A stretch of DNA of 64,000 bases from Escherichia phage OSYSP. Location: the sequence record MF402939. One strand, written 5' to 3'. Position 1 is the stretch's first letter. Every line of letters begins with the position of its first letter. This document shows positions 1-64,000 of this stretch, in pieces. The position numbers and the translations under genes were made by a program. The notes below the pieces were generated by a model. It searched no databases and had not been told where the DNA came from. It worked only from the letters and a program-made list of their open reading frames with translations.

Positions 1-159
1 ATGTGGGAAGACTGTCCAATACTTCTTGCGGTTGTTCTTCACACGTTGCCGATGGTGACGTCTTAATGCTCGATCCACACATTTCTCCTAAAACTTGAGA
101 GATAAATGGAGTTTGCTCGACTACCTTGCGTAGCTGGGAGAAATCGTACCCAAACCCCA

Positions 160-528
160 TTATATCGCCTGAGTAAATGTACGACTAATAACGTCGTTCT
201 GTTGTTCACGCGTCAATGCGTTAAATCGAACAGCATAGCCAGAGACACGGATGGTCAACTGAGGATATTTTTCAGGATGTTTCTGTGCATCCAAAAGCTG
301 ATCACGGCTTAACACATTGACATTTAGGTGCTGACCACCCTCGACTTGAGGAACCACTTCCACATCTACAATGCGAAAGGCCTCAGAGTCAAAGTGAGGT
401 GTGATACCTTCTAGATCTTCAACTAGAACTTTCTGTTTAAGTTCACCATCTTTAGAATATAGTTGAATGATCTGATTGTTATGAACAATGTTAATTACGC
501 CAGACTTAAGACTTTGATATGCTTTCAT
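160..528 (-). CDS. GrcA/YfiD-like autonomous glycyl-radical cofactor protein
   Basis: 122-aa ORF; C-terminal half carries the glycyl-radical domain signature [11 protein letters not shown]...[20 protein letters not shown]...TFT as in E. coli GrcA and pyruvate formate-lyase C-terminus; GGGAGA just upstream of ATG. Confidence 0.8.
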
Positions 529-898
529 TAGATCTCCCTGATGTTAGAATTTGGCTCAGCTTTTTGTTAACCCAGAAGCAAGATAAAAACTGGAAGGCAG
601 GCTTGCTTATTATCTAATCACTAGATACTGTTGGGGGTGCTAGCATTCCGGTGAGATTGATGGTCTCGATTAGATAAATAAGCACTGGAACTTTGATTTT
701 AACGTTGCGATCTTCCAGGTCTGTTGCAACTACGTGATTGCTCACGCTAAGACAATGGCTATCTAAAGTCTTAGCTTCTACATTTATACTCCTGGGTAGC
801 ATGGAGTTGCAGTCTACTTCCTGCTGTCACGCCCGGCCATTTATAGAATGTGGACTCTCTTCTCAGCAGGATCTGGTACAATGACCTGATCCTCTGTT

Positions 899-974
899 TG
901 GTAGTTAGTAGTGGATTTGAACCACTGTAGTCGCTCCGTATGAAGGAGGTGCATAACCGCTCTGCCAACTAACT
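899..974 (-). tRNA. tRNA, anticodon CAT (Met or Ile2)
   Basis: Cloverleaf folded by eye: acceptor AGTTAGT/ACTAACT, T-arm AGTGG-TTCAAAT-CCACT, anticodon loop TTCATAC, encoded CCA. Confidence 0.55.
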
Positions 975-980
975 ATAATT

Positions 981-1056
981 TGGTACTCCGACTTGGGATC
1001 GAACCAAGATTTGACGATTATCGGTCGCCTGTTCTAACCTGTTGAACTATCAGAGC
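981..1056 (-). tRNA. tRNA-Ile (anticodon GAT)
   Basis: Acceptor GCTCTGA/TCGGAGT (two G-U pairs), D-arm GTTC..GAAC, anticodon arm GGCGA-CCGATAA-TCGTC, T-arm CTTGG-TTCGATC-CCAAG, CCA encoded; position 33 is C. Confidence 0.55.
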
Positions 1057-1057
1057 A

Positions 1058-1351
1058 TTACATCATTTCATCTAAGTAAGAGGTATACTGGTATTTAGCT
1101 TCCCCAGTTTTATCTACTTCGACTTCTGTTCTAGGTACTTTTCGTACCAGACCATGAATCATTTTGTACTGAATAGCCTTAGATGGTTCGTGATCTTTTG
1201 GAAATACTTGTTTAACCGTTACTACTTTGAATCCTTCACGAGGAGTTAGCACAACAACTTGATCACCTTCTTTAATTTTCCAGGACTCAGGAAATTCGTA
1301 AGTGTAGCGTTGACCACCAGTTTGGAACACGACAGAAAGATAACGTTTCAT
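1058..1351 (-). CDS. hypothetical protein (97 aa)
   Basis: ORF track; AAGGGA Shine-Dalgarno upstream; sits between tRNA genes, downstream of a consensus promoter. Confidence 0.6.
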   Translation of the reverse strand: MKRYLSVVFQTGGQRYTYEFPESWKIKEGDQVVVLTPREGFKVVTVKQVFPKDHEPSKAIQYKMIHGLVRKVPRTEVEVDKTGEAKYQYTSYLDEMM

Positions 1352-1381
1352 TTGGTTTCCCTTTCATTAATTTATATAAAT

Positions 1382-1410
1382 ATTATAACAAGAAATAAGA
1401 GAGAAGGCAA
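1382..1410 (-). promoter_or_regulatory. sigma70-type early promoter (TTGCCT-17-TATAAT)
   Basis: Read on minus strand; AT-rich upstream region; member of the repeated promoter family in this window. Confidence 0.6.
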
Positions 1411-1425
1411 ATGAATTTTTAAATT

Positions 1426-1500
1426 TGGTGCTCCCACCAGGAATCGAACCCGGTTCAGATGCTTACAAGGCAACTGCATCGCCAGCAATGCTTTAGGAGC
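1426..1500 (-). tRNA. tRNA-Thr (anticodon TGT)
   Basis: Acceptor GCTCCTA/TGGGAGC, anticodon loop CTTGTAA, T-arm CCGGG-TTCGATT-CCTGG, CCA encoded. Confidence 0.6.
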
Positions 1501-1667
1501 AATAAACCCGTTATTTCAACGGGATTTCTTTTTCAAATATAGGGGACTTATCAGACATTACTGTCATAGCCAACTGCTGTAGAAATTCGAATGAGAGTTT
1601 TAAACGTTCTTCTCCTAACTCAACCTCAACGCACTTCATTCGTTTATCTACTTTTAGCTTTAGATTA

Positions 1668-1889
1668 TCAGCCATCTTCGGATTCTCTTTGCTCAGCTAT
1701 TGCTAGCCAGTCTGGTAAAAGAAACTTCGTACGAAATTCTTCATATGTTTCTTCTGGATGAAAGCTATAGCCTTGTTTTTCATCATTTAATAAAACCGAA
1801 CCATCTTCTTGCTCATAAGCTCGGTATGTTTCACCAATAATTAAAACTCGTCTATTAGGATTTTTATTACGAAACTCAAAAACGTCCAT
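1668..1889 (-). CDS. hypothetical protein (73 aa)
   Basis: ORF track; AAGGA SD upstream. Confidence 0.55.
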   Translation of the reverse strand: MDVFEFRNKNPNRRVLIIGETYRAYEQEDGSVLLNDEKQGYSFHPEETYEEFRTKFLLPDWLAIAEQRESEDG

Positions 1890-1904
1890 AACGTTTCCTT
1901 AAAT

Positions 1905-1979
1905 TGGTGCGGGATACGAGAGTCGAACTCGTGTCTACTGGTTGGAAGCCAGTTATTCTAGCCACTGAACTAATCACGC
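1905..1979 (-). tRNA. tRNA-Gly (anticodon TCC)
   Basis: Anticodon arm ACTGG-CTTCCAA-CCAGT, D-arm GTTC-AGTGGCTA-GAAT, CCA encoded; one acceptor mismatch. Confidence 0.6.
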
Positions 1980-1985
1980 ATAAAT

Positions 1986-2061
1986 TGGCTGGAGAAGGAG
2001 GAATCGAACCTACCATTAACGGAGTCAAAGGCCGTTGTGCTAACCATTACACTACTCTCCA
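1986..2061 (-). tRNA. tRNA-Gln (anticodon TTG)
   Basis: Acceptor starts U1 (TGGAGAG/TTCTCCA) with discriminator G as in bacterial tRNA-Gln; anticodon loop CTTTGAC; CCA encoded. Confidence 0.6.
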
Positions 2062-2067
2062 AGTATT

Positions 2068-2143
2068 TGGCTGGGATGCCACGGATCGAACGTGGGACCT
2101 TCGGAGTCAGAGGCCGACGATCTGCCAATTGATCTACATCCCA
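2068..2143 (-). tRNA. tRNA-Gln (anticodon CTG)
   Basis: Acceptor TGGGATG/CATCCCA, anticodon loop CTCTGAC, T-arm CCACG-TTCGATC-CGTGG, discriminator G, CCA encoded. Confidence 0.6.
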
Positions 2144-2156
2144 ATAATTCTTTACT

Positions 2157-2351
2157 CTACGGAAATAGAGTAACTGGCTCAGGTTCTTCAAGGCGCTTAC
2201 CTTCATGATCTACTCGAATGACTCCGCATCCTTCGCAAACCACAACTGCACCATAACCTTCTTTGACTTCGGCTTCTGTAATCAGACCAGCTAAGTCACC
2301 AGTATCTTTACCCCACATATCAATGGAGCATTGTTTGCAGAAATCAGCCAT
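2157..2351 (-). CDS. small zinc-ribbon-like protein (64 aa, CxxC...CxxC)
   Basis: ORF track; two CxxC pairs; AGGA upstream. Confidence 0.55.
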   Translation of the reverse strand: MADFCKQCSIDMWGKDTGDLAGLITEAEVKEGYGAVVVCEGCGVIRVDHEGKRLEEPEPVTLFP

Positions 2352-2376
2352 ATTTTATTTCCTATTTAAGTTAATT

Positions 2377-2453
2377 TGGGGTGGCTAGTGGAATTCGAAT
2401 CCACATAGGCCTGATTCACAATCAGGATCATTAACCAATTATGATATAGCCAC
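2377..2453 (-). tRNA. tRNA-His (anticodon GTG)
   Basis: Acceptor GTGGCTA/TAGCCAC, anticodon arm CCTGA-TTGTGAA-TCAGG, T-arm GTGGA-TTCGAAT-TCCAC, discriminator C, CCA encoded. Confidence 0.7.
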
Positions 2454-2820
2454 AATTGAAAACTCGCAGGGTTAGCGAAACCATCCTCAATTAGCATGTT
2501 CTAGAATACTAATCAAGTTATCTCCTATTGCACGCAGCTCAAGACGAGTACGAATTTTCAATTGTGGCGGCTCTCAGAAACTCTTCTATTCTAGCCTCAG
2601 AAGCTTACCCCCGAACGCATGTCGGGAAAGTCTTTCCAAGCGCATCAAATAGCACCGTTACACTTTGAGCCATTGATGTATCAAGGAATAGAAGGACTTG
2701 AACCTTCATGAGTTAGACCATTTAACTCAACCGCTTTTAAGGTATATTTCTAGGAGTGGATGTTCCTAGTAAACCTATTGGGCAGTCCCGTCTACCAATT
2801 CCGGCATATTCCAAGAATTT

Positions 2821-3003
2821 TTATAAACCAGCGGAAGCCTCATTTAAAGCATCAACAATAGCCTGTTGTTGAGTCCATCCTCTACCAGTAGAATTAACGT
2901 GTGGAAGATATACTTCCCAATAACCGTCTTCTAGTAAGGTTATTTGTGCACTAAACTCTGTGCCATCAGTTAGTGTAACCTTCACAGTTTTCGTTAAAGA
3001 CAT
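2821..3003 (-). CDS. hypothetical protein (60 aa)
   Basis: ORF track only; weak SD. Confidence 0.4.
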   Translation of the reverse strand: MSLTKTVKVTLTDGTEFSAQITLLEDGYWEVYLPHVNSTGRGWTQQQAIVDALNEASAGL

Positions 3004-3019
3004 ATATTACCCTATAAGT

Positions 3020-3109
3020 TGGCAGAAGATAATGGAGTCGAACCATCACCGTATCACTACAGCGGGCTGGTTTTCAAGACCAGTTACGTACCACTACGTC
3101 CTATCTTCT
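3020..3109 (-). tRNA. tRNA-Ser (anticodon TGA), type II
   Basis: Acceptor AGAAGAT/ATCTTCT, anticodon arm CTGGT-CTTGAAA-ACCAG, long variable arm, CCA encoded. Confidence 0.6.
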
Positions 3110-3122
3110 AGTATTTATTATA

Positions 3123-3470
3123 CTAATAGTCACTCGTACTAGTGAAGTTTTCTACTTTTCCACAGATTTTACAAGTCCTACGATGATAATAGGTAATTTT
3201 TACTTTAGACCAGCCATCGTGATCATTACCTAGGTTTTCTGTTACTCCCCAAGTATGAGAACACTCATTTTCAATTTGCTTAGTAAGAGCGTTATAGCGA
3301 GTATAAAACTCCTCCTGAGCAATAGCAAATTCTTTCTGTAGTTTATCACGAGCAATAATAGCACGTTCCAGATATGTTAAATCAGGCATTCCAGCTTTTT
3401 CAGCTGCATCTATAATCTTATCTTCATCTAAAGATGCTAAAAACTCTAGAGCTTTATCTTTTGCTAGCAT
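3123..3470 (-). CDS. hypothetical protein (115 aa) with C-terminal zinc-ribbon-like motif
   Basis: ORF track; GAGGT SD; C-terminal C..H...CKICG. Confidence 0.6.
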   Translation of the reverse strand: MLAKDKALEFLASLDEDKIIDAAEKAGMPDLTYLERAIIARDKLQKEFAIAQEEFYTRYNALTKQIENECSHTWGVTENLGNDHDGWSKVKITYYHRRTCKICGKVENFTSTSDY

Positions 3471-3489
3471 TATTATTACCTCAATTGTT

Positions 3490-3580
3490 TGGCGGAAGAG
3501 GAGAGATTTGAACTCTCAAGCCGTTTTACCAGTCAGCCACTTTCCAAGCGGTTTTCGTCGCCAATTCGATTTGCTCTTCC
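3490..3580 (-). tRNA. tRNA-Ser (anticodon GGA), type II
   Basis: Acceptor GGAAGAG/CTCTTCC, T-arm GAGAG-TTCAAAT-CTCTC, anticodon loop TTGGAAA with 4-bp stem, long variable arm, CCA encoded. Confidence 0.5.
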
Positions 3581-3692
3581 AATAATAAGATGATGCCTCT
3601 ATCACACCAGGCAGTTACGCCTCGCTGGGATTCGAACCCATTAAAACAGCTCAACCGAGATAGTAGGTTTAATTTACTCTGACCATCAAATT

Positions 3693-3769
3693 TGGTGCGT
3701 GACAAGGGATTCGAACCCTCAAAACCCGACTTCTAAGGACGGTATGTATGCCAATTCCATCAATCACGC
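3693..3769 (-). tRNA. tRNA, anticodon TAG (Leu CUA reader?) with short variable arm
   Basis: Acceptor GCGTGAT/GTCACGC, anticodon arm CCGTC-CTTAGAA-GTCGG, T-arm GAGGG-TTCGAAT-CCCTT, discriminator A, CCA encoded; 77 nt, not the type II length expected for Leu. Confidence 0.45.
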
Positions 3770-3774
3770 GTATT

Positions 3775-3853
3775 TGGTGGAGGATAACGAATTCGAATCG
3801 TTCTGATGTCCTCGGTGCAAGCGAGGTGTCCACCCCTAGCAGACCCATCCCCC
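3775..3853 (-). tRNA. tRNA-Ala (anticodon TGC)
   Basis: Acceptor GGGGGAT/ATCCTCC with G3-U70 pair (Ala identity), anticodon arm CCTCG-CTTGCAC-CGAGG, T-arm AACGA-TTCGAAT-TCGTT, CCA encoded. Confidence 0.65.
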
Positions 3854-4092
3854 AAATTCTTTAGTTTACTAAGGCTATTAGCTCGGCGTAACTACAGCAC
3901 CTTCGCTTCGAGCGGAAGGAACCGCGTCATCTCGCAAACCCGATACACTATTCAGTTGCCGTTGAATCTAGTGGACTAATCTAGAACTTCTCCCGAATCG
4001 TAGGGATCGTGCTTTTTGGCAGCCAGTCCTAGGTCGAGCTAATACCTTAGTGAACTATGATGGGGATTTCTCCCCTATCAATTAATATAAAT

Positions 4093-4121
4093 ATTATAAC
4101 AAGAAATTAAGCATTAAGCAA
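4093..4121 (-). promoter_or_regulatory. sigma70-type promoter (TTGCTT-17-TATAAT) driving leftward transcription into ORF-free region 3854-4092
   Basis: Consensus hexamers with 17-nt spacer on minus strand; overlaps stop of CDS 4114-4473. Confidence 0.6.
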
Positions 4122-4473
4122 GTACATTTTTGCAGATTTCTTGTAGTTCCTTTACATCACGAACGTAAAGGTAGTCTGAACTTCCAGAGTGCATACTTTG
4201 CATAAACACACCCTCATCTGGCGCAGCATCCTTCAAAGTAATTCCTAACCAAAAAGCGGCAAAACGAGGTGTTACCTCACCTTGACTTGCCTTGAATACA
4301 TCGGCTTCTGTGATCTCCTGACCAGTAGAAAGTCCCATATACGGTACGTTCAGATCAATATCTTTGTAGAATTCAGCTAGGTCTTGTTCGAAGTCCCAAC
4401 CTTTAGAGATAGCGAACTCTATTGTTACATGACCGAAATAGCCTTGAACCTTGCTTGATAATTGCATTTGCAA
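4114..4473 (-). CDS. hypothetical protein (119 aa)
   Basis: ORF track; AAGGA SD. Confidence 0.6.
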   Translation of the reverse strand: MQMQLSSKVQGYFGHVTIEFAISKGWDFEQDLAEFYKDIDLNVPYMGLSTGQEITEADVFKASQGEVTPRFAAFWLGITLKDAAPDEGVFMQSMHSGSSDYLYVRDVKELQEICKNVLA

Positions 4474-4492
4474 TTCCTTATTTTGAGTTAAT

Positions 4493-4566
4493 TGGTACTC
4501 GGTGATAGAATCGAACTATCGCAACCGCCGTGTAAAGACGGGGTTCTCCCATTAAACTAACCGAGC
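4493..4566 (-). tRNA. tRNA-Val (anticodon TAC)
   Basis: Acceptor GCTCGGT/ACCGAGT, anticodon arm CCGTC-TTTACAC-GGCGG, T-arm GATAG-TTCGATT-CTATC, CCA encoded. Confidence 0.6.
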
Positions 4567-4699
4567 AAAAGATTTGCTACTAAAAATGCTTCGAACAGAA
4601 ATTCACAAAATCCCGCTAAAAACATACCTATTGTAAAATCGGCAGAAAATACATAGGAATCTTTTATTTTCTGCTTCATTAAGTAAAACCAGATAGTCA

Positions 4700-5017
4700 T
4701 TAAAATCTCTCCATTCTAAAGCCAATGAAGTAAGGTGCATTACACGGAACATGCTTAAGATCTTTAAGGGTAATTTTACGTCCTAAGCGTCGTTCCATAC
4801 AAGTGAAACATAGAACAATATCTTTGGGCTGCTCTTTTCTTATCTGATCCCAGACCCAATCTTCAACCATACACATTTCATGGTATTGTTCACAGTCTCG
4901 ACAATAATGACACTGATGTTCTGGTACTTTTTGATTTTTAATACACAGTTCAGTAAAGCGTTTTCCGGCTCTGCCAGACATTTCTGATATTGTTTCTAGA
5001 ACTTTGTTAATATTCAT
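4700..5017 (-). CDS. cysteine/histidine-rich hypothetical protein (105 aa)
   Basis: ORF track; AAGGA SD; multiple CxxC/HxxC motifs. Confidence 0.6.
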   Translation of the reverse strand: MNINKVLETISEMSGRAGKRFTELCIKNQKVPEHQCHYCRDCEQYHEMCMVEDWVWDQIRKEQPKDIVLCFTCMERRLGRKITLKDLKHVPCNAPYFIGFRMERF

Positions 5018-5034
5018 AACAAATTCCTTTAAAT

Positions 5035-5113
5035 TGGTAGATCGCCTGGGACTCGAACCCAGAACCTTCCGATTAAAAGTCGGATGCTACTAAACCTATT
5101 GAGCTAGCGATCT
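5035..5113 (-). tRNA. tRNA-Lys (anticodon TTT)
   Basis: Acceptor AGATCGC/GCGATCT, anticodon arm TCCGA-CTTTTAA-TCGGA, T-arm CTGGG-TTCGAGT-CCCAG, CCA encoded. Confidence 0.6.
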
Positions 5114-5114
5114 A

Positions 5115-5282
5115 TTAATAACCATTGTATACTTCTTTAATAGAGTGAACTTTCAAGTAAGGGTGATTAGTACTAAACTCTACCATTACTTCATCCCAAT
5201 TTTTACCATAATGAGCAAGTAAGGATTTTGATGTATTCTTACCTAAACGTTTGTCACTTACTACTAATCGAAATACTTTCAT
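5115..5282 (-). CDS. small hypothetical protein (55 aa)
   Basis: Not in ORF track (under 60 aa); ATG preceded by GAGGA at 7-nt spacing; fills gap between two tRNAs. Confidence 0.4.
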   Translation of the reverse strand: MKVFRLVVSDKRLGKNTSKSLLAHYGKNWDEVMVEFSTNHPYLKVHSIKEVYNGY

Positions 5283-5302
5283 TTCGAAATCCTCTATTAA
5301 AG

Positions 5303-5380
5303 TGGAAGCGGGTGCAGGAATCGAACCTACCTCTTTCTAGCTTATGAGACTAGCGATCTCTACCAGAGATCTAACCCGCA
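5303..5380 (-). tRNA. tRNA, anticodon CAT (Met or Ile2)
   Basis: Anticodon arm CTAGT-CTCATAA-GCTAG, T-arm GTAGG-TTCGATT-CCTGC, CCA encoded; position 1-72 is T-T. Confidence 0.55.
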
Positions 5381-5386
5381 ATTGTT

Positions 5387-5464
5387 TGGTCTCCGTGGGA
5401 GGATTTGAACCCCCGACCCTATCGCCCCAAACGAAACGCTCTGGCCAAACTGAGCTACACGGAG
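5387..5464 (-). tRNA. tRNA-Pro (anticodon TGG)
   Basis: Acceptor CTCCGTG/CACGGAG, D-arm GCTC..GAGC, anticodon loop TTTGGGG, T-arm GGGGG-TTCAAAT-CCTCC, CCA encoded. Confidence 0.55.
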
Positions 5465-5468
5465 AATA

Positions 5469-5627
5469 TTATTTCTTTAACCACAGCAAAGATAAGCCCA
5501 GCATACTAAAACCGCTAACTAATCCGATACATTTTTCTTCTATAGTAAGAGTATCTAGATTAAATGCTGTTATAGCTATTGGCATACACCATAATGCCAT
5601 AAAAACTTGAGCTATCTTGTGTTTCAT
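5469..5627 (-). CDS. small hydrophobic peptide (52 aa, likely membrane)
   Basis: Not in ORF track; ATG with AAGGA SD immediately downstream of promoter 5660-5688; translation MKHKIAQVFMALWCMPIAITAF... is hydrophobic. Confidence 0.4.
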   Translation of the reverse strand: MKHKIAQVFMALWCMPIAITAFNLDTLTIEEKCIGLVSGFSMLGLSLLWLKK

Positions 5628-5659
5628 TTTGCTTTCCTTCTCTTCACTTTATAAAATAT

Positions 5660-5688
5660 ATTATACAGAGAATTAAGCAGAATAGCAA
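5660..5688 (-). promoter_or_regulatory. sigma70-type early promoter (TTGCTA-17-TATAAT)
   Basis: Consensus hexamers on minus strand with AT-rich upstream element. Confidence 0.65.
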
Positions 5689-5999
5689 ATGAATTTTTAA
5701 TAAATTTACTTATTGTGTAGGCCACCTGGAGGCTATGAACCCCACGGCTGACAAAGAAGTTTGCGAGACCTCTCTTAAATGCCAGAATAGACCCGCCTAT
5801 CTATCGGAACCTACTCAATAAGTAAACTTTCGTTTACTTACGCCCCGTTAGAGGGACTTTAGCGACTAGAACCGGCCGGAAACTTTATCGCCTTGTTTAT
5901 TAAGAAGTCCGTTCTCTAGGAAGCAGAAATCTAAATTTGGTGGAGTTTGGGAGACTACGTGTTACTTCCTCTGTCCGAAGTAGGACAGTGCTTAACCGT

Positions 6000-6191
6000 T
6001 TAGCTGAACCCCTTTAAATATTTATACGTTTTATCTAACAACTCTTGTTTAGAGATTATACCATCACGATATTCAGTAATAAAATTATCTATGTTGGAGT
6101 CCTTTGATACAACGTTATCAGATAGCTCTGTGAATTTATTTGCTAAAAGATCTAATTCTTTGTAATTCACAAAACCTCCAGAATATGTCAT
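6000..6191 (-). CDS. hypothetical protein (63 aa)
   Basis: ORF track; no clear SD. Confidence 0.35.
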   Translation of the reverse strand: MTYSGGFVNYKELDLLANKFTELSDNVVSKDSNIDNFITEYRDGIISKQELLDKTYKYLKGFS

Positions 6192-6431
6192 TCTAGTCAG
6201 GACTTGAACCTGCTATCACTTGTGCGGACTTACGAGAACCATTCTTTCACTCGAATCGAACGAGCTTCTGCCCTAGCCAAGCTGGTTTCCCCATCAACCA
6301 CGCTAGAATGTTTGATTGTTTTCAGTGCAAGAGTCCGAGTCTTGGACACGACCGCTTCGCAAATACATAGGCAGCTTATCATGAGTCGGCACTTCCGAAT
6401 TGCTAGCTCCGTGTTCTGCACTGAAATTTTG

Positions 6432-6779
6432 TTAATTTAATAGTAAAGTACGATCTACTTCACCATTAATTGTTCGGCATTCTTCTGGGATTGCCGGTGT
6501 AGTCTTATATTCCCACCATTCAGAACCATCATATTCACCACGTTCTAACCAAGTTCCATCGGTAAACCATACGTTACCATAAAGCAATTGTCCGCCGAAA
6601 CCAGAATCATATTTAAAGTCTAGATTATCTAGAAAATCTTCAATATCTTTTTCTGTATAACCTACGGGTAATACCCAAACTTCTTTATCCCCATAATAAC
6701 CGAATTCTATCTTAATACACTTAACTTCAGAATTAGTATTCTTTAGGGCAAGTAACAATTCTTCTTTAGCATTAATCAT
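6432..6779 (-). CDS. hypothetical protein (115 aa)
   Basis: ORF track; weak SD. Confidence 0.55.
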   Translation of the reverse strand: MINAKEELLLALKNTNSEVKCIKIEFGYYGDKEVWVLPVGYTEKDIEDFLDNLDFKYDSGFGGQLLYGNVWFTDGTWLERGEYDGSEWWEYKTTPAIPEECRTINGEVDRTLLLN

Positions 6780-6805
6780 AGCGTATTTCTCGTGCTAGTT
6801 TAGTT

Positions 6806-6882
6806 TGGCGCGACCGATGGGATTCGAACCCACATTCTCTCCCGTGACAGGGGAGTACCATTACCAAGCCAGCCCCGGTCGC
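6806..6882 (-). tRNA. tRNA-Asp (anticodon GTC)
   Basis: Acceptor GCGACCG/CGGTCGC, anticodon arm CTCCC-CTGTCAC-GGGAG, T-arm GTGGG-TTCGAAT-CCCAT, discriminator G, CCA encoded. Confidence 0.7.
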
Positions 6883-6891
6883 ATAATTCAT

Positions 6892-7077
6892 TTACTCAGC
6901 TTTGAGTTTTTCAATAGCTGCATTAAGTTCCTTAAGAAACTCTTTTCGTACATTAAGACGATTAAGACTTACTAGTATATCATGTTTAAGTTCTTCGATG
7001 TATTTCTTCTCAACTTCAATATTGTTGATAGTGCTATCACGATGAACTTCTAGCTGTGCAATTACATTCTTGGACAT
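6892..7077 (-). CDS. hypothetical protein (61 aa, predicted coiled coil)
   Basis: ORF track; GAGGA SD. Confidence 0.5.
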   Translation of the reverse strand: MSKNVIAQLEVHRDSTINNIEVEKKYIEELKHDILVSLNRLNVRKEFLKELNAAIEKLKAE

Positions 7078-7104
7078 GCTTGTTTCCTCAGTTATTAATG
7101 AAAA

Positions 7105-7177
7105 TGGTATCTGTGGCTGAATTCGATGTCAGCAATGATAGCTGGTTGGCTACCGGTTTACTTAACTCTACACAGAA
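7105..7177 (-). tRNA. tRNA-like element, non-canonical (possible TCA-containing anticodon loop)
   Basis: 3' CACAGAT-A-CCA pairs with 5' TTCTGTG; stem CAGC/GCTG flanks loop TATCATT; D-arm and T-loop are atypical. Confidence 0.3.
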
Positions 7178-7179
7178 TT

Positions 7180-7262
7180 TGGCGGGCCGTGTAGGATTCG
7201 AACCTACGTTGTCTTTCGACATGGATTAACAGTCCACCGCCAAACCGCTTGGCTAACGACCC
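7180..7262 (-). tRNA. tRNA, anticodon GTT (Asn-type anticodon arm) with extended variable hairpin
   Basis: Acceptor GGGTCGT/ACGGCCC, D-arm GCCA-AGCGGTT-TGGC, anticodon arm GTGGA-CTGTTAA-TCCAT, 13-nt variable hairpin GTCGAAAGAC, T-arm GTAGG-TTCGAAT-CCTAC, CCA encoded. Confidence 0.55.
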
Positions 7263-7269
7263 TAAAATT

Positions 7270-7345
7270 TGGACGACCGCATGAGATTTGAACTCACATA
7301 AAAAGGATTTGCAATCCTTCGCCTAAGCCATTCAGCCAACGGTCG
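7270..7345 (-). tRNA. tRNA-Cys (anticodon GCA)
   Basis: Acceptor CGACCGT/GCGGTCG, anticodon arm AAGGA-TTGCAAA-TCCTT, T-arm GTGAG-TTCAAAT-CTCAT, CCA encoded. Confidence 0.65.
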
Positions 7346-7523
7346 ATTTATCTTGTTTTTCGAGATCTTCAAATTCTAAATCATTGAAGTTCCCTAGAGT
7401 ACGTGTATAGAACCCGTCTCCTGAGTCATAGCCTGATTTAGCACAATCACACATTTTAAATTCACGAAGATGTGTGAAGACATGTTCAGAACCACAACAC
7501 TTAAATATAACTAATCGTTTCAT
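7332..7523 (-). CDS. hypothetical Cys-containing protein (63 aa)
   Basis: ORF track; start overlaps stop of upstream ORF; last codons overlap the 5' end of tRNA-Cys. Confidence 0.45.
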   Translation of the reverse strand: MKRLVIFKCCGSEHVFTHLREFKMCDCAKSGYDSGDGFYTRTLGNFNDLEFEDLEKQDKSTVG

Positions 7524-7760
7524 TTACTCTCCAGTAGGATTATCTAAGGTATACTGAGTAGCTACTCCAGCTACATCTAGCAGACTTCCCATATTCCTAA
7601 TAACTCTAGAGATTGCGTCACCTTCGGCAGTTTCTGTAAACACCTTAAGTCTTAAGAAATCGCCACCACCATCCATACCAGAGAAAATATTTAGTAAGCG
7701 AAGCATTACCAACTTACGTTCATTCAATTCTTGTTCTGTCATGTTGCTTCTCCAGTTCAA
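7524..7760 (-). CDS. hypothetical protein (78 aa)
   Basis: ORF track; GGAGA SD. Confidence 0.6.
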   Translation of the reverse strand: MNWRSNMTEQELNERKLVMLRLLNIFSGMDGGGDFLRLKVFTETAEGDAISRVIRNMGSLLDVAGVATQYTLDNPTGE

Positions 7761-7792
7761 TTTATGTAATTATTATATAGAACTTTTGGAAA

Positions 7793-8065
7793 CTAAGCAA
7801 CTACATTTTTTAAGAATTTGATGCCTTTCTTTTTCTTCTTATATTTCCACGTTAATGGATTTTGTCGATTATGAACGCTTGAGATCTTTGTCTCGTCAAA
7901 GTTCTTCAATATCATGTAATCACAGGATAATTGTTCTAGTGGAATGTGATCACCGTCAAAAGCGTATACATAAGGCTGTTGACTAGCACGATAATGATAG
8001 ACTTTGTTAATTCTACGTTTCAGCGACTTATCCGCGCAGTAAATAAAGAAGTTTTCAGGATGCAT
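7793..8065 (-). CDS. hypothetical protein (about 90 aa)
   Basis: ORF track ORF 7793-8080 trimmed to internal ATG (MHPENFF...) that has AGGAG at 6-nt spacing; the first ATG abuts the tRNA 3' end. Confidence 0.5.
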   Translation of the reverse strand: MHPENFFIYCADKSLKRRINKVYHYRASQQPYVYAFDGDHIPLEQLSCDYMILKNFDETKISSVHNRQNPLTWKYKKKKKGIKFLKNVVA

Positions 8066-8082
8066 CAGCATCTCCTTCAATT

Positions 8083-8157
8083 TGGTGCACCCTGTTCGAA
8101 TTGAACGAACCTCTCAAGCTCTTCAGGCAAGCGCTAATCCATCTCAGCTAAAGGTGC
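8083..8157 (-). tRNA. tRNA, probable anticodon GAA (Phe?), weak anticodon stem
   Basis: Acceptor GCACCTT/AGGGTGC, T-arm GTTCG-TTCAATT-CGAAC, loop CTGAAGA at standard positions 32-38 but stem has two T-T mismatches; CCA encoded. Confidence 0.4.
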
Positions 8158-8163
8158 AAATTT

Positions 8164-8234
8164 TGGCAGGGGTAAAGGTATTCGAAACCTTTTCATGGGT
8201 TTTGGAGGCCCATTTGCAACCTATGCGTACCCCA
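8164..8234 (-). tRNA. tRNA-Trp (anticodon CCA), compact D-arm
   Basis: T-arm AAGGT-TTCGAAT-ACCTT, anticodon arm TGGGC-CTCCAAA-ACCCA, 3' TACCCCT-G-CCA; T1-T72 mismatch. Confidence 0.45.
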
Positions 8235-8243
8235 ATTGTTAAT

Positions 8244-8318
8244 TGGCACACCCACGGAGAATTGAACTCCGATTCTCAGATTGAAATCCTGATGTCCTAG
8301 CCATTAGACGATAGGTGC
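8244..8318 (-). tRNA. tRNA-Glu (anticodon TTC)
   Basis: Acceptor GCACCTA/TGGGTGT (G-U pairs), anticodon arm TCAGG-ATTTCAA-TCTGA, T-arm CGGAG-TTCAATT-CTCCG, CCA encoded. Confidence 0.6.
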
Positions 8319-8326
8319 ATTAAATT

Positions 8327-8414
8327 TGGTGGGCGTTAATGGAGTCGAACCACTCGAGTCGCAATGACCAGGGATTTACAATCCCCTCCGCTACCACTTA
8401 CGGAATAAACGCCC
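8327..8414 (-). tRNA. tRNA-Tyr (anticodon GTA), type II
   Basis: Acceptor GGGCGTT/AACGCCC, anticodon arm GGGGA-TTGTAAA-TCCCT, long variable arm, T-arm TGG-TTCGACT-CCA, CCA encoded. Confidence 0.7.
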
Positions 8415-8542
8415 ATATTTAGAAGCATTCAAATACTTGTTTAAACACTTTTAAATATGTTTCCAAATTAGATAACTATTATATCAAGTTTTAAGGCACT
8501 GAGCAAGTCAGATTTTGAAGAACTTGCTCAGTGCTGTATTAG

Positions 8543-8818
8543 TTAGTCGAACTTAGGAGTGACAATTAAAGAGAATGGGAGTTCGAAAACTTCTTCACCC
8601 TCATTACTAACAGTAACTACACGACCTTTAAGTTCAGACATTGAAATATCAATATCAGCTTTTGCATCTGGAGCCATTCCAGCTTCAACACATTTAGCTT
8701 TAACTTCCGGAAGGAGTTCTACATCGTAGAAATAAAGCCATTCAATCTCACCTTCCCAGCCTTCCCAGGATTTACAGATTGCACTTTCAATACCAGTTGC
8801 TATAACACGATTTTGCAT
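8543..8818 (-). CDS. hypothetical protein (91 aa)
   Basis: ORF track; AGGAG SD; followed on minus strand by a 13-bp-stem hairpin (about 8470-8515). Confidence 0.6.
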   Translation of the reverse strand: MQNRVIATGIESAICKSWEGWEGEIEWLYFYDVELLPEVKAKCVEAGMAPDAKADIDISMSELKGRVVTVSNEGEEVFELPFSLIVTPKFD

Positions 8819-8908
8819 TCGTTAACTCCTTCATCAATTTATATAACTATTATATCAGAAATTTAAAGTAAAAGGCAAGTACATTTTTAAAAATTCTGTT
8901 CGGAGGAG

Positions 8909-9115
8909 CTAAACTCCAGATTCTTCGGCCAAGTCTAGACTAATAAGAGTTATAGCCATAATTGCTGCACCGTGTTCTTTTTCTCCGGTGTTTTTAGCAG
9001 AGCCTATAATATCCTTAATCTGTTCGTAATAACTTTTTACTTCTTGTTCAATGCCTGCCTCGGCTATCATGCCTTTAGTCATGAATCGTTGCATGGTAAT
9101 TTCAGGATTAGCCAT
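8909..9115 (-). CDS. hypothetical protein (68 aa)
   Basis: ORF track; ATG overlaps stop of upstream small ORF (ATGGCTAA). Confidence 0.55.
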   Translation of the reverse strand: MANPEITMQRFMTKGMIAEAGIEQEVKSYYEQIKDIIGSAKNTGEKEHGAAIMAITLISLDLAEESGV

Positions 9116-9275
9116 GTTGTTTCTCCAGTTTCATTTTTAATAGTTTACAGATGAAATCAACGTCTTCATCTGTGCCTAAGTCTCTATCTTCAAGGGTCGC
9201 CTTGAAGTTTTTCGTCAATTCCATAAGGATGACTTCCCTAGAACGACGTGTTGGTGGCGGAGGAGGTCTATACAT
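9108..9275 (-). CDS. small proline-rich hypothetical protein (55 aa)
   Basis: Not in ORF track; ATG with AAGGA SD; stop overlaps next start; translation MYRPPPPPTRRSREV... Confidence 0.4.
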   Translation of the reverse strand: MYRPPPPPTRRSREVILMELTKNFKATLEDRDLGTDEDVDFICKLLKMKLEKQHG

Positions 9276-9290
9276 CTTAATTCCTTAATT

Positions 9291-9367
9291 TGGTAGGGGT
9301 GGTGGGATTCGAACCCACAAAACCTGAATTTTAAGTCCAGTACCTATGCCAATTCGATTACACCCCC
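9291..9367 (-). tRNA. tRNA, anticodon TAA (Leu UUA reader?) with short variable arm
   Basis: Acceptor GGGGGTG/CACCCCT, anticodon arm CTGGA-CTTAAAA-TTCAG, T-arm GTGGG-TTCGAAT-CCCAC, discriminator A, CCA encoded; 77 nt. Confidence 0.45.
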
Positions 9368-9474
9368 ATGTAATCAGTTTATTAGTTGATACATATTATA
9401 GCCTAAAGAAAACCCTACTACTAATCCTACGAACCAACCAATATAATAATCTTTTAATTTCACGGGTGTCAACC

Positions 9475-9654
9475 TCATTCAATATCTAGAGAAATACCAC
9501 AGGTAGGATTAATGCCTGTGCCTTTGCACGTAGGACAAACCCAGATATTACAGAATGTATCCCCTGCTTCTGCATCAGAACTTTCTCCAACTCCTAGACA
9601 GTCAGGACAGGCACATTCTTCTAGCTCTTGCTTGAGTTCTTGAAACTTAGACAT
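9475..9654 (-). CDS. small zinc-ribbon protein (59 aa, two CxxC pairs)
   Basis: Not in ORF track; ATG with AAGGA SD; translation MSKFQELKQELEECACPDCLG...CPTCKGTG. Confidence 0.45.
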   Translation of the reverse strand: MSKFQELKQELEECACPDCLGVGESSDAEAGDTFCNIWVCPTCKGTGINPTCGISLDIE

Positions 9655-9663
9655 ATAGTTTCC

Positions 9664-9852
9664 TTATTCAATTACTTTTGAGGCTTCAAGGGAGTCGATA
9701 TAGTGTACGTTTTCTACCATAATCATATAATCTGCCACTTTATCCATAGCCTGAACTTCAGAGGTAGCCCTGGCTAACCTATATCCTTTTTTATATTCAT
9801 CCGGGTATTCCCTATCTGGAATAAACACAACACAAACTAGGTATAGTTCCAC
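9664..9852 (-). CDS. hypothetical protein (62 aa)
   Basis: ORF track. Confidence 0.45.
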   Translation of the reverse strand: MELYLVCVVFIPDREYPDEYKKGYRLARATSEVQAMDKVADYMIMVENVHYIDSLEASKVIE

Positions 9853-9873
9853 TTGTAACCTCTCTAATCAAGA

Positions 9874-9951
9874 TGGTGGCTCCCCGAGGATTCGAACCTA
9901 CGTACCTTCCGGTTATGAGCCGGGTGCTCATACCATATGAGCTTGAGAACC
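9874..9951 (-). tRNA. tRNA, anticodon CAT, initiator-like anticodon arm
   Basis: Acceptor GGTTCTC/GGGAGCC, anticodon arm CCGG-CTCATAA-CCGG followed by GAAGG as in initiator tRNA; T-stem imperfect; CCA encoded. Confidence 0.45.
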
Positions 9952-9957
9952 AGAATT

Positions 9958-10046
9958 TGGCGGAAGAAGTGGGAATCGAACCCACAAGGCTATATTTCAA
10001 ACCGACAGATTAGCAATCTGCTGCAATACCGTTATGCTATTCTTCC
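9958..10046 (-). tRNA. tRNA-Ser (anticodon GCT), type II
   Basis: Acceptor GGAAGAA/TTCTTCC, anticodon arm GCAGA-TTGCTAA-TCTGT, long variable arm, T-arm GTGGG-TTCGATT-CCCAC, CCA encoded. Confidence 0.65.
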
Positions 10047-10067
10047 GAATTTATAAGATATATTATA

Positions 10068-10586
10068 TTAGAAATTTAGCTTCATAGCAAGAAAATTTTT
10101 CAAGTTTTCGGTAGACATCTCATCCACATCTACAGGAGAAACAAATCCATTTAATTGTCTAGCAAATTTTTCACCAGCAGGATCATTATCCCCAACAGCT
10201 ACCAATTTAAAAGGTAGTAATTTCAATTGCTTTAACAACGCTTTTCCTGGAGAAGAACCCAACATTGCCAGGGCTGGATAACCAGCGTTATGTAATGCTA
10301 CTGCCTTAAATACAGATTCAGCAATCAATACTACTTTTTCATCCCCAGTGAGGGTTTCTAGCCCCCATACACACTGTGTAGTAGAATAAGTAAAATATCT
10401 AGCTTCAAAGGGGCACTTACCATGACCTTTTGGAGCAGAAGGATTATACGTCTGATAGCCTCTCAACATCCCAGAGAAGTCATACAATGGGACTGTTAGC
10501 CATCCTTCCGGACTTAACCAGCAATGATACTTATCTGTATCAAACCCTCTAGATAAGAGATGTTCTGTTAGTTCATCAACAGTCAT
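10068..10586 (-). CDS. small Toprim-domain protein (about 172 aa)
   Basis: Start moved to ATG (MTVDEL...) after GAGAGAGG SD, because the first ATG of track ORF 10068-10637 lies inside the promoter; motifs IAESV...GSS...LVAVGDNDPAGEKFA match a Toprim fold. Confidence 0.6.
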   Translation of the reverse strand: MTVDELTEHLLSRGFDTDKYHCWLSPEGWLTVPLYDFSGMLRGYQTYNPSAPKGHGKCPFEARYFTYSTTQCVWGLETLTGDEKVVLIAESVFKAVALHNAGYPALAMLGSSPGKALLKQLKLLPFKLVAVGDNDPAGEKFARQLNGFVSPVDVDEMSTENLKNFLAMKLNF

Positions 10587-10616
10587 ATTAGATTCCTCTC
10601 TCAAATTTATAAATAT

Positions 10617-10645
10617 ATTATACAGAGAATTTAGCATTCAAGCAA
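10617..10645 (-). promoter_or_regulatory. sigma70-type early promoter (TTGCTT-17-TATAAT) with downstream ATAAATTTGAGAGAGG box
   Basis: Consensus hexamers and conserved downstream element on minus strand. Confidence 0.65.
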
Positions 10646-10761
10646 TTGAATTTTTTAACTTTTTAGAGGAAAATCATAGGATGCTTAAGGGTAGCAGGTA
10701 AGTGATCAGGACCGAAATTTGTGACCCCACTAAAAATCTGGGGGCAATTTTTAAAGACCCC

Positions 10762-10790
10762 TTGACATTTTCGCCGGGGTAATGTAAAGT
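10762..10790 (+). promoter_or_regulatory. sigma70-type promoter (TTGACA-17-TAAAGT) for the plus-strand low-complexity cassette
   Basis: Perfect -35 hexamer, 17-nt spacer, 4/6 -10; about 60 nt upstream of AGGAGG-ATG at 10853. Confidence 0.55.
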
Positions 10791-10852
10791 ATATGTTATG
10801 GATGAGTGATCAAAGAGACACACATTTTCTATATACTAGGAGGTGTCAAAAA

Positions 10853-11833
10853 ATGACAGAAGAAGTAGCTAAGAGTCCTGAAACCGTCGCTAGCGTAGCA
10901 GCAGAACTGCATCGTCACGAGGAATCAGATAAGAAAAAGTGGGAGAAAGTCAAAGCCTACGAGGAAAAACATCGTGAACACGATGAAGATGATGAAGAAG
11001 ATGACGATGATGAACATTGTCATAAATATGGAAAACATAAAATGCAAGAACCAGTAAACGTATTTACTAACGGCTTCCCTGGCATGGGTGCATTCCCAGC
11101 TAACGCAAGTGCTTTCGGTGGAGAAGGTATGGGTCTATTCGGAGCTATCCTAATCGGTGCTCTATTAACAGGCGGATTTGGTGGTTTTGGTGGTTTTGGT
11201 CGCGGTGCTGGCGTTGCCGCTGAAGGGACTGCTGTGGACGCGATCCTTTCTAACCAAGATACTGCAAGTATTCTAGCTGCAATCAATACTACTCGTACAG
11301 AAGCTAACCAGGGCACTGGGGCTGTTCTAAGCGCAGTAAACGGTGTGGGAGCTGCTCAAGCTGCTAGCACTCAGCAAGTTCTGACTACTGTCTACGGTAC
11401 AGGTGCTAATCTGTCAAACCAGATCTGTGCTGAAACTCGTAACGTTATTCAGGGTCAGTTCGATCTTTCTCGTCAGATGGATCAATCTTTCGCTGCTAAC
11501 CAGATAGCACGTGCTCAAGATAAGTTTGACTCTGCTCAGATTGCTTTCCAGCAGTCTATTCAGACTAACAACCAGTTCGCCGCTGTTCAGGCTCAGATGT
11601 GTGCTAACCAGAACGCTATCGAACGTCAGCTTGCTGAATGTTGCTGTGAGCTTCAGACTGCGATCGCTGGTGTAACTACTGCGCGTATTCAGGACGAACT
11701 GAATGAATGCCGTCTGCGTGAAGCAATCGCTCAAGGTAGTGGTGCAAATGGTCAGGTAATCAACCAAATCGCTGTAAGTCTTGGTGCTATCACTCAGACT
11801 CTGGCTGGTCTGCAGGCTAAACTGCCGGCTTAA
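10853..11833 (+). CDS. low-complexity protein (326 aa): acidic/His-rich N-terminus, Gly-rich hydrophobic segment, Ala/Gln/Asn-rich C-terminal domain
   Basis: Start set at ATG after AGGAGG (9-nt spacing) rather than track start 10793; segments EDDEEDDDDEHCHKYGKHK, GLFGAILIGALLTGGFGGFGGFGRGAG and CCC triplet; ctg/cgt/gct-biased codons; opposite strand to neighbours. Confidence 0.7.
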   Translation: MTEEVAKSPETVASVAAELHRHEESDKKKWEKVKAYEEKHREHDEDDEEDDDDEHCHKYGKHKMQEPVNVFTNGFPGMGAFPANASAFGGEGMGLFGAILIGALLTGGFGGFGGFGRGAGVAAEGTAVDAILSNQDTASILAAINTTRTEANQGTGAVLSAVNGVGAAQAASTQQVLTTVYGTGANLSNQICAETRNVIQGQFDLSRQMDQSFAANQIARAQDKFDSAQIAFQQSIQTNNQFAAVQAQMCANQNAIERQLAECCCELQTAIAGVTTARIQDELNECRLREAIAQGSGANGQVINQIAVSLGAITQTLAGLQAKLPA

Positions 11834-11854
11834 AATTAAGGGGAGGAGCCCATT

Positions 11855-12271
11855 ATGAGTAAATATGGTTTTGTAAACAACGGATTTAATCAACAAATGG
11901 GCTCCCAGCAGCCCGTTCCGGGTCTGGATAATCCTTACCTACAACAGTTGCAACAGCGTTTAGCAGAAGCTCAACAGATGCAGCAACAACTCCAGCAAAA
12001 CCCTGGAAGTGTGAGTCCTATGCAAATGATGCAGCAAATGAGCGGGCAGTCGCAAATGCCTCAACAAATGCAGCAACAGGTGCCTCAGCAGCAAGTTCAG
12101 CAACAAACCCAACAACCGCAGGTTTCTGCGGAAGGACAGGCAGTACTAGCCCTTTTCGAAGATTTCGCAAAGACAGAGGATGGGAAACAGCTTGTATCAC
12201 TTATGGGTAAGTTTAATAGCTTCTGCCAAAGCCAAGTTGCAAAAGCTCAAAATGGTGATAATAACTCCTAA
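11855..12271 (+). CDS. glutamine-rich low-complexity protein (138 aa)
   Basis: ORF track; AAGGGGAGGAG SD; long Q/M-rich tracts (QQMQQQLQQ...QQMQQQVPQQQVQQQTQQPQ). Confidence 0.65.
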   Translation: MSKYGFVNNGFNQQMGSQQPVPGLDNPYLQQLQQRLAEAQQMQQQLQQNPGSVSPMQMMQQMSGQSQMPQQMQQQVPQQQVQQQTQQPQVSAEGQAVLALFEDFAKTEDGKQLVSLMGKFNSFCQSQVAKAQNGDNNS

Positions 12272-12280
12272 GGAGGAATT

Positions 12281-12475
12281 ATGTGTTGCAGAAAATCTGT
12301 TTCGTGCTGCCCAATGCCTGTAGCACGTTGTTGCTCTCCAGCAATGTTTACACAAATACCGGCGTTCAATCCCTTTGCCTTTAAGCCTATTCTTATCCTG
12401 CCCCCTAGAGTAGATTTTCAGTCAAGATTGGCCTCCCGTATGGGTGGTTGCTGTAACAAGAGTATATGGTTCTAA
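12281..12475 (+). CDS. small cysteine-rich protein (64 aa; CC doublets)
   Basis: ORF track; AAGGAGG SD; MCCRKSVSCCPMPVARCCSP...GGCCNKS; followed by an intrinsic terminator. Confidence 0.55.
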   Translation: MCCRKSVSCCPMPVARCCSPAMFTQIPAFNPFAFKPILILPPRVDFQSRLASRMGGCCNKSIWF

Positions 12476-12490
12476 AGAACCAAACAATAA

Positions 12491-12526
12491 AGCCCCTAGT
12501 CGAAAGACTTAGGGGCTTTTTCTTTT
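12491..12526 (+). terminator. rho-independent terminator ending the plus-strand cassette
   Basis: Hairpin AGCCCCTAG-loop-CTAGGGGCT followed by a T-run. Confidence 0.7.
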
Positions 12527-12536
12527 GCCTTAAATA

Positions 12537-12571
12537 CAGAAAAGCCCGCGCTCTCGGAGAAAACGCGGGCT
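12537..12571 (-). terminator. rho-independent terminator after the SPFH gene
   Basis: Hairpin GCCCGCG-loop-CGCGGGC followed by TTTT on minus strand; convergent with the previous terminator. Confidence 0.6.
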
Positions 12572-12595
12572 TAGTTCGAAGATTACGTGTAACTA

Positions 12596-13543
12596 TTACT
12601 TGTTACGCATATCCATGATCATTTGACCATCATAGCCAGTGCCAACTACAGTCTGAGGTACACCACCTTGATATTTCTGAGCACGAATCATCTCAACTTC
12701 CAGTTGTTTCCAACGAATCATCTCAGGAGTAATGGTACGTTGCAGTGCGGCGTTAGCTTCAGCTTCTTTCTTAGCTGCGTACAGTTTAGCATCTGCGTCA
12801 CGTTCATTAGCAATAGCTTGGTTATTGCGAGCTTCACGATCTGCTTCTGCTTGTTTAACTTTTTGCTGTGCTTCCTGTTCAACGCGGGCAAGTTCAGCTT
12901 TCGCAGCGTTAACTTGCTCTTCACGAACTTTGGTATTCTGTACCTGTTCCATGATTACCGGTGGCAAAGTAATATCTTGAAGAAACACCTGCTTAACTGT
13001 GTAACCATATGGGCGTGCATACTCTTCAACTTCCTGTTGAATTGCAGTTTGCAATTGAGCCTGAATTTTAGCATCAAACAAATCTTGTGCTTTAGGTACA
13101 GACTTACCAAACTCACAAATAGTAGATAGTAATTTTTCAGTTACATATTTGTCTAACGCTTGATCCTGAGTACCTGCATTAATACGGTTAATCGGTGCCT
13201 TAGAACCATCAAACTGCAACATAACAGTCAGATCAACAGTGGATTTAAACTTATCCTGACTAGGAACCTGAAGTTTATCTAATTTTACAGCAATATCTTT
13301 TGTACTAAAAGTATCGAAAGATGCAAACGGGTTTACAATATGGAAACCAGGTAATACTGGATTAGGGTCTACTTTACCCAGGAATGTTTGAGTTTTAACC
13401 GTACCATCAGAAACAATAGTATATGAATTAAAAGCTAGGATTAAACCTGCTAAACCAACTACAGCACCAATACCCCAACGTTTAATAGTGCGAATTACTT
13501 TTTGCTCAGAAGTCAGTTCTTTCATATTTTTAGTATTAAACAT
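12596..13543 (-). CDS. SPFH/band-7 (HflK/HflC-like) membrane protein
   Basis: 315 aa; N-terminal hydrophobic helix (IGAVVGLAGLILAF), then SPFH-like core and long Ala/Glu/Gln-rich coiled coil; AAGGA SD. Confidence 0.6.
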   Translation of the reverse strand: MFNTKNMKELTSEQKVIRTIKRWGIGAVVGLAGLILAFNSYTIVSDGTVKTQTFLGKVDPNPVLPGFHIVNPFASFDTFSTKDIAVKLDKLQVPSQDKFKSTVDLTVMLQFDGSKAPINRINAGTQDQALDKYVTEKLLSTICEFGKSVPKAQDLFDAKIQAQLQTAIQQEVEEYARPYGYTVKQVFLQDITLPPVIMEQVQNTKVREEQVNAAKAELARVEQEAQQKVKQAEADREARNNQAIANERDADAKLYAAKKEAEANAALQRTITPEMIRWKQLEVEMIRAQKYQGGVPQTVVGTGYDGQMIMDMRNK

Positions 13544-13580
13544 ATATTTCCTTTGTTTTAGTTACAGTTAATAAAATTGA

Positions 13581-13652
13581 CCGAGGTGACAGGATTCGAA
13601 CCTGCATAAAGGAATTTAGAAGACTCCTGCCTCTCCCTTAGACTACACCCCG
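13581..13652 (-). tRNA. tRNA-Arg (anticodon TCT), CCA not encoded
   Basis: Acceptor CGGGGTG/CACCTCG, anticodon arm GGAGT-CTTCTAA-ATTCC, T-arm GCAGG-TTCGAAT-CCTGT. Confidence 0.55.
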
Positions 13653-14152
13653 TTTAAGTATTTTTAAGAACTCTCGTAAAAACTCTTAAAAATACAGACG
13701 ATACCGGGAGAGTCATAAGTCTCACTCATTAAGTATTTCAAGACAAAATACAGTAACGTCTATTATTTTCCAGTTTAAGTCAGGGTGACTTAGTGGTTAT
13801 GTCCTGCGGTATATTGAGGACTCGGTTAGGCTTGGGGTCATGACTTCCCGCCTTTTGCTGCTACTCAACAGGAGTTATCGCGAATTACCTGTGCTATTGT
13901 GCACCATTAGTGACATCTCTCATGTCAGCATTTCCCACTTTGTGGATAGCTTGAAAAACTACTCCGATATGGAGAAAGAACTTCACTATCCTAGAATACC
14001 TTCTAAAGTTCTTCTTTAGCCTGGACATAGTTAAATCGTAATAAAACTATTCAGCAGACTGGTTGGTTAGTCTGGAACCAACTACCGCGTGGTTTAGGCA
14101 GTGCGCAACTAACCTCGGAAGCTTTTACGTTAAAAGCATCAGTTATCCAGTT

Positions 14153-14230
14153 CTTACCGACCGTAGGATTCGAACCTACATCTTCCACCAGTTACGGCTT
14201 GATAATACCAATTATACTAGGACGGCAGTG
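14153..14230 (-). tRNA. tRNA-like element, non-canonical (no foldable anticodon stem)
   Basis: T-arm GTAGG-TTCGAAT-CCTAC, D-loop-like AATTGGTA, acceptor GCCGTCC/GGTCGGT with one mismatch; no anticodon arm can be formed. Confidence 0.3.
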
Positions 14231-14449
14231 TTACTACATAAGTGATTTCCACACCCCACTATTTATAAATTAGAGAAGAGTTTAGGGGAGAGGTTTCAGA
14301 CGCCTCATTTTACACGTTCTAGCCACTAACCGGGATTGCCGCCCCCTGTGTACTAGTTTTACAACTAACCCACCGACTCTATTCAATGCGCTCCGGTTGG
14401 GATTCTGCACTCAGCGTAATCGGCTCGCTGTTCCCTAATTTATGAATAT

Positions 14450-14478
14450 ATTATACAGAATTTATAAGCATTTAGCAA
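14450..14478 (-). promoter_or_regulatory. sigma70-type early promoter (TTGCTA-17-TATAAT)
   Basis: Consensus hexamers on minus strand. Confidence 0.6.
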
Positions 14479-14486
14479 ATAAATTT

Positions 14487-14930
14487 TTAATTAAATTCGC
14501 CAGCAATCTGAGCAGCAGTACCACCATCATAACGCCCGGGAAATTCTTCCTTAATCGCTTTCATCAGCATACCTTTTGTAATTCCAGGGTTTAGCTTAAC
14601 TAATTCTGCAAAGTATTTACGAATCTCAGTATCAGATAACTGAGGAGGCAGATACTCCTGCAACCACTTATTTAGAATGTATTCATACTGAGCGGACTGC
14701 AAGCTATAACTATCAAGATCTTGACCATGAAGTTTAGCTTTCATCTGGTTAATGCTTTTTAGTTGAGCTTTGAGATAAGACACAAATTGTTCAGAAGTGA
14801 TGAAATCTTTATCAATACGCTGAAGATCCCCGATTATGGTCTGATAGCTTTTAGCGACTTCTTTATCAGAACCATTAAACTTAGAATCCTGCAAAGCTCT
14901 ACGCAAAACATCTAAAATATTCTCTTCCAT
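14487..14930 (-). CDS. GatB/YqeY-domain-like protein (147 aa)
   Basis: ORF track; size and motifs (GITKGMLMKAIKEEFPGRYDGGTAAQIAGE) resemble YqeY-family proteins; start overlaps stop of upstream small ORF. Confidence 0.5.
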   Translation of the reverse strand: MEENILDVLRRALQDSKFNGSDKEVAKSYQTIIGDLQRIDKDFITSEQFVSYLKAQLKSINQMKAKLHGQDLDSYSLQSAQYEYILNKWLQEYLPPQLSDTEIRKYFAELVKLNPGITKGMLMKAIKEEFPGRYDGGTAAQIAGEFN

Positions 14931-15100
14931 TATTTCATTCCTAACGCTTGGTTAAAAGATTGTTCTGTCATAACTGCTGAGACTTTGGCGAAATCAAACT
15001 TTTTAGGGTTCGTAGTGATCTCAGCAACGTTAGAAGTTTTAACAGTTTTCGTAGTACGAAAACCGCGAGTGTTAACACCAATAATTACAACTGATTTCAT
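14930..15100 (-). CDS. small hypothetical protein (56 aa)
   Basis: Not in ORF track; ATG with GAGGA SD downstream of promoter 15132-15160; stop TAA overlaps next ATG. Confidence 0.4.
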   Translation of the reverse strand: MKSVVIIGVNTRGFRTTKTVKTSNVAEITTNPKKFDFAKVSAVMTEQSFNQALGMK

Positions 15101-15131
15101 ATTTCGCTTCCTCTCATTAATTTATGGAAGT

Positions 15132-15160
15132 ATTATACGGAAATTTAAGTATTTAAGCAA
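15132..15160 (-). promoter_or_regulatory. sigma70-type promoter (TTGCTT-17-TATAAT)
   Basis: Consensus hexamers on minus strand. Confidence 0.6.
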
Positions 15161-15168
15161 GTAAATTT

Positions 15169-15636
15169 TTAAGTTTTAGTGACAACAGGTTTATAAAACG
15201 TATGTCCCTTAATCTTAGTTGTTTTCTTAAACTTCTTTGTCCAGTAAGGTTTATCTTTACCACTATGGAAGTATAGTGCTCCATATGTAGGATCTTGTGG
15301 TAAATCAACGTAGTATATCACTCTAGCTAAATTCTTAGCGGTTTGCCAAGCCTCATCAGTTTTATCAACTTTTGGTCTCTTAGATACCCAAGAGAACTGG
15401 TTAGACTGATATACTACTTTACAGTAGGAATCTGGGAATTTACCGGAGTTTACACGGTTTTTAGTAACGTGTGCAATCGCCGTCATTCCCTTTATGCCCT
15501 CACCACGACTTTCGAAATAGATATTTTTAGCAATGCAATCTATTTCTTTTGCATCGTGCGATGCCTGACTACTAAAGCTGAAGGTAAGGGCAGCTACTAA
15601 AAGCAAAGCTGCCTTCATTCTTTTTACTCCTGCCAA
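15169..15636 (-). CDS. secreted cell-wall hydrolase, SleB/CwlJ-like domain, with signal peptide
   Basis: 155 aa; N-terminal signal peptide (MKAALLLVAALTFSFSSQA); core resembles the SleB/Hydrolase_2 family; start overlaps upstream gene. Confidence 0.55.
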   Translation of the reverse strand: MAGVKRMKAALLLVAALTFSFSSQASHDAKEIDCIAKNIYFESRGEGIKGMTAIAHVTKNRVNSGKFPDSYCKVVYQSNQFSWVSKRPKVDKTDEAWQTAKNLARVIYYVDLPQDPTYGALYFHSGKDKPYWTKKFKKTTKIKGHTFYKPVVTKT

Positions 15637-15941
15637 TCATATTCAACACGATTGGGGTTTTCTTTGTACCCTAAGTCAAGCAAATCATTACGCATATGTT
15701 GCTTAGCTACTGGGTTCGAGGTTACTAGTACCACTTTCTTTGGTCTCTGCCCAAATTCTAAGAGTAAACGAAGAATTTGATAACCTTCCATACCATCTAC
15801 AGCCAAGTCATTATCCATATAAACGAAGTGGCCTGTGGTATCAGTTTTATTCAGAAACTCTACAGCGGCTTCTGGGGTTCGAATGATAATGTCCATTCCG
15901 TGAAGATTACGCACATCATCAATCAAAATATGAAAAGTCAT
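15624..15941 (-). CDS. stand-alone receiver (CheY-like REC) domain-like protein
   Basis: 105 aa; HILIDDV...VYMDNDL...DGMEGYQILR...VVLVTSNP pattern resembles a response-regulator receiver fold; GAGG SD. Confidence 0.45.
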   Translation of the reverse strand: MTFHILIDDVRNLHGMDIIIRTPEAAVEFLNKTDTTGHFVYMDNDLAVDGMEGYQILRLLLEFGQRPKKVVLVTSNPVAKQHMRNDLLDLGYKENPNRVEYDWQE

Positions 15942-15971
15942 AATAGCCTCGTTTCATCAATTTAAAAATAT

Positions 15972-16000
15972 ATTATACAGATAACTTAATAAATTAGCAA
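15972..16000 (-). promoter_or_regulatory. sigma70-type promoter (TTGCTA-17-TATAAT)
   Basis: Consensus hexamers on minus strand upstream of the receiver/hydrolase/YqeY operon. Confidence 0.6.
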
Positions 16001-16383
16001 ATACATTTTTAAATTGTGAAACTAGTAAACCGATAAACAGCCTAGAGGCGCCACAGGCCATATCTTATGAGCCATGTACCTTTGATCTAGGGTTTGAATC
16101 ATCAACGAATACTTTGCATCTTTTAGCTTTAGAAGTTTAGAAGTTTGAGTTCTTTAAACTTTTCAGCTTTCATACTTAAATGTTGATCTTTGAAGTTGTG
16201 TCGGTAATATCAACGACGCTTTGTTCTTACGTGTCAGCTTAAAAGGCTGGTGTAATAAACATAATCTCCAATAGATTATACTTTATAGTATGGTCAGCGG
16301 TCTTATTTAACCTCGTATTTCAACCGCTGCTGCGAGGTAAGATGCTTGGGCTTTCGTCTACCGATTTACTAGCTTTTAAATTA

Positions 16384-17022
16384 TTACTCTACTTCAATAA
16401 AGGTAGAGGCGTTAGACTCGGACAGAACAAAGTCAACATTTGTTGCAAAGTCCTGGTATTCCTCGTCATGCTGCTTAATCAGCTTCTCCAGTTCCAGCGG
16501 ATCAATCAAGAATGGAGTATTCTTGAGTTCTAGCAGATTGAGCTGCATTTTAACTTCATCTTCGGAAGTTTTCTTATCGCGGGTAGCCATGCTATCCTGC
16601 AAACGCTCATATTTAGCATCAAACTGTGCTTTCTGCGTATTAAACTTAACCGTAGCGGCATGGAACTGCTTACGCATGTTAGCCAACAGCTGAGCTTTAA
16701 GCTCCATAGAACGCTTAGCTTCAATTGCTTCCGCAACAGTCATCTTACGAGAGCCAATCTCAACGATTGTTTCCGCATTGCTCTTAATCAGAGCAGCTTT
16801 GATACAATCACGCTGGGACATCATATCTAGGAGAGATTGGAAATCTGCCTTAATACGAGCAGATAGATCGTCTACTTCGATTGCAGCGCCAACTACAACC
16901 TTATTTTTATCCTTACCTTCACCAACAGCGATCAGAAGCTGTTGTTCAGTAGCTTTACGGATTTTAGCTTCCAGAGATTTGATAGTTGCCAGAGCGCGAG
17001 TTTTAGAAATACGAGTAGTCAT
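16384..17022 (-). CDS. hypothetical protein (212 aa)
   Basis: ORF track; AAGGA SD. Confidence 0.65.
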   Translation of the reverse strand: MTTRISKTRALATIKSLEAKIRKATEQQLLIAVGEGKDKNKVVVGAAIEVDDLSARIKADFQSLLDMMSQRDCIKAALIKSNAETIVEIGSRKMTVAEAIEAKRSMELKAQLLANMRKQFHAATVKFNTQKAQFDAKYERLQDSMATRDKKTSEDEVKMQLNLLELKNTPFLIDPLELEKLIKQHDEEYQDFATNVDFVLSESNASTFIEVE

Positions 17023-17075
17023 TATTTGCTTCCTTATATGAAGTTTGAGATTTGAATTTGTTTAAATTTGATCTA

Positions 17076-17258
17076 TTACAGACCAATTGCCAGCAGAGTG
17101 CGCAGAACAGTATCATTACTGTTATCAATTTTAGGATTAGCACGATTTAACAGATCAAAGATTTTCTGGATACCTGATTGACGTTCAGCCATACGACGGA
17201 TACCCAGATTACGAGTAGCTTTCTTACCATTTTTACGAACATTTTTAGATACTGGCAT
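17076..17258 (-). CDS. small basic hypothetical protein (60 aa)
   Basis: ORF track; AAGGA SD; downstream of promoter 17299-17327. Confidence 0.5.
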   Translation of the reverse strand: MPVSKNVRKNGKKATRNLGIRRMAERQSGIQKIFDLLNRANPKIDNSNDTVLRTLLAIGL

Positions 17259-17298
17259 ATTTGTTTTCCTTTTATTGTTTTCTCAAATTTATGAATAT

Positions 17299-17327
17299 AT
17301 TATACAGAATTTTGGAGCCGGAAGCAA
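17299..17327 (-). promoter_or_regulatory. sigma70-type promoter (TTGCTT-17-TATAAT)
   Basis: Consensus hexamers on minus strand. Confidence 0.6.
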
Positions 17328-17328
17328 A

Positions 17329-18030
17329 TCAAATTTTCATTTTTTCGATCATAGCTGCAACACAATAGCTTTCAACTAAGGCATCAAATGCAGGATCATG
17401 CTTAACCGGATAGATCCCATAACGAATGGTGTCCATCTTCTCCATTTTAGCTATTGCCCAGCTAATACCTTCGGTCTCTAGAGCCTTATAACTGTATCCA
17501 GCTTGCATCCAGAGATTACGAAGAGATCGAACATTACCCAAATTCCAGAATTTCCACGGAACTACCTCTTCATTGGTTCCAGCATGGAACGTGTTTGCAG
17601 AGTATATAGTCATATCAAACTCTGGGCCATTGCCATAATACAAAGCATTTTCGCCTAGAGCCAACTCCATAATATTTTGAGTCATAGAGAAGGCAGCATA
17701 GTTTGAGCCTAATTTATTAGTGCAATGATGTTTACCATTTTGGAAGGCAATCAGTTTTGGATTACGTTCCTTCATAGCTTCCATAATGTGAATAGCAGAC
17801 GGGCTATTTTTAGCTTGATCCATCCAGAATGCTAGAGTAGATGCTGTAACTTTGGCACCAGAATTAAGCTGATCCTGCACATCCAAAGTAACAAATACTA
17901 AGTCAGGGTCTTTATCAATCCCATGCATAGCCACAAAAGCGAAAGAAGGCATTGCAATATGAGTAGTACCACAATCTCCTGGAGTTCCTAGAGATTCAAT
18001 ATCTAGCATACCAAATGGTTTTACTTTCAT
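17329..18030 (-). CDS. DEDDh-type 3'-5' exonuclease-like protein
   Basis: 233 aa; MLDIESLG (Exo I D-x-E) and HDPAFDALVESY (Exo III H-x4-D) motifs; AAGGA SD. Confidence 0.5.
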   Translation of the reverse strand: MKVKPFGMLDIESLGTPGDCGTTHIAMPSFAFVAMHGIDKDPDLVFVTLDVQDQLNSGAKVTASTLAFWMDQAKNSPSAIHIMEAMKERNPKLIAFQNGKHHCTNKLGSNYAAFSMTQNIMELALGENALYYGNGPEFDMTIYSANTFHAGTNEEVVPWKFWNLGNVRSLRNLWMQAGYSYKALETEGISWAIAKMEKMDTIRYGIYPVKHDPAFDALVESYCVAAMIEKMKI

Positions 18031-18058
18031 AACTTATCCTTTATTGTGTAGAAAACTA

Positions 18059-18295
18059 TTAAAGAGCTGTCTCTTTAATAGACTCCCACTTCTTGGGGTC
18101 TTTAAAACCAGGAAGCATATCCTCACTGACATCCCAGTTCTCTTCCATAGAGAAGTCGGGCCATTCATTCCAGCTACCTTCCAGCTCTTCATAACAGGTA
18201 TCTATTACCTCATGACTAGAAAGTCGTGTATAATCCCTAGCTGACTTATGTGTGCTAGCACGGTTAAAATCATTCTTTGCTACAAAATTACGCAT
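18059..18295 (-). CDS. hypothetical acidic protein (78 aa)
   Basis: ORF track; GGAGA SD. Confidence 0.55.
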   Translation of the reverse strand: MRNFVAKNDFNRASTHKSARDYTRLSSHEVIDTCYEELEGSWNEWPDFSMEENWDVSEDMLPGFKDPKKWESIKETAL

Positions 18296-18336
18296 AGTTT
18301 CTCCAAATAAGAGGGGCTTTCGCCCCCTGATTTAAA

Positions 18337-18552
18337 TTACTTGCCCAGCAGTTTAAGGATATTTTCCATAATAGTTTGGGCAGATTTTTCACTCTTGTTG
18401 GTTTCAGCCAACTTTAAAGCGAGTTCTTCCTGCTGTTTCTGAATATCCGCAGCAATTTTTTGATCAGCCTCAATACGAGCTTGAAGCTCATCAGTGATAG
18501 TGGTAAAGGAAGCAACGATTTCAGTAACGGAACGTGGTTTCTTAGAGAACAT
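18337..18552 (-). CDS. hypothetical protein (71 aa, coiled coil)
   Basis: ORF track; AAGGA SD. Confidence 0.55.
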   Translation of the reverse strand: MFSKKPRSVTEIVASFTTITDELQARIEADQKIAADIQKQQEELALKLAETNKSEKSAQTIMENILKLLGK

Positions 18553-18616
18553 AAAAAATATCCTTGATTAGTTAGAGAATCAGTAGATTGTAGGGGCTCT
18601 CGCCCCTATTTATCTA

Positions 18617-19132
18617 TTACTTCGCTTTACGCTTGCGAGCTGGTTTAGCAGATTTACGAGCAGAATCACCCGTGAACTTAATACCTACACCGTAACACAG
18701 AGCACGAACATTATCCTTGCTATATTCTACGCCAAAGATATTTGGCTTAACAGAACCAAACTGGCCACGAGTATCACGCAGTACATCTGCCGTTGGTTTA
18801 CGCTTCTGGTTAACTGCTTTCTCATAGTCTTTCATGGCCATGCCATTACGAGAGAACAATTCAGCTCCAGCATTGAAACTCAGTGTTACTGAAACAGATT
18901 TGTGGCCATAACCCTGTACATAGGTCACAAGGCGGGCTACAGAACGAGTAGCATTCTTAGCCTTCGGCTTTTGACGAATCGGAGCCGGACGATTCAGTGC
19001 CTGTGCAGCTTGAGCATCAGTAGGGTGCTTGCGCAGGTGGCGTTCCAGACGAGCTTTGCGGTTAGCCTCAGTCTGCGGGAAAGTTTTAACTGTAGTAGCT
19101 GCTTGAGTTTTTGCGTTTTTCTGCTTAGCCAT
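18617..19132 (-). CDS. basic hypothetical protein (171 aa), possible nucleic-acid binding
   Basis: ORF track; Lys/Arg-rich termini; AAGGA SD. Confidence 0.6.
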   Translation of the reverse strand: MAKQKNAKTQAATTVKTFPQTEANRKARLERHLRKHPTDAQAAQALNRPAPIRQKPKAKNATRSVARLVTYVQGYGHKSVSVTLSFNAGAELFSRNGMAMKDYEKAVNQKRKPTADVLRDTRGQFGSVKPNIFGVEYSKDNVRALCYGVGIKFTGDSARKSAKPARKRKAK

Positions 19133-19170
19133 TATTTGTTTTCCTTTTTGTTTATCAATTTATGAAGTAT

Positions 19171-19199
19171 ATTATACGAGAATTTGAAGCGTTTAGCAA
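19171..19199 (-). promoter_or_regulatory. sigma70-type promoter (TTGCTA-17-TATAAT)
   Basis: Consensus hexamers on minus strand. Confidence 0.6.
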
Positions 19200-19207
19200 A
19201 TGAATTT

Positions 19208-19657
19208 TTAATTTATTAACTGTAATCTTCTTTTAATTTCAGACCTTACCTGCATCAAAAGAACTCCCAAAGTATTATCCCCGATGCCTCGGCAAACACC
19301 CCAATATGTATCTCCCCAGGTATTTCCTTCAATCAAAGTTGCACTTTCTGTTGCTAACAGTTTATCTCTCAAATCAGGGATTGCAAACTTTAACCGTAAA
19401 AGCTCTAGCATTACATCATCTTTTACCTTATCCCAGTCAGAGCGTAGAGTTAATTTACGTCCTCTACGTTTAGCAACTCCTGCATTCAGGGAGCGTAGTA
19501 CATGAGCTACATCATCTTTTTGGTCGGATTTTATAGCCTGAAAAGCATGTTCTACAGTATCAGCATGCCATATTTCATTTAGATATTCGAAAGTAATTGG
19601 TGATAAATAAAAGTTAGATAAGAAACTATAAGCACCTTTAAATTCAGTAATCTTCAT
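19208..19657 (-). CDS. NADAR (YbiA-like, DUF1768) domain protein
   Basis: 149 aa; matches YbiA pattern: YSFLSNFY, W..DTVEHAFQAIK, KRRGRK, LL.LKF, LLAT....LIEGN..GD.YWG...G.G.N.LG.LLM.VR. Confidence 0.75.
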   Translation of the reverse strand: MKITEFKGAYSFLSNFYLSPITFEYLNEIWHADTVEHAFQAIKSDQKDDVAHVLRSLNAGVAKRRGRKLTLRSDWDKVKDDVMLELLRLKFAIPDLRDKLLATESATLIEGNTWGDTYWGVCRGIGDNTLGVLLMQVRSEIKRRLQLIN

Positions 19658-19938
19658 TTTTTACGCCCCGCATCTTTAGCCTCTTCGGCTGTATAGATAT
19701 ACTGATAAGCCCCTTTGGAGTAGGCTGGAGCAGTACACATTTTCTTACGCTCAATCTCTTCTTGAGCTTTTCTTTCGCGTTCAGCTAATTCTTCATCCAG
19801 ATAAACTAAACGTTGTTCTGGAGGAGGTGGAAGACGTGTTTCTGGCTCACCAATATTAGCCTTTCTTATTTGACGAGGTGATTGTGCACGTTTTCTCAAC
19901 GGTTTAAATCCTAATGAATTTGAGTTATAAATTCGCAT
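19654..19938 (-). CDS. hypothetical protein (94 aa)
   Basis: ORF track; GAGGAGG SD; translationally coupled to NADAR gene (ATGA overlap). Confidence 0.6.
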   Translation of the reverse strand: MRIYNSNSLGFKPLRKRAQSPRQIRKANIGEPETRLPPPPEQRLVYLDEELAERERKAQEEIERKKMCTAPAYSKGAYQYIYTAEEAKDAGRKK

Positions 19939-20014
19939 AAAGCCCTCCTCACTTTCAATACGAATATTATACTAAATTAGAGGGCTTTAAGCAAGAAGAT
20001 TTTTAATTTATTTA

Positions 20015-20491
20015 TCACATCTCGGCCATTTCAGCTTCAGTAATAACTGTGTTACACAGTGCATCTACAGCTTCATTACCACTAATACCAGAATGTCCTT
20101 TAACCTTAATAAAGGTAGGATTAGTATTATGAAAGTTGATATACTGCTGTGTTAATTTAAATGCTTCCTGCCAAAGTTCTAGATTAAGAGGAACTTCACC
20201 ATCTGCTTTCTTCCAGCCTTTCCTTTGCCAAGAAAACATCCAACTTTCCATACCATTTTTGCAATAAGCAGAGTCAGTATAGATAACAATTGGTCTATTA
20301 TCTTTTTTAACGGACCAACGTAGAGCTTCTACAATAGCTGTGAGTTCCATCTCATTATTTGTAGTTTTAGGACTATAACCAGATTTAGAGCCTAAACGAT
20401 CGTCGTTATCATCATAGACAATAAAACCCCAAGCACCTGGGCCTGGGTTAGACTTACAAGCACCATCTGTGTAAATGTGGAAAACCGACAT
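20015..20491 (-). CDS. rnhA: ribonuclease H (RNase HI family)
   Basis: 158 aa; IYTDGAC..NPGPG, ELTAI, TDS.Y, W...W...GWK, GHSG...NE.VD motifs. Confidence 0.85.
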   Translation of the reverse strand: MSVFHIYTDGACKSNPGPGAWGFIVYDDNDDRLGSKSGYSPKTTNNEMELTAIVEALRWSVKKDNRPIVIYTDSAYCKNGMESWMFSWQRKGWKKADGEVPLNLELWQEAFKLTQQYINFHNTNPTFIKVKGHSGISGNEAVDALCNTVITEAEMAEM

Positions 20492-20691
20492 TATTTTTCA
20501 CCTTCTGTTATCTCTTTAGTTTTTGACTGGGTAGGAGGCTTGGGTTTTATAGCCTCTAACTCTCTATCCAGAAATTCCTCTATTGCTCTATCTACAAAAT
20601 AATCATATGGTAAATGATAATATTCTGATAGAGTAAGAAGTTTGAGTTCTTGCTTTTCTGTTAAATAAACTTTCTTTCTAAAGAGTCCCAT
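20491..20691 (-). CDS. hypothetical protein (66 aa)
   Basis: ORF track; GGAGA SD; coupled to rnh. Confidence 0.55.
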   Translation of the reverse strand: MGLFRKKVYLTEKQELKLLTLSEYYHLPYDYFVDRAIEEFLDRELEAIKPKPPTQSKTKEITEGEK

Positions 20692-20785
20692 ATGTGTATC
20701 TCCAATTTATAAAATATATTATATTTAAATTTCACTAAATAAGCAAATGAAATTTAAATATAATAGCCCCGAAGGGCTATTTGAG

Positions 20786-21625
20786 TTAAGAAGACATCTT
20801 AGCTTTAAGAGCTGGGTGAGGGTCGTACCCCTCTAAATGGAATGACCAAGCTGCCGTATTATTTTCTAATAAATCGTAAAGATCTACAAACTCTGGCATT
20901 ACTAGAGTTGGCAGAGGGCGTGGCTTGCGTTTTACCTGTTCTTCTACCTGTTCCATGTGGTCATTATAGATATGAGTATCACCGCCGCTAAAGATAAGAT
21001 AACGAGGTTTTAATCCTGTCAGTTTTGCTAATATATGCGTTAATAAAGCATAACTAGCAATATTGAAAGGTAAACCGAGGAAACAATCCACAGAGCGTTG
21101 TGTCCATTTAAGATCTAGGTATCCATCGTTACTTACATAGCACTGGAAGCCGTAGTGACAAGGTGGTAATGCCATTTTATCAAGTTCAGCTACGTTCCAT
21201 GCAGAAACTAGATGTCTGCGGCCATGGGGATTATTCTTGAGTCCTTCAATAAGCTCTAGAATCTGATCTCGCCCACCAAAGTTACGCCACTGTTTACCAT
21301 ATACCGGTCCTAGATTACCCTTATCATACCCCATACTTATAGCTTGGTCTTCATAATTTGGAGTCCAGATGGTCCACTGTCCTTCGTCACGCCCAAATGT
21401 GAATACACGTAGATCATGAAGATTTGTGGAACCAGACAAGAACCATAAAAGTTCTCCTACTACTGATTTCCAGGCCAGGCGTTTAGTAGTTACAGCCGGG
21501 AACCCTTCACGTAGATCGAACTTAGCATAGGAATCAAAAATTGAAACTGTGCCTGTTCCTGTACGGTCATTACGGGGTTCACCTAATAAAATTACATCTG
21601 TCAAAATTTTTAAGTATTGTTGCAT
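20786..21625 (-). CDS. thyA: thymidylate synthase
   Basis: 279 aa; ThyA signatures (LAWKSVVGELLWFLSG, active-site PPCH, FQCYV, FLGLPFNIASYALL). Confidence 0.9.
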   Translation of the reverse strand: MQQYLKILTDVILLGEPRNDRTGTGTVSIFDSYAKFDLREGFPAVTTKRLAWKSVVGELLWFLSGSTNLHDLRVFTFGRDEGQWTIWTPNYEDQAISMGYDKGNLGPVYGKQWRNFGGRDQILELIEGLKNNPHGRRHLVSAWNVAELDKMALPPCHYGFQCYVSNDGYLDLKWTQRSVDCFLGLPFNIASYALLTHILAKLTGLKPRYLIFSGGDTHIYNDHMEQVEEQVKRKPRPLPTLVMPEFVDLYDLLENNTAAWSFHLEGYDPHPALKAKMSS

Positions 21626-22158
21626 TAATAAGTAACCAATTCCTGTACAAATCGCAGGCTGTTATCACTGTTTGCGCCAACTGCATAGACTAATCGAGTG
21701 GATTCATAGTTATAATCCAGTATCATACTATCTAAGTGTATATCTGCCTCTAGCTTCTGTTCGCTAAAGATTGTAGATACAAAAGCACTTTCTATATGCC
21801 CATGTTGGTACATTTCTAGAAGAAGATTAGCTCCACCTAGAACTACTGTTTGCTGATCTTTTAGAAAAGTAGGTAATGTATCACCTATCATTGATATGGG
21901 AGTGTAAATATCATGCGTAATATCGTCTGGCAATGGACGATCAGCACGAATAAATAGGTCAGAAGCTCCAATCATACGTTCCCTAACGGCATATGGAAGA
22001 GCTAAATAAGTACCTGCCCCAATAATAATATTATCAGGATTTAGTACATCTAATTGTGAATAAAAAGCATCTAGTTCTTCTTTAAAAGAACCCCAGGGAA
22101 GTTTACCACGGAGGCCGAACTCCCCATTCGGCCCAACTGCATACATTGCTGTAATCAT
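21625..22158 (-). CDS. dihydrofolate reductase-like protein
   Basis: 177 aa; N-terminal MITAMYAVGPNGEFG...LPW pattern; sits between thyA and nrdB as in T5-like phages. Confidence 0.65.
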   Translation of the reverse strand: MITAMYAVGPNGEFGLRGKLPWGSFKEELDAFYSQLDVLNPDNIIIGAGTYLALPYAVRERMIGASDLFIRADRPLPDDITHDIYTPISMIGDTLPTFLKDQQTVVLGGANLLLEMYQHGHIESAFVSTIFSEQKLEADIHLDSMILDYNYESTRLVYAVGANSDNSLRFVQELVTY

Positions 22159-23300
22159 AGGAAATCTCCAAATTCATTGCCCAGATCTTTCAGAGTATCA
22201 GTAGAGGTCTCAGTTACCTGACCTACACGGTAGGCTGCACCAATCTGGATTTCTTGTGGAGCAGGCTGTAGGGAAGTAGTATCCAACCAGTTCATGATCC
22301 ACGGAATAGGGTTTTTGGTGATTACTGGTAAGTGATTAGGCCATTCTACACCAATGTGCATAAATGCATTACGCCCCACAAAGTACAAGTATTCTTCTAG
22401 AAGTTCTGCATTCAAACCAATCAGACTACGACCTTTGAAAATGAAATGACCCCATTCAATTTCAGTTTTCAGAGTTTTCAGAAGCTGTGCTGGTGCTTTA
22501 GCCACTGCTTCATCTACCAGATCTTTGTCAAACTGCTGGAACATAATCTGGATGATTGTTTTAGACATCTGCGTGTGAAGGGCCTCATCCTTAGCAATCA
22601 ACTGCAGATTTTTAGCAATACCTTGCAGGATATCGTTCTCTGCTAACGCAAAGGTACATGCAAAGGATGCGTAGAATTGCATTGCTTCTAGACCGTAGAT
22701 TGCAAAATAAGCATCTAACAGTTTAGCCTGAGTTTCACGCTTAACTTCAGGGAACTCAGTTTCTGGGTATGTATTGTCACCACGATGATCACGTACTGCG
22801 ATGAAATACTGACCTAACTGATACAGTTCATCGAACAGTTCAACAGAATCTGCGATACGTGCGAATGCTTCTTGGTTTTTGGTTACAGAATCAATAAATT
22901 CTGCTGGATCAGTCAGCACATTACGAATAATATTGCTATAGGCACGGCTATGCAGGTCTTCGAAGTAGCTCCACTGCTTTAGCATTCCTTCCAATTCTGG
23001 ACGACTTACAAGTGGCATAATAGCTGCTTCAGGAGCACGACTGATAAAGGAATCTGTTTGGGTCTGCCATGCTAAGTTCAGGAGTGTAATTTCCTGAATT
23101 TCACGTGGGAGGTTAGGCCATTGTTTCTTATCTGCTTCCAGACTGATTTCAGTTTCAGTCCAAAATTGAGAGCGTTGCAGAAGTGCCAGACGCTCTAATT
23201 CTGGATGTGCTACACGCACATAATCTGCGATACCTAGAGAATCGCCCAGGAAAAGATCAGCGTTAGTATGATCCCAATTCAGGTTTAGTAAAGTAGTCAT
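22155..23300 (-). CDS. nrdB: ribonucleotide reductase class Ia beta subunit
   Basis: 381 aa; ferritin-like di-iron radical protein pattern; directly downstream of nrdA. Confidence 0.8.
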   Translation of the reverse strand: MTTLLNLNWDHTNADLFLGDSLGIADYVRVAHPELERLALLQRSQFWTETEISLEADKKQWPNLPREIQEITLLNLAWQTQTDSFISRAPEAAIMPLVSRPELEGMLKQWSYFEDLHSRAYSNIIRNVLTDPAEFIDSVTKNQEAFARIADSVELFDELYQLGQYFIAVRDHRGDNTYPETEFPEVKRETQAKLLDAYFAIYGLEAMQFYASFACTFALAENDILQGIAKNLQLIAKDEALHTQMSKTIIQIMFQQFDKDLVDEAVAKAPAQLLKTLKTEIEWGHFIFKGRSLIGLNAELLEEYLYFVGRNAFMHIGVEWPNHLPVITKNPIPWIMNWLDTTSLQPAPQEIQIGAAYRVGQVTETSTDTLKDLGNEFGDFL

Positions 23301-23407
23301 TGATTTTCCTCTTTCTCACTATTTCAGGAATATTATAGCAAATCAGGTAGCGATTAGCAAGTAAAATTTCAAAGAAAAAGGAGACCCGAAGATCTCCTTG
23401 TTTTTTA

Positions 23408-25738
23408 TTATAGCTGGCAACCACCAGAAGCACAACCCGCTGCTTCTTCTCCAGCACCTCCACCATTTGCGGTATTGAAGTTAGCATAATACCAAGTTTT
23501 CCACCCATACTTAACAGCAGTCATGAAATCACGAACTACTACTGGGCCAGGAATAATTTCATTCTCAAACTTGGTGTAGTCATAGTACATATTCGTGCTG
23601 ATAGACTGACTGAAGAATTTCTGCATAGTTGCTACCCATTTGATCCACTCGATACGATCTACATCATAAGCCAATTTATAGCTCATTAACGTTTCCCAAT
23701 CGGTTGCACCTGGAGCAATTGCAATTACTTTATTTACTGCACTACCTTTGATAGATACAATCTTACGAGGTGGTTCGATAGAGTTAGTAACACCTAACAG
23801 AACAGAAGAACTTTCTCCCGGCATCTGAGCAGTCAGAACAGAGTTACGCATACCATATTTCAGAATATCTGCACGCAGAGACTCCCAATCCATTTCTAGA
23901 CCTACGGATACCAGTTCATCAACAGTTTTCTTGTACGTGTCGATTACCAGAATTCCTTTAGATGGTTTAGTACGATCAAACCACTCACATGCGCCCTGTT
24001 CTTTAGCCAGGCGTACGGAGGCTTTATGCAGGAAGTAAGATAGTTTTTCAGCCTCACGGTGGATCCAGTTACGAGCTTCAATACCTTCGTAAGCCAGACC
24101 TTCTGCTGCCATTGCACCTGCTGCGTTCATTAGTCCAATACCAACATTACGACGTTTCTTAGCTGTATATTCCATAGTTGGGAACGGATAATCCTGAATT
24201 TCAATAATTGTATCAACGAATTTCAGAAGGATATAGCAAGTTTTTTCCCACTCAGCCAGAGATTCCATGCGCCCAAGTACAACACCACCTAAGTTACACA
24301 GAGATACTTCACCAATATCCTCCGGCTTCATTTGATCAAGCTGCTCTTTTGTCTTGTACAGCTCTGTAATGTGATGGAACGGGCGTGTAGGCTGAGTAAT
24401 CTCAACACAAAGGTTTGTCATACGGATCGGATCAAGGAAGTTACCGTGACGATTAGATTCCCCGATGTGATGAGCATACATACGTCCTGTTTCCATTCGG
24501 ATACGTAGCCAAGTATCTAGGATTTCTTTTGCAGAGACTTTAGGAGCTGCTGGAACTGTTTTTCCTTCGTGGTCGATCTTTGTAAGAGATGCCACACGTT
24601 TCTCCGCTGCCACGTAGGTTTCTTCAAATTTGGCCTCGTCATCACTATAAAACGCTTCATGAACTTCTGGAGCATAGAAGTATGACATTAGCGTAATATC
24701 TTCGTTTTTAAGATAACGTTTTAACAAAAGATTGTTAAAGCTCAGAGAATAATCCATCTTATCGATTTTATTCTCATCTGTAGCACGTTGTTGCTTAACC
24801 TGCATCAATTGAATGATTTCAGGGTCGAAGTACGGATAAGACACTGTGGCAGAACCACCACGAGTTTGCTGGGTATTGGCCTTTACTGAGCGGTCAATGT
24901 GTCGATAATATGGCAGTTTTCCGGAATGCGGGAATGCCCCATTTCGCACCGGATCAGCAATTGATCGGCTTTCAAGATGATACCCGATTCCCGCCCTGGC
25001 TGCGACCATTTTGAAGACGATGTGCTCGGCGGTGTCGATTGAATCCAACGTGTCAGTGGAATCCACGAGGCAGCAACTAGCAAATCCACGGTCACTAGAG
25101 CGCAGACCAACCAGTGGCGGCGTAGGAACGTTGATTTTGTGGAGTGACATTGCGTTGTAGAGGTCGATTGCATCTAGAATTGTCCAGTTAGGTTGAGATA
25201 GCATCGCCATTGCCATACCCATGTAGGCAAACTGCGGAGTTTCATAAATTTCACCAGTGGCTATGTTACGACGGGAATACTTATCAAAGAACTGCTTCAG
25301 TCCACCACTAGTAAAAAGTCGGTCACGATCATGGTCGATAACCTGATTCAGAGCTTCAAATTGCTCATCGGTAATCCATGCACTCATGTCTTCCCATGCA
25401 CCTACGCTAACCATATGGTCATGGAAGAAGCGTAGAGAAGGTGGTTCGAAAGAGTCATAAAGGCGCTTACGCATTTGCGCAAGACGTAATTCCTTTGCTG
25501 GCACATCGTATGCTGGATTATCTTTAATAAGACTTTCAGCAGCTTTAATTAATGCATCCATCAGAGTGTCGGAATCTACAACCCCTTTAGGCAGAGTTTT
25601 TTGAGCAGCCATAGTAATGGCTGACCAACTTACATCAACTGTTTTGCAACCATACTCTGCCCAACCATTGAGTTTTTCAGGAGCAAAGTCTTCTACAGTA
25701 CCGTCACGTTTAATTACTTTTTCAATGCGATGGCTCAT
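23408..25738 (-). CDS. nrdA: ribonucleotide reductase class Ia alpha subunit
   Basis: Start set at ATG (MSHRIEKVIKRDG, ATP-cone) with AAGGA SD; the longer track ORF (to 25843) would start upstream of the apparent promoter; C-terminal Cys pair. Confidence 0.85.
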   Translation of the reverse strand: MSHRIEKVIKRDGTVEDFAPEKLNGWAEYGCKTVDVSWSAITMAAQKTLPKGVVDSDTLMDALIKAAESLIKDNPAYDVPAKELRLAQMRKRLYDSFEPPSLRFFHDHMVSVGAWEDMSAWITDEQFEALNQVIDHDRDRLFTSGGLKQFFDKYSRRNIATGEIYETPQFAYMGMAMAMLSQPNWTILDAIDLYNAMSLHKINVPTPPLVGLRSSDRGFASCCLVDSTDTLDSIDTAEHIVFKMVAARAGIGYHLESRSIADPVRNGAFPHSGKLPYYRHIDRSVKANTQQTRGGSATVSYPYFDPEIIQLMQVKQQRATDENKIDKMDYSLSFNNLLLKRYLKNEDITLMSYFYAPEVHEAFYSDDEAKFEETYVAAEKRVASLTKIDHEGKTVPAAPKVSAKEILDTWLRIRMETGRMYAHHIGESNRHGNFLDPIRMTNLCVEITQPTRPFHHITELYKTKEQLDQMKPEDIGEVSLCNLGGVVLGRMESLAEWEKTCYILLKFVDTIIEIQDYPFPTMEYTAKKRRNVGIGLMNAAGAMAAEGLAYEGIEARNWIHREAEKLSYFLHKASVRLAKEQGACEWFDRTKPSKGILVIDTYKKTVDELVSVGLEMDWESLRADILKYGMRNSVLTAQMPGESSSVLLGVTNSIEPPRKIVSIKGSAVNKVIAIAPGATDWETLMSYKLAYDVDRIEWIKWVATMQKFFSQSISTNMYYDYTKFENEIIPGPVVVRDFMTAVKYGWKTWYYANFNTANGGGAGEEAAGCASGGCQL

Positions 25739-25820
25739 TTGGCTTTCCTTTTTATAGTTATCAGGATTTAGGAAATAGTTTACTTTATTCTCAGTCATTT
25801 GGCAAATAAAATTTTCTGAT

Positions 25821-25856
25821 AGAAAAGGCCCGAGTATTTTCATACCCAGGCCTTAT
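25821..25856 (-). terminator. rho-independent terminator upstream of nrdA
   Basis: 10-bp stem (two G-U) plus T-run on minus strand after stop of CDS 25860-26102. Confidence 0.45.
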
Positions 25857-25859
25857 GTA

Positions 25860-26102
25860 TTACCAGTCTAGCTTTTTAGCTTGTTCAATTACTTTAGCTC
25901 TAGCTACTTCTTTTAATAGAATATCTATGGAAGTGCTTAGCTCATTATAGTTGAACGGTTTATTCGGATTTGAGGTTACAATTTTCCACGCTAGGGTAGT
26001 CTTAGGACTTTCTTCCCCTTCCTTACGTGTAATCATATTAGCAGCACTCAGTGAAGTACGATGTATTTTAGTTTTACGGTGTAGGTGTACGACGTTTCCC
26101 AT
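25860..26102 (-). CDS. hypothetical protein (80 aa)
   Basis: Track ORF 25860-26171 trimmed to ATG located 1 nt after phoH stop. Confidence 0.5.
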   Translation of the reverse strand: MGNVVHLHRKTKIHRTSLSAANMITRKEGEESPKTTLAWKIVTSNPNKPFNYNELSTSIDILLKEVARAKVIEQAKKLDW

Positions 26103-26103
26103 A

Positions 26104-26865
26104 TTACACCTTCCCCATGTCTTTAAAAATATCGTAGAATGCTTTAGACTCAGCAGAACGAACGTTATCAATCAATTCGATCATTGAGAATGGAGCATTT
26201 TCATATTTCTCATAAACTTCCATAAGAAGTGCTAGACCTGAGTCACCTTTAATGTCTTTCTGAGCTATATCTCCGCAGATAATTAAACGGCAGTCTTGTC
26301 CCACACGAGTTAGGAGACAAACCATTGCCTCAACGGAAATATTCTGAGCTTCATCGACAATTACATAGGAGTTGTTGAAAGTTCTGCCACGAGCATGTTC
26401 TATAGCCAAAAATTTAATTTTCTGACGTTCGACATATCCCTTATAGGCATGATCACCGATGGCCCATTTCATACCATCAGCTATTGGCTCCAACCAAGGC
26501 TCTAGCTTTTCTGCTAGATCACCAGGAAGCATACCAAGAGACTTACCTAGAGGTTCATTAGGACGTACGAGAATCACTTGCTCAATATCTGAGTGAATGT
26601 CTACGAGTTCCTGAGCTGCAAGAACGGACGGGATAAAGGTTTTACCGGTACCTGGCTCACCGATGCCCACAGTCACTGTGTTGTTCTTGATCATATTGAT
26701 ATATGATTTTTGCTCTCGGTTTTTACCTACTAGGGATTTAGCAACTGGGTTAGCGTAATCATTAGAAAAATCAGCCTGAATTACGTTATTCTCATATTTG
26801 TTGCCACGCTTTCTTGAACCATTGCGGTTCTCTCTTTTTTGACGTGCTTTTCCCATAAATAACAC
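26104..26865 (-). CDS. phoH: PhoH-like ATPase
   Basis: 253 aa; Walker A GEPGTGKT and PhoH-like core; AGGAG SD. Confidence 0.85.
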   Translation of the reverse strand: MLFMGKARQKRENRNGSRKRGNKYENNVIQADFSNDYANPVAKSLVGKNREQKSYINMIKNNTVTVGIGEPGTGKTFIPSVLAAQELVDIHSDIEQVILVRPNEPLGKSLGMLPGDLAEKLEPWLEPIADGMKWAIGDHAYKGYVERQKIKFLAIEHARGRTFNNSYVIVDEAQNISVEAMVCLLTRVGQDCRLIICGDIAQKDIKGDSGLALLMEVYEKYENAPFSMIELIDNVRSAESKAFYDIFKDMGKV

Positions 26866-26929
26866 TCCTATAGTGTACTTCGCTAACAGAGGATCAACAA
26901 AAAGATCTTGTTTATCAACTTACAAATAT

Positions 26930-26958
26930 ATTATACCAGTATATGCAGTAAAAAGCAA
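26930..26958 (-). promoter_or_regulatory. sigma70-type early promoter (TTGCTT-17-TATAAT) for phoH-nrd operon
   Basis: Perfect hexamers on minus strand; divergent control region 26866-27226 also holds promoters near 27004-27032 (+) and 27060-27090 (-). Confidence 0.7.
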
Positions 26959-27168
26959 CTACAATTTTAAATAAGCCTATGATATTGCATTTAAATAAAA
27001 AATTTGCTTGCTTTTAATGGGAAATGTATGATATTAGATAATCATTTTATATCGCGTACATAGGCGCGTGATTATACTATTTTAAGTACAAAATAGCAAA
27101 TAAATTTTTTAACAATTTGCTAACCTTTTAGCACAGATCAAAATACAATATCTAAGAGAAAAATTATA

Positions 27169-27198
27169 TTGACATTTGCCCTTGAATAAGCTATAATA
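27169..27198 (+). promoter_or_regulatory. sigma70 promoter (TTGACA-18-TATAAT) for nrdD
   Basis: Perfect -35 and -10 hexamers. Confidence 0.7.
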
Positions 27199-27226
27199 GT
27201 AGTCTTAGTTAGAGAAGGAGAGTATA

Positions 27227-29101
27227 ATGAATCGCAATGATGAACTAAAATACAAGGAAATGCAGTCCTTGATTAGAAACTGCAAAGAAATTATTGAGGG
27301 TTCTGCTGATGAAGAGCTTCTCTTTAATAATGCGAATAAACCCTCTGAGCGTTTCCCTACACAAAGGGATATGCTTGCAGGGGAATTGAGTAAATATCTG
27401 ATTCTAGAAGAAATGCCAATTCAGATTCGAAATGCTCATATGATTGGTGATATTCACTTTCATGATGCTGATTACGCTGCTTTAGGCATGACTAACTGTT
27501 GTCTAGTAGCCCTGGAAGATATGTTGAAAAATGGTATGAAAGTTGGTAATGCTGAAATTAGCACTCCAAATTCTATTACTACTGCGGCTGCTATTACAGC
27601 TCAGATTATCACACAGGTTAGCTCCCATCAGTATGGTGGTACTTCTGTAGACCGATTAGATGAAGTATTGGCTCCTTATGTTCGTAAGTCTTACGATAAG
27701 AATCATGCGTTTGCAAAACGTTGGACTAAGGACGAAGCCAAAGCATCAGTAATGGCTACGGAGATGACTGAAAAAGAAGTCTATGATGCTTGTCAGGGTC
27801 TAGAGTATGAAATCAATACGATGTTCAACTCTAATGGTCAGAGTCCATTTATTACCTTTGGTTTTGGTCTAGGAACTTCTTGGGAATCACGTCTAGTACA
27901 GAAAGCAATACTGAAAGTACGTATGGATGGCCTAGGCATCAATAAACGTACAGCTATCTTTCCTAAACTGGTGTTTGTTCTGCGCGATGGCGTAAATATG
28001 AAGCCAGGAGATGTTAATTATGACATCAAGAAGTTAGCTATGAAATGTACTGCTGAACGTATGTATCCAGACTATATCAGCTATGATAAGGTTGTGGAAG
28101 TTACTGGTGACTATAAAGTTTCTATGGGCTGCCGTTCATTCCTAGCTGCTGCAGAAGATGGTGAAACTGCCGGTCGTAATAACTTAGGTGTTGTTTCTGT
28201 AAACTTGCCTAGAATTGCTATCGAAGCTGAAGGGAATATTGATCTATTCTTTGATTTGCTTGAGTTACGTGTGGATACAGCGTTAAAAGCATTGGAGTGG
28301 AGGGTTGATCGCTTAAAATACATTCAAGCTAAAGCCGCACCCATCCTCTATATGTCAGGAGCCTTTGGATTACGCTTAGGGCCTGATGAGTATGTATTCG
28401 ATCATTTCTATAACCGTGCTTCTGTATCTCTGGGGTATATTGGTTGCCATGAAATGCTACAGTTCATGTTTGGCAAAGATGTAGATACAATGTCAGATAC
28501 CTGTATTAAGTTTGTACAACGTGTTCTACAGTATATGCGGGATAGAGTGGATCAGAAGAAGGAAGAGACTCAGTTAGGCTATAGTCTGTATGCTACACCA
28601 TCTGAATCCTTATGTGATCGTTTCTGTCGTTTAGATCGTGAATATTTTCCAGAGCATGAAGATATTCTTGGTAAAGGTTACTACACTAACTCACACCACC
28701 TCGATGTGGAGCGTAAGGTTGCTCCAAACGTGAAGTTTGACTATGAATCTAATTTTACTCCAATTGCATCTGGTGGGTGTATTTCCTACGTGGAATTACC
28801 AGACATGAAACGATTCCCAGATGCACTGGAATGGGTTATTAACTATGCTGCTAGTAAGGTTCATTACTTCGGTATTAATACTCCAGTGGATTCCTGTGGT
28901 AAATGTGGATTCTTAGGTGAAACAGTAGCATCCGAAGATGGATTCAAGTGCCCTATCTGTGGTAATCATGACCCTGAAACTCTTGAAGTAACTCGTCGAG
29001 TTTGTGGGTATCTTGGAAATCCAGGCGCTCGTCCATTTAACCCAGGCAAACAACATGAGGTTATGGGCAGGGTGAAACATCAGGATATTCGAGCTAAATA
29101 A
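27227..29101 (+). CDS. nrdD: anaerobic ribonucleoside-triphosphate reductase (class III)
   Basis: 624 aa; C-terminal glycyl-radical motif RVCGYLG and preceding Cys cluster (CGKCGF...CPICG); AAGGAGAG SD. Confidence 0.85.
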   Translation: MNRNDELKYKEMQSLIRNCKEIIEGSADEELLFNNANKPSERFPTQRDMLAGELSKYLILEEMPIQIRNAHMIGDIHFHDADYAALGMTNCCLVALEDMLKNGMKVGNAEISTPNSITTAAAITAQIITQVSSHQYGGTSVDRLDEVLAPYVRKSYDKNHAFAKRWTKDEAKASVMATEMTEKEVYDACQGLEYEINTMFNSNGQSPFITFGFGLGTSWESRLVQKAILKVRMDGLGINKRTAIFPKLVFVLRDGVNMKPGDVNYDIKKLAMKCTAERMYPDYISYDKVVEVTGDYKVSMGCRSFLAAAEDGETAGRNNLGVVSVNLPRIAIEAEGNIDLFFDLLELRVDTALKALEWRVDRLKYIQAKAAPILYMSGAFGLRLGPDEYVFDHFYNRASVSLGYIGCHEMLQFMFGKDVDTMSDTCIKFVQRVLQYMRDRVDQKKEETQLGYSLYATPSESLCDRFCRLDREYFPEHEDILGKGYYTNSHHLDVERKVAPNVKFDYESNFTPIASGGCISYVELPDMKRFPDALEWVINYAASKVHYFGINTPVDSCGKCGFLGETVASEDGFKCPICGNHDPETLEVTRRVCGYLGNPGARPFNPGKQHEVMGRVKHQDIRAK

Positions 29102-29108
29102 GCTAATC

Positions 29109-29142
29109 AGCCAGGTTGCTAGTCGACCTGGCTTTTATTTTA
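29109..29142 (+). terminator. rho-independent terminator after nrdD
   Basis: 8-bp stem AGCCAGGT/ACCTGGCT followed by TTTTATTTTATTT. Confidence 0.65.
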
Positions 29143-29143
29143 T

Positions 29144-29172
29144 TTGCTTTCAGCTAAAAATTTATGTATAAT
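29144..29172 (+). promoter_or_regulatory. sigma70 promoter (TTGCTT-17-TATAAT) with downstream ATAAATTTGAGGGGAG box
   Basis: Consensus hexamers. Confidence 0.65.
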
Positions 29173-29200
29173 AGATTTATAAATTTGAGGGGAGAAAGAT

Positions 29201-29482
29201 ATGAGCGAATTGCTTCCGAAAGTAGATGTTTCTCATCTTGGAGAGCCTAGTGAAGAACGTAAGGCTCTTGATTGGTTGGGTGGATTTGATTATCGTCGTG
29301 TTGTTGCAACATGGAATGATAAGAAAGTTAAGAAGTTTCGGGTACATTATGTAGGTAAAGACAAGTGGCTCTGGATTGATTATGAAGAATCGAAGGGGTC
29401 TACTAAGGCTGTGAAAATTTATTGTATGTATGGGTATTATTATGCTCACTGTGACAAGAATGAATTTACAGTACAGAACTAA
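29201..29482 (+). CDS. hypothetical protein (93 aa)
   Basis: ORF track; GAGGGGAG SD. Confidence 0.6.
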   Translation: MSELLPKVDVSHLGEPSEERKALDWLGGFDYRRVVATWNDKKVKKFRVHYVGKDKWLWIDYEESKGSTKAVKIYCMYGYYYAHCDKNEFTVQN

Positions 29483-29491
29483 GGAACAAGA

Positions 29492-29698
29492 ATGAAAAAC
29501 GTAAAACACCTTAAATATCGCTTAATTTACAACGGACGTATGGAAACAGAAGATCTGGCCCAATTAGCTATTAATTCTAATGAGGTTACAGTGCGTGCAC
29601 TGGCAATTGAAAAGTTGCGTGCTTCTTATGAAAGTCGTATTATGGAATTAGAGGAGAAACTTTATGGCATTCTCGAAGCCGATGCTACCCGGCAGTGA
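29492..29698 (+). CDS. hypothetical protein (68 aa)
   Basis: ORF track; AAGGA SD. Confidence 0.5.
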   Translation: MKNVKHLKYRLIYNGRMETEDLAQLAINSNEVTVRALAIEKLRASYESRIMELEEKLYGILEADATRQ

Positions 29699-29885
29699 TT
29701 TAAACACCGCTTTGGAAAACGCACTAATGCAGCACTGGGAAACTGGTTATAAGGATGGTGTTGAATCCTGCGCTACTATGCTAGAAGTTATTGCTAGTAC
29801 CTTAGTGGAGAAAGGTAATAAAGAATTGGCTGAGCTATTAGACAGTATTGGGCAAAACTTTAGAGAACAGGTGAAAAATGCGTAG
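29664..29885 (+). CDS. hypothetical protein (73 aa)
   Basis: ORF track; GAGGAG SD; overlaps previous ORF by 35 nt. Confidence 0.45.
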   Translation: MAFSKPMLPGSDLNTALENALMQHWETGYKDGVESCATMLEVIASTLVEKGNKELAELLDSIGQNFREQVKNA

Positions 29886-30702
29886 ATTAATTATTATCAG
29901 TGGTGCAGGTTTGAGTGTTGAAAGCGGTGTACGAGCCTTCCGTACTGATACTGCTAGTGGTAAAGCATTGTGGGATGATTATGATTTAGAAGAGGTATGT
30001 AGTATTCATGCCTTTCGTGGTAACTTTTATCATAAAACCCATATGTTTTACAACAAGCGACGTGAAGAGCTAAAAACTGTTGAGCCTAACCTTGCGCATC
30101 TTCGTATTGGTGAGTGGTATAAGAAATATCCGGGTCAAGTAGTAAATTTGACTACTAACGTTGATGACCTTATTGAGCGTGCTGGTGTTCCCCATAATGA
30201 TATTCTCCACATTCATGGATACTTAAAGGAGGTTGTTGTAGCTGATAGCTACAATAGTAGTAATAAACGAATTATTGATGTTGGGTATAACTCTATTGAT
30301 CCGGATGATTATAAATGGGTTAAACCTAATGTAATCTTCTTTGGGGAGCATGCTCCAGCGTACGCAGAAATGTACAATATTTTTGATGGTATTACCAGTC
30401 AAGATATGGTCGTTGTAGTTGGTTGCTCTAACCAAGTAATTAACTTCTACTGGGAATTATTCCCTGTTCTTAACCGTACTGCTGCGAAACTTATGGTGGT
30501 TAACTACTACGATAGTGCCCTAGCGGCAGAACCAGGTTATCAAGGTATGACTCGTAGTGAGATGTACCAGTTGGAAGAACGCGGTATCCCCTACTGGAGT
30601 AAAGGTGCGGTAGATGCTTTCAGTGATCCTGGTTTTATTGCTCGTGTAGAAGCTCATCTAGAGGGTAGACCTTATATGCCGGGAAAACAGATATGTCCAT
30701 AG
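29878..30702 (+). CDS. Sir2 (sirtuin)-like NAD-binding protein
   Basis: 274 aa; N-terminal IISGAGLSVESGVRAFR matches the sirtuin GAGxS..SGIP.FR NAD-binding motif; TTNVDDL and HIHG motifs; no zinc-binding Cys pairs seen. Confidence 0.6.
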   Translation: MRRLIIISGAGLSVESGVRAFRTDTASGKALWDDYDLEEVCSIHAFRGNFYHKTHMFYNKRREELKTVEPNLAHLRIGEWYKKYPGQVVNLTTNVDDLIERAGVPHNDILHIHGYLKEVVVADSYNSSNKRIIDVGYNSIDPDDYKWVKPNVIFFGEHAPAYAEMYNIFDGITSQDMVVVVGCSNQVINFYWELFPVLNRTAAKLMVVNYYDSALAAEPGYQGMTRSEMYQLEERGIPYWSKGAVDAFSDPGFIARVEAHLEGRPYMPGKQICP

Positions 30703-30875
30703 TTAAATCTGTGTATACACATCCAGATGATATATTTGTATGGGCGGATGGTAGTTGGTGCTATCGATGTGAGTTATGGGAAATGGACTATAAATCTGAT
30801 GACTATGGTGTCATATATGTTGATACGGTTGAGTATGATACGTTCTTAGAAAGGGACAAAAATGGAAATAAGTAA
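30693..30875 (+). CDS. hypothetical protein (60 aa)
   Basis: ORF track; overlaps both neighbours by a few nt. Confidence 0.4.
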   Translation: MSIVKSVYTHPDDIFVWADGSWCYRCELWEMDYKSDDYGVIYVDTVEYDTFLERDKNGNK

Positions 30876-31368
30876 TACTCCAATTATTTTTCTAGATATT
30901 GATGGGGTGCTCAACTCGAGCATCTCCCATCACCATGCACCTGATGATGAAAAGATTTTCTTTGGAAGTGACTGGGTTTTTAAACCGCTTCTCAAGGCTT
31001 TTCAGGACTTTATTCGTCCTTCCCCAATAATGATTGTTGGGGTATCTTCATGGTTCTCTGTCAGGAATGAGATGGAGAACGTTCAGATTATGACCGGATT
31101 AGATCTTATCGATCGTTTTCTTGGTACAACGGATTTTACTGGTGGTGGGCTATCTAGGGGTAATTCTGTTCTTCGCTTCGTTGAAAAACACAAGCTCAAA
31201 CATTGGTGTGTGCTGGATGATGCTGGTGCTATGATGTATCAGTATCCAACGGTTATAGTCAATGGTAGAACTGGAATAAATCTTCAAGATTTAAGAGCTG
31301 TTAGCTATATGTTAGAATTTAGTCCAGATCTTGAAATGTGTAAAGCCCTACAACAATTTAAGGTGTAA
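30862..31368 (+). CDS. HAD-superfamily phosphatase-like protein (possible deoxynucleotide monophosphatase)
   Basis: 168 aa; N-terminal FLDIDGVL motif (DxDx(T/V) nucleophile) typical of HAD hydrolases. Confidence 0.55.
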   Translation: MEISNTPIIFLDIDGVLNSSISHHHAPDDEKIFFGSDWVFKPLLKAFQDFIRPSPIMIVGVSSWFSVRNEMENVQIMTGLDLIDRFLGTTDFTGGGLSRGNSVLRFVEKHKLKHWCVLDDAGAMMYQYPTVIVNGRTGINLQDLRAVSYMLEFSPDLEMCKALQQFKV

Positions 31369-31370
31369 AT

Positions 31371-31799
31371 ATGTTCAATAATGTATTCTCTAAAGAGGCT
31401 AACCCGATATTGGTTAATTTTTGGCGTACTCTTCCAGCCAACCTGTACAATGAGGCTATTAATGCTCTGAAAATATGGTGTGAGAATAATGAAATCTCCT
31501 TTGCTTTTAAAGGCGAGATTGAGGAGGCTCCCTGTATTGGTTTAATTGTGCAGGTGGAGGATGGTCTTGAAGAGATTGTCGGCTGGAAAGAGTTGGATGA
31601 AATGGGCTTGGTTTTTGCGTTAAACTATAAGCTATTTATGCCCAATAAACACCGTATTGTTGTTAACTATAAAACCAATGAATCTCCTGGTTTTCAAGTT
31701 AATGAACGGTATGGTTGGTCTTACTCACCAGAAGAAGTAAATGATGGTATCCAAAAACTTCGTCGTTTTGGTTATCAAATTCCGGGTTTAACCGCCTAA
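31371..31799 (+). CDS. hypothetical protein, paralog A (142 aa)
   Basis: ORF track; AAGGTG SD; shares PCIG...W.ELD.MGL..ALN..LF.P motif with next ORF. Confidence 0.6.
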   Translation: MFNNVFSKEANPILVNFWRTLPANLYNEAINALKIWCENNEISFAFKGEIEEAPCIGLIVQVEDGLEEIVGWKELDEMGLVFALNYKLFMPNKHRIVVNYKTNESPGFQVNERYGWSYSPEEVNDGIQKLRRFGYQIPGLTA

Positions 31800-31808
31800 G
31801 GGGGCACA

Positions 31809-32207
31809 ATGGAACAAGTATATTGGCGTCAGATTGATCCTAGTTTGGTGAAGCGTGCGGAGAAGCTGCTACAACGTTGGTTGGGGGTAAGACAAGCCTC
31901 CTTCACTTTTCCGGAGCAGCAAATAGACGATCCCTGTATTGGTGTTTTCCTATCAGGCTACGCTAGGGAATGGGAATGGGAATTGGATTGGAATGAGTTG
32001 TCTGCTATGGGTTTAATTGTTGCCCTAAATTTCTCTTTGTTCCATCCACGTGGTTTGGCTATATGTCGTATGCCTGATGATGGTTGTTCACCCCATCTTT
32101 TACAGGTGGAAGATGATATTTGGGAGTACACTCCAGATATTCTCAAAGAAGCTAAAGAACAGTTAAACCATGTTGGGATCTATGTTCCAGGCTTGAATGA
32201 TGAATGA
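31809..32207 (+). CDS. hypothetical protein, paralog B (132 aa)
   Basis: ORF track; AAGGGGG SD; similar to preceding ORF. Confidence 0.6.
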   Translation: MEQVYWRQIDPSLVKRAEKLLQRWLGVRQASFTFPEQQIDDPCIGVFLSGYAREWEWELDWNELSAMGLIVALNFSLFHPRGLAICRMPDDGCSPHLLQVEDDIWEYTPDILKEAKEQLNHVGIYVPGLNDE

Positions 32208-32231
32208 TTTTTATTAGCTGAACTCTGATTA

Positions 32232-32256
32232 CCGAGTCATTTTGGCTCGGTTTTAT
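32232..32256 (+). terminator. possible intrinsic terminator
   Basis: CCGAG-loop-CTCGG hairpin followed by TTTTAT. Confidence 0.35.
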
Positions 32257-32298
32257 CCGTACTCAAGACCAATGATAGCACCATCCGGAAAATTTTAC

Positions 32299-32327
32299 TT
32301 GCAGGATGCCCAAAATCTTGATATAAT
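32299..32327 (+). promoter_or_regulatory. sigma70 promoter (TTGCAG-17-TATAAT, extended -10 TGATATAAT)
   Basis: Hexamers read directly; followed by about 500 nt of ORF-free leader. Confidence 0.6.
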
Positions 32328-32826
32328 ATTTATATTGAATTGAGAGACATTAGTAAAAATTGATTTTGCTAATTTTTCTTGTTTACAATCCGCGATACGG
32401 AACAGTTAGGCTGCCCCATTAAGGGTTGTTTTAACTGTTACGTGTTAGTTTTTAAACAAATAATTAATAGAATACTTAGCGATCTGCGTCCCGTAGGAAC
32501 CCTGGTAAGGCCTCGAAGCAACCTAGATAGAGGTGGTTGTGAAGTGAGACGGGAGGAGTGAAAAACTCCGAGACGTGATTCTGTAAGTTATATTGCATCT
32601 AGTATGAGCTAGTATATGAAGCATTAGGTGAGCAAATCTGGCTTAGCGGCCATCCTCAAGGATTTGTGCGGTATAGCAAAGCAGCAGCGCAGCGTGAAAG
32701 TGGAAGTTGCCACCCCACTTCAGTATTTGCGATTAATTTGTTGAGAAATTGACAGTAACAGTTGTTCTATTCTTTCTGAATAGTCCTAAAGAAAACTTAT
32801 TTCATTTCCAATACAGGAGTATTGTT

Positions 32827-35616
32827 GTGTTTTCAATCCTACAAGGTCATGCAGGATTTCATCGCGATTTAGCCACAGGCAATTGGCGAGAAGTTAAGGC
32901 AGAAGATTATCTTTTTGCTAAAAGATTTTCCTCAAAGCATCCTGAAGGTAAACCAGCTTCAATGCCCTTCAAGTTTGATGTAATTGACGAAGTTGATCCT
33001 CAAACCCTAGTAGAAATGCTTCCTCTTATGAGACGTTTAACGTCTGATCCTCATATCGTTGCGGTACGAGGTAGATGTCTTGCACCTAAAAATAATGTGC
33101 GACGTAAGAAGGGCAACTTTAATGTATCTAATCCAAGTCATATAATCGCAATGGATGTGGATGGTATTGTAGATACAGGAGGTTGTAACAAGTTTGATCT
33201 TGTTGGCATGGCGCGTCATATTATTAGGATGTTGAATAGTATTAGTGAGGATATGTTTCCTCTTGATGCAGGGTTTATTGCTCATGCATCGTCTTCGGCT
33301 GGACTAAAACCAGGTATCCGAATGCATTTAATACTAGAATCTAATGTTAAAGTTACACAGGGTCAGATCAAGTTCTTATTTACATCTATCAACGAAAGTA
33401 GTAGACAAAAGTATGGTTTTGATATTGCCGACTTAGCTTATTACTCTTCAGTACAGCTCCACTATTTTGCAGATCCTTTATTTATTGATGGTATAGTTGA
33501 TCCGTTTAAAGCGGAGGATGCTTCACGTCTGGTATTTGTTAAGGGTTCTAAAGTAAATTTACCTAATAATCTAGTTGACTATGAAACAACTAGAGGGGAG
33601 TTTAAAGAGGAATTCTACTCTTTACTCGATCAAATTAAAGGTAAAAAAGCTGCCTCTGATAAAGTAGAAGAAACCATCAGCGAGTTAGAGGAAGCTGAGG
33701 ATGGTGTATATCTACGTATTATTCCTAAACTCTATCACCGAGCACTAGAGGATGGTGTAGATTTTGGTTGGCTAGAGAAGGAGATCCGCCCAGCTTTATC
33801 TGAGTATATTGCAACTAAAGATAATAGTCGTAATATTCAGGATTATTTTAATAACGGTCGAAAACAGGCTCTGAAAGCATTTGTTAATAATTCTAAACGT
33901 GATATACCTGATGTTTTAAAAGGTATTCCACTTAAAAAGCTAGAAACTAACTCTCTAGAAACAGATAATTTCTTGAAATTAAACACTGTGCCACCAGAAG
34001 GTTATATGACTTTTGTAAAAGCAAGTCTAGGTACAGGTAAAACCACGGCGGTTGTGCGTTGGTTAGATTCAGGAGTTATTAAAGGTAATTTCTTAGCAAT
34101 TACCAATACTAGGGCACTGGTGTCTTCAAATGCCAAGAAATTTAGTGCAGGACAATATGATAAGTCTGTAGATATGCTTAATTTTAAGCGTGGTGCTATT
34201 GACCGTATGTCCACAACTATCCACTCTTTACATAAGTTTAAGAGTTTTATTGGTCAAATTGATGCAATCTTTATCGATGAATGTGATGCAGTAATGAATG
34301 ACCTATTATTCGCCCCGGTTGTTAAGCAACGTCGTGAGTGTATTCAGGTTCTTCGTGATATTCTTGCAACTGCAAAAATCATTATACTATCCGATGGTGA
34401 TATTAGTGCGGAAACAATTGAAGCATATGGTTCTTTGATTGAGTTCGATAAACCAGTTGCATTCTATAATCATCACCGTAAGATGCTGTCAAAAGCCCAC
34501 GCTTATGAGTTTCCAGATGAATCCAGTATTTGGGTTGCACTTCAGACTTCTCTAGAGATGGGGGAGAAATCTATTCTAGTATCTGATTGTGGCCCTGATG
34601 AGCTGAATGAGAAGGGTATGGCACTGCGTCGTAACACGGGTGCGTTAGTTAAGGAAATCCATTCAAACTCTACCTCAGATGTGGATATTCGACGTATTCT
34701 GGATTATACAACTAATGAGCTAATTGATCAACAAATTGATTGCTTATTATGTAGTCCATCCGTAACGAGCGGTGTTGACTTCAACTATTTTGATAACGTA
34801 TTCGTTATTACTAGAACCAGTAATCAAGCGCCAAACATGCGTTTTCAAGCAATCAGGCGCGACCGTGGTGCTCAGAATATCTATTATTTTATTGATAAAT
34901 CCACTAGTGGGTTCTCTGCAGGTTCTGAACAATATAATATTGATGAAGGTTGGCTGGAGTTAGCACAGCAATTATACGCACGTCGTAGAGAGCTGGAATC
35001 TAGAAACTATACTAGTACCTTACGGTATTACTTGCTTGATCAGGGTGCAACTATTGATATTTTCAGCGAAAGCTGGGGAACTATTGAAGGTGCTGGTAAA
35101 GAATATACAGAAGAGCGAATCAAAGCTATTCTGCATTCAACTCCAGATTATTGTGCCCCACGTCATGCAGATGCATATGAAGCTAAACTACTTCTTGTTC
35201 GCTATTATCATCTTGAGTCTATTAAAGATGTAACAGTTGAGCATGTTGAACAATATATCAAAGATAAACCGAATGATCGAGCTGCATTCTTCCATAAGAT
35301 GCACGAGATGTTCTGGGAAGATATTAAAAAGTGTTCAAATGTGACCATTAAACCATTCATAGAGGCTCTGAAAGGTAAGAAGAAAGACTTCTTCCTTAAA
35401 ACAGGTCAGAGTGCTAACCCAAAATATGCTAGAATGTATCTTGGTATGATGGGTATTGGTAAGGATATGAACACTGAAAATATCGTAGACTGGTATAGAA
35501 CCTATTGTAAAATCGAGTGTATGCCAATTCCATATAAGTTCATGACTGACGAGGAAAAACATATGCACGATGAAGCAATGTCAGAGCTAGGTGCTAGAAA
35601 TGACAGTGAAGAATAA
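32827..35616 (+). CDS. large DExD-box NTPase/helicase-like protein (putative replication origin-binding type)
   Basis: Walker A LGTGKTT, Walker B IFIDECD, downstream CSPSVTSGVDF; start tentatively GTG at 32827 after AGGAG (track start is ATG 32749). Confidence 0.7.
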   Translation: MFSILQGHAGFHRDLATGNWREVKAEDYLFAKRFSSKHPEGKPASMPFKFDVIDEVDPQTLVEMLPLMRRLTSDPHIVAVRGRCLAPKNNVRRKKGNFNVSNPSHIIAMDVDGIVDTGGCNKFDLVGMARHIIRMLNSISEDMFPLDAGFIAHASSSAGLKPGIRMHLILESNVKVTQGQIKFLFTSINESSRQKYGFDIADLAYYSSVQLHYFADPLFIDGIVDPFKAEDASRLVFVKGSKVNLPNNLVDYETTRGEFKEEFYSLLDQIKGKKAASDKVEETISELEEAEDGVYLRIIPKLYHRALEDGVDFGWLEKEIRPALSEYIATKDNSRNIQDYFNNGRKQALKAFVNNSKRDIPDVLKGIPLKKLETNSLETDNFLKLNTVPPEGYMTFVKASLGTGKTTAVVRWLDSGVIKGNFLAITNTRALVSSNAKKFSAGQYDKSVDMLNFKRGAIDRMSTTIHSLHKFKSFIGQIDAIFIDECDAVMNDLLFAPVVKQRRECIQVLRDILATAKIIILSDGDISAETIEAYGSLIEFDKPVAFYNHHRKMLSKAHAYEFPDESSIWVALQTSLEMGEKSILVSDCGPDELNEKGMALRRNTGALVKEIHSNSTSDVDIRRILDYTTNELIDQQIDCLLCSPSVTSGVDFNYFDNVFVITRTSNQAPNMRFQAIRRDRGAQNIYYFIDKSTSGFSAGSEQYNIDEGWLELAQQLYARRRELESRNYTSTLRYYLLDQGATIDIFSESWGTIEGAGKEYTEERIKAILHSTPDYCAPRHADAYEAKLLLVRYYHLESIKDVTVEHVEQYIKDKPNDRAAFFHKMHEMFWEDIKKCSNVTIKPFIEALKGKKKDFFLKTGQSANPKYARMYLGMMGIGKDMNTENIVDWYRTYCKIECMPIPYKFMTDEEKHMHDEAMSELGARNDSEE

Positions 35617-35833
35617 AAAATGGGAAACAAGGAAGTTTCCAGTAAAAGAACGTAAAGTTCCTGTTTATGATACTTCGGAAAAGCTATGTAGGGTGGTACC
35701 GCACAGATTAGCTGGCATCCCTAACATATCCGAATGGTTACTTAAACAACGGAGGACTAACGTATCTCTTCGCATAGGGTTTGAGTTAGATAAAGTATAT
35801 GCTGAACTTTCTTCTTTGCTCAAAGAATCATAA
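35600..35833 (+). CDS. hypothetical basic protein (about 77 aa)
   Basis: Track ORF 35591-35833 trimmed to ATG with AGGTG SD; overlaps end of helicase gene. Confidence 0.4.
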   Translation: MTVKNKKWETRKFPVKERKVPVYDTSEKLCRVVPHRLAGIPNISEWLLKQRRTNVSLRIGFELDKVYAELSSLLKES

Positions 35834-35842
35834 AAAATTTAT

Positions 35843-35871
35843 TTGCTTTCAGGAAAATTTTTCTGTATAAT
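35843..35871 (+). promoter_or_regulatory. sigma70 promoter (TTGCTT-17-TATAAT) with ATAAATTTGAGAGAGGAG box
   Basis: Consensus hexamers. Confidence 0.65.
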
Positions 35872-35902
35872 AGATTCATAAATTTGAGAGAGGAGTTTAA
35901 AT

Positions 35903-36607
35903 ATGGCTGGTTCTCACAGAAAGAAACATATCCATGAAATCCCGGATGAAGTCTTTAAAAAAGTTATAGAGCATCTGGAGAACGGTGGTACTAAGAAAGC
36001 AGCATGTGAAATGCTAGGCGTATCATCCAATCCAACTATGGAAAGGATGATTGAAGAGTGGCAAGACCGCCAGATTCAAGTTGCCGAAATGAAGAAAAAG
36101 AAACGTGGTACACTCATTGAAGGTATTGAGTTGGCCAACGTTATTGAACAGTATCTATCTGGCGATTCTTTTGAAGAGATTGCCGATCGTAATTACCGCT
36201 CTGTAGCAATGGTTAAATCTGTTCTGGAACGCTATGGTGCTCTGCTTCGTTTGAATGATATTGTAGATCCATTGAGTCCTCCAATTATTCCTGACGATGC
36301 TGTGGCAGAAGAATTTGAGGTAGGTGAGCTTGTTTGGGTTCCTGGATACCAGTGTATCGGTGAAATCAAAAAAGCAATGGATAACCCTGTTGGTTGTTAC
36401 CGTGTATGGCTCTTATCAGAAGGCAAACAACAGAACGTTCATTATATGAATTATGAGCTGGCTTCTGTTAAACACCTGGAAAAGCTAGGGGTTGATGTAA
36501 AGTCTCTGGGGTACAAATGGTCCCGGGAAGAAGTTATCACACTGATTAACGAAGCTGTTAAGGCTGCCTTGAAACTTGATAAAGATAAAGGAAAACGCCG
36601 TGAGTAG
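35903..36607 (+). CDS. putative DNA-binding protein with helix-turn-helix motifs
   Basis: 234 aa; HTH-like GGTKKAACEMLGVSSNPTMERMI and a second sigma-region-4-like segment; GAGAGGAG SD. Confidence 0.6.
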   Translation: MAGSHRKKHIHEIPDEVFKKVIEHLENGGTKKAACEMLGVSSNPTMERMIEEWQDRQIQVAEMKKKKRGTLIEGIELANVIEQYLSGDSFEEIADRNYRSVAMVKSVLERYGALLRLNDIVDPLSPPIIPDDAVAEEFEVGELVWVPGYQCIGEIKKAMDNPVGCYRVWLLSEGKQQNVHYMNYELASVKHLEKLGVDVKSLGYKWSREEVITLINEAVKAALKLDKDKGKRRE

Positions 36608-36851
36608 ACTAACTGATTTACTTAAAGATGGGGAAGTAAAAACGCTATATCGTAGAAGCTGGGATAACGATAATTACGGCTTAGTGTTACTAACTTTAGA
36701 TGCTGACTCGGATGTAGCTACTCAACATACCTGGGTAGCCGGTAACTATCCATATAGCGAGGCTGTTTCATTAACAGTATGCGAAGCTATTGCAGATGAT
36801 TGGGAGGTTGCCAGCATCGATGATATGCGTGCTGTTGGCCTGCTGGAGTAA
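36600..36851 (+). CDS. hypothetical protein (about 83 aa)
   Basis: Track ORF 36576-36851 trimmed to GTG after AAAGGA SD; overlaps stop of upstream gene. Confidence 0.45.
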   Translation: MSRLTDLLKDGEVKTLYRRSWDNDNYGLVLLTLDADSDVATQHTWVAGNYPYSEAVSLTVCEAIADDWEVASIDDMRAVGLLE

Positions 36852-36954
36852 CTACTTAAAAATTTCAGTTGCTTAATCCTACAATTCTTGATATAATATT
36901 CTCATAGTTTGAAAGAACTATTCTGTTTAATTCTTAATTAAGGAAATATAAAAT

Positions 36955-37365
36955 ATGACTACTCCAACTCAGTGGACTGATGAACTGTTCGAAAAAATGT
37001 CTTCCGAATACGTTGCTCGTATGGAGCAATTCCCAGAGGATGAACGTCCGGGTGTTAGCATGGAAATTGTTAGCGAAATTGCCCAGGAAAATGGTGTAAC
37101 TCCGAACGGTTTTCGTATGAAGCTGACTAAAGCAGGTTTGTATATCAAGAAAGCTGCTGGTTCTACTTCTAAATCTAGCGCATCTACTGGAGAAAAAGCT
37201 TCCGGTGGTTCTCGTACCTCCAAAGCCCAAGCTCATGCTGATCTTCGTTCAGCATTCTCTGATGCTGGCTTAGCGCCAGATTTTCTGGATGATGCAATTA
37301 TCGACAAACTGACCGGTAAAGCGGCTGCTCATCTGGCAGAAGCAATCCGAGCTATCACTAAGTAA
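36955..37365 (+). CDS. hypothetical protein (136 aa) with Ser/Thr/Ala-rich linker
   Basis: ORF track; AAGGA SD; ctg/cgt/gct-biased codons. Confidence 0.65.
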   Translation: MTTPTQWTDELFEKMSSEYVARMEQFPEDERPGVSMEIVSEIAQENGVTPNGFRMKLTKAGLYIKKAAGSTSKSSASTGEKASGGSRTSKAQAHADLRSAFSDAGLAPDFLDDAIIDKLTGKAAAHLAEAIRAITK

Positions 37366-37401
37366 TTTTAGATAAATCCACCAACAAAAGGAACTATAGC
37401 T

Positions 37402-37698
37402 ATGACTAAAGCTGAAATTATTGCACAGTGCGAAAAATTTGGTGAGTTTTATCTTCATTACGAGAAACTTCGTCAGAAAGGAACCACGTATCTTCAGGGT
37501 ACAATGGAATTTGATCCGGCCCAAGATAAATATCTGGCTGAGCGTATTAAACGCGAACGTATTCGTAAAGCGAAAGATGATGAAATCCTTGTCTTCTCTC
37601 GTACTAATGATAGCTTCCGTTTTATTCCTGTCGAGAAAGTTCGTCGTGTGACTAGCCTCCAATCAGAGTTAGATCGTGCTTCTCCAGTAGGCCGATAA
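37402..37698 (+). CDS. hypothetical protein (98 aa)
   Basis: ORF track; AAAGGA SD. Confidence 0.65.
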   Translation: MTKAEIIAQCEKFGEFYLHYEKLRQKGTTYLQGTMEFDPAQDKYLAERIKRERIRKAKDDEILVFSRTNDSFRFIPVEKVRRVTSLQSELDRASPVGR

Positions 37699-37748
37699 GA
37701 AAACAATTAGCCCCTATATGGGGCTTTTTGTGTATTTGGGATATGTAA

Positions 37749-38057
37749 ATGAGCGAACAGGTAAATCAAAACTATGAAGGACACGTTGATGACCAGTCCA
37801 TCATACTTTGGGAGAAGGAGGGGGAACAAGTAAGATTAACAGTATCTGAATTTCGTGGGAATCTATACATGGGTATTCGTTACTGGCTTCTTGATATTAA
37901 TGATGAGTGGTTTCCAACGAAATCTGGCTTCTCTTTTCCTTACACCCTAGAAACAACATCACAGCTTTTCTATGCGTTTACACAGATTCTTAGCGAATCT
38001 GAGGTTTTACATGAAGTACAGAAACGAGCTGAAGAACTCAAAGCCAAGAATGCCTAG
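37749..38057 (+). CDS. hypothetical protein (102 aa)
   Basis: ORF track; followed by terminator. Confidence 0.6.
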   Translation: MSEQVNQNYEGHVDDQSIILWEKEGEQVRLTVSEFRGNLYMGIRYWLLDINDEWFPTKSGFSFPYTLETTSQLFYAFTQILSESEVLHEVQKRAEELKAKNA

Positions 38058-38073
38058 TTCTTGGCTTTTTCTT
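38042..38073 (+). terminator. rho-independent terminator
   Basis: 9-bp stem AGCCAAGAA/TTCTTGGCT plus TTTTTCTTT. Confidence 0.65.
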
Positions 38074-38084
38074 TATAAATGTAT

Positions 38085-38113
38085 TTGCTTTCAACTCAGT
38101 TTTGTTATATAAT
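38085..38113 (+). promoter_or_regulatory. sigma70 promoter (TTGCTT-17-TATAAT)
   Basis: Consensus hexamers. Confidence 0.65.
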
Positions 38114-38144
38114 ATTTATATAAATTAATGAGAGATATAAATAA

Positions 38145-39116
38145 ATGACTAATGTAAAAGAATTTATTAAACGCTGTCAAGAAGCATATTATCAAGGCAT
38201 GTCTTTAATCTCTGATGAGGAGTATGATCGCCTGGTAAAACGCTTCCCGTTAGAGGAAGAGATCGGGCCTAAGGGTGATATTCCACATCTATATCGTATG
38301 TATTCTTTACAGAAAGTTTACTATAACCGTGGAGATAAACCACCATTCAATCCTTTAGGTCAGGTGGAAACCGATAAGTTAGATGGTTGTGCAATTTCTC
38401 TGCTATATATTAATGGCGAATTTGTTCAAGCACTAACTCGTGGTAATGGTATTCTGGGGAATGATGTCACAAGCAACGTAAGATTGCTGAACATTCCTAA
38501 AAAGATTTCCCAAAAAGTACCTACTCAAATCACTGGTGAAGTTCTAATTACAAAAGAAGTAGAAAATAAACGTAACTTTGCCTCTGGTGCTATTAACCTC
38601 AAAGATAGCGATGCTTTCGTACAACGCATTGGAGAAGGCGGTTTAATCTTTGTTGCTTATGGTATCCAGTGTTCTGCTGAATCTGTAGGTATTACAGAAG
38701 CATATTTAAAAGATATGCTTTGGCTAGAGAATGAGAACTTCTTAACAGTCGTTAATGTGCGTTCCTTTTTTAAATGGATTCCGACGGACGGTAAAGTTGT
38801 TCGTATTAATGACAACAACAAATTCTTCCGCGAAGGCTGGACTAATAAATTCCCTCGTGGAGCATTCGCTATTAAAGAGGATGAAGAAGGCGAGATTACA
38901 ACTCTTACTAAAGTTGAATGGCAGGTAGGGGCTTCTGGTAAAGTAACTCCAGTTGGTTATTTCGAACCGGTAATTATTGATGATGCTACGATTGTTAAAG
39001 CGACTCTTAATAACGTTGATTATATTAACTCTCTCGATCTAGAGATCGGTTGCCAGATTCGAGTGATTCGTGCTGGTGGTGTAATCCCGTGCATAGTAGA
39101 GCGAGTATATGATTAA
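38145..39116 (+). CDS. NAD-dependent DNA ligase, N-terminal adenylation/OB-fold part (split ligase subunit A)
   Basis: 323 aa; adenylation-lysine motif KLDGCA and LigA-like N-terminal pattern; ends before Zn-finger/HhH/BRCT modules. Confidence 0.7.
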   Translation: MTNVKEFIKRCQEAYYQGMSLISDEEYDRLVKRFPLEEEIGPKGDIPHLYRMYSLQKVYYNRGDKPPFNPLGQVETDKLDGCAISLLYINGEFVQALTRGNGILGNDVTSNVRLLNIPKKISQKVPTQITGEVLITKEVENKRNFASGAINLKDSDAFVQRIGEGGLIFVAYGIQCSAESVGITEAYLKDMLWLENENFLTVVNVRSFFKWIPTDGKVVRINDNNKFFREGWTNKFPRGAFAIKEDEEGEITTLTKVEWQVGASGKVTPVGYFEPVIIDDATIVKATLNNVDYINSLDLEIGCQIRVIRAGGVIPCIVERVYD

Positions 39117-39166
39117 TACATAACCCTTTGCTACCCATCTACCATATCGGAATTATAAAGTGGTTA

Positions 39167-39195
39167 TTGACATTTTCGCCGCTTAGGTATATACT
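39167..39195 (+). promoter_or_regulatory. sigma70 promoter (TTGACA-17-TATACT) between ligase parts
   Basis: Hexamers read directly. Confidence 0.55.
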
Positions 39196-39259
39196 ATTAT
39201 CATTCAGTTGAGGGATAGAAAGTTATGGCGAGGGTAAGCAAAGTTAGTTAAAATTGTAG

Positions 39260-39289
39260 TTGCTAAATGCTTAAATACTTGCTATAATA
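39260..39289 (+). promoter_or_regulatory. sigma70 promoter (TTGCTA-18-TATAAT) between ligase parts
   Basis: Consensus hexamers. Confidence 0.6.
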
Positions 39290-39318
39290 TTTATATAAAT
39301 TGATAAGGAAGAAATTTG

Positions 39319-40095
39319 ATGAAAATCGAAATTCCAACACAATGTCCCTCTTGTGGTTCTAAGCTAGATCTTGTCAACGGACAATTATTCTGTCGTAATA
39401 AGTCCAACTGTCCAGCGCAATCAAGTAAGTTAATTGAGAACTTCTGTACAAAAATGAAGTTAAAGGGCTTTGGCCCGAAAACTATTGAAAAGCTGGAGCT
39501 GACTAAGATTTCAGAACTATTTTACCTAACCGAAGAAGATTTGGTTAGAGCCGTGGGTAGCAAGGTTGCCGCTAAGTTAATTAGCGAATTAAATACTAAA
39601 GTTCGTGGAGACATTGACTTTGGTTCAGTTCTCGGTTCTTTAGGAATCCCTCTAATTGGAGAGGTTGCAGCAAAGAAATTGTCCCAAAATTGCACCAGTT
39701 TTCAAGATGTGAGAGCTGATGGCAAAGCTGGAGAAAACTATAAAGCCTGGCTAAATTCCCCACAAGGCAAGGATGTTATCGAATTACCGTGGAAATTCTC
39801 AAATGGTATTAAGGGTGCTAAAGCTGACATCATTACTGATGGTCTAGTAGCCCAACCAAACGGAATAACGGTGTGTATTACCGGATCTTTGCAAGATTTT
39901 GCAAATCGAACGGATGCAACAAACTATTTAGAAGGTCTAGGATACACGGTTAAGAAATCCGTTACCAAAGACGTCAAATACCTAATCTGTGAGGATGAAT
40001 CGAAGCGTTCTTCCTCATCTTATAAGAAAGCCGAAACGAATGGGATAGAAATCCTGTCGATTAAAGAACTATTGGAGAAAAATAATAATGTCTAA
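39319..40095 (+). CDS. NAD-dependent DNA ligase, C-terminal part (Zn-finger, HhH, BRCT-like; split ligase subunit B)
   Basis: Start at ATG after AAGGAAG; N-terminal CPSCGS...C..KSNCP zinc finger as found after the OB-fold in LigA. Confidence 0.65.
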   Translation: MKIEIPTQCPSCGSKLDLVNGQLFCRNKSNCPAQSSKLIENFCTKMKLKGFGPKTIEKLELTKISELFYLTEEDLVRAVGSKVAAKLISELNTKVRGDIDFGSVLGSLGIPLIGEVAAKKLSQNCTSFQDVRADGKAGENYKAWLNSPQGKDVIELPWKFSNGIKGAKADIITDGLVAQPNGITVCITGSLQDFANRTDATNYLEGLGYTVKKSVTKDVKYLICEDESKRSSSSYKKAETNGIEILSIKELLEKNNNV

Positions 40096-40855
40096 ACTGA
40101 ACTGGAACGTAGAAGGTGTAACCGAGTCTCTGAAAGCAAAAGCCACTGCTCTGGGTGTTGCTGTAATCTCTCAAGAACAAGTAGCTGCTATCGCTGCTGA
40201 ACTGGCTGCTGAAACTGGCAAAGACGTTACCGCTCGCTCTGTTGGCTCTAAGCTGCGTAAAGAAGGTTTCGAAGTACAGAAAGCTAACGAAGTACAGAAA
40301 TCTCCGTGGACTCCTGAGCAGGAAGCTGAACTGGTTGATTTCCTGAACGCTCATGCTGGTCAGTATACCTATGCTGAAATCGCTGCTGCTGTAGCTGGTG
40401 GTCAATTTGGTGCTAGGCAGGTACAGGGTAAGATCCTGAGTCTGGAAATGACCGCTTCTGTTAAACCAACTGAAAAAGCAGCTGCTGTTCGTTCCTTCAC
40501 TCCTGATGAAGAAACTGATTTTGTTAATCAGGTTGTTGCTGGTGCTACTATTGAAGCTATCGCTGCTCACTTCGGTCGTAATATCAAGCAGATCCGTGGT
40601 AAAGCTCTGAGCCTGCTTCGTGAAGGTCGTATCGCTGCTATGCCGGTACAGGAAACTTCAAGTGCTAAAACTCGTGAAGATCTGCTAGAAGGTCTGGATC
40701 TGGTTAACATGACCGTTGCTGAGATCGCTGAGAAAACTGGTAAGTCTGAGCGTGGTGTTAAATCTATGTTGTCTCGTCGTGGTCTGGTTGCTAAGGACTA
40801 TGATGGTGCCGCTAAGCGTGCTAAACTGGATGCAAAAGCTGCGGCTGCTGAATAA
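40088..40855 (+). CDS. hypothetical protein (255 aa) with three internal HTH-like repeats
   Basis: ORF track; GGAGAAAAA SD; repeated segments (EIAAAV..., IEAIAAHFGRNIKQIRGKALSLLREGRI, VAEIAEKTGKSERGVKSMLSRRGLV); strongly biased codon usage. Confidence 0.7.
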   Translation: MSKLNWNVEGVTESLKAKATALGVAVISQEQVAAIAAELAAETGKDVTARSVGSKLRKEGFEVQKANEVQKSPWTPEQEAELVDFLNAHAGQYTYAEIAAAVAGGQFGARQVQGKILSLEMTASVKPTEKAAAVRSFTPDEETDFVNQVVAGATIEAIAAHFGRNIKQIRGKALSLLREGRIAAMPVQETSSAKTREDLLEGLDLVNMTVAEIAEKTGKSERGVKSMLSRRGLVAKDYDGAAKRAKLDAKAAAAE

Positions 40856-40874
40856 TCTGGTAAATTAAACCTAA

Positions 40875-40905
40875 GGGGAGGGGGCTATGCTCCTTCCCCT
40901 TTTTG
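40875..40905 (+). terminator. strong rho-independent terminator (10-bp stem, loop CTATG, TTTTT)
   Basis: GGGGAGGGGG-CTATG-CTCCTTCCCC-TTTTT; the first ATG of track ORF 40887 lies in the loop. Confidence 0.7.
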
Positions 40906-40937
40906 CATTTAGAAGGCACGAAAGCGTGCAAAGGAGA

Positions 40938-42410
40938 ATGACCTTGTTTAACGTGCAAGCTGTAGTGTTGAAGATGCTTCTAGCTTCCGAACAGAAGCAA
41001 ATAGCATTGGAAACATTCTCAAAACTGCATAAAGATCATTTTAATGACGCTTTCTCCTCAATTTACCAAGCCGTCCAGAATTATTATAAAAAATATAACA
41101 CAATGCCGTCCATTGACGCACTGATGCTTGAGGCTAATAGGAACGCCCGCCTTTCTCAAGCTCTAGTCGTTTTAGCTAACACTCAAATTCCAGAAGTTAG
41201 CATGGAACAGGCACTTGAAGTCCTAGAGGCCGAGTATACACAGGATTTATTCCTGAAGCTTCTAGAAACAGACGTGCTTCAAGATTTAACAATGCTGGAT
41301 CAGGGAGAAATTCTTAACCGAGTTGCCTCCCTTCACTTAAAATTAGAAGAGAAAGTAACGAATACTGGAAAAGTATTCAACGCAGATAATATGCGTATTT
41401 TCCAGAGAGAAGAAGATACCAAACTGAACTTAATCGCTCTTGGTATTTGTAATGAGTTCGACGCTCAAATTGGTTTAGCTCGCACAGAAACGTTACTGCT
41501 TGGTGGTTGGCGTGGTACTGGTAAATCCATTATCTGTTCAAACATACAGGTTCAGCAATATTTGAATGGGGATATTGCTCCATACTTCTCAATTGAGATG
41601 AAAGAACATGAAGTATTTAGACGTAATCTAGCCATGTTAGCTGGTGTATCAGCACTAGCAATGCGTAATAATACTCTAGAAGGTGCAGCTCTGTTGAGAT
41701 TAGCCAGAACTAGAGCTAGGATGTTTAACGGTGGTGAAGAGCTCTTCGATAACTTCGTTAAACAGTATACAATGGCTAAGATGAGTGATTTCTACGACAT
41801 GGAGAGTAAGCTAATAGAAGGGTATGAGCTACATACTCCTATGATTATTGTTTATGACCCTGAGCTGTCTATTACAACAGTTGACGTAGAATTAAATAAA
41901 TTAGTTGCTAGATATGGGGATAAAGTTACAGTAGCTTTACTGGACTATATTAACCAAACCCGACTTCCAGACTCTAAAACCATTGATATGTATGACTGGA
42001 AAGAACAGATGGTTGTTAGCTCGTCTTTCAAATCTATCTGCCAGAAACATAACGTGGCTGGTGTAGCTCCTTACCAGATTGATCAAGATGGTAGAACACG
42101 TATGTCAAAAGGGATTCTTGATTCCGCAGACATGGCTGCTAATCTTAATGCTGCAAAAGCTGATAATGGTCAAGGTGCTATTATGTTTGACTTCGTTAAG
42201 ACTCGTTCTTCTGATAGCGTGAAGTTTATGCCTAAAATGAACTGGGAAACCCTGCGGATGGATAACACTACCAACCTAGCAATGGAAGATATATCTCAAA
42301 TGGAAGCTGAGTTCGTTATCCCTATTGAGAAGGATAAGCCGGCTCAATCTAAACGTGCTAAGAAAGACAAAGCTGAAAATTCAACAGGTGAACAGGCCAG
42401 CGATATATGA
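40938..42410 (+). CDS. DnaB-like replicative helicase
   Basis: Walker A GGWRGTGKS and RecA-like core; start uncertain (ATG 40938 after AAAGGAGA, or ATG 40887 inside the terminator hairpin). Confidence 0.7.
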   Translation: MTLFNVQAVVLKMLLASEQKQIALETFSKLHKDHFNDAFSSIYQAVQNYYKKYNTMPSIDALMLEANRNARLSQALVVLANTQIPEVSMEQALEVLEAEYTQDLFLKLLETDVLQDLTMLDQGEILNRVASLHLKLEEKVTNTGKVFNADNMRIFQREEDTKLNLIALGICNEFDAQIGLARTETLLLGGWRGTGKSIICSNIQVQQYLNGDIAPYFSIEMKEHEVFRRNLAMLAGVSALAMRNNTLEGAALLRLARTRARMFNGGEELFDNFVKQYTMAKMSDFYDMESKLIEGYELHTPMIIVYDPELSITTVDVELNKLVARYGDKVTVALLDYINQTRLPDSKTIDMYDWKEQMVVSSSFKSICQKHNVAGVAPYQIDQDGRTRMSKGILDSADMAANLNAAKADNGQGAIMFDFVKTRSSDSVKFMPKMNWETLRMDNTTNLAMEDISQMEAEFVIPIEKDKPAQSKRAKKDKAENSTGEQASDI

Positions 42411-43297
42411 GTAGAATAACAGAACTACTTGATCTGAAAGGCATTGAATATAAAGACACAGGTGGGGACATCCTCATCTGTTGTCTCAATCCAGATCATG
42501 ACGATAAACACCCAAGTTTGCGTATTGACCCTGAAACAGGTATTATGCACTGCTTGAGTTGTGGCTTCGGTAAAGGTATACCGAGCATTTACCATTATTT
42601 TAATGAGACTCAGTACCGACAGTCCCCAAGGCTATCGCAAGTACGTAAAAAGATTTCAGAGATTAGGAATGGATCAACGAATCTTGCAATTCCTGAATCT
42701 GCTTACCTTTTCGAAGGTGATTTCCGAGGTATAAGTTCTAAGACCTTGAAGAAATATTTTGCTTTCCAACACCAAGCAGACTGGGAAGGCAGAATTGTAT
42801 TCCCAATCACAGATGCTGTTGGACGCAATATCCTATTTTTGGGTCGTTCTATAAACAGTTCTGCCCCTCCTAAATACTTAGTAAAACCAAAACAAGTTTC
42901 ACCGCCAATTTTTCCTGTACGATATAATACTCCAGTCCTTATTCTAGTTGAAGGCATCTTTGATATGCTGAACCTAGAGGATAATGGTATAGACTATGCT
43001 TCTTGCTGCTTTGGTACACATCAGTTTACTTCGGATAACATTGCAGATAAGTTCAGTCCTTATATTATCGCCGGTGTAAAAGTTGTTGTTATCTTACTAG
43101 ATAATGATGCTTCTGGTAATAAAGCTGCCCAGGCTCTAGCAAAATTAATTCGTACAAAAACACGTTTAACACCTGTAGTTGCTAACTTCTTACTTCCAGA
43201 GGGTAAGGATCCTGGTGATTTAAATAAAGAAGAAGTCGATACGTTAGCAAAACGTATTGAAATTTTAGTTGCTGAATCACTTAAAGATTTGGTATAA
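42407..43297 (+). CDS. DnaG-like DNA primase (zinc-binding plus Toprim)
   Basis: 296 aa; zinc motif CCLNPDHDDKHPS...HCLSCGFGKG; Toprim motifs ILVEGIFDML and LLDNDASGNKAAQ; ATGA overlap with helicase. Confidence 0.8.
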   Translation: MSRITELLDLKGIEYKDTGGDILICCLNPDHDDKHPSLRIDPETGIMHCLSCGFGKGIPSIYHYFNETQYRQSPRLSQVRKKISEIRNGSTNLAIPESAYLFEGDFRGISSKTLKKYFAFQHQADWEGRIVFPITDAVGRNILFLGRSINSSAPPKYLVKPKQVSPPIFPVRYNTPVLILVEGIFDMLNLEDNGIDYASCCFGTHQFTSDNIADKFSPYIIAGVKVVVILLDNDASGNKAAQALAKLIRTKTRLTPVVANFLLPEGKDPGDLNKEEVDTLAKRIEILVAESLKDLV

Positions 43298-43359
43298 TAT
43301 ATTGGTAAGTTAGAGAAGAAACACTGAAGTTATACTTACTTACCAAGAGGAGATTAAAT

Positions 43360-45927
43360 TTGAAAATCGCAGTAGTTGATAAAGCTCTAAATAACACTCG
43401 TTACGATAAACATTTCCAGCTATACGGCGAGGAAGTTGATGTATTCCATATGTGTAACGAGAAGTTGTCCGGTCGTTTGCTCAAAAAGCATATTACTATC
43501 GGGACTCCGGAAAACCCATTTGACCCGAATGATTATGATTTTGTTATACTGGTAGGTGCCGAACCTTTTCTGTACTTTGCAGGTAAGAAAGGTATTGGTG
43601 ATTATACCGGTAAACGTGTAGAGTATAATGGATATGCTAACTGGATTGCTAGTATCAGCCCAGCCCAGTTACACTTTAAACCTGAAATGAAACCAGTTTT
43701 TGATGCAACAGTAGAGAATATCCACGATATTATCAATGGTCGTGAGAAGATTGCAAAAGCTGGTGATTACCGTCCTATTACTGACCCTGACGAGGCAGAA
43801 GAATATATCAAGATGGTGTATAATATGGTTATCGGACCTGTCGCATTCGACTCCGAAACCTCAGCACTATACTGTCGAGATGGTTATCTGCTTGGTGTTT
43901 CTATATCTCACCAAGAGTATCAGGGTGTATATATTGATTCTGATTGTCTCACAGAGGTTGCAGTATATTATCTCCAGAAAATTCTAGATAGTGAAAACCA
44001 CACTATTGTTTTTCACAACTTGAAGTTTGATATGCACTTTTATAAGTACCATCTGGGACTTACTTTTGATAAAGCACATAAAGAACGCAGGCTCCATGAT
44101 ACCATGTTGCAGCACTATGTTCTAGATGAACGTCGTGGTACTCATGGCTTGAAATCTCTAGCAATGAAGTATACCGATATGGGTGACTATGACTTCGAAC
44201 TAGATAAGTTCAAAGATGATTACTGCAAAGCACATAAAATCAAGAAAGAAGATTTCACCTATGATTTAATTCCATTTGATATTATGTGGCCGTATGCTGC
44301 GAAAGATACAGATGCTACTATACGTTTGCACAACTTCTTTTTACCAAAAATTGAGAAGAATGAAAAACTTTGCAGTCTGTACTATGATGTTTTGATGCCT
44401 GGTTGCGTATTCTTGCAACGTGTTGAGGATCGTGGAGTACCTATCTCTATTGATCGTTTGAAAGAAGCTCAGTATCAATTGACCCATAATTTGAATAAAG
44501 CCCGTGAGAAACTGTACACTTATCCAGAAGTTAAACAGCTAGAACAAGGTCAGAATGAAGCATTTAACCCGAACTCTGTTAAGCAACTTCGTGTTCTTCT
44601 GTTCGATTATGTTGGTTTGACTCCAACTGGTAAGTTAACAGATACGGGTGCAGATTCTACAAACGCAGAAGCTCTGAATGAGTTGGCAACCCAGCATCCT
44701 ATTGCTAAAACTCTTCTAGAGATTCGTAAGCTGACTAAGCTGATCTCTACTTATGTTGAGAAGATTCTACTGAGTATTGATGCAGATGGTTGCATTCGTA
44801 CTGGTTTCCATGAACATATGACTACTTCTGGTCGTCTGAGTTCTTCTGGTAAACTGAACCTGCAACAGCTACCTCGTGATGAATCTATTATTAAGGGTTG
44901 TGTAGTTGCACCACCTGGATACCGTGTAATCGCGTGGGACTTAACAACTGCGGAAGTTTACTATGCTGCTGTTCTATCTGGTGATAGAAATATGCAACAA
45001 GTATTTATCAACATGAGAAATGAACCCGATAAATACCCTGACTTCCACTCTAACATCGCCCACATGGTATTTAAATTGCAATGTGAACCTCGTGATGTTA
45101 AGAAGCTGTTCCCAGCTCTACGTCAGGCAGCTAAGGCAATTACCTTTGGTATTTTGTATGGTTCTGGCCCGGCTAAAGTAGCACATTCTGTTAACGAAGC
45201 ATTGCTAGAGCAAGCAGCCAAAACTGGTGAACCGTTTGTTGAATGTACTGTTGCAGATGCTAAAGAGTACATTGAGACTTACTTTAGTCAATTCCCACAG
45301 CTTAAGCGTTGGATTGATAAGTGCCACGATCAGATCAAGAATCATGGGTTTATCTATAGTCACTTTGGTCGTAAACGTCGTCTGCATAATATCCATTCCG
45401 AAGACCGTGGCGTTCAGGGTGAAGAAATTCGTTCTGGATTTAACGCAATCATTCAGTCTGCTTCTTCTGATAGTCTCCTTTTAGGTGCTGTAGATGCAGA
45501 TAATGAGATCATTTCTCTTGGCTTAGAACAAGAGATGAAGATTGTTATGCTGGTTCATGACTCCGTAGTTGCTATTGTTCGCGAGGATTTGATCGACCAG
45601 TACAATGAAATCCTGATTCGTAATATTCAGAAAGACCGTGGTATCAGTATTCCTGGCTGTCCTATTGGTATTGATTCAGATTCTGAAGCTGGAGGTTCTC
45701 GTGACTATTCTTGTGGTAAGATGAAGAAACAGCATCCATCAATTGCTTGTATTGATGATGACGAATATACTCGTTACGTTAAAGAAATGCTACTTGATGC
45801 AGATTTCGAGTATAAGAAATTAGCTGCAATGGATAAAGAACATCCAGACCACAGCAAGTACAAGGATGATAAGTTTATTGCTGTATGTAAAGATCTGGAT
45901 AACGTGAAAAGGATTCTCGGTGCTTAA
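43360..45927 (+). CDS. family A DNA polymerase with 3'-5' exonuclease domain
   Basis: 855 aa; TTG start after GAGGAG; exo motifs FDSETSALY and HNLKFDMHF; pol motifs RQAAKAITFGILYGSGPAKVA and VHDSVV. Confidence 0.85.
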   Translation: MKIAVVDKALNNTRYDKHFQLYGEEVDVFHMCNEKLSGRLLKKHITIGTPENPFDPNDYDFVILVGAEPFLYFAGKKGIGDYTGKRVEYNGYANWIASISPAQLHFKPEMKPVFDATVENIHDIINGREKIAKAGDYRPITDPDEAEEYIKMVYNMVIGPVAFDSETSALYCRDGYLLGVSISHQEYQGVYIDSDCLTEVAVYYLQKILDSENHTIVFHNLKFDMHFYKYHLGLTFDKAHKERRLHDTMLQHYVLDERRGTHGLKSLAMKYTDMGDYDFELDKFKDDYCKAHKIKKEDFTYDLIPFDIMWPYAAKDTDATIRLHNFFLPKIEKNEKLCSLYYDVLMPGCVFLQRVEDRGVPISIDRLKEAQYQLTHNLNKAREKLYTYPEVKQLEQGQNEAFNPNSVKQLRVLLFDYVGLTPTGKLTDTGADSTNAEALNELATQHPIAKTLLEIRKLTKLISTYVEKILLSIDADGCIRTGFHEHMTTSGRLSSSGKLNLQQLPRDESIIKGCVVAPPGYRVIAWDLTTAEVYYAAVLSGDRNMQQVFINMRNEPDKYPDFHSNIAHMVFKLQCEPRDVKKLFPALRQAAKAITFGILYGSGPAKVAHSVNEALLEQAAKTGEPFVECTVADAKEYIETYFSQFPQLKRWIDKCHDQIKNHGFIYSHFGRKRRLHNIHSEDRGVQGEEIRSGFNAIIQSASSDSLLLGAVDADNEIISLGLEQEMKIVMLVHDSVVAIVREDLIDQYNEILIRNIQKDRGISIPGCPIGIDSDSEAGGSRDYSCGKMKKQHPSIACIDDDEYTRYVKEMLLDADFEYKKLAAMDKEHPDHSKYKDDKFIAVCKDLDNVKRILGA

Positions 45928-46417
45928 TTTCAAATTGCCCGTCTATGCGTTACGGGCGTTTGTATCAATTGAGCAAGAAGGTGATTATTCCGTAATTACA
46001 ACAAGGTATAATAAATATGTGCTAGATAACAGGAAGTTGCCTGGCACGTTTTCTCAACGTAGGCTTATTCTATTTGAGAAACGGAAAGAATTACCATACA
46101 AGCTCTACCCTATTAGAGGTAGAATATCAATGTTGTCTCAATTAGTTGGGTCAAAGCGTAGCCAATTTATAGATTCTGATGGAAATCTTATTAACTGGAA
46201 GAAAACTACGTTCTATGATGTTGTCACCTCTAAAGTTTTGCATTCAGCTAGAATTTATAATGGAAAATACCAATGCTATGTGGCTAAAGTCCCTTATCCA
46301 TTTGTATTATCCTATGTTCCAGCTTATATAAGCTATATTCTGGTAAATAATAGCCATGTTATTTATCAAGTCCATCAAGAGGAGCCTGAAATTCCTAGAC
46401 TTAGAATAAAATTATGA
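45920..46417 (+). CDS. hypothetical protein (165 aa)
   Basis: ORF track; GTG start after AAAGGA; overlaps polymerase stop; AT-rich codon usage unlike neighbours. Confidence 0.5.
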   Translation: MLNFKLPVYALRAFVSIEQEGDYSVITTRYNKYVLDNRKLPGTFSQRRLILFEKRKELPYKLYPIRGRISMLSQLVGSKRSQFIDSDGNLINWKKTTFYDVVTSKVLHSARIYNGKYQCYVAKVPYPFVLSYVPAYISYILVNNSHVIYQVHQEEPEIPRLRIKL

Positions 46418-47766
46418 AGGTTGTTATATCTAATAAAGCCTATTTCAAGCCCGATGATGAACTTTGGGATTATTGTAGTAAGCAAACCACTTATCACATA
46501 GAGACAATGACTAGTAAATACCCTATTATGTATAAGAATAGTGGTGTTGTTGCCAAAGAGATTAAGTGGATTCCTATTACGCGTCTGGACTTACTAGATG
46601 CTAAAGGAGTAAAATACGAATTAGTCGATAAACGTACATTAGCTCCGGTAGACATACCAAAACCTAAGTTCAAATTGCGCGAAGAAGATCAACTTCCAAT
46701 ATACGAAGAGTGCGATGATACCTGTATTATTAATGGTAAGCCTGGATTTGGTAAAACTATCCTAGCCCTTGCACTTGCGTATAAATTTGGTCAGAAAACT
46801 TTGGTAATCTGTACGAATACATCCATTCGTGAAATGTGGGCGGCAGAAGTTCGTAAATGGTTTGGGTTTGAACCAGGCATCATAGGTTCTGGGAAATACA
46901 ATATTGATCCACCAATTGTAGTCAGTAATATTCAAACAGTGAATAAACACGCGAATAATCTTTCTAAAGTATTCGGTACTGTTATAGTTGATGAAGTTCA
47001 CCATTGTGTGGCTACAACTTTCACTAACTTCCTAGAAATATCATGTGCTCGCTATAAAATTGGACTATCCGGTACACTAAAACGAAAAGATGGTTTACAA
47101 GTTATGTTCAAAGATTTCTTTGGATATAAGATATTTAGCCCGCCGGTTAATAATACTGTTGCACCTACAATCCATAGGTACTCCGTGCCTGTTGAGCTAT
47201 CAGGAAACCAAAACGTGCCGTGGGCATTACGTGCTAACGATGTGTATAATCATCCTGAATATCGAGAGACTATTATAAACCTAGCACATTTATATGTGAA
47301 TATGGGACATAAAGTACTCATTGTAAGTGATAGAACAGAGTTAATCCAAACAGTACTAGAAGCACTATCTCAGAGAGGAGTCACAACCTATGAGATTATT
47401 GGCGCAACTCACTTAGATGACCGATTAAAAATTCAGGAAGATATAGCAAAAGGTGGGCCTTGTGTGCTTGCAGCAGCTCAAAGTATCTTCTCTGAGGGTA
47501 TTTCCCTTAATGAGCTATCTTGTTTAATAATGGGAAGCCTTATTAATAATGAATCTCTCATTGAACAGCTTGCAGGCCGTGTTCAACGTATTGTCGATGG
47601 TAAACTCGACCCTATTGTTGTAGATCTAATTATGAAAGGTGGCACTGGACTAAGACAGGCTTCTGGACGTATGGCAGTATATCGTAACAACGGGTGGAAA
47701 ACTATTACTATGACTCCGGAGAAAGCAGTTCAATTAGCTAAAATTGCATTTGGCAACAGCTCATAA
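46414..47766 (+). CDS. SF2 (SNF2/DEAD-like) helicase
   Basis: 450 aa; Walker A GKPGFGKT, Walker B VDEVHH, C-terminal helicase motifs; ATGA overlap. Confidence 0.8.
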   Translation: MKVVISNKAYFKPDDELWDYCSKQTTYHIETMTSKYPIMYKNSGVVAKEIKWIPITRLDLLDAKGVKYELVDKRTLAPVDIPKPKFKLREEDQLPIYEECDDTCIINGKPGFGKTILALALAYKFGQKTLVICTNTSIREMWAAEVRKWFGFEPGIIGSGKYNIDPPIVVSNIQTVNKHANNLSKVFGTVIVDEVHHCVATTFTNFLEISCARYKIGLSGTLKRKDGLQVMFKDFFGYKIFSPPVNNTVAPTIHRYSVPVELSGNQNVPWALRANDVYNHPEYRETIINLAHLYVNMGHKVLIVSDRTELIQTVLEALSQRGVTTYEIIGATHLDDRLKIQEDIAKGGPCVLAAAQSIFSEGISLNELSCLIMGSLINNESLIEQLAGRVQRIVDGKLDPIVVDLIMKGGTGLRQASGRMAVYRNNGWKTITMTPEKAVQLAKIAFGNSS

Positions 47767-47778
47767 ATGATGTATAAT
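47749..47778 (+). promoter_or_regulatory. sigma70 promoter (TTGGCA-18-TATAAT)
   Basis: Hexamers at end of helicase gene; downstream ATAAATTTGAGAGAGAG box. Confidence 0.5.
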
Positions 47779-47851
47779 ATATACATAAATTTGAGAGAGA
47801 GAAAGTTTCGGATTGATAAGAAAGTCCGAAGCAGAAAAATAAAAATTTTAG

Positions 47852-47881
47852 TTGCTAAATTCTCTCGAAATCTAGTATAAT
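47852..47881 (+). promoter_or_regulatory. sigma70 promoter (TTGCTA-18-TATAAT)
   Basis: Consensus hexamers; downstream ATAAATTCGAGGAG box. Confidence 0.6.
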
Positions 47882-47988
47882 ATATACATAAATTCGAGGA
47901 GAAAACAAAAATTAAATTCTTCGATTATGAAAAGCTATACTTACTAGCTAGAGGAAATTCCGACCTAATTATTAAGCTATTCAAAAGA

Positions 47989-48273
47989 ATGCTTACGGAG
48001 CCTGATGCTCACCAATTATTGGTCGGTTCCTCATTCATTTTGAATGAATCAACAATAGTTGATAATCCAAATAAATTGTCTAATAGACAACTGGCAGAAT
48101 ATCTAGGAATTTTAAGTCTACGAAATTATGCCGAATACAAGTTTACAAACGATCCTAGTTTGGACATACAATATGTTCCAGTATGGATACCACGTTTAGT
48201 AATCGACACTAACCCACTAATCGCAATTAACAAATCGAAATTAATCTTTAAAGAGGAAATAAAATATGGCTAA
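47989..48273 (+). CDS. hypothetical protein (94 aa), doubtful
   Basis: ORF track only; no SD; overlaps start of next gene. Confidence 0.25.
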   Translation: MLTEPDAHQLLVGSSFILNESTIVDNPNKLSNRQLAEYLGILSLRNYAEYKFTNDPSLDIQYVPVWIPRLVIDTNPLIAINKSKLIFKEEIKYG

Positions 48274-49039
48274 GTCTTGGGGCGAAACTACTGGCGGTTC
48301 TAACGATAAAATCGAATTCCTGAAGTTCAACAACGGTATCACTCGTGTTCGTATCGTTTCTGGTGTTCTTCCACGTTATGTCTATTGGCTGACTAATAAA
48401 GAGGGTAGCGTAGCTCCTTTCGAATGTCTCCGTTTTAACCGTGACAAAGAGAGTTTTGTTCGTGGTAAAGCTGATCCGGTTCATGAGATGGGCTTCTTTG
48501 AGAAAGAGCTGGATAAAGATGGTAATCGCGTTCCGCTGAAACCGAAGAAAAACTATATCGCTTTTGTTATCGACCGTTCTGATAACAAACTGAAAGTAAT
48601 GGAAGTCAAAGCTACTATTCTGAAAGGCATCCAGTCTATCATGAAGCAGTTGAATCTGGCAACTCCGTTTGATATTGATATTTCTATCGAGAAAAAAGGT
48701 AAAGGTTTCGATACTGAGTATGATGTACAGCAGATTGCTGCTATGCAGTTCCAGATTAAGCTGCAAGATCCTAACAGTGCAGAATCTAAGCAATATGCTG
48801 CGGATGTAGATCTGATTGGTGAAGCTATGTGTGACGAAGATGGCGACATCATTAAGTTCGAAAAAGTTCCTTCTCTGGAACAAACTTATCCGGTTCCTAC
48901 CTATGAAGAGCAGAAAGAAGCAATTCAAGCCTTCATGGAAGGTCGTGAGAATAAAGATGATGATGCCAAGTCTGGTAACAGCACTGCTGGTTCCCAGAAA
49001 GGTATTGATCACGAAGCTGCAAGCGATCTGGATGACTAA
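48266..49039 (+). CDS. putative ssDNA-binding protein (acidic C-terminal tail)
   Basis: 257 aa; strong SD AAAGAGGAAA; highly biased codons; acidic C-terminus ...HEAASDLDD typical of phage SSBs; function inferred. Confidence 0.7.
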   Translation: MAKSWGETTGGSNDKIEFLKFNNGITRVRIVSGVLPRYVYWLTNKEGSVAPFECLRFNRDKESFVRGKADPVHEMGFFEKELDKDGNRVPLKPKKNYIAFVIDRSDNKLKVMEVKATILKGIQSIMKQLNLATPFDIDISIEKKGKGFDTEYDVQQIAAMQFQIKLQDPNSAESKQYAADVDLIGEAMCDEDGDIIKFEKVPSLEQTYPVPTYEEQKEAIQAFMEGRENKDDDAKSGNSTAGSQKGIDHEAASDLDD

Positions 49040-49046
49040 TAAATAG

Positions 49047-49070
49047 AGGGGCTTCGGCCCCTTTCTTTTT
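49047..49070 (+). terminator. rho-independent terminator
   Basis: AGGGGC-TTCG-GCCCCT hairpin followed by TTCTTTTT. Confidence 0.7.
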
Positions 49071-49075
49071 AACCA

Positions 49076-50053
49076 ATGAGAATATTATTTAGTGCTGATC
49101 ATCATATCAAACTAGGACAGGATAAAGTTCCAAAGGAATGGCAGAAGCGTCGCTTCCTGATGCTAGGAGAACGGTTAAATGATATATTCCATAATCATAA
49201 CTGTGATCTTCATATTGCTGGTGGTGATATACTTGATGTTGCCGACCCGTCGTCAGAAGAAATAGAACTGCTTGAACAGTTCATGTCAAGACTTGACCAT
49301 CCAGGCAAAATCTTTACTGGAAATCATGAAATGTTAACTAAAACCATTTCGTGTCTATATCATTATGCGGGGGTTATTAATAAAGTAACTAGTGGGAAGT
49401 GGGAAGTAATTACCAAACCATATCGTTCCCCTGAATTTGATATTGTTCCGTATGATGAAATCCATAAGTCTAAGTGGAAACCATCTGAATCAAAACTATG
49501 TTTCACGCATGTTCGTGGTGAAATCCCTCCACATGTAAAACCAGAAATTGATCTAACTAAGTACAACTGTTATGATACTGTAATTGCTGGCGATTTACAT
49601 TCTTATACTAATAGCCAGACTATCGGATCTACTAGACTCCTCTACCCAGGGTCTCCATTAACTACATCGTTCCATAGAGAACGCACAAAAGGTACAAATG
49701 GTTGCTTTATCATTGATACCGACACATTAAAAGTAGAATGGATTGAACTAGGTGATTTACCACAACTGATCCGTAAAACAATCGGAGCAGGTGAAGAGAT
49801 GGAACCTAGTGATTATGATCGTGTAGTCTACGAAGTTACTGGTGACGTTGTTCAATTAAAGTCTATCAAAGACTCTGATTTATTAGATAAGAAGATTAAC
49901 CATCGAGTTACTAAAGATGCTAAGTTAAATCTTGTTGATCTTGATATGTTGGGCGAACTTGAACTTTACTTCCGTGAAGTCGAGAAGCTATCTCAAGGCG
50001 ACATTGATAGAATCTTGGCTAGAGCTGCGAAATATGTCAAAGATTACAATTAA
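49076..50053 (+). CDS. SbcD/Mre11-like nuclease (calcineurin-like phosphoesterase)
   Basis: 325 aa; N-terminal ILFSADHH metallophosphatase motif and later GNHE and GDLH motifs. Confidence 0.75.
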   Translation: MRILFSADHHIKLGQDKVPKEWQKRRFLMLGERLNDIFHNHNCDLHIAGGDILDVADPSSEEIELLEQFMSRLDHPGKIFTGNHEMLTKTISCLYHYAGVINKVTSGKWEVITKPYRSPEFDIVPYDEIHKSKWKPSESKLCFTHVRGEIPPHVKPEIDLTKYNCYDTVIAGDLHSYTNSQTIGSTRLLYPGSPLTTSFHRERTKGTNGCFIIDTDTLKVEWIELGDLPQLIRKTIGAGEEMEPSDYDRVVYEVTGDVVQLKSIKDSDLLDKKINHRVTKDAKLNLVDLDMLGELELYFREVEKLSQGDIDRILARAAKYVKDYN

Positions 50054-51872
50054 GACACTAAAATTTAGTAACGTTATGTCTTACGGTAAGGACATCGTAA
50101 TTCATTTCGATAAGAATCCAGTTACTCAACTAATCGGTGGCAATGGGCTAGGGAAATCTACTATCGCCACGGTTATAGAAGAGCTGTTCTATAATAAGAA
50201 CTCACGTGGTATTAAGAAAGATGCTCTGTTCTCTTGGTCTTCTCCGAAAAAAGAGTATGATATGCACGCTTACTTCTCAAAAGATGAAGATGAGTATGAA
50301 TTGCATAAAGTAGTTAAATCAACTGCTAAGGTTACACTCATTAAGAATGGAGAAGATATTAGTGGGCATACGGCAACCCAAACATATAAGATGATTGAAG
50401 AAATTATGGGGGGTGACTTTCAAACATTCACCAAACTGATTTATCAATCAGTGGGTTCTAATCTAGACTTCCTAAAAGCAACAGATGCAACACGTAAGGC
50501 TTTTCTTGTTAACTTGTTCAATCAAGAGCAATACAAAGAAATGTCAGAAACTATTAAGGCTGACCGTAAAGAAATAGCAAATACCTTAAATAATTTGCAG
50601 GGCCAGATGGCTGTAATTACGAAAATCCTTAATGGAAAAAATAATCTAGGAACTTTGCAGGAACCTGTAGAGGTGCCGGAGTTTGATGAAGAGCCATTAG
50701 CACAAGAACTTACTGAATCGAAAATTAAGGCGGCATTAGCCAAGTCTCAAGAGGCTAATATTACTAAGTTGCGTAATTTGGACAAAGCTGTACAAGTTGC
50801 CGAACAATCTTTCGAACCTTTCAAAAATTTGCCCGCGCCCACCGACCAAAGTGAAGAGATCTCGAGTGTTACGCGTGACCTAACGATTGTGACCTCACGT
50901 GCGAGCGAAGTTAAGAAACGTTATCAGAAGTTCAAGCAAGAGGCTTCAAATACTGAATGCCCTACTTGCGGTACTCATCTGGATACAACTGCTGCCCAAA
51001 AAGCAATGGATATGGCTAGAACAGAATATGATCCTCTGTTCAAAGAGAAGCAATCTCTTGAAGCTAAGCTAGAACAGTTGAAGAAAGAACAACTTGAGTA
51101 CGTTGCGTATACTAGAGCAAAGGATGCTTTGGATAAAGCGGTGGTAGCTAGAGACGAGTTCAAAAATTCAATGAGTGATGCTTCTTTTGAAGAACTCAAT
51201 GTGCAAATCCTACAGGTGCAAATCCGACAATTAGAACAGGAAATCGCTGATGGCCGCTCTAAGGTTGCAATTGCCAAAGAGCATAATGCAAATGTCGAAT
51301 TAGCCAACGCAAAATATAAAGCGAAACTAGAACAGATTGAGAAAGCTGAAGCAGAAATGTCTGAGATTACTTCCAAACTTGATGGAGTAGCCGAAGCTGT
51401 AGCTGATCTTGATATTCTAATTGCTGCTTTGAAAAATCTGGTGGGATATAAACTAGAGCATAGTGTGAAAGTATTCGAAGAATTAATTAATAAATACCTT
51501 TCTATTATGACTGGAGGTAAATTCGCACTTGGATTTGAACTTGATGAAACGAAGTTACAAGTAGTAATCTTCAATGATGGAAATCGTACCAGTATGGAGA
51601 ACTGCTCTACTGGTCAGCAAAGTAGAATTAATCTAGCAACCCTGTTAGCTATTCGTATGCTGTTAACATCTATTAGTAAAGTTAATATTAATCTTCTATT
51701 CCTTGATGAAGTAATTAGCTTTATTGATACGAAAGGACTTGATACTCTCGTTGAACTATTAAATGAGGAAGAAAGTCTAAATTCTATCATTGTTTCTCAT
51801 GGGCATACGCATCCATTAGCTCATAAGATTACTGTCAAAAAAGATGCAGAAGGATTTTCCTACTTAGAATAA
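50034..51872 (+). CDS. SbcC/Rad50-like ATPase
   Basis: Start at ATG (MSKITIKTLKF...) overlapping sbcD-like stop; Walker A GGNGLGKST; long coiled coil; C-terminal LLFLDEVISFID (Walker B/D-loop). Confidence 0.75.
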   Translation: MSKITIKTLKFSNVMSYGKDIVIHFDKNPVTQLIGGNGLGKSTIATVIEELFYNKNSRGIKKDALFSWSSPKKEYDMHAYFSKDEDEYELHKVVKSTAKVTLIKNGEDISGHTATQTYKMIEEIMGGDFQTFTKLIYQSVGSNLDFLKATDATRKAFLVNLFNQEQYKEMSETIKADRKEIANTLNNLQGQMAVITKILNGKNNLGTLQEPVEVPEFDEEPLAQELTESKIKAALAKSQEANITKLRNLDKAVQVAEQSFEPFKNLPAPTDQSEEISSVTRDLTIVTSRASEVKKRYQKFKQEASNTECPTCGTHLDTTAAQKAMDMARTEYDPLFKEKQSLEAKLEQLKKEQLEYVAYTRAKDALDKAVVARDEFKNSMSDASFEELNVQILQVQIRQLEQEIADGRSKVAIAKEHNANVELANAKYKAKLEQIEKAEAEMSEITSKLDGVAEAVADLDILIAALKNLVGYKLEHSVKVFEELINKYLSIMTGGKFALGFELDETKLQVVIFNDGNRTSMENCSTGQQSRINLATLLAIRMLLTSISKVNINLLFLDEVISFIDTKGLDTLVELLNEEESLNSIIVSHGHTHPLAHKITVKKDAEGFSYLE

Positions 51873-51875
51873 AAC

Positions 51876-52358
51876 ATGGCTGTAGATAGTAGAGAGAAAG
51901 GTAAACGTGGTGAATATCAGGTAAGGGATATTCTACGTGAGCGTACAGGTCTTGAGTGGGAACGTGTTCCTGGCTCTGGTGCTTTTGGCCAGAGCCACGG
52001 ACTGAAGGGTGACATCTACCTTCCACCACAAAGCGGACACATTAGTAAATACTGCTTCGAAGTTAAGTGGTATAAAGATGATAATATATCAAGTAATTTA
52101 TTTAATGTTGGTGAATCCACTCTAGAGAAGTGGTGGCAGCAGTGCTCACGTGAAGGTGAGCAGATGAACTCCAAACCTGCATTAATATTCAAAAAAGACA
52201 GAGGACAGTGGTTAATAGCTTTGGATAGCTCAGACCCGATGGTTGACAACTTAATGAGTCGTACCCATATGGTGTTAAATAAGAAAGGCATGGAAATCGT
52301 AATCGGTTTATTTGAGCCGTGGCTACATAATGCATCTGTTGAGGACTTAATTAAATAA
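51876..52358 (+). CDS. PD-(D/E)XK nuclease-like protein (Holliday-junction-resolvase-like)
   Basis: 160 aa; GEYQVRDIL...GSGAFG...GDIYLP...FEVK pattern resembles archaeal Hjc-type nucleases. Confidence 0.55.
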   Translation: MAVDSREKGKRGEYQVRDILRERTGLEWERVPGSGAFGQSHGLKGDIYLPPQSGHISKYCFEVKWYKDDNISSNLFNVGESTLEKWWQQCSREGEQMNSKPALIFKKDRGQWLIALDSSDPMVDNLMSRTHMVLNKKGMEIVIGLFEPWLHNASVEDLIK

Positions 52359-53233
52359 TGAGTAAATCCTGGGGAAAATTTATTGAAGAAGAGGAAGCTG
52401 AAATGGCTTCCCGTCGTAACCTAATGATTGTCGATGGAACTAACTTAGGCTTTCGCTTCAAACATAACAACAGTAAAAAACCATTTGCCTCAAGTTATGT
52501 TTCCACTATTCAATCTTTAGCAAAATCCTACTCCGCAAGAACTACGATTGTTCTAGGTGATAAGGGGAAATCTGTATTTCGTCTAGAACATCTACCAGAG
52601 TATAAAGGTAATCGTGATGAAAAGTATGCACAACGTACAGAAGAAGAGAAAGCACTGGATGAACAGTTCTTTGAGTATTTGAAAGATGCTTTCGAGTTGT
52701 GTGAAACTACATTCCCAACTTTTACCATTCGTGGTGTAGAAGCAGATGATATGGCAGCTTATATTGTTAAACTCATCGGGCATCTTTATGATCACGTTTG
52801 GTTGATTTCTACCGATGGTGACTGGGATACGTTATTAACGGATAAAGTTTCTCGATTTTCTTTTACTACACGTCGTGAGTATCATCTTCGTGATATGTAT
52901 GAACATCATAATGTTGATGATGTTGAGCAGTTTATCTCCCTGAAAGCAATTATGGGTGATCTAGGGGATAATATTCGCGGCGTTGAAGGTATTGGGGCAA
53001 AACGCGGATATAATATTATTCGTGAGTTTGGTAACGTACTAGATATTATTGATCAGCTTCCACTGCCTGGAAAACAGAAATATATACAGAATCTGAATGC
53101 ATCGGAAGAACTGCTTTTCCGAAACTTGATTCTGGTTGATTTACCGACGTATTGTGTAGATGCTATTGCTGCCGCAGGGCAAGATGTATTAGATAAATTT
53201 ACAAAAGATATTTTGGAGATTGCAGGACAATGA
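52358..53233 (+). CDS. flap endonuclease / 5'-3' exonuclease (T5 D15-like)
   Basis: 291 aa; N-terminal LMIVDGTNLGFRF and downstream EADDMAAY, TDGDWD, GVEGIGAKRG motifs of the FEN family. Confidence 0.85.
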   Translation: MSKSWGKFIEEEEAEMASRRNLMIVDGTNLGFRFKHNNSKKPFASSYVSTIQSLAKSYSARTTIVLGDKGKSVFRLEHLPEYKGNRDEKYAQRTEEEKALDEQFFEYLKDAFELCETTFPTFTIRGVEADDMAAYIVKLIGHLYDHVWLISTDGDWDTLLTDKVSRFSFTTRREYHLRDMYEHHNVDDVEQFISLKAIMGDLGDNIRGVEGIGAKRGYNIIREFGNVLDIIDQLPLPGKQKYIQNLNASEELLFRNLILVDLPTYCVDAIAAAGQDVLDKFTKDILEIAGQ

Positions 53234-53676
53234 TTAAAATTAAATTAACTCACCCAGATTGTATGCCTAAGATTGGTTCCGAAGATGCCGCAGGTATGGA
53301 TCTGCGAGCATTCTTTGGTACTAACCCTGCCGCAGATTTACGTGCTATTGCACCAGGCAAATCCTTAATGATTGACACCGGTGTCGCGGTGTCAATTCCG
53401 CGAGGCTGGTTCGGTTTGGTGGTTCCTCGTAGCTCTTTAGGTAAGCGCCATTTGATGATTGCAAACACCGCAGGGGTGATCGACTCAGACTATCGTGGTA
53501 CTATTAAGATGAACCTCTATAATTACGGTTCTGAAATGCAAACTCTGGAGAATTTCGAGAGACTTTGTCAGCTAGTAGTGCTACCACACTATTCAACTCG
53601 TAATTTTGAAATAGTTGACGAACTAGAGGAGACTATTCGTGGAGAAGGTGGATTTGGAAGCTCAGGAAGCAAATAA
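53230..53676 (+). CDS. dut: dUTPase
   Basis: 148 aa; motifs AAGMDLRA, PRSSLG, GVIDSDYRG, C-terminal GGFGSSG. Confidence 0.85.
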   Translation: MIKIKLTHPDCMPKIGSEDAAGMDLRAFFGTNPAADLRAIAPGKSLMIDTGVAVSIPRGWFGLVVPRSSLGKRHLMIANTAGVIDSDYRGTIKMNLYNYGSEMQTLENFERLCQLVVLPHYSTRNFEIVDELEETIRGEGGFGSSGSK

Positions 53677-53896
53677 TTTTACTGATCCTAATATGGTAGG
53701 TATTGATACTAATATGTCGGCTTATCAGATTAAAACTGAACCAGAAAAGTATGTACTGAAAACAGACAAAGAAGGTAATGTTACTTTCTGGGATCCTGAA
53801 GGTTTTGTGGAGCTTTGTACTAATAGTGACAACGAGCATTTAAAAATACTATTAACCATTTATAATCTTGGTATTATAGAAGGTTGTAGAAGCTAG
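53639..53896 (+). CDS. hypothetical protein (85 aa), start uncertain
   Basis: ORF track; GTG start overlapping dut; no convincing SD. Confidence 0.3.
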   Translation: MEKVDLEAQEANNFTDPNMVGIDTNMSAYQIKTEPEKYVLKTDKEGNVTFWDPEGFVELCTNSDNEHLKILLTIYNLGIIEGCRS

Positions 53897-53902
53897 TTAT
53901 AG

Positions 53903-53940
53903 AAAAACCCCAGCGGATTTTGTCCGCTGGGGTTTCTTTT
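53903..53940. terminator. bidirectional rho-independent terminator between convergent early and tail modules
   Basis: CCCCAGCGGA-loop-TCCGCTGGGG hairpin flanked by A-run on the left and T-run on the right. Confidence 0.75.
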
Positions 53941-53953
53941 TACTATGTATACA

Positions 53954-56863
53954 TTATGAGTTATCTGGCTTAATGAGCTCACTCACAAGTTTTTTCAGTT
54001 CGGTTAATTCTTGCTCAAGTTTGTTAACTTTATCAGCTTGATAACGAAATGCACAAGCTAAATCCGCCATAATTACGTTATTATCAAGAGCTAATGTATC
54101 GTCCGCTTTATCAACAACAATTTGACGGTCTACATATTCTTCACCTTCTTCATTAACACCTATAACATCTGCAAAAATATCCCCGCCAGGAATTAATTTT
54201 ACATATTCCGGGTCTATTTTTAGTAGGTCTTGGGCTATTAAACCAAATCGCTGGATGTTGCTTCCATTGTATTTAAACATTGTAGGCAGCCACTGCATAA
54301 CGCGATCATAGCTTTCTTTTCCATCTGTATAAATTATATCATGCTTTAAATCTCTGTCAGAGTTGGCGGCCTTTTGAAAAATGAAATTTCCACTTGATGA
54401 CCATGTAGTTATATCGTTTGATGCTGGCTGAAACTGGAAGTTACAGAAAAAATTGCCATCACCACGAAGCCTTAACGAGCAAAAAGGCCAAGCATTATTT
54501 CCCTGTGGGATAAGACCCCAAGTTGCACGAATTGGATAACCACCAGTTGATTGTGTACCCCATGAAAGTCCAGGCGCCCATCCACCATCATTGTTAGGAA
54601 TAATCTCGCCCCAAACAAGAGCATTACCCCAATAGTTAGGATCATCCCAGCCCATTTGTTGGGTTTTGCCAGTGTATTGGGCGGAATGAGTTCTGCCGTC
54701 AGGGTAAAACTTGTGCATATAGGCCTGTATCCCTGCTTGATACAATTCTATTCCAAAAGATTCAATGTGTGTGTCGCCTCTTCTGATTAAACCAGCGATA
54801 GCGTAATCGTCATACCAATTGTAACGACTTACACCAGTCCATGTGTTTATGGGTGGATTCATGGTTGAAAATAGTTGTGACGCATTGCGTTCATTCCCGT
54901 CTGCATAAATACCAGCCCCCGGAGCTAATGAGATTGATTTTGCTCCTGAAAAAGTACCATTTTCATTAAATTGATAATAGTGAAACAAGTTATTATGAAA
55001 CACACCTATTGTATGTTTTCCTACGCCTACTTGAGTTTCGAAATAAGACTGAGAAGAACCAATATCCTCGCCTTGTGTGTTCTTTAATTTTGAATGGTAT
55101 ATACCTGCGTTTGCAGTATTTGCATTTTCCGTTTCATTTTCAACATTAAGGCTTAGAAATTTTGGTGCATGTTTTTCGCCAAGTCCTATATTGTTTCTAA
55201 TACCATTCGCATCCTTAGCACCCGTACCACCAAATTGAATACCTAGTGGTAGCCATTGATTGGTTGTAGCATCATAAACGCCCCAATGATCCCCACCATC
55301 TGGAATGGTTAGATACTTGTTTTTATTTGGGGAATATAAAACTGTTTCACCAGAAGTCTGAAACAGCCTATCAACTCCTAAATTATATCTAGCACCTTCA
55401 AGTGTATCCGCTCCAGTACCACCAGCAATAATTGATAATGGAAGAGATTCCCATGAGATACCATCACCATTTATGTTTTTCTGGAGTACAATAAGCCCAT
55501 CATCTCGCATAACAAATCTATATAATCTATTATGCGAGTATAAAAAAGTATGAACCCCATCCTGCACAAGTGAGTCTATAAGGAGCGTCTGACGAGAAGC
55601 ATTAATATCCGACAGATCTGAAAGATTATTTTCTTTTAGTAACGATTTACCAATAATACCTTCAGCTTTTCCAGCAGCCACTTCTGCACGTCCAGCGTCG
55701 GTAGATGCGCTTTGTGCGCTACTAGCAGCATTACTAGCTTGTTGCCCGGCCTCAACAGCACTGTTACCCGCTTGTGTAGCGGAAATAGCAGCGGCGTCTT
55801 TTAGCACGGTAGTTTCGGACACAGCGGCATCCTTAATTGCTTGCGTCTCGCTTACTGCACTATCCTTAATAGTCTGTGTGTCAGACTTTAATTTTTCAAC
55901 ATCTGCTTTTAAAGCTGTTGTTTCACCTACAGCGGCATCCTTAATTGCTTGCGTCTCGCTTACTGCACTATCCTTAATAGTCTGTGTGTCAGACTTTAAT
56001 TTTTCAACATCTGCTTTTAAAGCTGTTGTTTCACCTACAGCGCTATCTTTAATTAGTTGAGTATCTGATTTTAGTTGCTCAACATCTGATTTTAAGCCTT
56101 GAATAGTGGTTACTGACTGACTAGCTGAGGTTGCAGAACTAGCTGCGTTAGTCTCACTATCTTTGGCTTTAGTCTCACTAGTTTTAGCATTTGTTTCACT
56201 AGTTTTAGCATTTGTTTCAGAGGTTTTTGCAGCAGACGCTGATGTAGCAGCTTGTGTAGAGAATGTTTCCGCCTCATTCCTAAAACCACTGGAATCCGCA
56301 GCGGAAGCGGCAGCATTAGTCTCACTGATTTTTGCTTTATCTTCACTAATTTTTGCAACAGCAGCAGATGCAGCAGCATTAGTCTCACTGATTTTTGCTT
56401 TATCTTCACTAGCCTTTGCATTAATTTCGCTAGTTTTAGCTTTATCTTCACTAGCCTTTGCATTAATTTCGCTAGTTTTAGCTTTATCTTCACTAGTCTT
56501 TGCATTAGTTTCGGATATTTTAGCTGCTGCAGCGGATTCTGCAGACTTATTGGCTGACGTTGCGGACTGAGTAGCAGAAGTAGCTGATTGGGTAGCCGAT
56601 GCTTCAGAAGCTTCCGCGGAAATCGCAGCTTCCTGTTCAGAATTCTTAGCATTAAGCTCTGAAGTCTTAGCAGCTATTTCAGAATCTTTTGCAGCCGCAG
56701 CAGATTTAGCAGTGGCCTCTATAGAAGATACTAACTCATTAGCAGTAATAGAGCTAATAGAATTTCCAAGAGTTACTGTGTATCTAGGAAATTTACTAGC
56801 AGTAGCTTTAGTATCATCAATATTTAATATTTGTTGTACAATAATCTTAGTAGTTATTGCCAT
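53954..56863 (-). CDS. L-shaped tail-fibre-like protein with repeat array and C-terminal intramolecular chaperone (peptidase S74-like) domain
   Basis: 969 aa; N-terminal Ala/Ser/Glu-rich tandem repeats; C-terminal ...DLKHDIIY...LIAQDL...DLACAFRYQ block resembles auto-cleaving chaperone domains of phage fibres. Confidence 0.75.
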   Translation of the reverse strand: MAITTKIIVQQILNIDDTKATASKFPRYTVTLGNSISSITANELVSSIEATAKSAAAAKDSEIAAKTSELNAKNSEQEAAISAEASEASATQSATSATQSATSANKSAESAAAAKISETNAKTSEDKAKTSEINAKASEDKAKTSEINAKASEDKAKISETNAAASAAVAKISEDKAKISETNAAASAADSSGFRNEAETFSTQAATSASAAKTSETNAKTSETNAKTSETKAKDSETNAASSATSASQSVTTIQGLKSDVEQLKSDTQLIKDSAVGETTALKADVEKLKSDTQTIKDSAVSETQAIKDAAVGETTALKADVEKLKSDTQTIKDSAVSETQAIKDAAVSETTVLKDAAAISATQAGNSAVEAGQQASNAASSAQSASTDAGRAEVAAGKAEGIIGKSLLKENNLSDLSDINASRQTLLIDSLVQDGVHTFLYSHNRLYRFVMRDDGLIVLQKNINGDGISWESLPLSIIAGGTGADTLEGARYNLGVDRLFQTSGETVLYSPNKNKYLTIPDGGDHWGVYDATTNQWLPLGIQFGGTGAKDANGIRNNIGLGEKHAPKFLSLNVENETENANTANAGIYHSKLKNTQGEDIGSSQSYFETQVGVGKHTIGVFHNNLFHYYQFNENGTFSGAKSISLAPGAGIYADGNERNASQLFSTMNPPINTWTGVSRYNWYDDYAIAGLIRRGDTHIESFGIELYQAGIQAYMHKFYPDGRTHSAQYTGKTQQMGWDDPNYWGNALVWGEIIPNNDGGWAPGLSWGTQSTGGYPIRATWGLIPQGNNAWPFCSLRLRGDGNFFCNFQFQPASNDITTWSSSGNFIFQKAANSDRDLKHDIIYTDGKESYDRVMQWLPTMFKYNGSNIQRFGLIAQDLLKIDPEYVKLIPGGDIFADVIGVNEEGEEYVDRQIVVDKADDTLALDNNVIMADLACAFRYQADKVNKLEQELTELKKLVSELIKPDNS
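55821..56096. repeat. tandem 108-bp repeat (about 2.5 copies, 36-aa units) inside tail fibre gene
   Basis: Two identical copies (55821-55928, 55929-56036) plus a diverged third copy. Confidence 0.8.
56174..56215. repeat. tandem 21-bp repeat inside tail fibre gene
   Basis: TCACTAGTTTTAGCATTTGTT x2, then partial copy. Confidence 0.7.
56399..56524. repeat. tandem 42-bp repeat (3 copies, 14-aa units) inside tail fibre gene
   Basis: Two identical 42-bp units (56399-56440, 56441-56482) plus a diverged third. Confidence 0.8.
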
Positions 56864-57285
56864 TATCTAGTTACCCCATCACTGATAAATACTTTACCCT
56901 CCATTATACGAAAAGAACTAATAGCTGATCCTATGACGTCTCGTGTCATAATTATATCATAGTATCCTGCAAAACGTTGGCGAGGGTTATACTTATCTCT
57001 CTCTTTGGTAGCTTTTTCGCCAATATTATCTACTGCCTCTACAGGTAAACTTATAGCTATAGCACCTTGAGCAGCATCAGTAATTTTAGTAGTAAAAGAT
57101 GCCAAAGTTTCCGCATTCTCATCAAGCCCGGCCTTTATAGTACCCCTTAGGGAATACCCTGTTAAGTTAACAGGGGTATTTGTAGGTGGATAAGTACTAT
57201 CATCAACATCTAAGAATTGCATCATTAGACCATAAGGTACTTTCTCATCTATCACTAAGTCTATAACTCTATTTTCAGTACTCAT
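56863..57285 (-). CDS. tail collar-like protein (140 aa; same length and position as T5 p132)
   Basis: ORF track; ATGA overlap with fibre gene; assignment by size and synteny only. Confidence 0.5.
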
Positions 57286-57291
57286 TATTTA

Positions 57292-59364
57292 TTACCTTAT
57301 ATGGATATACCCACTATTTAGGTCTATCTTCATCTTGTAGTATGCCTCAGGATTTCCTGATAACGCAGCGTTCCTATCATAAATGATGTTAACACCGATC
57401 TGAGATAAGAAAGCATTTCCTGCTACAATTTTATCTGCCGTCACCGTCCCGTTAACAATCATGTTTCCGTGGAGAACCATTGCAGGGTTAACCCAACCAG
57501 ACCCGTTCCATTGCCTTGTAAATGCTGATTGTGGGGCATTACTGTTAAATTCAGTTAATACATCATATTTAACTGGAGGAGAACCGAAGTTACTTTGAAA
57601 GAAGGAATTAGCTTGTCCATCATCCCAACCACCTAAACCTGCTATACCTACAGAGTACATCCCAGGACCACGTTGTCCATCATGCCCTATAGTACCTTCA
57701 GTACCACTCCACTGAACCACATCTGACCAGCTAGTACCCTCTAATAACCTATTAGTAACTGGATCAAGTGTACCCGTAGTCGCATAGATATTTTGTGTCA
57801 TATCTGTACGGTTAGGTGGAGTTTTTGACCAACCAGGAGGTGGATAATCTTGTTCTAGTGGTTTAGCAGGTAGAGATGTTGCTAACTTATAAACAAATAC
57901 TGTCTGTTTACCTTGTAAACCAGTTTCAATATCTACGTCACCATTTGGTGTCCCAATTACTACACCACTAGAGATACGCAAGGTAGTACCATCATAACGT
58001 ATCCATTGTGTAGCGTTACCAATGTCTAATTTAGCTTTGGCAGAGGTATTATCCATACCCATCCAAATACCGGAGTTATTATCCCCCCAAGATTTACCTT
58101 GAGTGTAAATTGCTGGGTTATCCTTACCAGATAAGTTAGTCATAATAAAGTTCGCAGCATTAATATCTCTAGTAATTACTTTACCATCAACGTTAACAAC
58201 ACGGTTTATAGGGTCGAAAGAAATAGGTGCTTTTCCTTCTTCATCCAGTAGACCAATGTTAATAGCACCAGTAGCTGCGTCGATTAAGAATGTCTGTCTC
58301 CAGATTTCTCCATCTTTCATGCTACCCTTAATAAAGGCATAATTAACGTCAATACCTGTCTCATTGACAAAGCTATTGTCTAGAGGAGTATCTTCATTCA
58401 ATATAAATGTTACAGGAGCTGATTCTGTTATATCTTGCTTATTTGGTCCCCAGGCAATTGATGATACCTTAAAAGTATGCTCAACTTTCCATGGGAATGA
58501 TATAATCGTTGCAGCTCTAGCAGCCCCAACGTTTATCTTTTGAGCTTTATCCCAGCCAGTCTTAGCGTATTCTTCAGAGTTTATATAAGTAACCAGAAAT
58601 TCACGGACATTAGCACCCGCACCACGTTCCCAGTCCCACTCTATTCTGACATCATATCGTTCCTTACCATCTGCAATTCGTGCAGCTTTAAAGGCAATGT
58701 TAGTAGGTGCAGTAGGTGGTACAAAATTATAAGCTACAGTGAAAACGCTAGGATATTCATAATAACCAGATGAGTCAACTGTAACACCATCTGGCATCGT
58801 AACTTGACCAGATATTCTGATCTTATAGTCGCCAACGGGAACACCACCAAATTTGATAGTAGGTCCCAGCGCGCCTATATAGTATTTAACCCATTCACTA
58901 TCTTCTGATGCAGTACTTTTTAATTCAATAGTGCAGTAACTAGCTTCACCAGTAGTCTCTACAACAACTATTGGAGCACCAACACCAACGTCAACGGGTT
59001 CTGATTCAGATCTTGCTGCAGTAATTATTGGCTTTTCCTTTGTTCTAAAGTTAGTTTCATTAGAGAGGTTTATACCAATTTTTGCATTTAAAAGTTCTGA
59101 GTCGATAATTGAATCATAGAAAGCCCCCTGAACCTGGTAGGTGGTTGAGGGGGTTAAATTATTAATCATTACGAAGAAAGTATCTATACCGGTATAATCA
59201 CGTCTATCTATACTTTCTCCTATTTTTAACCAAAAAGATCTACCAATAACATCATAATCAGTATAAATGGAGTGCTGGACATAAGCCAAAGTATATCCAG
59301 TCATTATACTATTTAAGACCATTTTGGCTGGTGCATTATTTGAAATCATTAAATGGATGCCCAC
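57292..59364 (-). CDS. baseplate/central-fibre protein (T5 pb4-like by size and position)
   Basis: 690-aa ORF between hub and collar genes; assignment by synteny. Confidence 0.6.
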   Translation of the reverse strand: MGIHLMISNNAPAKMVLNSIMTGYTLAYVQHSIYTDYDVIGRSFWLKIGESIDRRDYTGIDTFFVMINNLTPSTTYQVQGAFYDSIIDSELLNAKIGINLSNETNFRTKEKPIITAARSESEPVDVGVGAPIVVVETTGEASYCTIELKSTASEDSEWVKYYIGALGPTIKFGGVPVGDYKIRISGQVTMPDGVTVDSSGYYEYPSVFTVAYNFVPPTAPTNIAFKAARIADGKERYDVRIEWDWERGAGANVREFLVTYINSEEYAKTGWDKAQKINVGAARAATIISFPWKVEHTFKVSSIAWGPNKQDITESAPVTFILNEDTPLDNSFVNETGIDVNYAFIKGSMKDGEIWRQTFLIDAATGAINIGLLDEEGKAPISFDPINRVVNVDGKVITRDINAANFIMTNLSGKDNPAIYTQGKSWGDNNSGIWMGMDNTSAKAKLDIGNATQWIRYDGTTLRISSGVVIGTPNGDVDIETGLQGKQTVFVYKLATSLPAKPLEQDYPPPGWSKTPPNRTDMTQNIYATTGTLDPVTNRLLEGTSWSDVVQWSGTEGTIGHDGQRGPGMYSVGIAGLGGWDDGQANSFFQSNFGSPPVKYDVLTEFNSNAPQSAFTRQWNGSGWVNPAMVLHGNMIVNGTVTADKIVAGNAFLSQIGVNIIYDRNAALSGNPEAYYKMKIDLNSGYIHIR

Positions 59365-62198
59365 TCCACAGACTGTTCTCCATCATCCCCTTCTGCCCTA
59401 ATACGAAAATACAATTTTCTATTTATACCTAGAGCACCGCTGTTCTGGAGAGCAAAGTCTGCCTTATTATATGTTAATAAATAGTCATAAGTATACTGAT
59501 TTTCAATACGTACACTTCTTAACATCCTATTTTGTGAATCGTGTATTTCAAGGGTATAAAATATACTCTCTATTATATCTTCTTCAGGTATTCTATCCCA
59601 GGCTAGTTTCACATCTGGGCCAACAAACTCAGTTACATCTCCAGAAGCAGTATTAGTTACCCTAAAATTAGATACTACACTAAGGTTTTTAGCAGAGTTA
59701 AGTTCTATAGACAGAGTCACCGGGGAACTTCTTCTACCATTAATATCTACTGCCCTTATCTCAAATATAGCCAGACCTGCTGGTTCCCCAATTATTTCTT
59801 GGACCATACGTTCGTTAGGATTGGTCTCTAACTGTTGTATTATGTAAGGTTCGGCATGGCCTGAGTGCACAATAGAGTAGTAAACTACATTATTGGTTAG
59901 ACTCGGAAGCCAGGATAACTCACCATTTTTACCTATAGAGCCTACTAAACCGCCAGGAGTAGGAGTATATTTAAAGTCTCTAGGAGGAAGGACATTGTTA
60001 CTAATATCAGGAATATCATTACCGCTATTATCAACCTGCTCAGAGTTGATGAATACATCCTCTCCATACTCCTGTAAGGTAACATTTATCTTACCCTCTC
60101 TAGAGTTTTCAACCTCATCAACTAGGAAATACTTTTTGTTCCACCCGTAACGGTCATACGTGAATGCAATAGCATCATTGGGTTCAATCCCTATGAACTG
60201 GTATGGTAATGAGAAAGAAAGTGTTCTTGAGTATCTGGATTTCTTAAGTTCTCTATCCGCAAAACTTCTTGCAGTATAGTAGTTAGTAATATTAGCAAAA
60301 GATAGTTGTAATTTTTTATCTAGGTTCTTGTCCTGTTCCTTATACTTGGAATTATAGAATGTAATAGAATTAGTTTTCCAGCTAAGGGCGGGATCTACGA
60401 TAGATGCTTGAACTGAGTTGAATTTATTTCTACCAGTAGTATCTGATAGCTCCAAATCACCGTAAGTATCTAGAAAATTAATCTCTAAGGGAGTATTAGA
60501 GTATTTTTCTACAGTAACCCTATACTGACCAGATAAATTGTTAATAGCCCCACCATAGGACTCTAACAAACCTTGCACATTTTTAAATACTGATTCAGAT
60601 GTATCCAAAATAGTATTCATTTGTACTATTTGTCTATTTTCTGCTAGTGGATCAGTCCACCCAACGTATCTCCAATATGGCTGCCAAGATACCTGATAGG
60701 ATTCATCTATAATATCTAAAATAGCTGCCTCCTGTATTAATTGCTGAAGAGGGAACTGATCAATGGTAATATTAGCGCCATATCTATCAGAGGTTAAGTA
60801 ATCAAGTGTTTGCCAAATACCATTTAAACTAGTACTATTAGCAGTTACTCTACCATCAGAATGATAGACTTTTACTTTTTTACCTTGAATTTCAGCACTA
60901 ACTTCTGGAATCTCAGTCCTATTTTCATTAATAGTGAAGCGCACCACTGCGTATGCAGTATCTAGTAGCTTATATCTAGCATCCCAGTACTCCGGCCCAT
61001 TGCCATTCATATTCTGAAGGTAGAATCCACGTTCTTTAGCTATATCTACTAGTACTTCAGAGGCTGTTTGATCAGATTTTCCGTGATAAGTCCAAATCCT
61101 TATGTCACCATTTCCATCATTATACTTATACTCTTGACCATGGACGGATGGACTACTAGAAGAGGTTCCAGATGCTATCCTCTGCATTGTATCTCCTGCT
61201 ATTTTTTTAGTACCAAAGCAGGTTCTAGCGGAGCTATCATTAGCATCTACGCAGATCATAGGATTATCACCGAAGGAGAAATCAAGAAAACCATCAATCT
61301 CCCCCTCAGCAAAGGCGTATACGACATAAACTATGTTGGGATTGTGTAGTTCTGTATCAGCAAAAATAGGTATTCCAGGAATTTTTTGAACCCCATAAAC
61401 CACCGGTATGTATTTAGCAGCAAGGTTAAAATCTATATCCACTTCCTTAGTGACAGTTTCATAGTATTTTTTAAGGCTGTAGCTTCTAGATAAACCAAAT
61501 AATTTTTTCTTTGATTTTAGCTTGTATCTTTCTTCTTGAACCTGATATTTTGCTAGGATAGAGATACTTTTATTAGAGTGGAAGAAGCCGTAGTCTTCTT
61601 GATACTCTGGTCTTTTAGCACCATTAGATGGTACTAACTGTCCAGCTACAACTTCAAGCCCCCTATGGGAAGCGTCATCAGTATATCTACCATTAACTCT
61701 ATCAAAGTCATAGAATTGGTTAGAACAATTCCAGGTAATTGTAGAGGTTCCTACTCCAGAGGTACTAATGTTATCTTTAATACCCCCTCCAGTAATCCTC
61801 CCCCTAAAATATAGTAAAGGACCATTTGTATCTGGGTCTACTGGCAGAATAGAACCATCTTCAGTAATAATTGCTTGATGAATTGATACGGTTCTATCTA
61901 AGAAGGATACACCATTTTGTACTAGTTTTAGTACTTCATCCTGAGCTGTACCAGTAATAGTAAAAGATAGACTACCAATAGATAAATCTCTATTTTGTTT
62001 ATGTGAGCTAATAGACTTAACTTTACCCGCCTGGTATAAGATGCCATTATATAGTACATCCCTAAAATAATCAGTTAAATAAATAAAAGCAGTACTAGTA
62101 CCAGTAGAGCCAGGTAACTCTAGAGAAATTAGACTAGCAGTTTTTATTCTGCTATTATTTTTTAAGTAGTTTCTAGCACTATCTAGTATTTTTTTCAT
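59349..62198 (-). CDS. baseplate hub protein (T5 pb3-like; 949 aa)
   Basis: 949-aa ORF immediately downstream of Dit-like gene; same length as T5 pb3; assignment by size and synteny. Confidence 0.65.
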   Translation of the reverse strand: MKKILDSARNYLKNNSRIKTASLISLELPGSTGTSTAFIYLTDYFRDVLYNGILYQAGKVKSISSHKQNRDLSIGSLSFTITGTAQDEVLKLVQNGVSFLDRTVSIHQAIITEDGSILPVDPDTNGPLLYFRGRITGGGIKDNISTSGVGTSTITWNCSNQFYDFDRVNGRYTDDASHRGLEVVAGQLVPSNGAKRPEYQEDYGFFHSNKSISILAKYQVQEERYKLKSKKKLFGLSRSYSLKKYYETVTKEVDIDFNLAAKYIPVVYGVQKIPGIPIFADTELHNPNIVYVVYAFAEGEIDGFLDFSFGDNPMICVDANDSSARTCFGTKKIAGDTMQRIASGTSSSSPSVHGQEYKYNDGNGDIRIWTYHGKSDQTASEVLVDIAKERGFYLQNMNGNGPEYWDARYKLLDTAYAVVRFTINENRTEIPEVSAEIQGKKVKVYHSDGRVTANSTSLNGIWQTLDYLTSDRYGANITIDQFPLQQLIQEAAILDIIDESYQVSWQPYWRYVGWTDPLAENRQIVQMNTILDTSESVFKNVQGLLESYGGAINNLSGQYRVTVEKYSNTPLEINFLDTYGDLELSDTTGRNKFNSVQASIVDPALSWKTNSITFYNSKYKEQDKNLDKKLQLSFANITNYYTARSFADRELKKSRYSRTLSFSLPYQFIGIEPNDAIAFTYDRYGWNKKYFLVDEVENSREGKINVTLQEYGEDVFINSEQVDNSGNDIPDISNNVLPPRDFKYTPTPGGLVGSIGKNGELSWLPSLTNNVVYYSIVHSGHAEPYIIQQLETNPNERMVQEIIGEPAGLAIFEIRAVDINGRRSSPVTLSIELNSAKNLSVVSNFRVTNTASGDVTEFVGPDVKLAWDRIPEEDIIESIFYTLEIHDSQNRMLRSVRIENQYTYDYLLTYNKADFALQNSGALGINRKLYFRIRAEGDDGEQSVEWASI

Positions 62199-62809
62199 AA
62201 ACTTTCCCGTAAATTTAATGAGATGCCGGAATATGTTCCGTTATTATTTAATGTAGATCCGAAAGCATCACCATTCATGAGTTTTGTTCTAAACAGTATC
62301 CCATTAAATACTGGTTTTTCAGCTCCAGTAGTCGTTACAAATAAATCAGGGTATACGTTAATAGACCATGAATTACCAGATCTATTAAATGATGTTATTT
62401 TATAAACTTTTGGGTGATTGGATAATTTAAATAAATCACCTGGTTTAGGGATGCCGGTAAGAACACCTTTTGTATCCATAGTAATATTGGAACCTTTTTG
62501 TCCTGCTGGTATATTTACTAAGTTAGTATTGCCCCTAACCCTAAAAGCCTCATACTGAGGTAATATAACATCAATGTAGCCTCCTGTCCTCTTATACTCT
62601 AGAATAAAGGAATCTAGAACACTATATTCATCAGGAAACAATTCTGGGTAAGAAATATTTATACCCCAGTACTGAGCAGATACCTTAACTTCGTTAACTT
62701 TACCATTAGGTAACTCATCACGAATTACTGGGTCATTATCAATCAGGTTAACACTTTCGAATCCTAATCCTGAAAGTTCTGGATTCGTGTATGGGTCTGG
62801 TAATCTCAT
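62195..62809 (-). CDS. distal tail protein (Dit; T5 pb9-like, 204 aa)
   Basis: 204-aa ORF downstream of tape measure gene; size and position as in T5. Confidence 0.6.
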   Translation of the reverse strand: MRLPDPYTNPELSGLGFESVNLIDNDPVIRDELPNGKVNEVKVSAQYWGINISYPELFPDEYSVLDSFILEYKRTGGYIDVILPQYEAFRVRGNTNLVNIPAGQKGSNITMDTKGVLTGIPKPGDLFKLSNHPKVYKITSFNRSGNSWSINVYPDLFVTTTGAEKPVFNGILFRTKLMNGDAFGSTLNNNGTYSGISLNLRESL

Positions 62810-62918
62810 AGTTAATTTCTCCTCTTAGATACAATTATTATAATAGTATTAGAAAATTTTATCAAGAAATTTTTATTTTTCCATATAGAAAAGGAGGACT
62901 CAAAGTCCTCCTCCAGTT

Positions 62919-64000
62919 TTAAGAATTTCCTAGTGTTTTTAGGCTAGCACCATTCTCATTCAGAGCTAGTTCTACTGCATCCCTCAGAGCACCGCTATTA
63001 CTAGAGGCGAACTCTCTAAAACTAGCAGCATCCATAGCACTAATATTCAGGATGATAGGTCTTCCTGAGATTGAATTAGAGGAATTTTTTAACTCATCAT
63101 TAGGTGTAGCTTTCATAGGAATCATAGGTGTAATTACTTCTGTACCATGTTCTCCCATCTGGTAGCTAACCCCTGGGTACATATTACCACCTTCGGCACG
63201 AGGCACAAATGAATTAGCATTACCAATACCTTGATCACCACGTATATAGGATAGTTCCCCAGCGTTAGCAGACATAGATACATCAATGTTCTTCTGACGC
63301 TCTCCAAGAGTTAAATAACTAGTAGTATCCGCTCCAGAATCTGCAATACTTGACATACTAGAGGCAGAGGATGCCTGCGCTAATGCCAGAGCACCTGCTA
63401 ATCCTGCCGCTACCATCAGAGGGATAGAGAACGGGTATGGTACAGCTGTTGCTGCCTGCATAACTGCTACTGCAGTTTGGATGATAATCTGCTTCTTAGC
63501 TGCATCTTGTTGAATCTTCAGCTTTTCAGCTTCTAGCTTCTTCAATTTAGCTTTAGATGCTTCTGATTTACCATCACGTTTCTGCTCCGCTGCGATAGCT
63601 GCATCAATAGCACTAACCTGCTGACTAGTACTGTATTGAATCATAGAAGCCACAGTTTGCATACCAGAAGCAATCAAGGAAGTAGTATCTAGAGATCCCT
63701 GAGAGAACTGAATCATAGCATTAGTTAAGTTACCCATACTTTGTGCTACTGCAGTTGCTTCAGAATTTAGCTCAGATAGCTTAGAGATTGCTTGGTCATA
63801 AGAAGCCATTCTATTTTGCATATCAGCAAAATCTTTATCTTCTCCAGATAATCCCGTTGTAGGAGTGTACACAGCACCTACAGAGGATCCTACCTGTTGT
63901 TGCATTTGAGCATTACGTTGCGCCGTTAAAGCAGACATTTGAGCCCTTGTCTTAGCTATTTCAGCATTCCAGCGCATTTGCTCGTTAGCATTACCTTTGG
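62919..64000 (-). CDS. tape measure protein, C-terminal part (gene continues beyond window end)
   Basis: Open on minus strand to the window edge; Ala/Gln/Ser-rich coiled coil and Gly-rich C-terminus; first gene of the tail module. Confidence 0.65.
   Translation of the reverse strand, partial: KGNANEQMRWNAEIAKTRAQMSALTAQRNAQMQQQVGSSVGAVYTPTTGLSGEDKDFADMQNRMASYDQAISKLSELNSEATAVAQSMGNLTNAMIQFSQGSLDTTSLIASGMQTVASMIQYSTSQQVSAIDAAIAAEQKRDGKSEASKAKLKKLEAEKLKIQQDAAKKQIIIQTAVAVMQAATAVPYPFSIPLMVAAGLAGALALAQASSASSMSSIADSGADTTSYLTLGERQKNIDVSMSANAGELSYIRGDQGIGNANSFVPRAEGGNMYPGVSYQMGEHGTEVITPMIPMKATPNDELKNSSNSISGRPIILNISAMDAASFREFASSNSGALRDAVELALNENGASLKTLGNS

What the first reader, a model, noticed from the sequence alone, without database searches (positions are those of the whole stretch)
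2461..2820. 360-bp ORF-free stretch with a T-arm-like motif but no canonical tRNA
Between tRNA-His and CDS 2821-3003 the sequence contains GAAGG-TTCAAGT-CCTTC (T-arm-like) and a D-arm-like GAGTTAAATGGTCTAACTC hairpin, but no acceptor stem with 7 paired bases could be found. It may be a degenerate tRNA, a tRNA-like sRNA or a processing signal.
Basis: seen in the sequence. Interest (0 to 1): 0.35.

Follow-up and report, generated by a model that had tools for sequence, protein, structure and literature searches.

The report
Known T5 tRNA-like stable RNA genes
The "empty" 360 bases next to tRNA-His in this T5-like phage hold three small non-coding RNA genes that the phage T5 GenBank record already annotates (RNA1, RNAI, RNAIII; function unknown), and the tRNA-like motifs belong to RNA1, a leucine-tRNA look-alike with a greatly lengthened anticodon arm that cannot read codons.

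Summary
The motifs are real, and the stretch has no ORF longer than 46 aa. It is neither spacer nor a decayed tRNA. The window is a Tequintavirus, 100% identical to phage IrisVonRoten here.

The T5 st0 record annotates the orthologous gap as three minus-strand misc_RNAs. RNA1 (window 2672-2815) is 95% identical to T5, RNAI (2565-2671) 99% and RNAIII (2455-2560) 100%.

Its "D-arm-like" hairpin is a class-II variable arm. The true D-arm and the acceptor 5' strand lie about 100-120 nt upstream, which is why no acceptor stem was found.

RNA1 is a 131-nt tRNA-Leu-shaped RNA. A 47-nt two-helix extension with a nearly invariant 8-nt loop replaces its anticodon loop.
- Nineteen distinct homologues from three phage groups give 95% pairing.
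- 14 of 36 pairs show compensatory changes (0 of 500 shuffles reach this).
- The "UAA anticodon" is not conserved, no CCA is encoded, and the terminal helix is closed by leader-trailer pairing, so it is not a decoding tRNA.
Rfam's tRNA model scores it below threshold.

Function remains unknown. A trans-acting tRNA mimic is the best guess. The feature is already known, so interest is modest.

The parts
2672..2815 (-). RNA1 gene, drawn with the boundaries of the T5 misc_RNA 'rna1' (144 nt).
   Evidence: T5 st0 record AY692264 annotates misc_RNA RNA1 at the orthologous place. The two are 137/144 identical. My covariance model R1 scores 171 bits at 2672-2817.
2683..2813 (-). tRNA-shaped core of RNA1: a class-II tRNA-Leu-like cloverleaf, 131 nt.
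   Evidence: ARAGORN -i calls tRNA-Leu(taa), 91 nt plus a 40-nt 'intron'. RNAalifold recovers the same architecture independently. 95% of cells are paired and 14 pairs show double changes. MFE is -37.5 kcal/mol, z = -2.1.
2807..2813 (-). Acceptor-helix 5' strand, TGGAATA. It pairs with 2684-2690; position 1:72 is U.U.
   Evidence: Pairs 6-134 to 11-129 of alignment A3 carry compensatory changes: GGAATA/TATTCC, GAAGTA/TGCTTC, ATGCCG/CGGGGT.
2788..2804 (-). D-arm, CCG-GAATTGGTAGA-CGG, with A14, A15, G18G19, A20a and A21.
   Evidence: The columns are invariant in A3. The arm is nearly identical to the E. coli tRNA-Leu D-arm in the R1 alignment.
2735..2781 (-). 47-nt extension that replaces the 7-nt anticodon loop. 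Inner helix 1 is AGGT 2776-2773 with ACCT 2743-2740. Inner helix 2 is CTAGGA 2769-2764 with TCCTAG 2755-2750. The terminal loop ACATCCAC is at 2763-2756. ARAGORN's 'intron' is 2742-2781.
   Evidence: Helices 4 and 5 have 2 and 3 pairs with double changes. The loop segment GAACATCCACTC is identical in all 19 distinct homologues. A search that did not require it found one A-to-G variant, in the T5 wild-type record.
2730..2734 (-). Anticodon-stem 3' strand, GCGGT. It pairs with ACTGC at 2786-2782.
   Evidence: 3 of 5 pairs show compensatory changes (ACTGC/GCGGT to GCTTC/GAGGC) and 98.9% of cells are paired.
2710..2728 (-). Long variable arm: stem GAGTTA/TAACTC with loop AATGGTC.
   Evidence: 100% paired. 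Pair 94-106 occurs as A-U, U-A and C-G. The loop is invariant, including in a scan that did not require it.
2691..2707 (-). T-arm, GAAGG-TTCAAGT-CCTTC.
   Evidence: 100% paired. T54, T55, C56 and A58 are present. The loop is identical to the E. coli tRNA-Leu T-loop.
2684..2690 (-). Acceptor-helix 3' strand, TATTCCT. It is followed by U73 (2683) and no CCA. The trailer bases G2682 and A2681 pair with the leader bases C2815 and T2816.
   Evidence: Pairs 2-138 and 3-137 are paired in all 19 sequences. The U.U/U.U internal loop becomes fully paired in Sugarland-type phages.
2565..2671 (-). RNAI gene (107 nt). It has a 5-bp terminal helix GGCTC/GAGCC followed by GCCA.
   Evidence: T5 misc_RNA rnaI; 106/107 identical. 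DT57C annotates it as 'stable RNA with unknown functions'. The ends are conserved while the middle module differs between Tequintavirus and Epseptimavirus.
2455..2560 (-). RNAIII gene (106 nt). It has an 11-12-bp terminal helix TGAAAATTCGT/GCGAGTTTTCA and a hairpin with loop TTCGCTA. Its 3' end abuts tRNA-His.
   Evidence: T5 misc_RNA rnaIII; 106/106 identical. The terminal helix keeps pairing through changes on both sides in the 134-nt variant.
2377..2453 (-). tRNA-His(GUG): the downstream neighbour, given as context.

Best explanation
The gap holds three tandem non-coding RNA genes on the minus strand, orthologous to the T5 RNAs RNA1, RNAI and RNAIII. They lie inside the polycistronic tRNA/small-ORF transcription unit, in the order CDS, RNA1, RNAI, RNAIII, tRNA-His.

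- It keeps the acceptor, D, variable and T arms and all the elbow nucleotides.
- Its anticodon loop has been turned into a roughly 10-bp longer rod ending in a nearly invariant 8-nt loop.
- Its terminal helix is closed by leader-trailer pairing.
- It encodes neither CCA nor a conserved anticodon.

Shown: orthology, structure, covariation, tRNA-Leu ancestry, loss of the decoding features.

Inferred:
- It is cut out of the precursor by the host tRNA-processing machinery and accumulates as a stable RNA.
- It acts in trans through its tRNA elbow and the two invariant loops as a binding surface or decoy for a tRNA-recognising factor. The factor could be LeuRS, another host tRNA-binding enzyme, or a tRNA-targeting defence nuclease.

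The confidence figure refers to 'structured, non-decoding tRNA-like stable-RNA genes, orthologues of the T5 RNAs'. The trans-acting decoy step alone I would put at about 0.3.
For: Orthology:
- The window is 100% identical to Tequintavirus IrisVonRoten over 2350-3120.
- The T5 st0 record annotates RNAIII, RNAI and RNA1 in exactly this gap. Identities are 100%, 99.1% and 95.1%.
- The DT57C record labels RNAI and RNAIII 'stable RNA with unknown functions'.

Structure of RNA1:
- ARAGORN -i gives a class-II cloverleaf.
- RNAalifold finds the same helices on its own.
- On 19 distinct sequences, 95% of cells are paired, 14 of 36 pairs have changes on both sides, and 0 of 500 shuffles reach the observed values. 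Slid controls pair at 37-50%.
- The alternative short acceptor used by the Rfam hit is only 53% paired.

tRNA-Leu ancestry:
- After itself, model R1 scores E. coli tRNA-Leu(CAG) 45.2 bits, T5 tRNA-Leu 40.9, E. coli tRNA-Leu(UAA) 38.0 and the window's tRNA-Leu(UAA) 33.9. Every other tRNA scores 22 bits or less.

Not decoding:
- CTTAAAA becomes CTCATAAA, CCGAAAAC or TCGACGG in relatives.
- Position 73 is U, there is no CCA, and the leader and trailer pair with each other.
- A canonical tRNA-Leu(UAA) is present at 9291-9367.

An independent functional unit:
- RNA1 alone is kept in Klebsiella Sugarland-type phages, in a different neighbourhood.
- DT57C keeps RNAI and RNAIII without RNA1.

Possible LeuRS surface:
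- The hinge determinants listed for E. coli tRNA-Leu (A15-U48, G18G19, A20a; PMC9976931) are invariant in RNA1.
Against: - 'RNA1' in the T5 record may be a prediction rather than an observed RNA, and I could not read the primary papers.
- No trans target was found. Complements of the two invariant loops occur in the window no more often than chance.
- RNA1 is dispensable in at least one natural relative, DT57C.
- The effective number of independent sequences is small (1.1 in the model). Many compensatory cells are inherited from a few events, and the Sugarland-type evidence rests on two related sequences.
Confidence: 0.8

Rival explanations
1. RNA1 is a functional tRNA-Leu(UAA) gene interrupted by a 40-nt intron. 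The intron is removed to give a 91-nt decoding tRNA.
For: - ARAGORN -i reports exactly this.
- The JLBYU40 GenBank record annotates the orthologue as tRNA-Leu(taa), 134 nt.
- The loop remnant CTTAAAA matches tRNA-Leu(UAA) loops.
- Model R1's nearest relatives are tRNA-Leu genes.
Against: - The 'anticodon' is not conserved in Epseptimavirus, Sugarlandvirus or even other Tequintavirus clades.
- The inserted segment carries covarying helices and a nearly invariant loop, so it is selected as part of the RNA.
- The insertion sits at position 31/32, not at a known intron site. At 40 nt it is far too short for a group I intron, and Rfam finds none.
- From general knowledge, E. coli has no tRNA-splicing endonuclease.
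- There is no CCA, position 73 is U rather than the A73 of tRNA-Leu, 1:72 is U.U, and the terminal helix is closed.
- A canonical tRNA-Leu(UAA) already exists at 9291-9367.
Confidence: 0.04
2. The three elements are purely cis-acting punctuation. They are tRNA-like or hairpin structures that direct RNase P, RNase E or RNase III cuts, separating the upstream mRNA from tRNA-His and stabilising the ends. They have no trans function.
For: - They sit between a CDS and a tRNA inside a polycistronic unit.
- All three have closed terminal helices.
- The motif CAAT precedes each annotated 5' end.
- The RNAIII slot holds unrelated inserts of 29, 64, 107 or 134 nt that share only the closing stem.
Against: - Punctuation would not require the invariant 8-nt and 7-nt loops of RNA1, its intact elbow nucleotides, or a covarying 47-nt extension.
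- RNA1 is conserved in other neighbourhoods.
- RNAI and RNAIII are annotated as stable RNAs, so they accumulate rather than being discarded.
- This rival is more plausible for RNAIII than for RNA1.
Confidence: 0.13
3. The region is a decaying tRNA pseudogene plus unconstrained spacer.
For: - The Rfam tRNA model scores 23.9 bits, below its gathering score of 29.
- Default ARAGORN finds nothing.
- Most GenBank records leave the gap unannotated.
Against: - 498 phage records hold similar DNA, and 260 of them cover at least 80% of the stretch.
- RNAIII is 100% and RNAI 99% identical to T5.
- RNA1 keeps 95% pairing with 14 compensated pairs across three phage groups.
Confidence: 0.01
4. The stretch encodes one or more small proteins, as some records annotate (for example bas26_0126 in GreteKellenberger and gp157 in Sugarland).
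For: Some annotation pipelines-60-aa hypothetical proteins over parts of the region.
Against: - The longest ORF in the window's stretch is 46 aa with a TTG start.
- The called ORFs differ in place and frame between records.
- Single-base indels occur between close relatives (column 84 of A3; the 106-nt RNAI of L025).
- Substitutions follow base-pairing rather than codon positions.
- The curated T5 and DT57C records annotate RNAs here.
Confidence: 0.02

Closest known systems
Bacteriophage T5 misc_RNAs RNA1, RNAI and RNAIII (GenBank AY692264; RNAI and RNAIII also in DT57C, NC_027356)
   Same: Same position between tRNA-His and the small CDS, same order and strand, same lengths (144, 107 and 106 nt). 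Identities are 95%, 99% and 100%. The window's copies are orthologues.
   Different: Nothing of substance: 7, 1 and 0 substitutions. The records give no structure or function. The cloverleaf-with-extension model and its covariation support were worked out here.
Class-II bacterial tRNA-Leu (E. coli leuQPV, leuZ)
   Same: The acceptor, D, anticodon-stem, long variable and T arms are in the same order. The D-arm and T-loop are nearly identical. A15-U48, G18G19 and A20a are kept. It is the best non-self hit of the RNA1 model, at 45.2 and 38.0 bits.
   Different: The anticodon loop is 47 nt instead of 7, with no conserved anticodon. Position 1:72 is U.U, position 73 is U, and no CCA is encoded. The leader and trailer pair. 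The Rfam tRNA score is below threshold.
Intron-containing tRNA-Leu(UAA) of cyanobacteria and plastids (group I intron in the anticodon loop; recalled from general knowledge)
   Same: A tRNA-Leu(UAA)-like gene interrupted in the anticodon loop.
   Different: The insert here is 40 nt, sits at position 31/32 and matches no group I model. It is conserved as structure rather than removed, and the anticodon is not conserved.
Phage T4 'species 1' and 'species 2' stable RNAs encoded in the T4 tRNA gene cluster (recalled from general knowledge, not tested here)
   Same: Small stable RNAs of unknown function, co-transcribed and co-processed with phage tRNAs.
   Different: No sequence relation was tested or is expected. 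This is an analogy of genomic context only.
tRNA-like domains of tmRNA and of YrlA (bacterial Y RNA-like RNA) (recalled from general knowledge)
   Same: An RNA that keeps a tRNA elbow (T-arm plus D-loop) while the anticodon region is replaced by another module.
   Different: ARAGORN -m and Rfam find no tmRNA. There is no reading frame, no Ro-binding helix, no free alanine-accepting CCA end, and the topology differs.

Membership tests
Canonical tRNA (Rfam RF00005) | Covariance-model score at or above the gathering score (29 bits) | tested here: not met
   23.9 bits at 2683-2751. That alignment also uses a wrong 5' acceptor strand, which is only 53% paired across homologues.
Canonical tRNA (Rfam RF00005) | Seven-bp acceptor stem with a free discriminator and a CCA end, encoded or addable | tested here: not met
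   Six Watson-Crick pairs plus U.U at 1:72. No CCA is encoded. The trailer pairs with the leader. Post-transcriptional CCA addition cannot be tested here.
Canonical tRNA (Rfam RF00005) | D-arm, T-arm and elbow nucleotides (U8, A14, G18G19, T54-T55-C56, A58, the 15-48 pair) | tested here: met
   All are invariant in 19 distinct homologues.
Canonical tRNA (Rfam RF00005) | Seven-nt anticodon loop with U33 and a conserved anticodon | tested here: not met
   The loop region is 47 nt. The sequence at the would-be anticodon differs between clades.
T5 RNA1 / RNAI / RNAIII stable-RNA genes | Sequence orthology and synteny with the annotated T5 misc_RNAs | tested here: met
   95.1%, 99.1% and 100% identity, with the same order and flanks.
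T5 RNA1 / RNAI / RNAIII stable-RNA genes | Accumulation as discrete stable RNAs in infected cells | not testable with these tools
   Only the GenBank notes are available ('stable RNA with unknown functions'). The primary papers are not held.
tRNA gene with a group I intron | An intron of roughly 200 nt or more with a group I core, inserted in the anticodon loop | tested here: not met
   The insert is 40 nt. There is no Intron_gpI hit even at E<=10.
tmRNA | tRNA-like domain plus a tag reading frame | tested here: not met
   ARAGORN -m finds none. Rfam tmRNA gives only 10-11-bit fragments elsewhere in the window.

The most novel reading that the evidence does not exclude
RNA1 may be a trans-acting tRNA-Leu mimic.
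- It keeps the LeuRS hinge determinants and the tRNA elbow.
- It presents two nearly invariant loops, on a lengthened anticodon rod and on the variable arm.
- It could use them to sequester or redirect a host tRNA-binding protein: LeuRS, a modification or processing enzyme, or a tRNA-cleaving defence nuclease.

That would make it a phage-encoded RNA decoy of a kind not yet described for T5-like phages, and it would finally give a function to one of the T5 'stable RNAs'.
Probability: 0.2. Interest if true: 0.7.

Novelty: already known. Interest (0 to 1): 0.33.

Why it matters
T5-like phages carry about 25 tRNAs, and recent work shows that some of them counter tRNA-targeting defences. The PARIS paper (PMC11464382) and the BF23 paper (PMC10644984) are examples.

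The same gene cluster also encodes several non-tRNA stable RNAs. Their GenBank annotations give no function, and Rfam has no families for them.

The analysis here gives RNA1 a covariation-supported structure, a tRNA-Leu ancestry and a clear statement that it cannot decode. That turns "unknown stable RNA" into a testable tRNA-mimic hypothesis.

On the practical side:
- Pipelines that allow introns will mis-annotate it as tRNA-Leu(taa).
- Gene callers place spurious small ORFs over it.

Tried and rejected
- **Literature.** Five full-text searches and two look-ups by PubMed id found no accessible paper describing T5 RNA1, RNAI or RNAIII. What is 'known' therefore rests on GenBank annotations.
- **Bacterial genomes.** A scan of 185,579 genomes for the two-loop signature gave 0 hits.
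- **Looser D-arm pattern.** A D-arm plus loop pattern in IMG/VR gave 39 extra loci. None matched model R1, so they are chance matches.
- **Antisense targets.** Complements of the invariant loops occur in the window at chance level.
- **blastn of the 'spliced' 91-nt RNA1 against E. coli genomes.** No match at E<=10, because the shared words are too short for that database size. The relation to tRNA-Leu showed only with the covariance model.
- **The short 69-nt tRNA reading from Rfam.** Rejected, because its acceptor is 53% paired.
- **tmRNA.** None found.
- **Paralogy with other T5 RNAs.** RNA1 has no R1 hit to rna2, RNA2H or RNAIV in the T5 tRNA region.
- **A cloverleaf for RNAI.** No consistent T-arm. 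Only the 5-bp terminal helix plus GCCA and the conserved ends hold up.
- **A kissing contact between the two invariant loops (UGG with CCA).** It would be only 3 bp, and invariance gives no covariation test. The single T5 wild-type variant (CCA to CCG) would keep a wobble pair, but that is one case.

Full report
**What the window is.** The window is a T5-like phage (Demerecviridae, Tequintavirus).
- Bases 2350-3120 are 100% identical to Escherichia phage IrisVonRoten (Bas32).
- 490 phage records match this query.
- All 23 tRNAs that ARAGORN finds lie on the minus strand, interleaved with small ORFs. The finding therefore has to be read on the minus strand, in the order CDS 3003-2821, the gap, tRNA-His 2453-2377.

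**Checking the observation.** Both motifs are present.
- GAAGGTTCAAGTCCTTC lies at 2707..2691.
- GAGTTAAATGGTCTAACTC lies at 2728..2710.
- The gap holds only ORFs of 25-46 aa.
- Default ARAGORN and Rfam at gathering score find nothing there.
- At a permissive threshold the Rfam tRNA model gives 23.9 bits (gathering score 29) at 2683-2751. No other family gives a meaningful hit.

**The gap is already annotated in T5.** The T5 st0 record AY692264 places three misc_RNAs in the orthologous gap between tRNA-His and T5p061:
- RNAIII, 106 nt, abutting tRNA-His;
- RNAI, 107 nt;
- RNA1, 144 nt.

The DT57C record calls RNAI and RNAIII "stable RNA with unknown functions". Transferred to the window:

| RNA | Window coordinates | Identity to T5 |
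|---|---|---|
| RNA1 | 2672-2815 | 137/144 |
| RNAI | 2565-2671 | 106/107 |
| RNAIII | 2455-2560 | 106/106 |

Most other records leave the gap empty or place small hypothetical ORFs over it. One record, JLBYU40, annotates the RNA1 orthologue as a 134-nt tRNA-Leu(taa).

**Anatomy of RNA1.** ARAGORN with introns allowed reproduces the JLBYU40 call at 2683-2813: a 91-nt class-II cloverleaf plus a 40-nt "intron" between nucleotides 31 and 32. It is the only such call in the window. Read 5' to 3' on the minus strand, the elements are:
- acceptor 5' strand TGGAATA (2813-2807);
- U8 and G9;
- D-arm CCG/GAATTGGTAGA/CGG (2804-2788);
- G26;
- stem ACTGC (2786-2782);
- a 47-nt segment (2781-2735);
- stem GCGGT (2734-2730);
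- a long variable arm, GAGTTA/AATGGTC/TAACTC (2728-2710);
- T-arm GAAGG/TTCAAGT/CCTTC (2707-2691);
- acceptor 3' strand TATTCCT (2690-2684);
- U73, with no CCA.

The 47-nt segment is not a loop. It forms two further helices and ends in the 8-nt loop ACATCCAC (2763-2756):
- AGGT (2776-2773) pairs with ACCT (2743-2740);
- CTAGGA (2769-2764) pairs with TCCTAG (2755-2750).

**Comparative test.** I collected homologues in two ways:
- by blastn from GenBank phages: SP3, chee24, AKFV33, GreteKellenberger, phiR2-01, STK8t, and the Klebsiella phages Sugarland and vB_Kpn_3;
- by pattern scans of IMG/VR: 27 loci, all T5-like genomes.

On 19 distinct sequences (alignment A3) the proposed structure performs as follows:
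- 95.0% of cells are paired.
- 14 of 36 pairs have changes on both sides, in 63 cells.
- The covariation score is 0.302 against 0.129 in shuffles, and 0 of 500 shuffles reach it.
- Sliding the partners by 1-3 columns drops pairing to 37-50%.

The compensatory series are explicit:
- acceptor: GGAATA/TATTCC, then GAAGTA/TGCTTC, then ATGCCG/CGGGGT;
- anticodon stem: ACTGC/GCGGT, then GCTTC/GAGGC;
- inner helix 1: AGGT/ACCT, then GAGT/ACTC (extended to CGAGT/ACTCG in that homologue);
- inner helix 2: CTAGGA/TCCTAG, then TAGGGA/TCCCTA, then GCAGA/TCTGC;
- variable arm: GAGTTA/TAACTC, then GAGATA/TATCTC, then GAGCTA/TAGCTC.

RNAalifold finds the same helices without being given the structure; only its D-arm pairing differs. 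The single-sequence MFE fold agrees. The short 69-nt tRNA of the Rfam hit uses AGAAATA as its 5' acceptor strand, and that helix is only 53% paired across homologues, so I reject it.

A caveat applies. The sequences are closely related (effective number 1.1). Cell counts therefore overstate the number of independent events, and the Sugarland-type support rests on two related phages.

**Why RNA1 is not a decoding tRNA.**
- The would-be anticodon loop CTTAAAA is CTCATAAA in the SP3 and AKFV33 clade, CCGAAAAC in Epseptimavirus and Sugarland-type phages, and TCGACGG in L033.
- The inserted segment is under structural selection. Its terminal loop with its closing pairs (GAACATCCACTC) is identical in all homologues. 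The one exception is an A-to-G change in the T5 wild-type record, found by a scan that did not require this loop.
- The variable-arm loop (AAATGGTCTA) is likewise invariant in a scan that did not require it. The 39 additional loci from that scan fail the covariance model and are chance matches.
- Position 1:72 is U.U, position 73 is U (A in Sugarland-type phages), and no CCA is encoded.
- The two leader bases C2815 and T2816 pair with the trailer bases G2682 and A2681 in every sequence. The U.U/U.U internal loop is replaced by standard pairs in Sugarland-type phages, giving a closed 10-11-bp terminal helix.
- The phage has a canonical tRNA-Leu(UAA) at 9291-9367.

**Origin.** A covariance model built from A3 (R1) scores as follows:

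| Target | Bits |
|---|---|
| window RNA1 | 171 |
| E. coli tRNA-Leu(CAG) | 45.2 |
| T5 tRNA-Leu | 40.9 |
| E. coli tRNA-Leu(UAA) | 38.0 |
| window tRNA-Leu(UAA) | 33.9 |
| all other tRNAs | 22 or less |

- The alignment to E. coli tRNA-Leu shows near-identity in the D-arm (CGGAAUUGGUAGACG) and the T-loop (GGUUCAAGUCC).
- RNA1 is therefore a derivative of an enterobacterial-type class-II tRNA-Leu.
- The elements that a review lists as essential for E. coli LeuRS recognition in the hinge are A15-U48, G18G19 and A20a (PMC9976931). All are invariant in RNA1. The same review lists A73 as a determinant, and RNA1 lacks it.
- R1 finds no relation to the other T5 misc_RNAs (rna2, RNA2H, RNAIV).

**RNAI and RNAIII.**
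- RNAI begins GGCTC and ends GAGCC-GCCA: a 5-bp terminal helix with a tRNA-like NCCA tail.
- Its first 20 or so and last 20 or so nucleotides are conserved. Its middle is replaced by an unrelated module in Epseptimavirus, giving 100 nt instead of 107.
- RNAIII has an 11-12-bp terminal helix that keeps pairing through changes on both sides in the 134-nt variant. It also has a hairpin with loop TTCGCTA next to the 3' strand.
- The RNAIII slot holds inserts of 29, 64, 107 or 134 nt in different phages. They share only the closing stem and the flanking CAAT and AAT.
- DT57C has RNAI and RNAIII but not RNA1. Sugarland-type phages have RNA1 only. The three are separable units.

**Distribution.**
- 498 phage records hold similar DNA, and 260 cover at least 80% of the stretch.
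- In IMG/VR the RNA1 signature occurs only in T5-like genomes.
- It occurs in none of 185,579 bacterial and archaeal genomes.

**How it most likely works.**

Shown:
- three structured RNA genes, orthologous to the T5 RNAs;
- RNA1 as a tRNA-Leu-derived mimic that has lost its decoding and acceptor-end features while gaining a conserved extension.

Inferred:
- The RNAs are transcribed with the tRNA cluster. A promoter-like site lies at 3146-3117 upstream of tRNA-Ser, and there is no convincing one inside the gap.
- They are released by the tRNA-processing enzymes. RNAIII's 3' end is the RNase P site of tRNA-His.
- RNA1 acts through its elbow and its two invariant loops on a tRNA-recognising partner.
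- I found no antisense target in the window, so a protein partner seems more likely than base-pairing. I cannot say which partner.
- The main rival is a purely cis role in transcript punctuation, which fits RNAIII better than RNA1.
- The intron-containing tRNA, pseudogene and small-protein readings are each contradicted by several tests, set out under the rival explanations.

**Verdict.**
- The interpretation "tRNA-like sRNA" is right for RNA1.
- The feature is already annotated in T5, although its function is listed there as unknown, it has no Rfam family, and many genomes mis-annotate or omit it.
- Interest is modest. It would rise if RNA1 proved to be a trans-acting tRNA mimic.

Noticed in passing
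window 3490-3580 (-): tRNA-Ser(GGA) is missed by default ARAGORN and by Rfam at gathering score. It is annotated in IrisVonRoten and recovered by ARAGORN at a lowered threshold.
   Followed up: partly
window 3581-3692 (-): An unannotated 112-nt spacer between tRNA-Ser(GGA) and tRNA-Leu(UAG) contains a T-arm-like TGGGTTCGAATCCCA. It may be another tRNA remnant or tRNA-like RNA. Rfam gives only an 11-bit tmRNA fragment there.
   Followed up: no
window about 3854-4045 (-): This is the orthologue of the T5 misc_RNA 'RNA2H' (172 nt), downstream of tRNA-Ala. It looks structured, matches no Rfam family, and is unrelated to RNA1 by the covariance model.
   Followed up: partly
window 529-898 (-): A 370-nt stretch without a convincing ORF lies between CDS 160-528 and tRNA-Met 899-974. 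T5 st0 has only about 14 nt at the corresponding place, so this is an insertion of unknown nature.
   Followed up: no
window 9877-9951, 14155-14226 and 8167-8234 (-): Rfam finds two tRNAs that ARAGORN misses (40.3 and 35.5 bits). It also gives a second sub-threshold tRNA-like hit (23.1 bits) between tRNA-Phe and tRNA-Glu.
   Followed up: no
window 2144-2160, compared with L001 1719-2300 and L004 2401-2982: The window lacks the HNH homing-endonuclease gene that IrisVonRoten and T5 carry overlapping tRNA-Gln. The window is therefore not IrisVonRoten itself, despite 100% identity over 2350-3120.
   Followed up: no
window 2672-2675, 2561-2564, 2455-2458 (-): The tetranucleotide CAAT immediately precedes the annotated 5' ends of RNAI and RNAIII, and lies one base before tRNA-His. 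It is conserved across variants whose inserts differ, so it may be a processing-site motif.
   Followed up: partly
L039 1067-1105 (T5 wild-type record in IMG/VR): The T5 reference sequence has ACATCCGC where T5 st0 and all other homologues have ACATCCAC in the RNA1 terminal loop. This is either a strain difference or a sequencing difference.
   Followed up: no
window 3693-3769 and 9291-9367 (-): The phage's own tRNA-Leu genes are called at 77 nt with only a short variable region, unlike the class-II bacterial tRNA-Leu. RNA1 is the only Leu-like RNA here with a long variable arm.
   Followed up: no

What the first reader, a model, noticed from the sequence alone, without database searches (positions are those of the whole stretch)
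3854..4092. Promoter-driven, ORF-free structured region upstream of tRNA-Ala
A consensus promoter (4093-4121) fires leftward into about 240 nt with no ORF of note but several hairpins (GGGGAGAAATCCCC; CCTTCCGCTCGAAGCGAAGG) before tRNA-Ala. No canonical tRNA could be folded here, so it may encode a small RNA or an unusual tRNA-like molecule co-processed with the tRNAs.
Basis: seen in the sequence. Interest (0 to 1): 0.45.

Follow-up and report, generated by a model that had tools for sequence, protein, structure and literature searches.

The report
T5-family stable pseudoknotted RNA gene
The promoter-driven, ORF-free stretch upstream of tRNA-Ala is the gene for a structured RNA of about 170-195 nt. 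A sister phage's GenBank record already annotates it as "RNA 2H, stable RNA with unknown functions". Here it turns out to be a conserved, pseudoknotted RNA family of T5-like phages whose function is still unknown.

Summary
A T5-type early promoter (TTGCTT-17-TATAAT, 4121-4093, minus strand) drives an ORF-free region that folds far better than shuffles (z = -4.2) and ends 9 nt before tRNA-Ala.

The conserved unit is window 4056-3863 (-). It is 98% identical to the misc_RNA "rna2H / RNA 2H, stable RNA with unknown functions" in GenBank AJ604531 (Salmonella phage 5). The gene is therefore already known, but it has no Rfam family and no assigned function.

About 425 phage records carry close copies. 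With a covariance model I found diverged copies in six clades of Demerecviridae. Their covariation supports these elements:
- a 22-bp closing helix with an invariant bulged G
- nested helices Px, P2 and P3
- two swappable peripheral arms
- a loop-to-internal-strand pseudoknot

The annotated mature ends sit staggered in the closing helix, as an RNase III cut would leave them. In every clade the RNA heads a unit containing tRNA-Leu(UAG). Viable T5 deletion mutants lack it.

Best reading: an early, excised, stable accessory RNA. A trans-acting, protein-binding role is inferred, not shown. Interest is moderate.

The parts
4093..4121 (-). Sigma-70 early promoter: TTGCTT (4121-4116), 17-nt spacer, extended -10 TGtTATAAT (TATAAT 4098-4093). 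The predicted start is near 4086.
   Evidence: Sequence read. The promoter is conserved in homologues. The -10/downstream motif is over-represented in the window.
4058..4080 (-). Leader hairpin UGAU(A)GGGG-AGAAAU-CCCCAUCA. It abuts the RNA but is not part of the conserved element.
   Evidence: GGGG/CCCC becomes GAGG/CCUC in relatives. KKP_3711, DU_PP_V and My1 have hairpins of unrelated sequence at the same place. It is absent in Sugarland, Eos and the phage-5 type.
3863..4056 (-). The whole conserved RNA element (194 nt), homologous to RNA 2H. It is the only copy in the window.
   Evidence: Covariance model R1 scores 214.5 bits, E = 2e-68, with no other hit in the window. 425 phage records match.
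3873..4044 (-). Predicted mature RNA (172 nt; 5' UAUUAGCUCG..., 3' ...CGAGCUAAUAGCC). The ends are transferred by homology from the rna2H feature of AJ604531.
   Evidence: The transfer uses the gap-free alignment.
4035..4056 (-). P1 5' strand (AGUUCACUAAGG|UAUUAGCUCG). The bar marks the annotated 5' end.
3863..3885 (-). P1 3' strand (CGAGCUAAUA-G-CC|UUAGUAAACU). The bulged G is at 3875. The bar marks the annotated 3' end, staggered 2 bp plus the bulge from the 5' cut.
   Evidence: The bulged G and the GG/CC pairs are kept in all six clades.
4030..4034 (-). Px 5' strand (ACCUA). It pairs with 3942-3938.
   Evidence: Covariation.
3938..3942 (-). Px 3' strand (CGGGU).
4024..4029 (-). P2 5' strand (GGACUG). 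It pairs with 3978-3973 (UAGUCC).
   Evidence: 100% of cells paired and 4 of 6 pairs covary. This helix replaces the T5-only MFE helix CUAGGACU/AGUUCUAG.
3973..3978 (-). P2 3' strand (UAGUCC).
4009..4020 (-). Pseudoknot 5' strand GCCA (4020-4017), followed by the conserved A-run and GCAC (4016-4009).
3990..4008 (-). P2b, variable peripheral hairpin (GAUCCC-UACGAUUC-GGGAG). Other phages have longer, unrelated hairpins here.
3950..3967 (-). P3 hairpin (AUUCA-ACGGCAAC-UGAAU). Loop bases 3961-3958 (CGGC) form the pseudoknot with GCCA.
   Evidence: Six different stem sequences occur across clades. Pseudoknot positions 1 and 2 covary.
3886..3935 (-). P4 (GCG/CGC, 3 bp) plus the P5 arm. The arm exists as two interchangeable module types.
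3775..3853 (-). tRNA-Ala(UGC), the first downstream gene. It is followed by tRNA-Leu(UAG) at 3693-3769.

Best explanation
Shown:
- Window 4056-3863 (-) is the gene for a non-coding, highly structured RNA of the family annotated as 'RNA 2H'.
- It lies just downstream of a strong early sigma-70 promoter and is the first gene of a unit that always contains tRNA-Leu(UAG).
- Its two ends form a 22-bp helix (P1) with an invariant bulged G.
- Inside P1 are nested helices (Px, P2, P3), two replaceable peripheral arms (P2b, P5) and a pseudoknot between the P3 loop and a strand just 5' of a conserved A-run.

Inferred:
- The RNA is released from the tRNA precursor by a staggered double-strand cut in the middle of P1, most likely by host RNase III.
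- That cut would leave a 172-nt RNA with a 10-bp terminal helix and a 3' GCC overhang. It would also leave a 12-19 nt leader on the next tRNA for RNase P to remove.
- The compact pseudoknotted core then persists as a stable RNA that acts in trans, most probably by binding a host or phage protein as a decoy or modulator.
- Its benefit would be conditional, since phages that lack it grow in the laboratory.
For: Identity:
- 98% identity over 203 nt to the rna2H misc_RNA of AJ604531.

Non-coding and structured:
- No ORF.
- z = -4.2.
- Indels of 1, 7 and 22 nt among homologues.

Covariation:
- On 28 sequences, 92% of cells are paired, against 28-42% when the partners are slid.
- 30 pairs have double changes, and the covariation score is 0.339 against <=0.099.
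- On 24 distinct variants from six clades: P1 96.6%, P2 100%, Px 85% and pseudoknot 86.5% paired. None of 2000 shuffles reached any of these values.
- The P3 stem has six different sequences.

Strand:
- G.U pairs occur in P1 (positions 2 and 21) and in P2.
- R1 scores 217.6 bits on the sense strand of the phage 5 copy and 33.4 bits on the reverse strand.

Selection:
- The core is 96-100% identical between genera whose flanking ORF is about 89-90% identical. tRNA-Ala, where it is of the same type, is about 90-91% identical. Both peripheral arms are swapped.

Distribution:
- Markadamsvirinae, Sugarlandvirus and Mccorquodalevirinae.

Processing:
- The annotated ends fall after GG on the 5' strand and after the paired CC on the 3' strand. 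This is a 2-bp stagger.
- GG/CC and the bulged G are conserved in all clades, while the inner 10 bp change completely.
- A tRNA or an SD+ATG starts 2-9 nt after P1.

Dispensability:
- FFH1 carries a natural internal deletion.
- Viable T5 mutants del30661-38625 and del29191-32442 (PMC11464382) span the T5 copy at AY587007 31719-31912.
Against: - I could not read any experiment on this RNA. 'Stable RNA' and its ends rest on a GenBank annotation whose basis I could not check (searches found no paper).
- RNase III cleavage is inferred from geometry only.
- The same ends also fit RNase P plus 3' trimming of an acceptor-like helix with an RCC tail.
- Trans action and protein binding are not supported by any direct evidence.
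- The constant promoter-proximal position and the tight link to tRNA-Leu(UAG) fit a cis-acting role just as well.
- Only about six independent lineages exist. Many covarying cells therefore reflect few evolutionary events.
Confidence: 0.55

Rival explanations
1. It is a cis-acting leader of the tRNA-Leu(UAG) operon. The element would exist mainly to organise the nascent transcript. It would sequester the 5' leader of the next tRNA (or the SD of the next ORF) in P1 until cleavage, protect the 5' end, or modify the transcribing RNA polymerase as promoter-proximal antiterminator RNAs do. The accumulating RNA would then be a by-product.
For: - The element is promoter-proximal in every lineage with a recognisable promoter, 8-35 nt after the -10.
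- The order RNA, then tRNA-Ala or a small ORF, then tRNA-Leu(UAG) is kept in all six clades while the rest of the tRNA order differs.
- The next gene begins 2-9 nt after P1.
Against: - An RNase III site or a 5' stabiliser needs only a helix.
- The near-invariant pseudoknotted core is far more elaborate than that.
- It is more conserved than the tRNA it would serve.
- The locus is annotated as a stable RNA species.
Confidence: 0.25
2. It is a tRNA-like acceptor mimic. After processing, the 10-bp terminal helix plus the 3' G-CC tail would be completed to GCCA by the CCA-adding enzyme. RNase P and other proteins that recognise tRNA 3' ends would then handle it, so the RNA would act as a tRNA decoy or a charged or tagged molecule.
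For: - The bulged G followed by CC is invariant in all clades. In the annotated mature RNA it is the unpaired 3' end.
- Neighbouring T5-family stable RNAs in AJ604531 have helices formed by both ends and short 3' overhangs. RNA I and RNA3 end in CCA, and three others are annotated 'tRNA-like'.
Against: - There is no cloverleaf, T-arm or D-arm.
- ARAGORN and the Rfam tRNA and tmRNA models do not match.
- The base after GCC is U, not A.
- The conserved 12-bp leader-trailer helix would hinder RNase P.
Confidence: 0.1
3. It is a ligand-sensing riboswitch or a self-cleaving ribozyme of a new class.
For: - The architecture is a conserved junction and pseudoknot core with variable peripheral arms and conserved unpaired A-rich and GUGUA strands.
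Against: - No Rfam family matches even at E <= 10.
- There is no expression platform. No terminator follows.
- The putative cut sites lie on both strands of a regular helix, which is the pattern of a protein nuclease.
Confidence: 0.05
4. It is a DNA-level element, such as an inverted-repeat-bounded mobile or recombination module or a replication site, and the RNA fold is incidental.
For: - A 22-bp inverted repeat bounds the element.
- The upstream context switches exactly at the element's first base between two phage groups.
- The arms are exchanged as modules.
Against: - The genome window holds a single copy.
- The locus is the same in all phages.
- No target duplication is visible.
- G.U pairs are valid only on the tRNA-sense strand, and the model score is strand-asymmetric.
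- The covarying internal helices and the pseudoknot have no DNA rationale.
Confidence: 0.03
5. It is a small protein gene, as several GenBank records annotate on the opposite strand (for example CPT_Sugarland_107).
For: - Hypothetical-protein CDSs overlap the locus in Sugarland, the K7_rec phages and others.
Against: - The window has no ORF >=60 aa here.
- Homologues differ by 1-, 7- and 22-nt indels.
- Substitutions are compensatory in helices rather than codon-patterned.
Confidence: 0.01

Closest known systems
RNA 2H (gene rna2H) of Salmonella phage 5, GenBank AJ604531, 'stable RNA with unknown functions'
   Same: - The sequence is the same: 98% identity over 203 nt, and R1 scores 217.6 vs 214.5 bits.
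- The position is the same, directly upstream of tRNA-Ala and tRNA-Leu(UAG).
   Different: - The upstream context differs. The window has its own promoter and leader hairpin immediately 5' of the element.
- Phage 5 has unrelated sequence after tRNA-Lys, with an annotated promoter P13b about 116 nt upstream.
Phage T4 species 1 and species 2 RNAs (rnaC, rnaD)
   Same: - They are small stable RNAs of unknown function encoded inside a phage tRNA gene cluster.
- They are made from the same precursor as the tRNAs (annotation; PMC2330249).
- From memory, unverified here: T4 species 1 RNA is an in vitro RNase III substrate.
   Different: - There is no sequence or structure homology. Model R1 does not match the T4 cluster above noise.
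- The T4 RNAs lie at the 3' end of the cluster, not at the head of an operon.
- rnaC contains a T-arm-like GGGUUCGAAUCCC hairpin. RNA 2H has none.
RNase III processing sites of phage early transcripts (for example T7 R1.1)
   Same: - Both have a helix of about two turns, cut with a 2-nt 3' stagger, that separates adjacent genes of a polycistronic early transcript.
- This rests on established knowledge of RNase III substrates.
   Different: - Here the helix closes a 150-nt conserved pseudoknotted domain, not a simple hairpin.
- Cleavage has not been demonstrated.
Other T5-family 'stable' and 'tRNA-like' RNAs (RNA I, III, IV, X; RNA1, 2, 3) annotated in AJ604531
   Same: - They share the genomic region and the annotation class.
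- Their helices are also formed by the 5' and 3' ends.
   Different: - There is no detectable sequence similarity to RNA 2H.
- Those RNAs are shorter (73-145 nt, apart from RNA X at 785 nt).
- RNA1 and RNA2 carry T-arm-like hairpins.

Membership tests
RNA 2H family (AJ604531 misc_RNA rna2H) | Sequence and structure homology to the annotated RNA | tested here: met
   98% identity over 203 nt. Covariance model R1 scores 214.5 bits, E = 2e-68.
RNA 2H family (AJ604531 misc_RNA rna2H) | Location at the head of the tRNA-Ala / tRNA-Leu(UAG) unit on the tRNA-sense strand | tested here: met
RNA 2H family (AJ604531 misc_RNA rna2H) | Accumulates as a discrete stable RNA in infected cells | not testable with these tools
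   Only the GenBank note says so. No paper was found in the library.
tRNA | Cloverleaf recognised by ARAGORN or Rfam RF00005 | tested here: not met
   No call in 3854-4092, and none even at E <= 10.
tmRNA | tRNA-like domain plus tag ORF (ARAGORN, RF00023) | tested here: not met
   ARAGORN finds none. The only RF00023 fragments (5-11 bits) lie in neighbouring tRNA T-arms, outside the region.
Any Rfam 15 family (riboswitches, ribozymes, 6S, Y RNA/YrlA, sRNAs) | Match to a curated covariance model | tested here: not met
   No hit at the gathering threshold. No hit at E <= 10 with permissive filters in 3854-4092.
RNase III substrate | Regular double helix of about 20 bp or more | tested here: met
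   P1 has 21-22 bp with one C x A mismatch and one bulged G. It is 96.6% paired over 24 variants.
RNase III substrate | Cuts on both strands staggered by 2 bp, leaving a 3' overhang | tested here: inconclusive
   The annotated ends of RNA 2H have exactly this geometry. The experimental basis of those ends is unknown.
RNase III substrate | Cleavage depends on RNase III | not testable with these tools
   This needs an rnc mutant host or an in vitro assay.
T4 rnaC / rnaD stable RNAs | Homology to species 1 or species 2 RNA | tested here: not met
   R1 run without filters on the T4 tRNA cluster gives only noise (<=14 bits, short hairpins).
Miniature inverted-repeat mobile element | Several copies at different loci, with target-site duplication | tested here: not met
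   The window holds a single copy. The locus is the same in all phages. No duplication flanks the element.
Promoter-proximal antiterminator RNA (put-type) | Acts in cis on the transcribing polymerase to suppress termination | not testable with these tools
   Only the promoter-proximal position is shared.

The most novel reading that the evidence does not exclude
RNA 2H would be the founding member of a new class of phage-encoded, pseudoknotted effector RNAs. RNase III would excise it from a tRNA precursor and leave a tRNA-like NCC(A) 3' end. It would then act as a molecular decoy against a host RNA- or tRNA-targeting defence or an RNA-processing enzyme. This would explain why it is strictly conserved with tRNA-Leu(UAG) across Demerecviridae yet dispensable on laboratory E. 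coli.
Probability: 0.15. Interest if true: 0.75.

Novelty: already known. Interest (0 to 1): 0.4.

Why it matters
T5-like phages are a model system and are common in phage therapy and biocontrol collections. Their tRNA region has recently been shown to carry counter-defence functions: T5 tRNA-Lys neutralises PARIS (PMC11464382). The small 'stable RNAs' interspersed with these tRNAs have been annotated since at least 2004 with no function, no published structure that I could find and no Rfam family.

What this analysis adds for RNA 2H:
- The core is more conserved than the flanking protein gene and the neighbouring tRNA.
- The family extends across three Demerecviridae lineages.
- The fold is a covariation-supported pseudoknot with a likely RNase III excision site.

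These points turn an annotation footnote into a testable object. They give defined mutations, defined ends and defined deletion strains.

There is also a practical gain. Hundreds of GenBank records leave the locus unannotated or call a spurious ORF on the wrong strand, and this could be corrected.

Tried and rejected
- **Rfam**: searches at the gathering threshold and at E <= 10 found nothing in the region.
- **Single-sequence MFE helix**: the MFE and the first RNAalifold model paired CUAGGACU with AGUUCUAG. I rejected this helix because it exists only in T5-type sequences. GGACUG/UAGUCC is kept and covaries in all clades.
- **Small hairpins**: UCG..CGA and GCU..AGC were also dropped, for Px and the pseudoknot.
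- **Lower extension of P3**: CACU/AGUG is not supported, because position 85 is U opposite U in three clades (my reading). An alternative pairing GCAC:GUGU is paired everywhere but is almost invariant, so it cannot be tested.
- **Metagenome scan**: a 16-mer gave about 120 loci, of which only one was real.
- **Other database scans**: the GTDB genome scan gave one chance hit. E. coli complete genomes gave no match.
- **IMG/VR scans**: three patterns added variants but no new clade.
- **Vibrio phage pVp-1** (Ermolyevavirinae), 49 kb: no hit.
- **Cronobacter phage EspYZU14**: it has a T5-like tRNA-Ala/Leu pair but no hit.
- **Anticodon mimicry**: I considered whether the conserved CUAAGG/CCUUAG in P1 mimics the tRNA-Leu(UAG) anticodon loop. 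I dropped the idea because Sugarland, DU_PP_V and My1 have different P1 sequences with the same tRNA-Leu(UAG).
- **Other AJ604531 stable RNAs**: no similarity to RNA 2H.
- **Literature**: searches for the original description of RNA 2H found nothing in the library.

Full report
**Context**

The window is the tRNA gene region of a T5-like phage (Tequintavirus).
- It holds 23 tRNA genes on the minus strand.
- Its best DNA matches are T5-like coliphages and Salmonella phages.

**Checking the observation**

On the minus strand the sequence reads TTGCTT (4121-4116), 17 nt, TATAAT (4098-4093), with TG two bases upstream of the -10.
- The generic promoter scan missed it, because TTGCTT shares only 3 of 6 positions with TTGACA.
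- The -10 and the following bases (TATAATATTTATAT) recur five times exactly in the window. With <=2 mismatches they recur 16 times, against 2.6 expected.
- The same promoter is conserved in relatives.

The other parts of the observation also hold.
- No ORF of 60 aa or more lies in 3854-4092.
- The region folds at -80.8 kcal/mol, against -59.2 +/- 5.1 for shuffles (z = -4.2).
- ARAGORN and Rfam find no tRNA or any other family there, even at E <= 10.

**What it is**

A sensitive DNA search found the region in 425 phage records at 74-99% identity. One of them is AJ604531, the curated 'Bacteriophage 5 tRNA gene region'.
- It annotates the homologous 172 nt as gene rna2H, 'RNA 2H, stable RNA with unknown functions'.
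- Seven further 'stable' or 'tRNA-like' RNAs are annotated in the same region.
- The T5 genome record leaves the locus unannotated.
- Several Klebsiella phage records place a hypothetical protein on the opposite strand.

I could not find the original publication in the library. 'Stable' and the mature ends therefore rest on the annotation alone.

**Boundaries**

An alignment of 13 homologues shows that conservation starts exactly at AGTTCACTAAGG (4056) and ends at CCTTAGTAAACT (3863).

Upstream of that, two unrelated contexts occur.
- One has the promoter plus a leader hairpin (the window, T5 and Eps7-like phages).
- The other has sequence following tRNA-Lys (phage 5, SelmaRatti, S126 and others).

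Two internal arms are replaced wholesale by different sequences that still form hairpins. Phage FFH1 carries an internal deletion of the core.

**Finding diverged relatives**

I looked upstream of tRNA-Ala in more distant T5-like phages.
- Clearly homologous but diverged copies turned up in Klebsiella phage Sugarland and its relatives, and in 'Bacteriophage Eos'.
- A covariance model built from three clades (R1) finds a single copy in the window.
- R1 finds new copies in three more phages:
  - Enterobacter phage KKP_3711: 152 bits.
  - Pectobacterium phage DU_PP_V: 88 bits.
  - Pectobacterium phage My1: 65 bits, E = 1.5e-19.
- The family thus spans Markadamsvirinae, Sugarlandvirus and Mccorquodalevirinae.
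- It was not detected in 49 kb of Vibrio phage pVp-1, in the T4 tRNA cluster, in E. coli genomes, in GTDB genomes or in non-T5-like viral contigs.

**Structure**

The single-sequence fold was partly wrong. Comparative analysis supports the following elements.

| Element | Description | Support |
|---|---|---|
| P1 | 22-bp helix formed by the two ends. The pairs G11-C and G12-C and a bulged G next to them on the 3' strand are kept in all clades. The inner 10 bp change completely (UAUUAGCUCG, AAUUAAUCUG, UAUAACCUAG, UCUCUUAUC) yet stay paired. | |
| Px | Pairs the 5 nt after P1 (ACCUA / AUACA / ACACU / GCAGA / ACCUU) with a segment after P3. | |
| P2 | GGACUG/UAGUCC, GAGCCG/UGGCUC, GAGUCG/UGACUC, GAACCG/UGGUUC. 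| 100% paired, 4 of 6 pairs covary |
| P3 | Hairpin with six different stem sequences. | |
| Pseudoknot | Pairs the P3 loop with the tetramer 5' of a conserved A-run (GCCA:YGGC, ACCA:UGGU, AUCA:UGAU, UGCA:(C)GCA). | positions 1 and 2 covary |
| P4 | 3-bp helix GYG/CRC. | |
| P2b, P5 | Variable peripheral arms. | |

The counts are as follows.
- On 28 sequences, 92% of cells are paired, against 28-42% when the partners are slid.
- The covariation score is 0.339 against <=0.099.
- No shuffle out of 500 reaches the observed value.
- My curated table of 24 distinct variants gives the same picture, with 0 of 2000 shuffles reaching the observed pairing for each helix.

G.U pairs, and the much lower model score on the opposite strand (33 vs 218 bits), show that the fold belongs to the tRNA-sense RNA.

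One caveat applies. The variants come from about six lineages, so the number of independent substitutions is modest.

**Selection**

I compared the window with Epseptimavirus members.

| Segment | Identity |
|---|---|
| Flanking ORF | 89-90% |
| tRNA-Ala (where of the same type) | about 90-91% |
| P1 | 98-100% |
| Inner core | 96-98% |
| P2b and P5 arms | replaced |

A near-invariant core with free peripheral arms suggests an RNA whose three-dimensional core is the functional part.

**Processing (inferred)**

- The annotated RNA 2H starts right after the GG of the 5' strand of P1. It ends right after the CC that pairs with that GG.
- The two ends are thus offset by two base pairs plus the bulged G. 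A double-strand-specific RNase III cut in the middle of a two-turn helix would give this pattern.
- The outer 12 bp, the GG/CC pairs and the bulge are the conserved parts of P1.
- The next gene starts 2-9 nt after P1. It is tRNA-Ala(UGC), tRNA-Leu(UAG), or a small ORF with its SD.
- Cleavage would therefore also create a short 5' leader on the next tRNA.
- The same ends could instead arise by RNase P acting on an acceptor-like helix with an RCC tail. I keep that as a rival.

**Context and dispensability**

- In all six clades the element heads a unit containing tRNA-Leu(UAG). The tRNA follows directly, after tRNA-Ala(UGC), or after a 58-aa ORF.
- Except in the phage-5-type context, the element sits 8-35 nt downstream of a TTGCTW-17-TATAAT promoter.
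- The T5 copy lies at AY587007 31719-31912. That is inside the deletions of the viable mutants T5Mos (del 30661-38625) and T5-123 (del 29191-32442).
- In that study the PARIS-suppressing activity mapped to tRNA-Lys, and the other fragments of the deleted region had no effect (PMC11464382).
- The RNA is therefore an accessory function under laboratory conditions.

**Mechanism**

- With high confidence, this is a real structured RNA gene, already catalogued as RNA 2H.
- With moderate confidence, RNase III excises it from the early tRNA precursor at P1.
- With low confidence, it then acts in trans as a protein-binding (decoy or modulator) RNA.

The main rival is a cis-acting role for the tRNA-Leu(UAG) operon. 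Riboswitch or ribozyme, tRNA-mimic, DNA-element and coding readings are less likely, for the reasons listed with each rival.

**Comparison with known systems**

- It is the same gene as rna2H of phage 5.
- Its closest analogues are the T4 species 1 and species 2 RNAs. These are stable RNAs of unknown function made from the tRNA precursor (PMC2330249; annotation). They are not homologous.
- P1 resembles the RNase III sites of phage early transcripts.
- The element fails the tests for tRNA, tmRNA and every Rfam family.

**Verdict**

The locus is already known as an annotated stable RNA, so its novelty as a discovery is low. Its structure, its range across phage lineages and its likely maturation were not available in any source I could reach, and its function remains open. 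Interest is moderate, at 0.4.

Noticed in passing
window 3489-3580 (-): A long-arm tRNA-Ser(GGA) (GGAAGAG...CUCUUCCGCCA) that both ARAGORN and Rfam miss. AJ604531 annotates the homologue as tRNA-Ser (UCC codon). The T5 record marks it as a pseudogene.
   Followed up: partly
window 3600-3692 (-): An unannotated 90-nt spacer between tRNA-Leu and tRNA-Ser(GGA). It contains a perfect T-arm-like hairpin (UGGGUUCGAAUCCCA) but no callable tRNA, so it may be a tRNA remnant or a tRNA-like RNA.
   Followed up: no
window 3775-3853 (-): tRNA-Ala(UGC) is 79 nt long with an expanded D-arm. ARAGORN calls it, but it does not reach the Rfam tRNA gathering score. The acceptor stem keeps G3.U70. T5 itself carries a different tRNA-Ala type at this position.
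   Followed up: partly
window 9877-9951 (-) and 14155-14226 (-): Two Rfam tRNA hits (40.3 and 35.5 bits) that ARAGORN does not call. Conversely, ARAGORN's tRNA-Ser(tga) at 3020-3109 and tRNA-Tyr at 8327-8414 are not in the Rfam list.
   Followed up: no
window 1374-1387, 4085-4098 (-); 32322-32335, 38108-38121, 39283-39296 (+): Five exact copies of TATAATATTTATAT (-10 box plus initial transcribed bases). This marks a family of near-identical early promoters. The same motif precedes the RNA in Sugarland, KKP_3711 and, with one change, Eos and My1.
   Followed up: partly
L161 2258-2446 (Klebsiella phage Sugarland, CPT_Sugarland_107); L163 2254-2439: A 'hypothetical protein' CDS with an RBS is annotated on the strand opposite to the RNA 2H homologue. 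It is almost certainly a mis-annotation of the RNA gene.
   Followed up: yes
L179 17279-17363 (-) (Pectobacterium phage My1): An unannotated tRNA-Leu(UAG) lies 2 nt downstream of the RNA 2H homologue, in the gap just upstream of CDS My1_054 (ends 17263).
   Followed up: yes
L037 (AJ604531) 2980-3341, 5465-5567, 5936-6060, 6863-6935, 12898-13682: Seven further annotated 'stable' or 'tRNA-like' RNAs of unknown function (RNA I, III, IV, X; RNA1, 2, 3). Most have a helix formed by both ends. RNA I and RNA3 end in CCA, and RNA1 and RNA2 carry T-arm-like hairpins. None is in Rfam as judged by the window scan.
   Followed up: partly
L012 (phage FFH1) ~436-503: A natural deletion removes the RNA 2H core, from just after UAUUAGCUCG to the middle of P5. 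The promoter, the leader hairpin and the outer P1 strands are kept.
   Followed up: partly
L009 (Salmonella phage S126), within 411-612: A 7-nt tandem duplication (TGAATAG TGAATAG) in the 3' strand of P3 of an otherwise standard copy.
   Followed up: no
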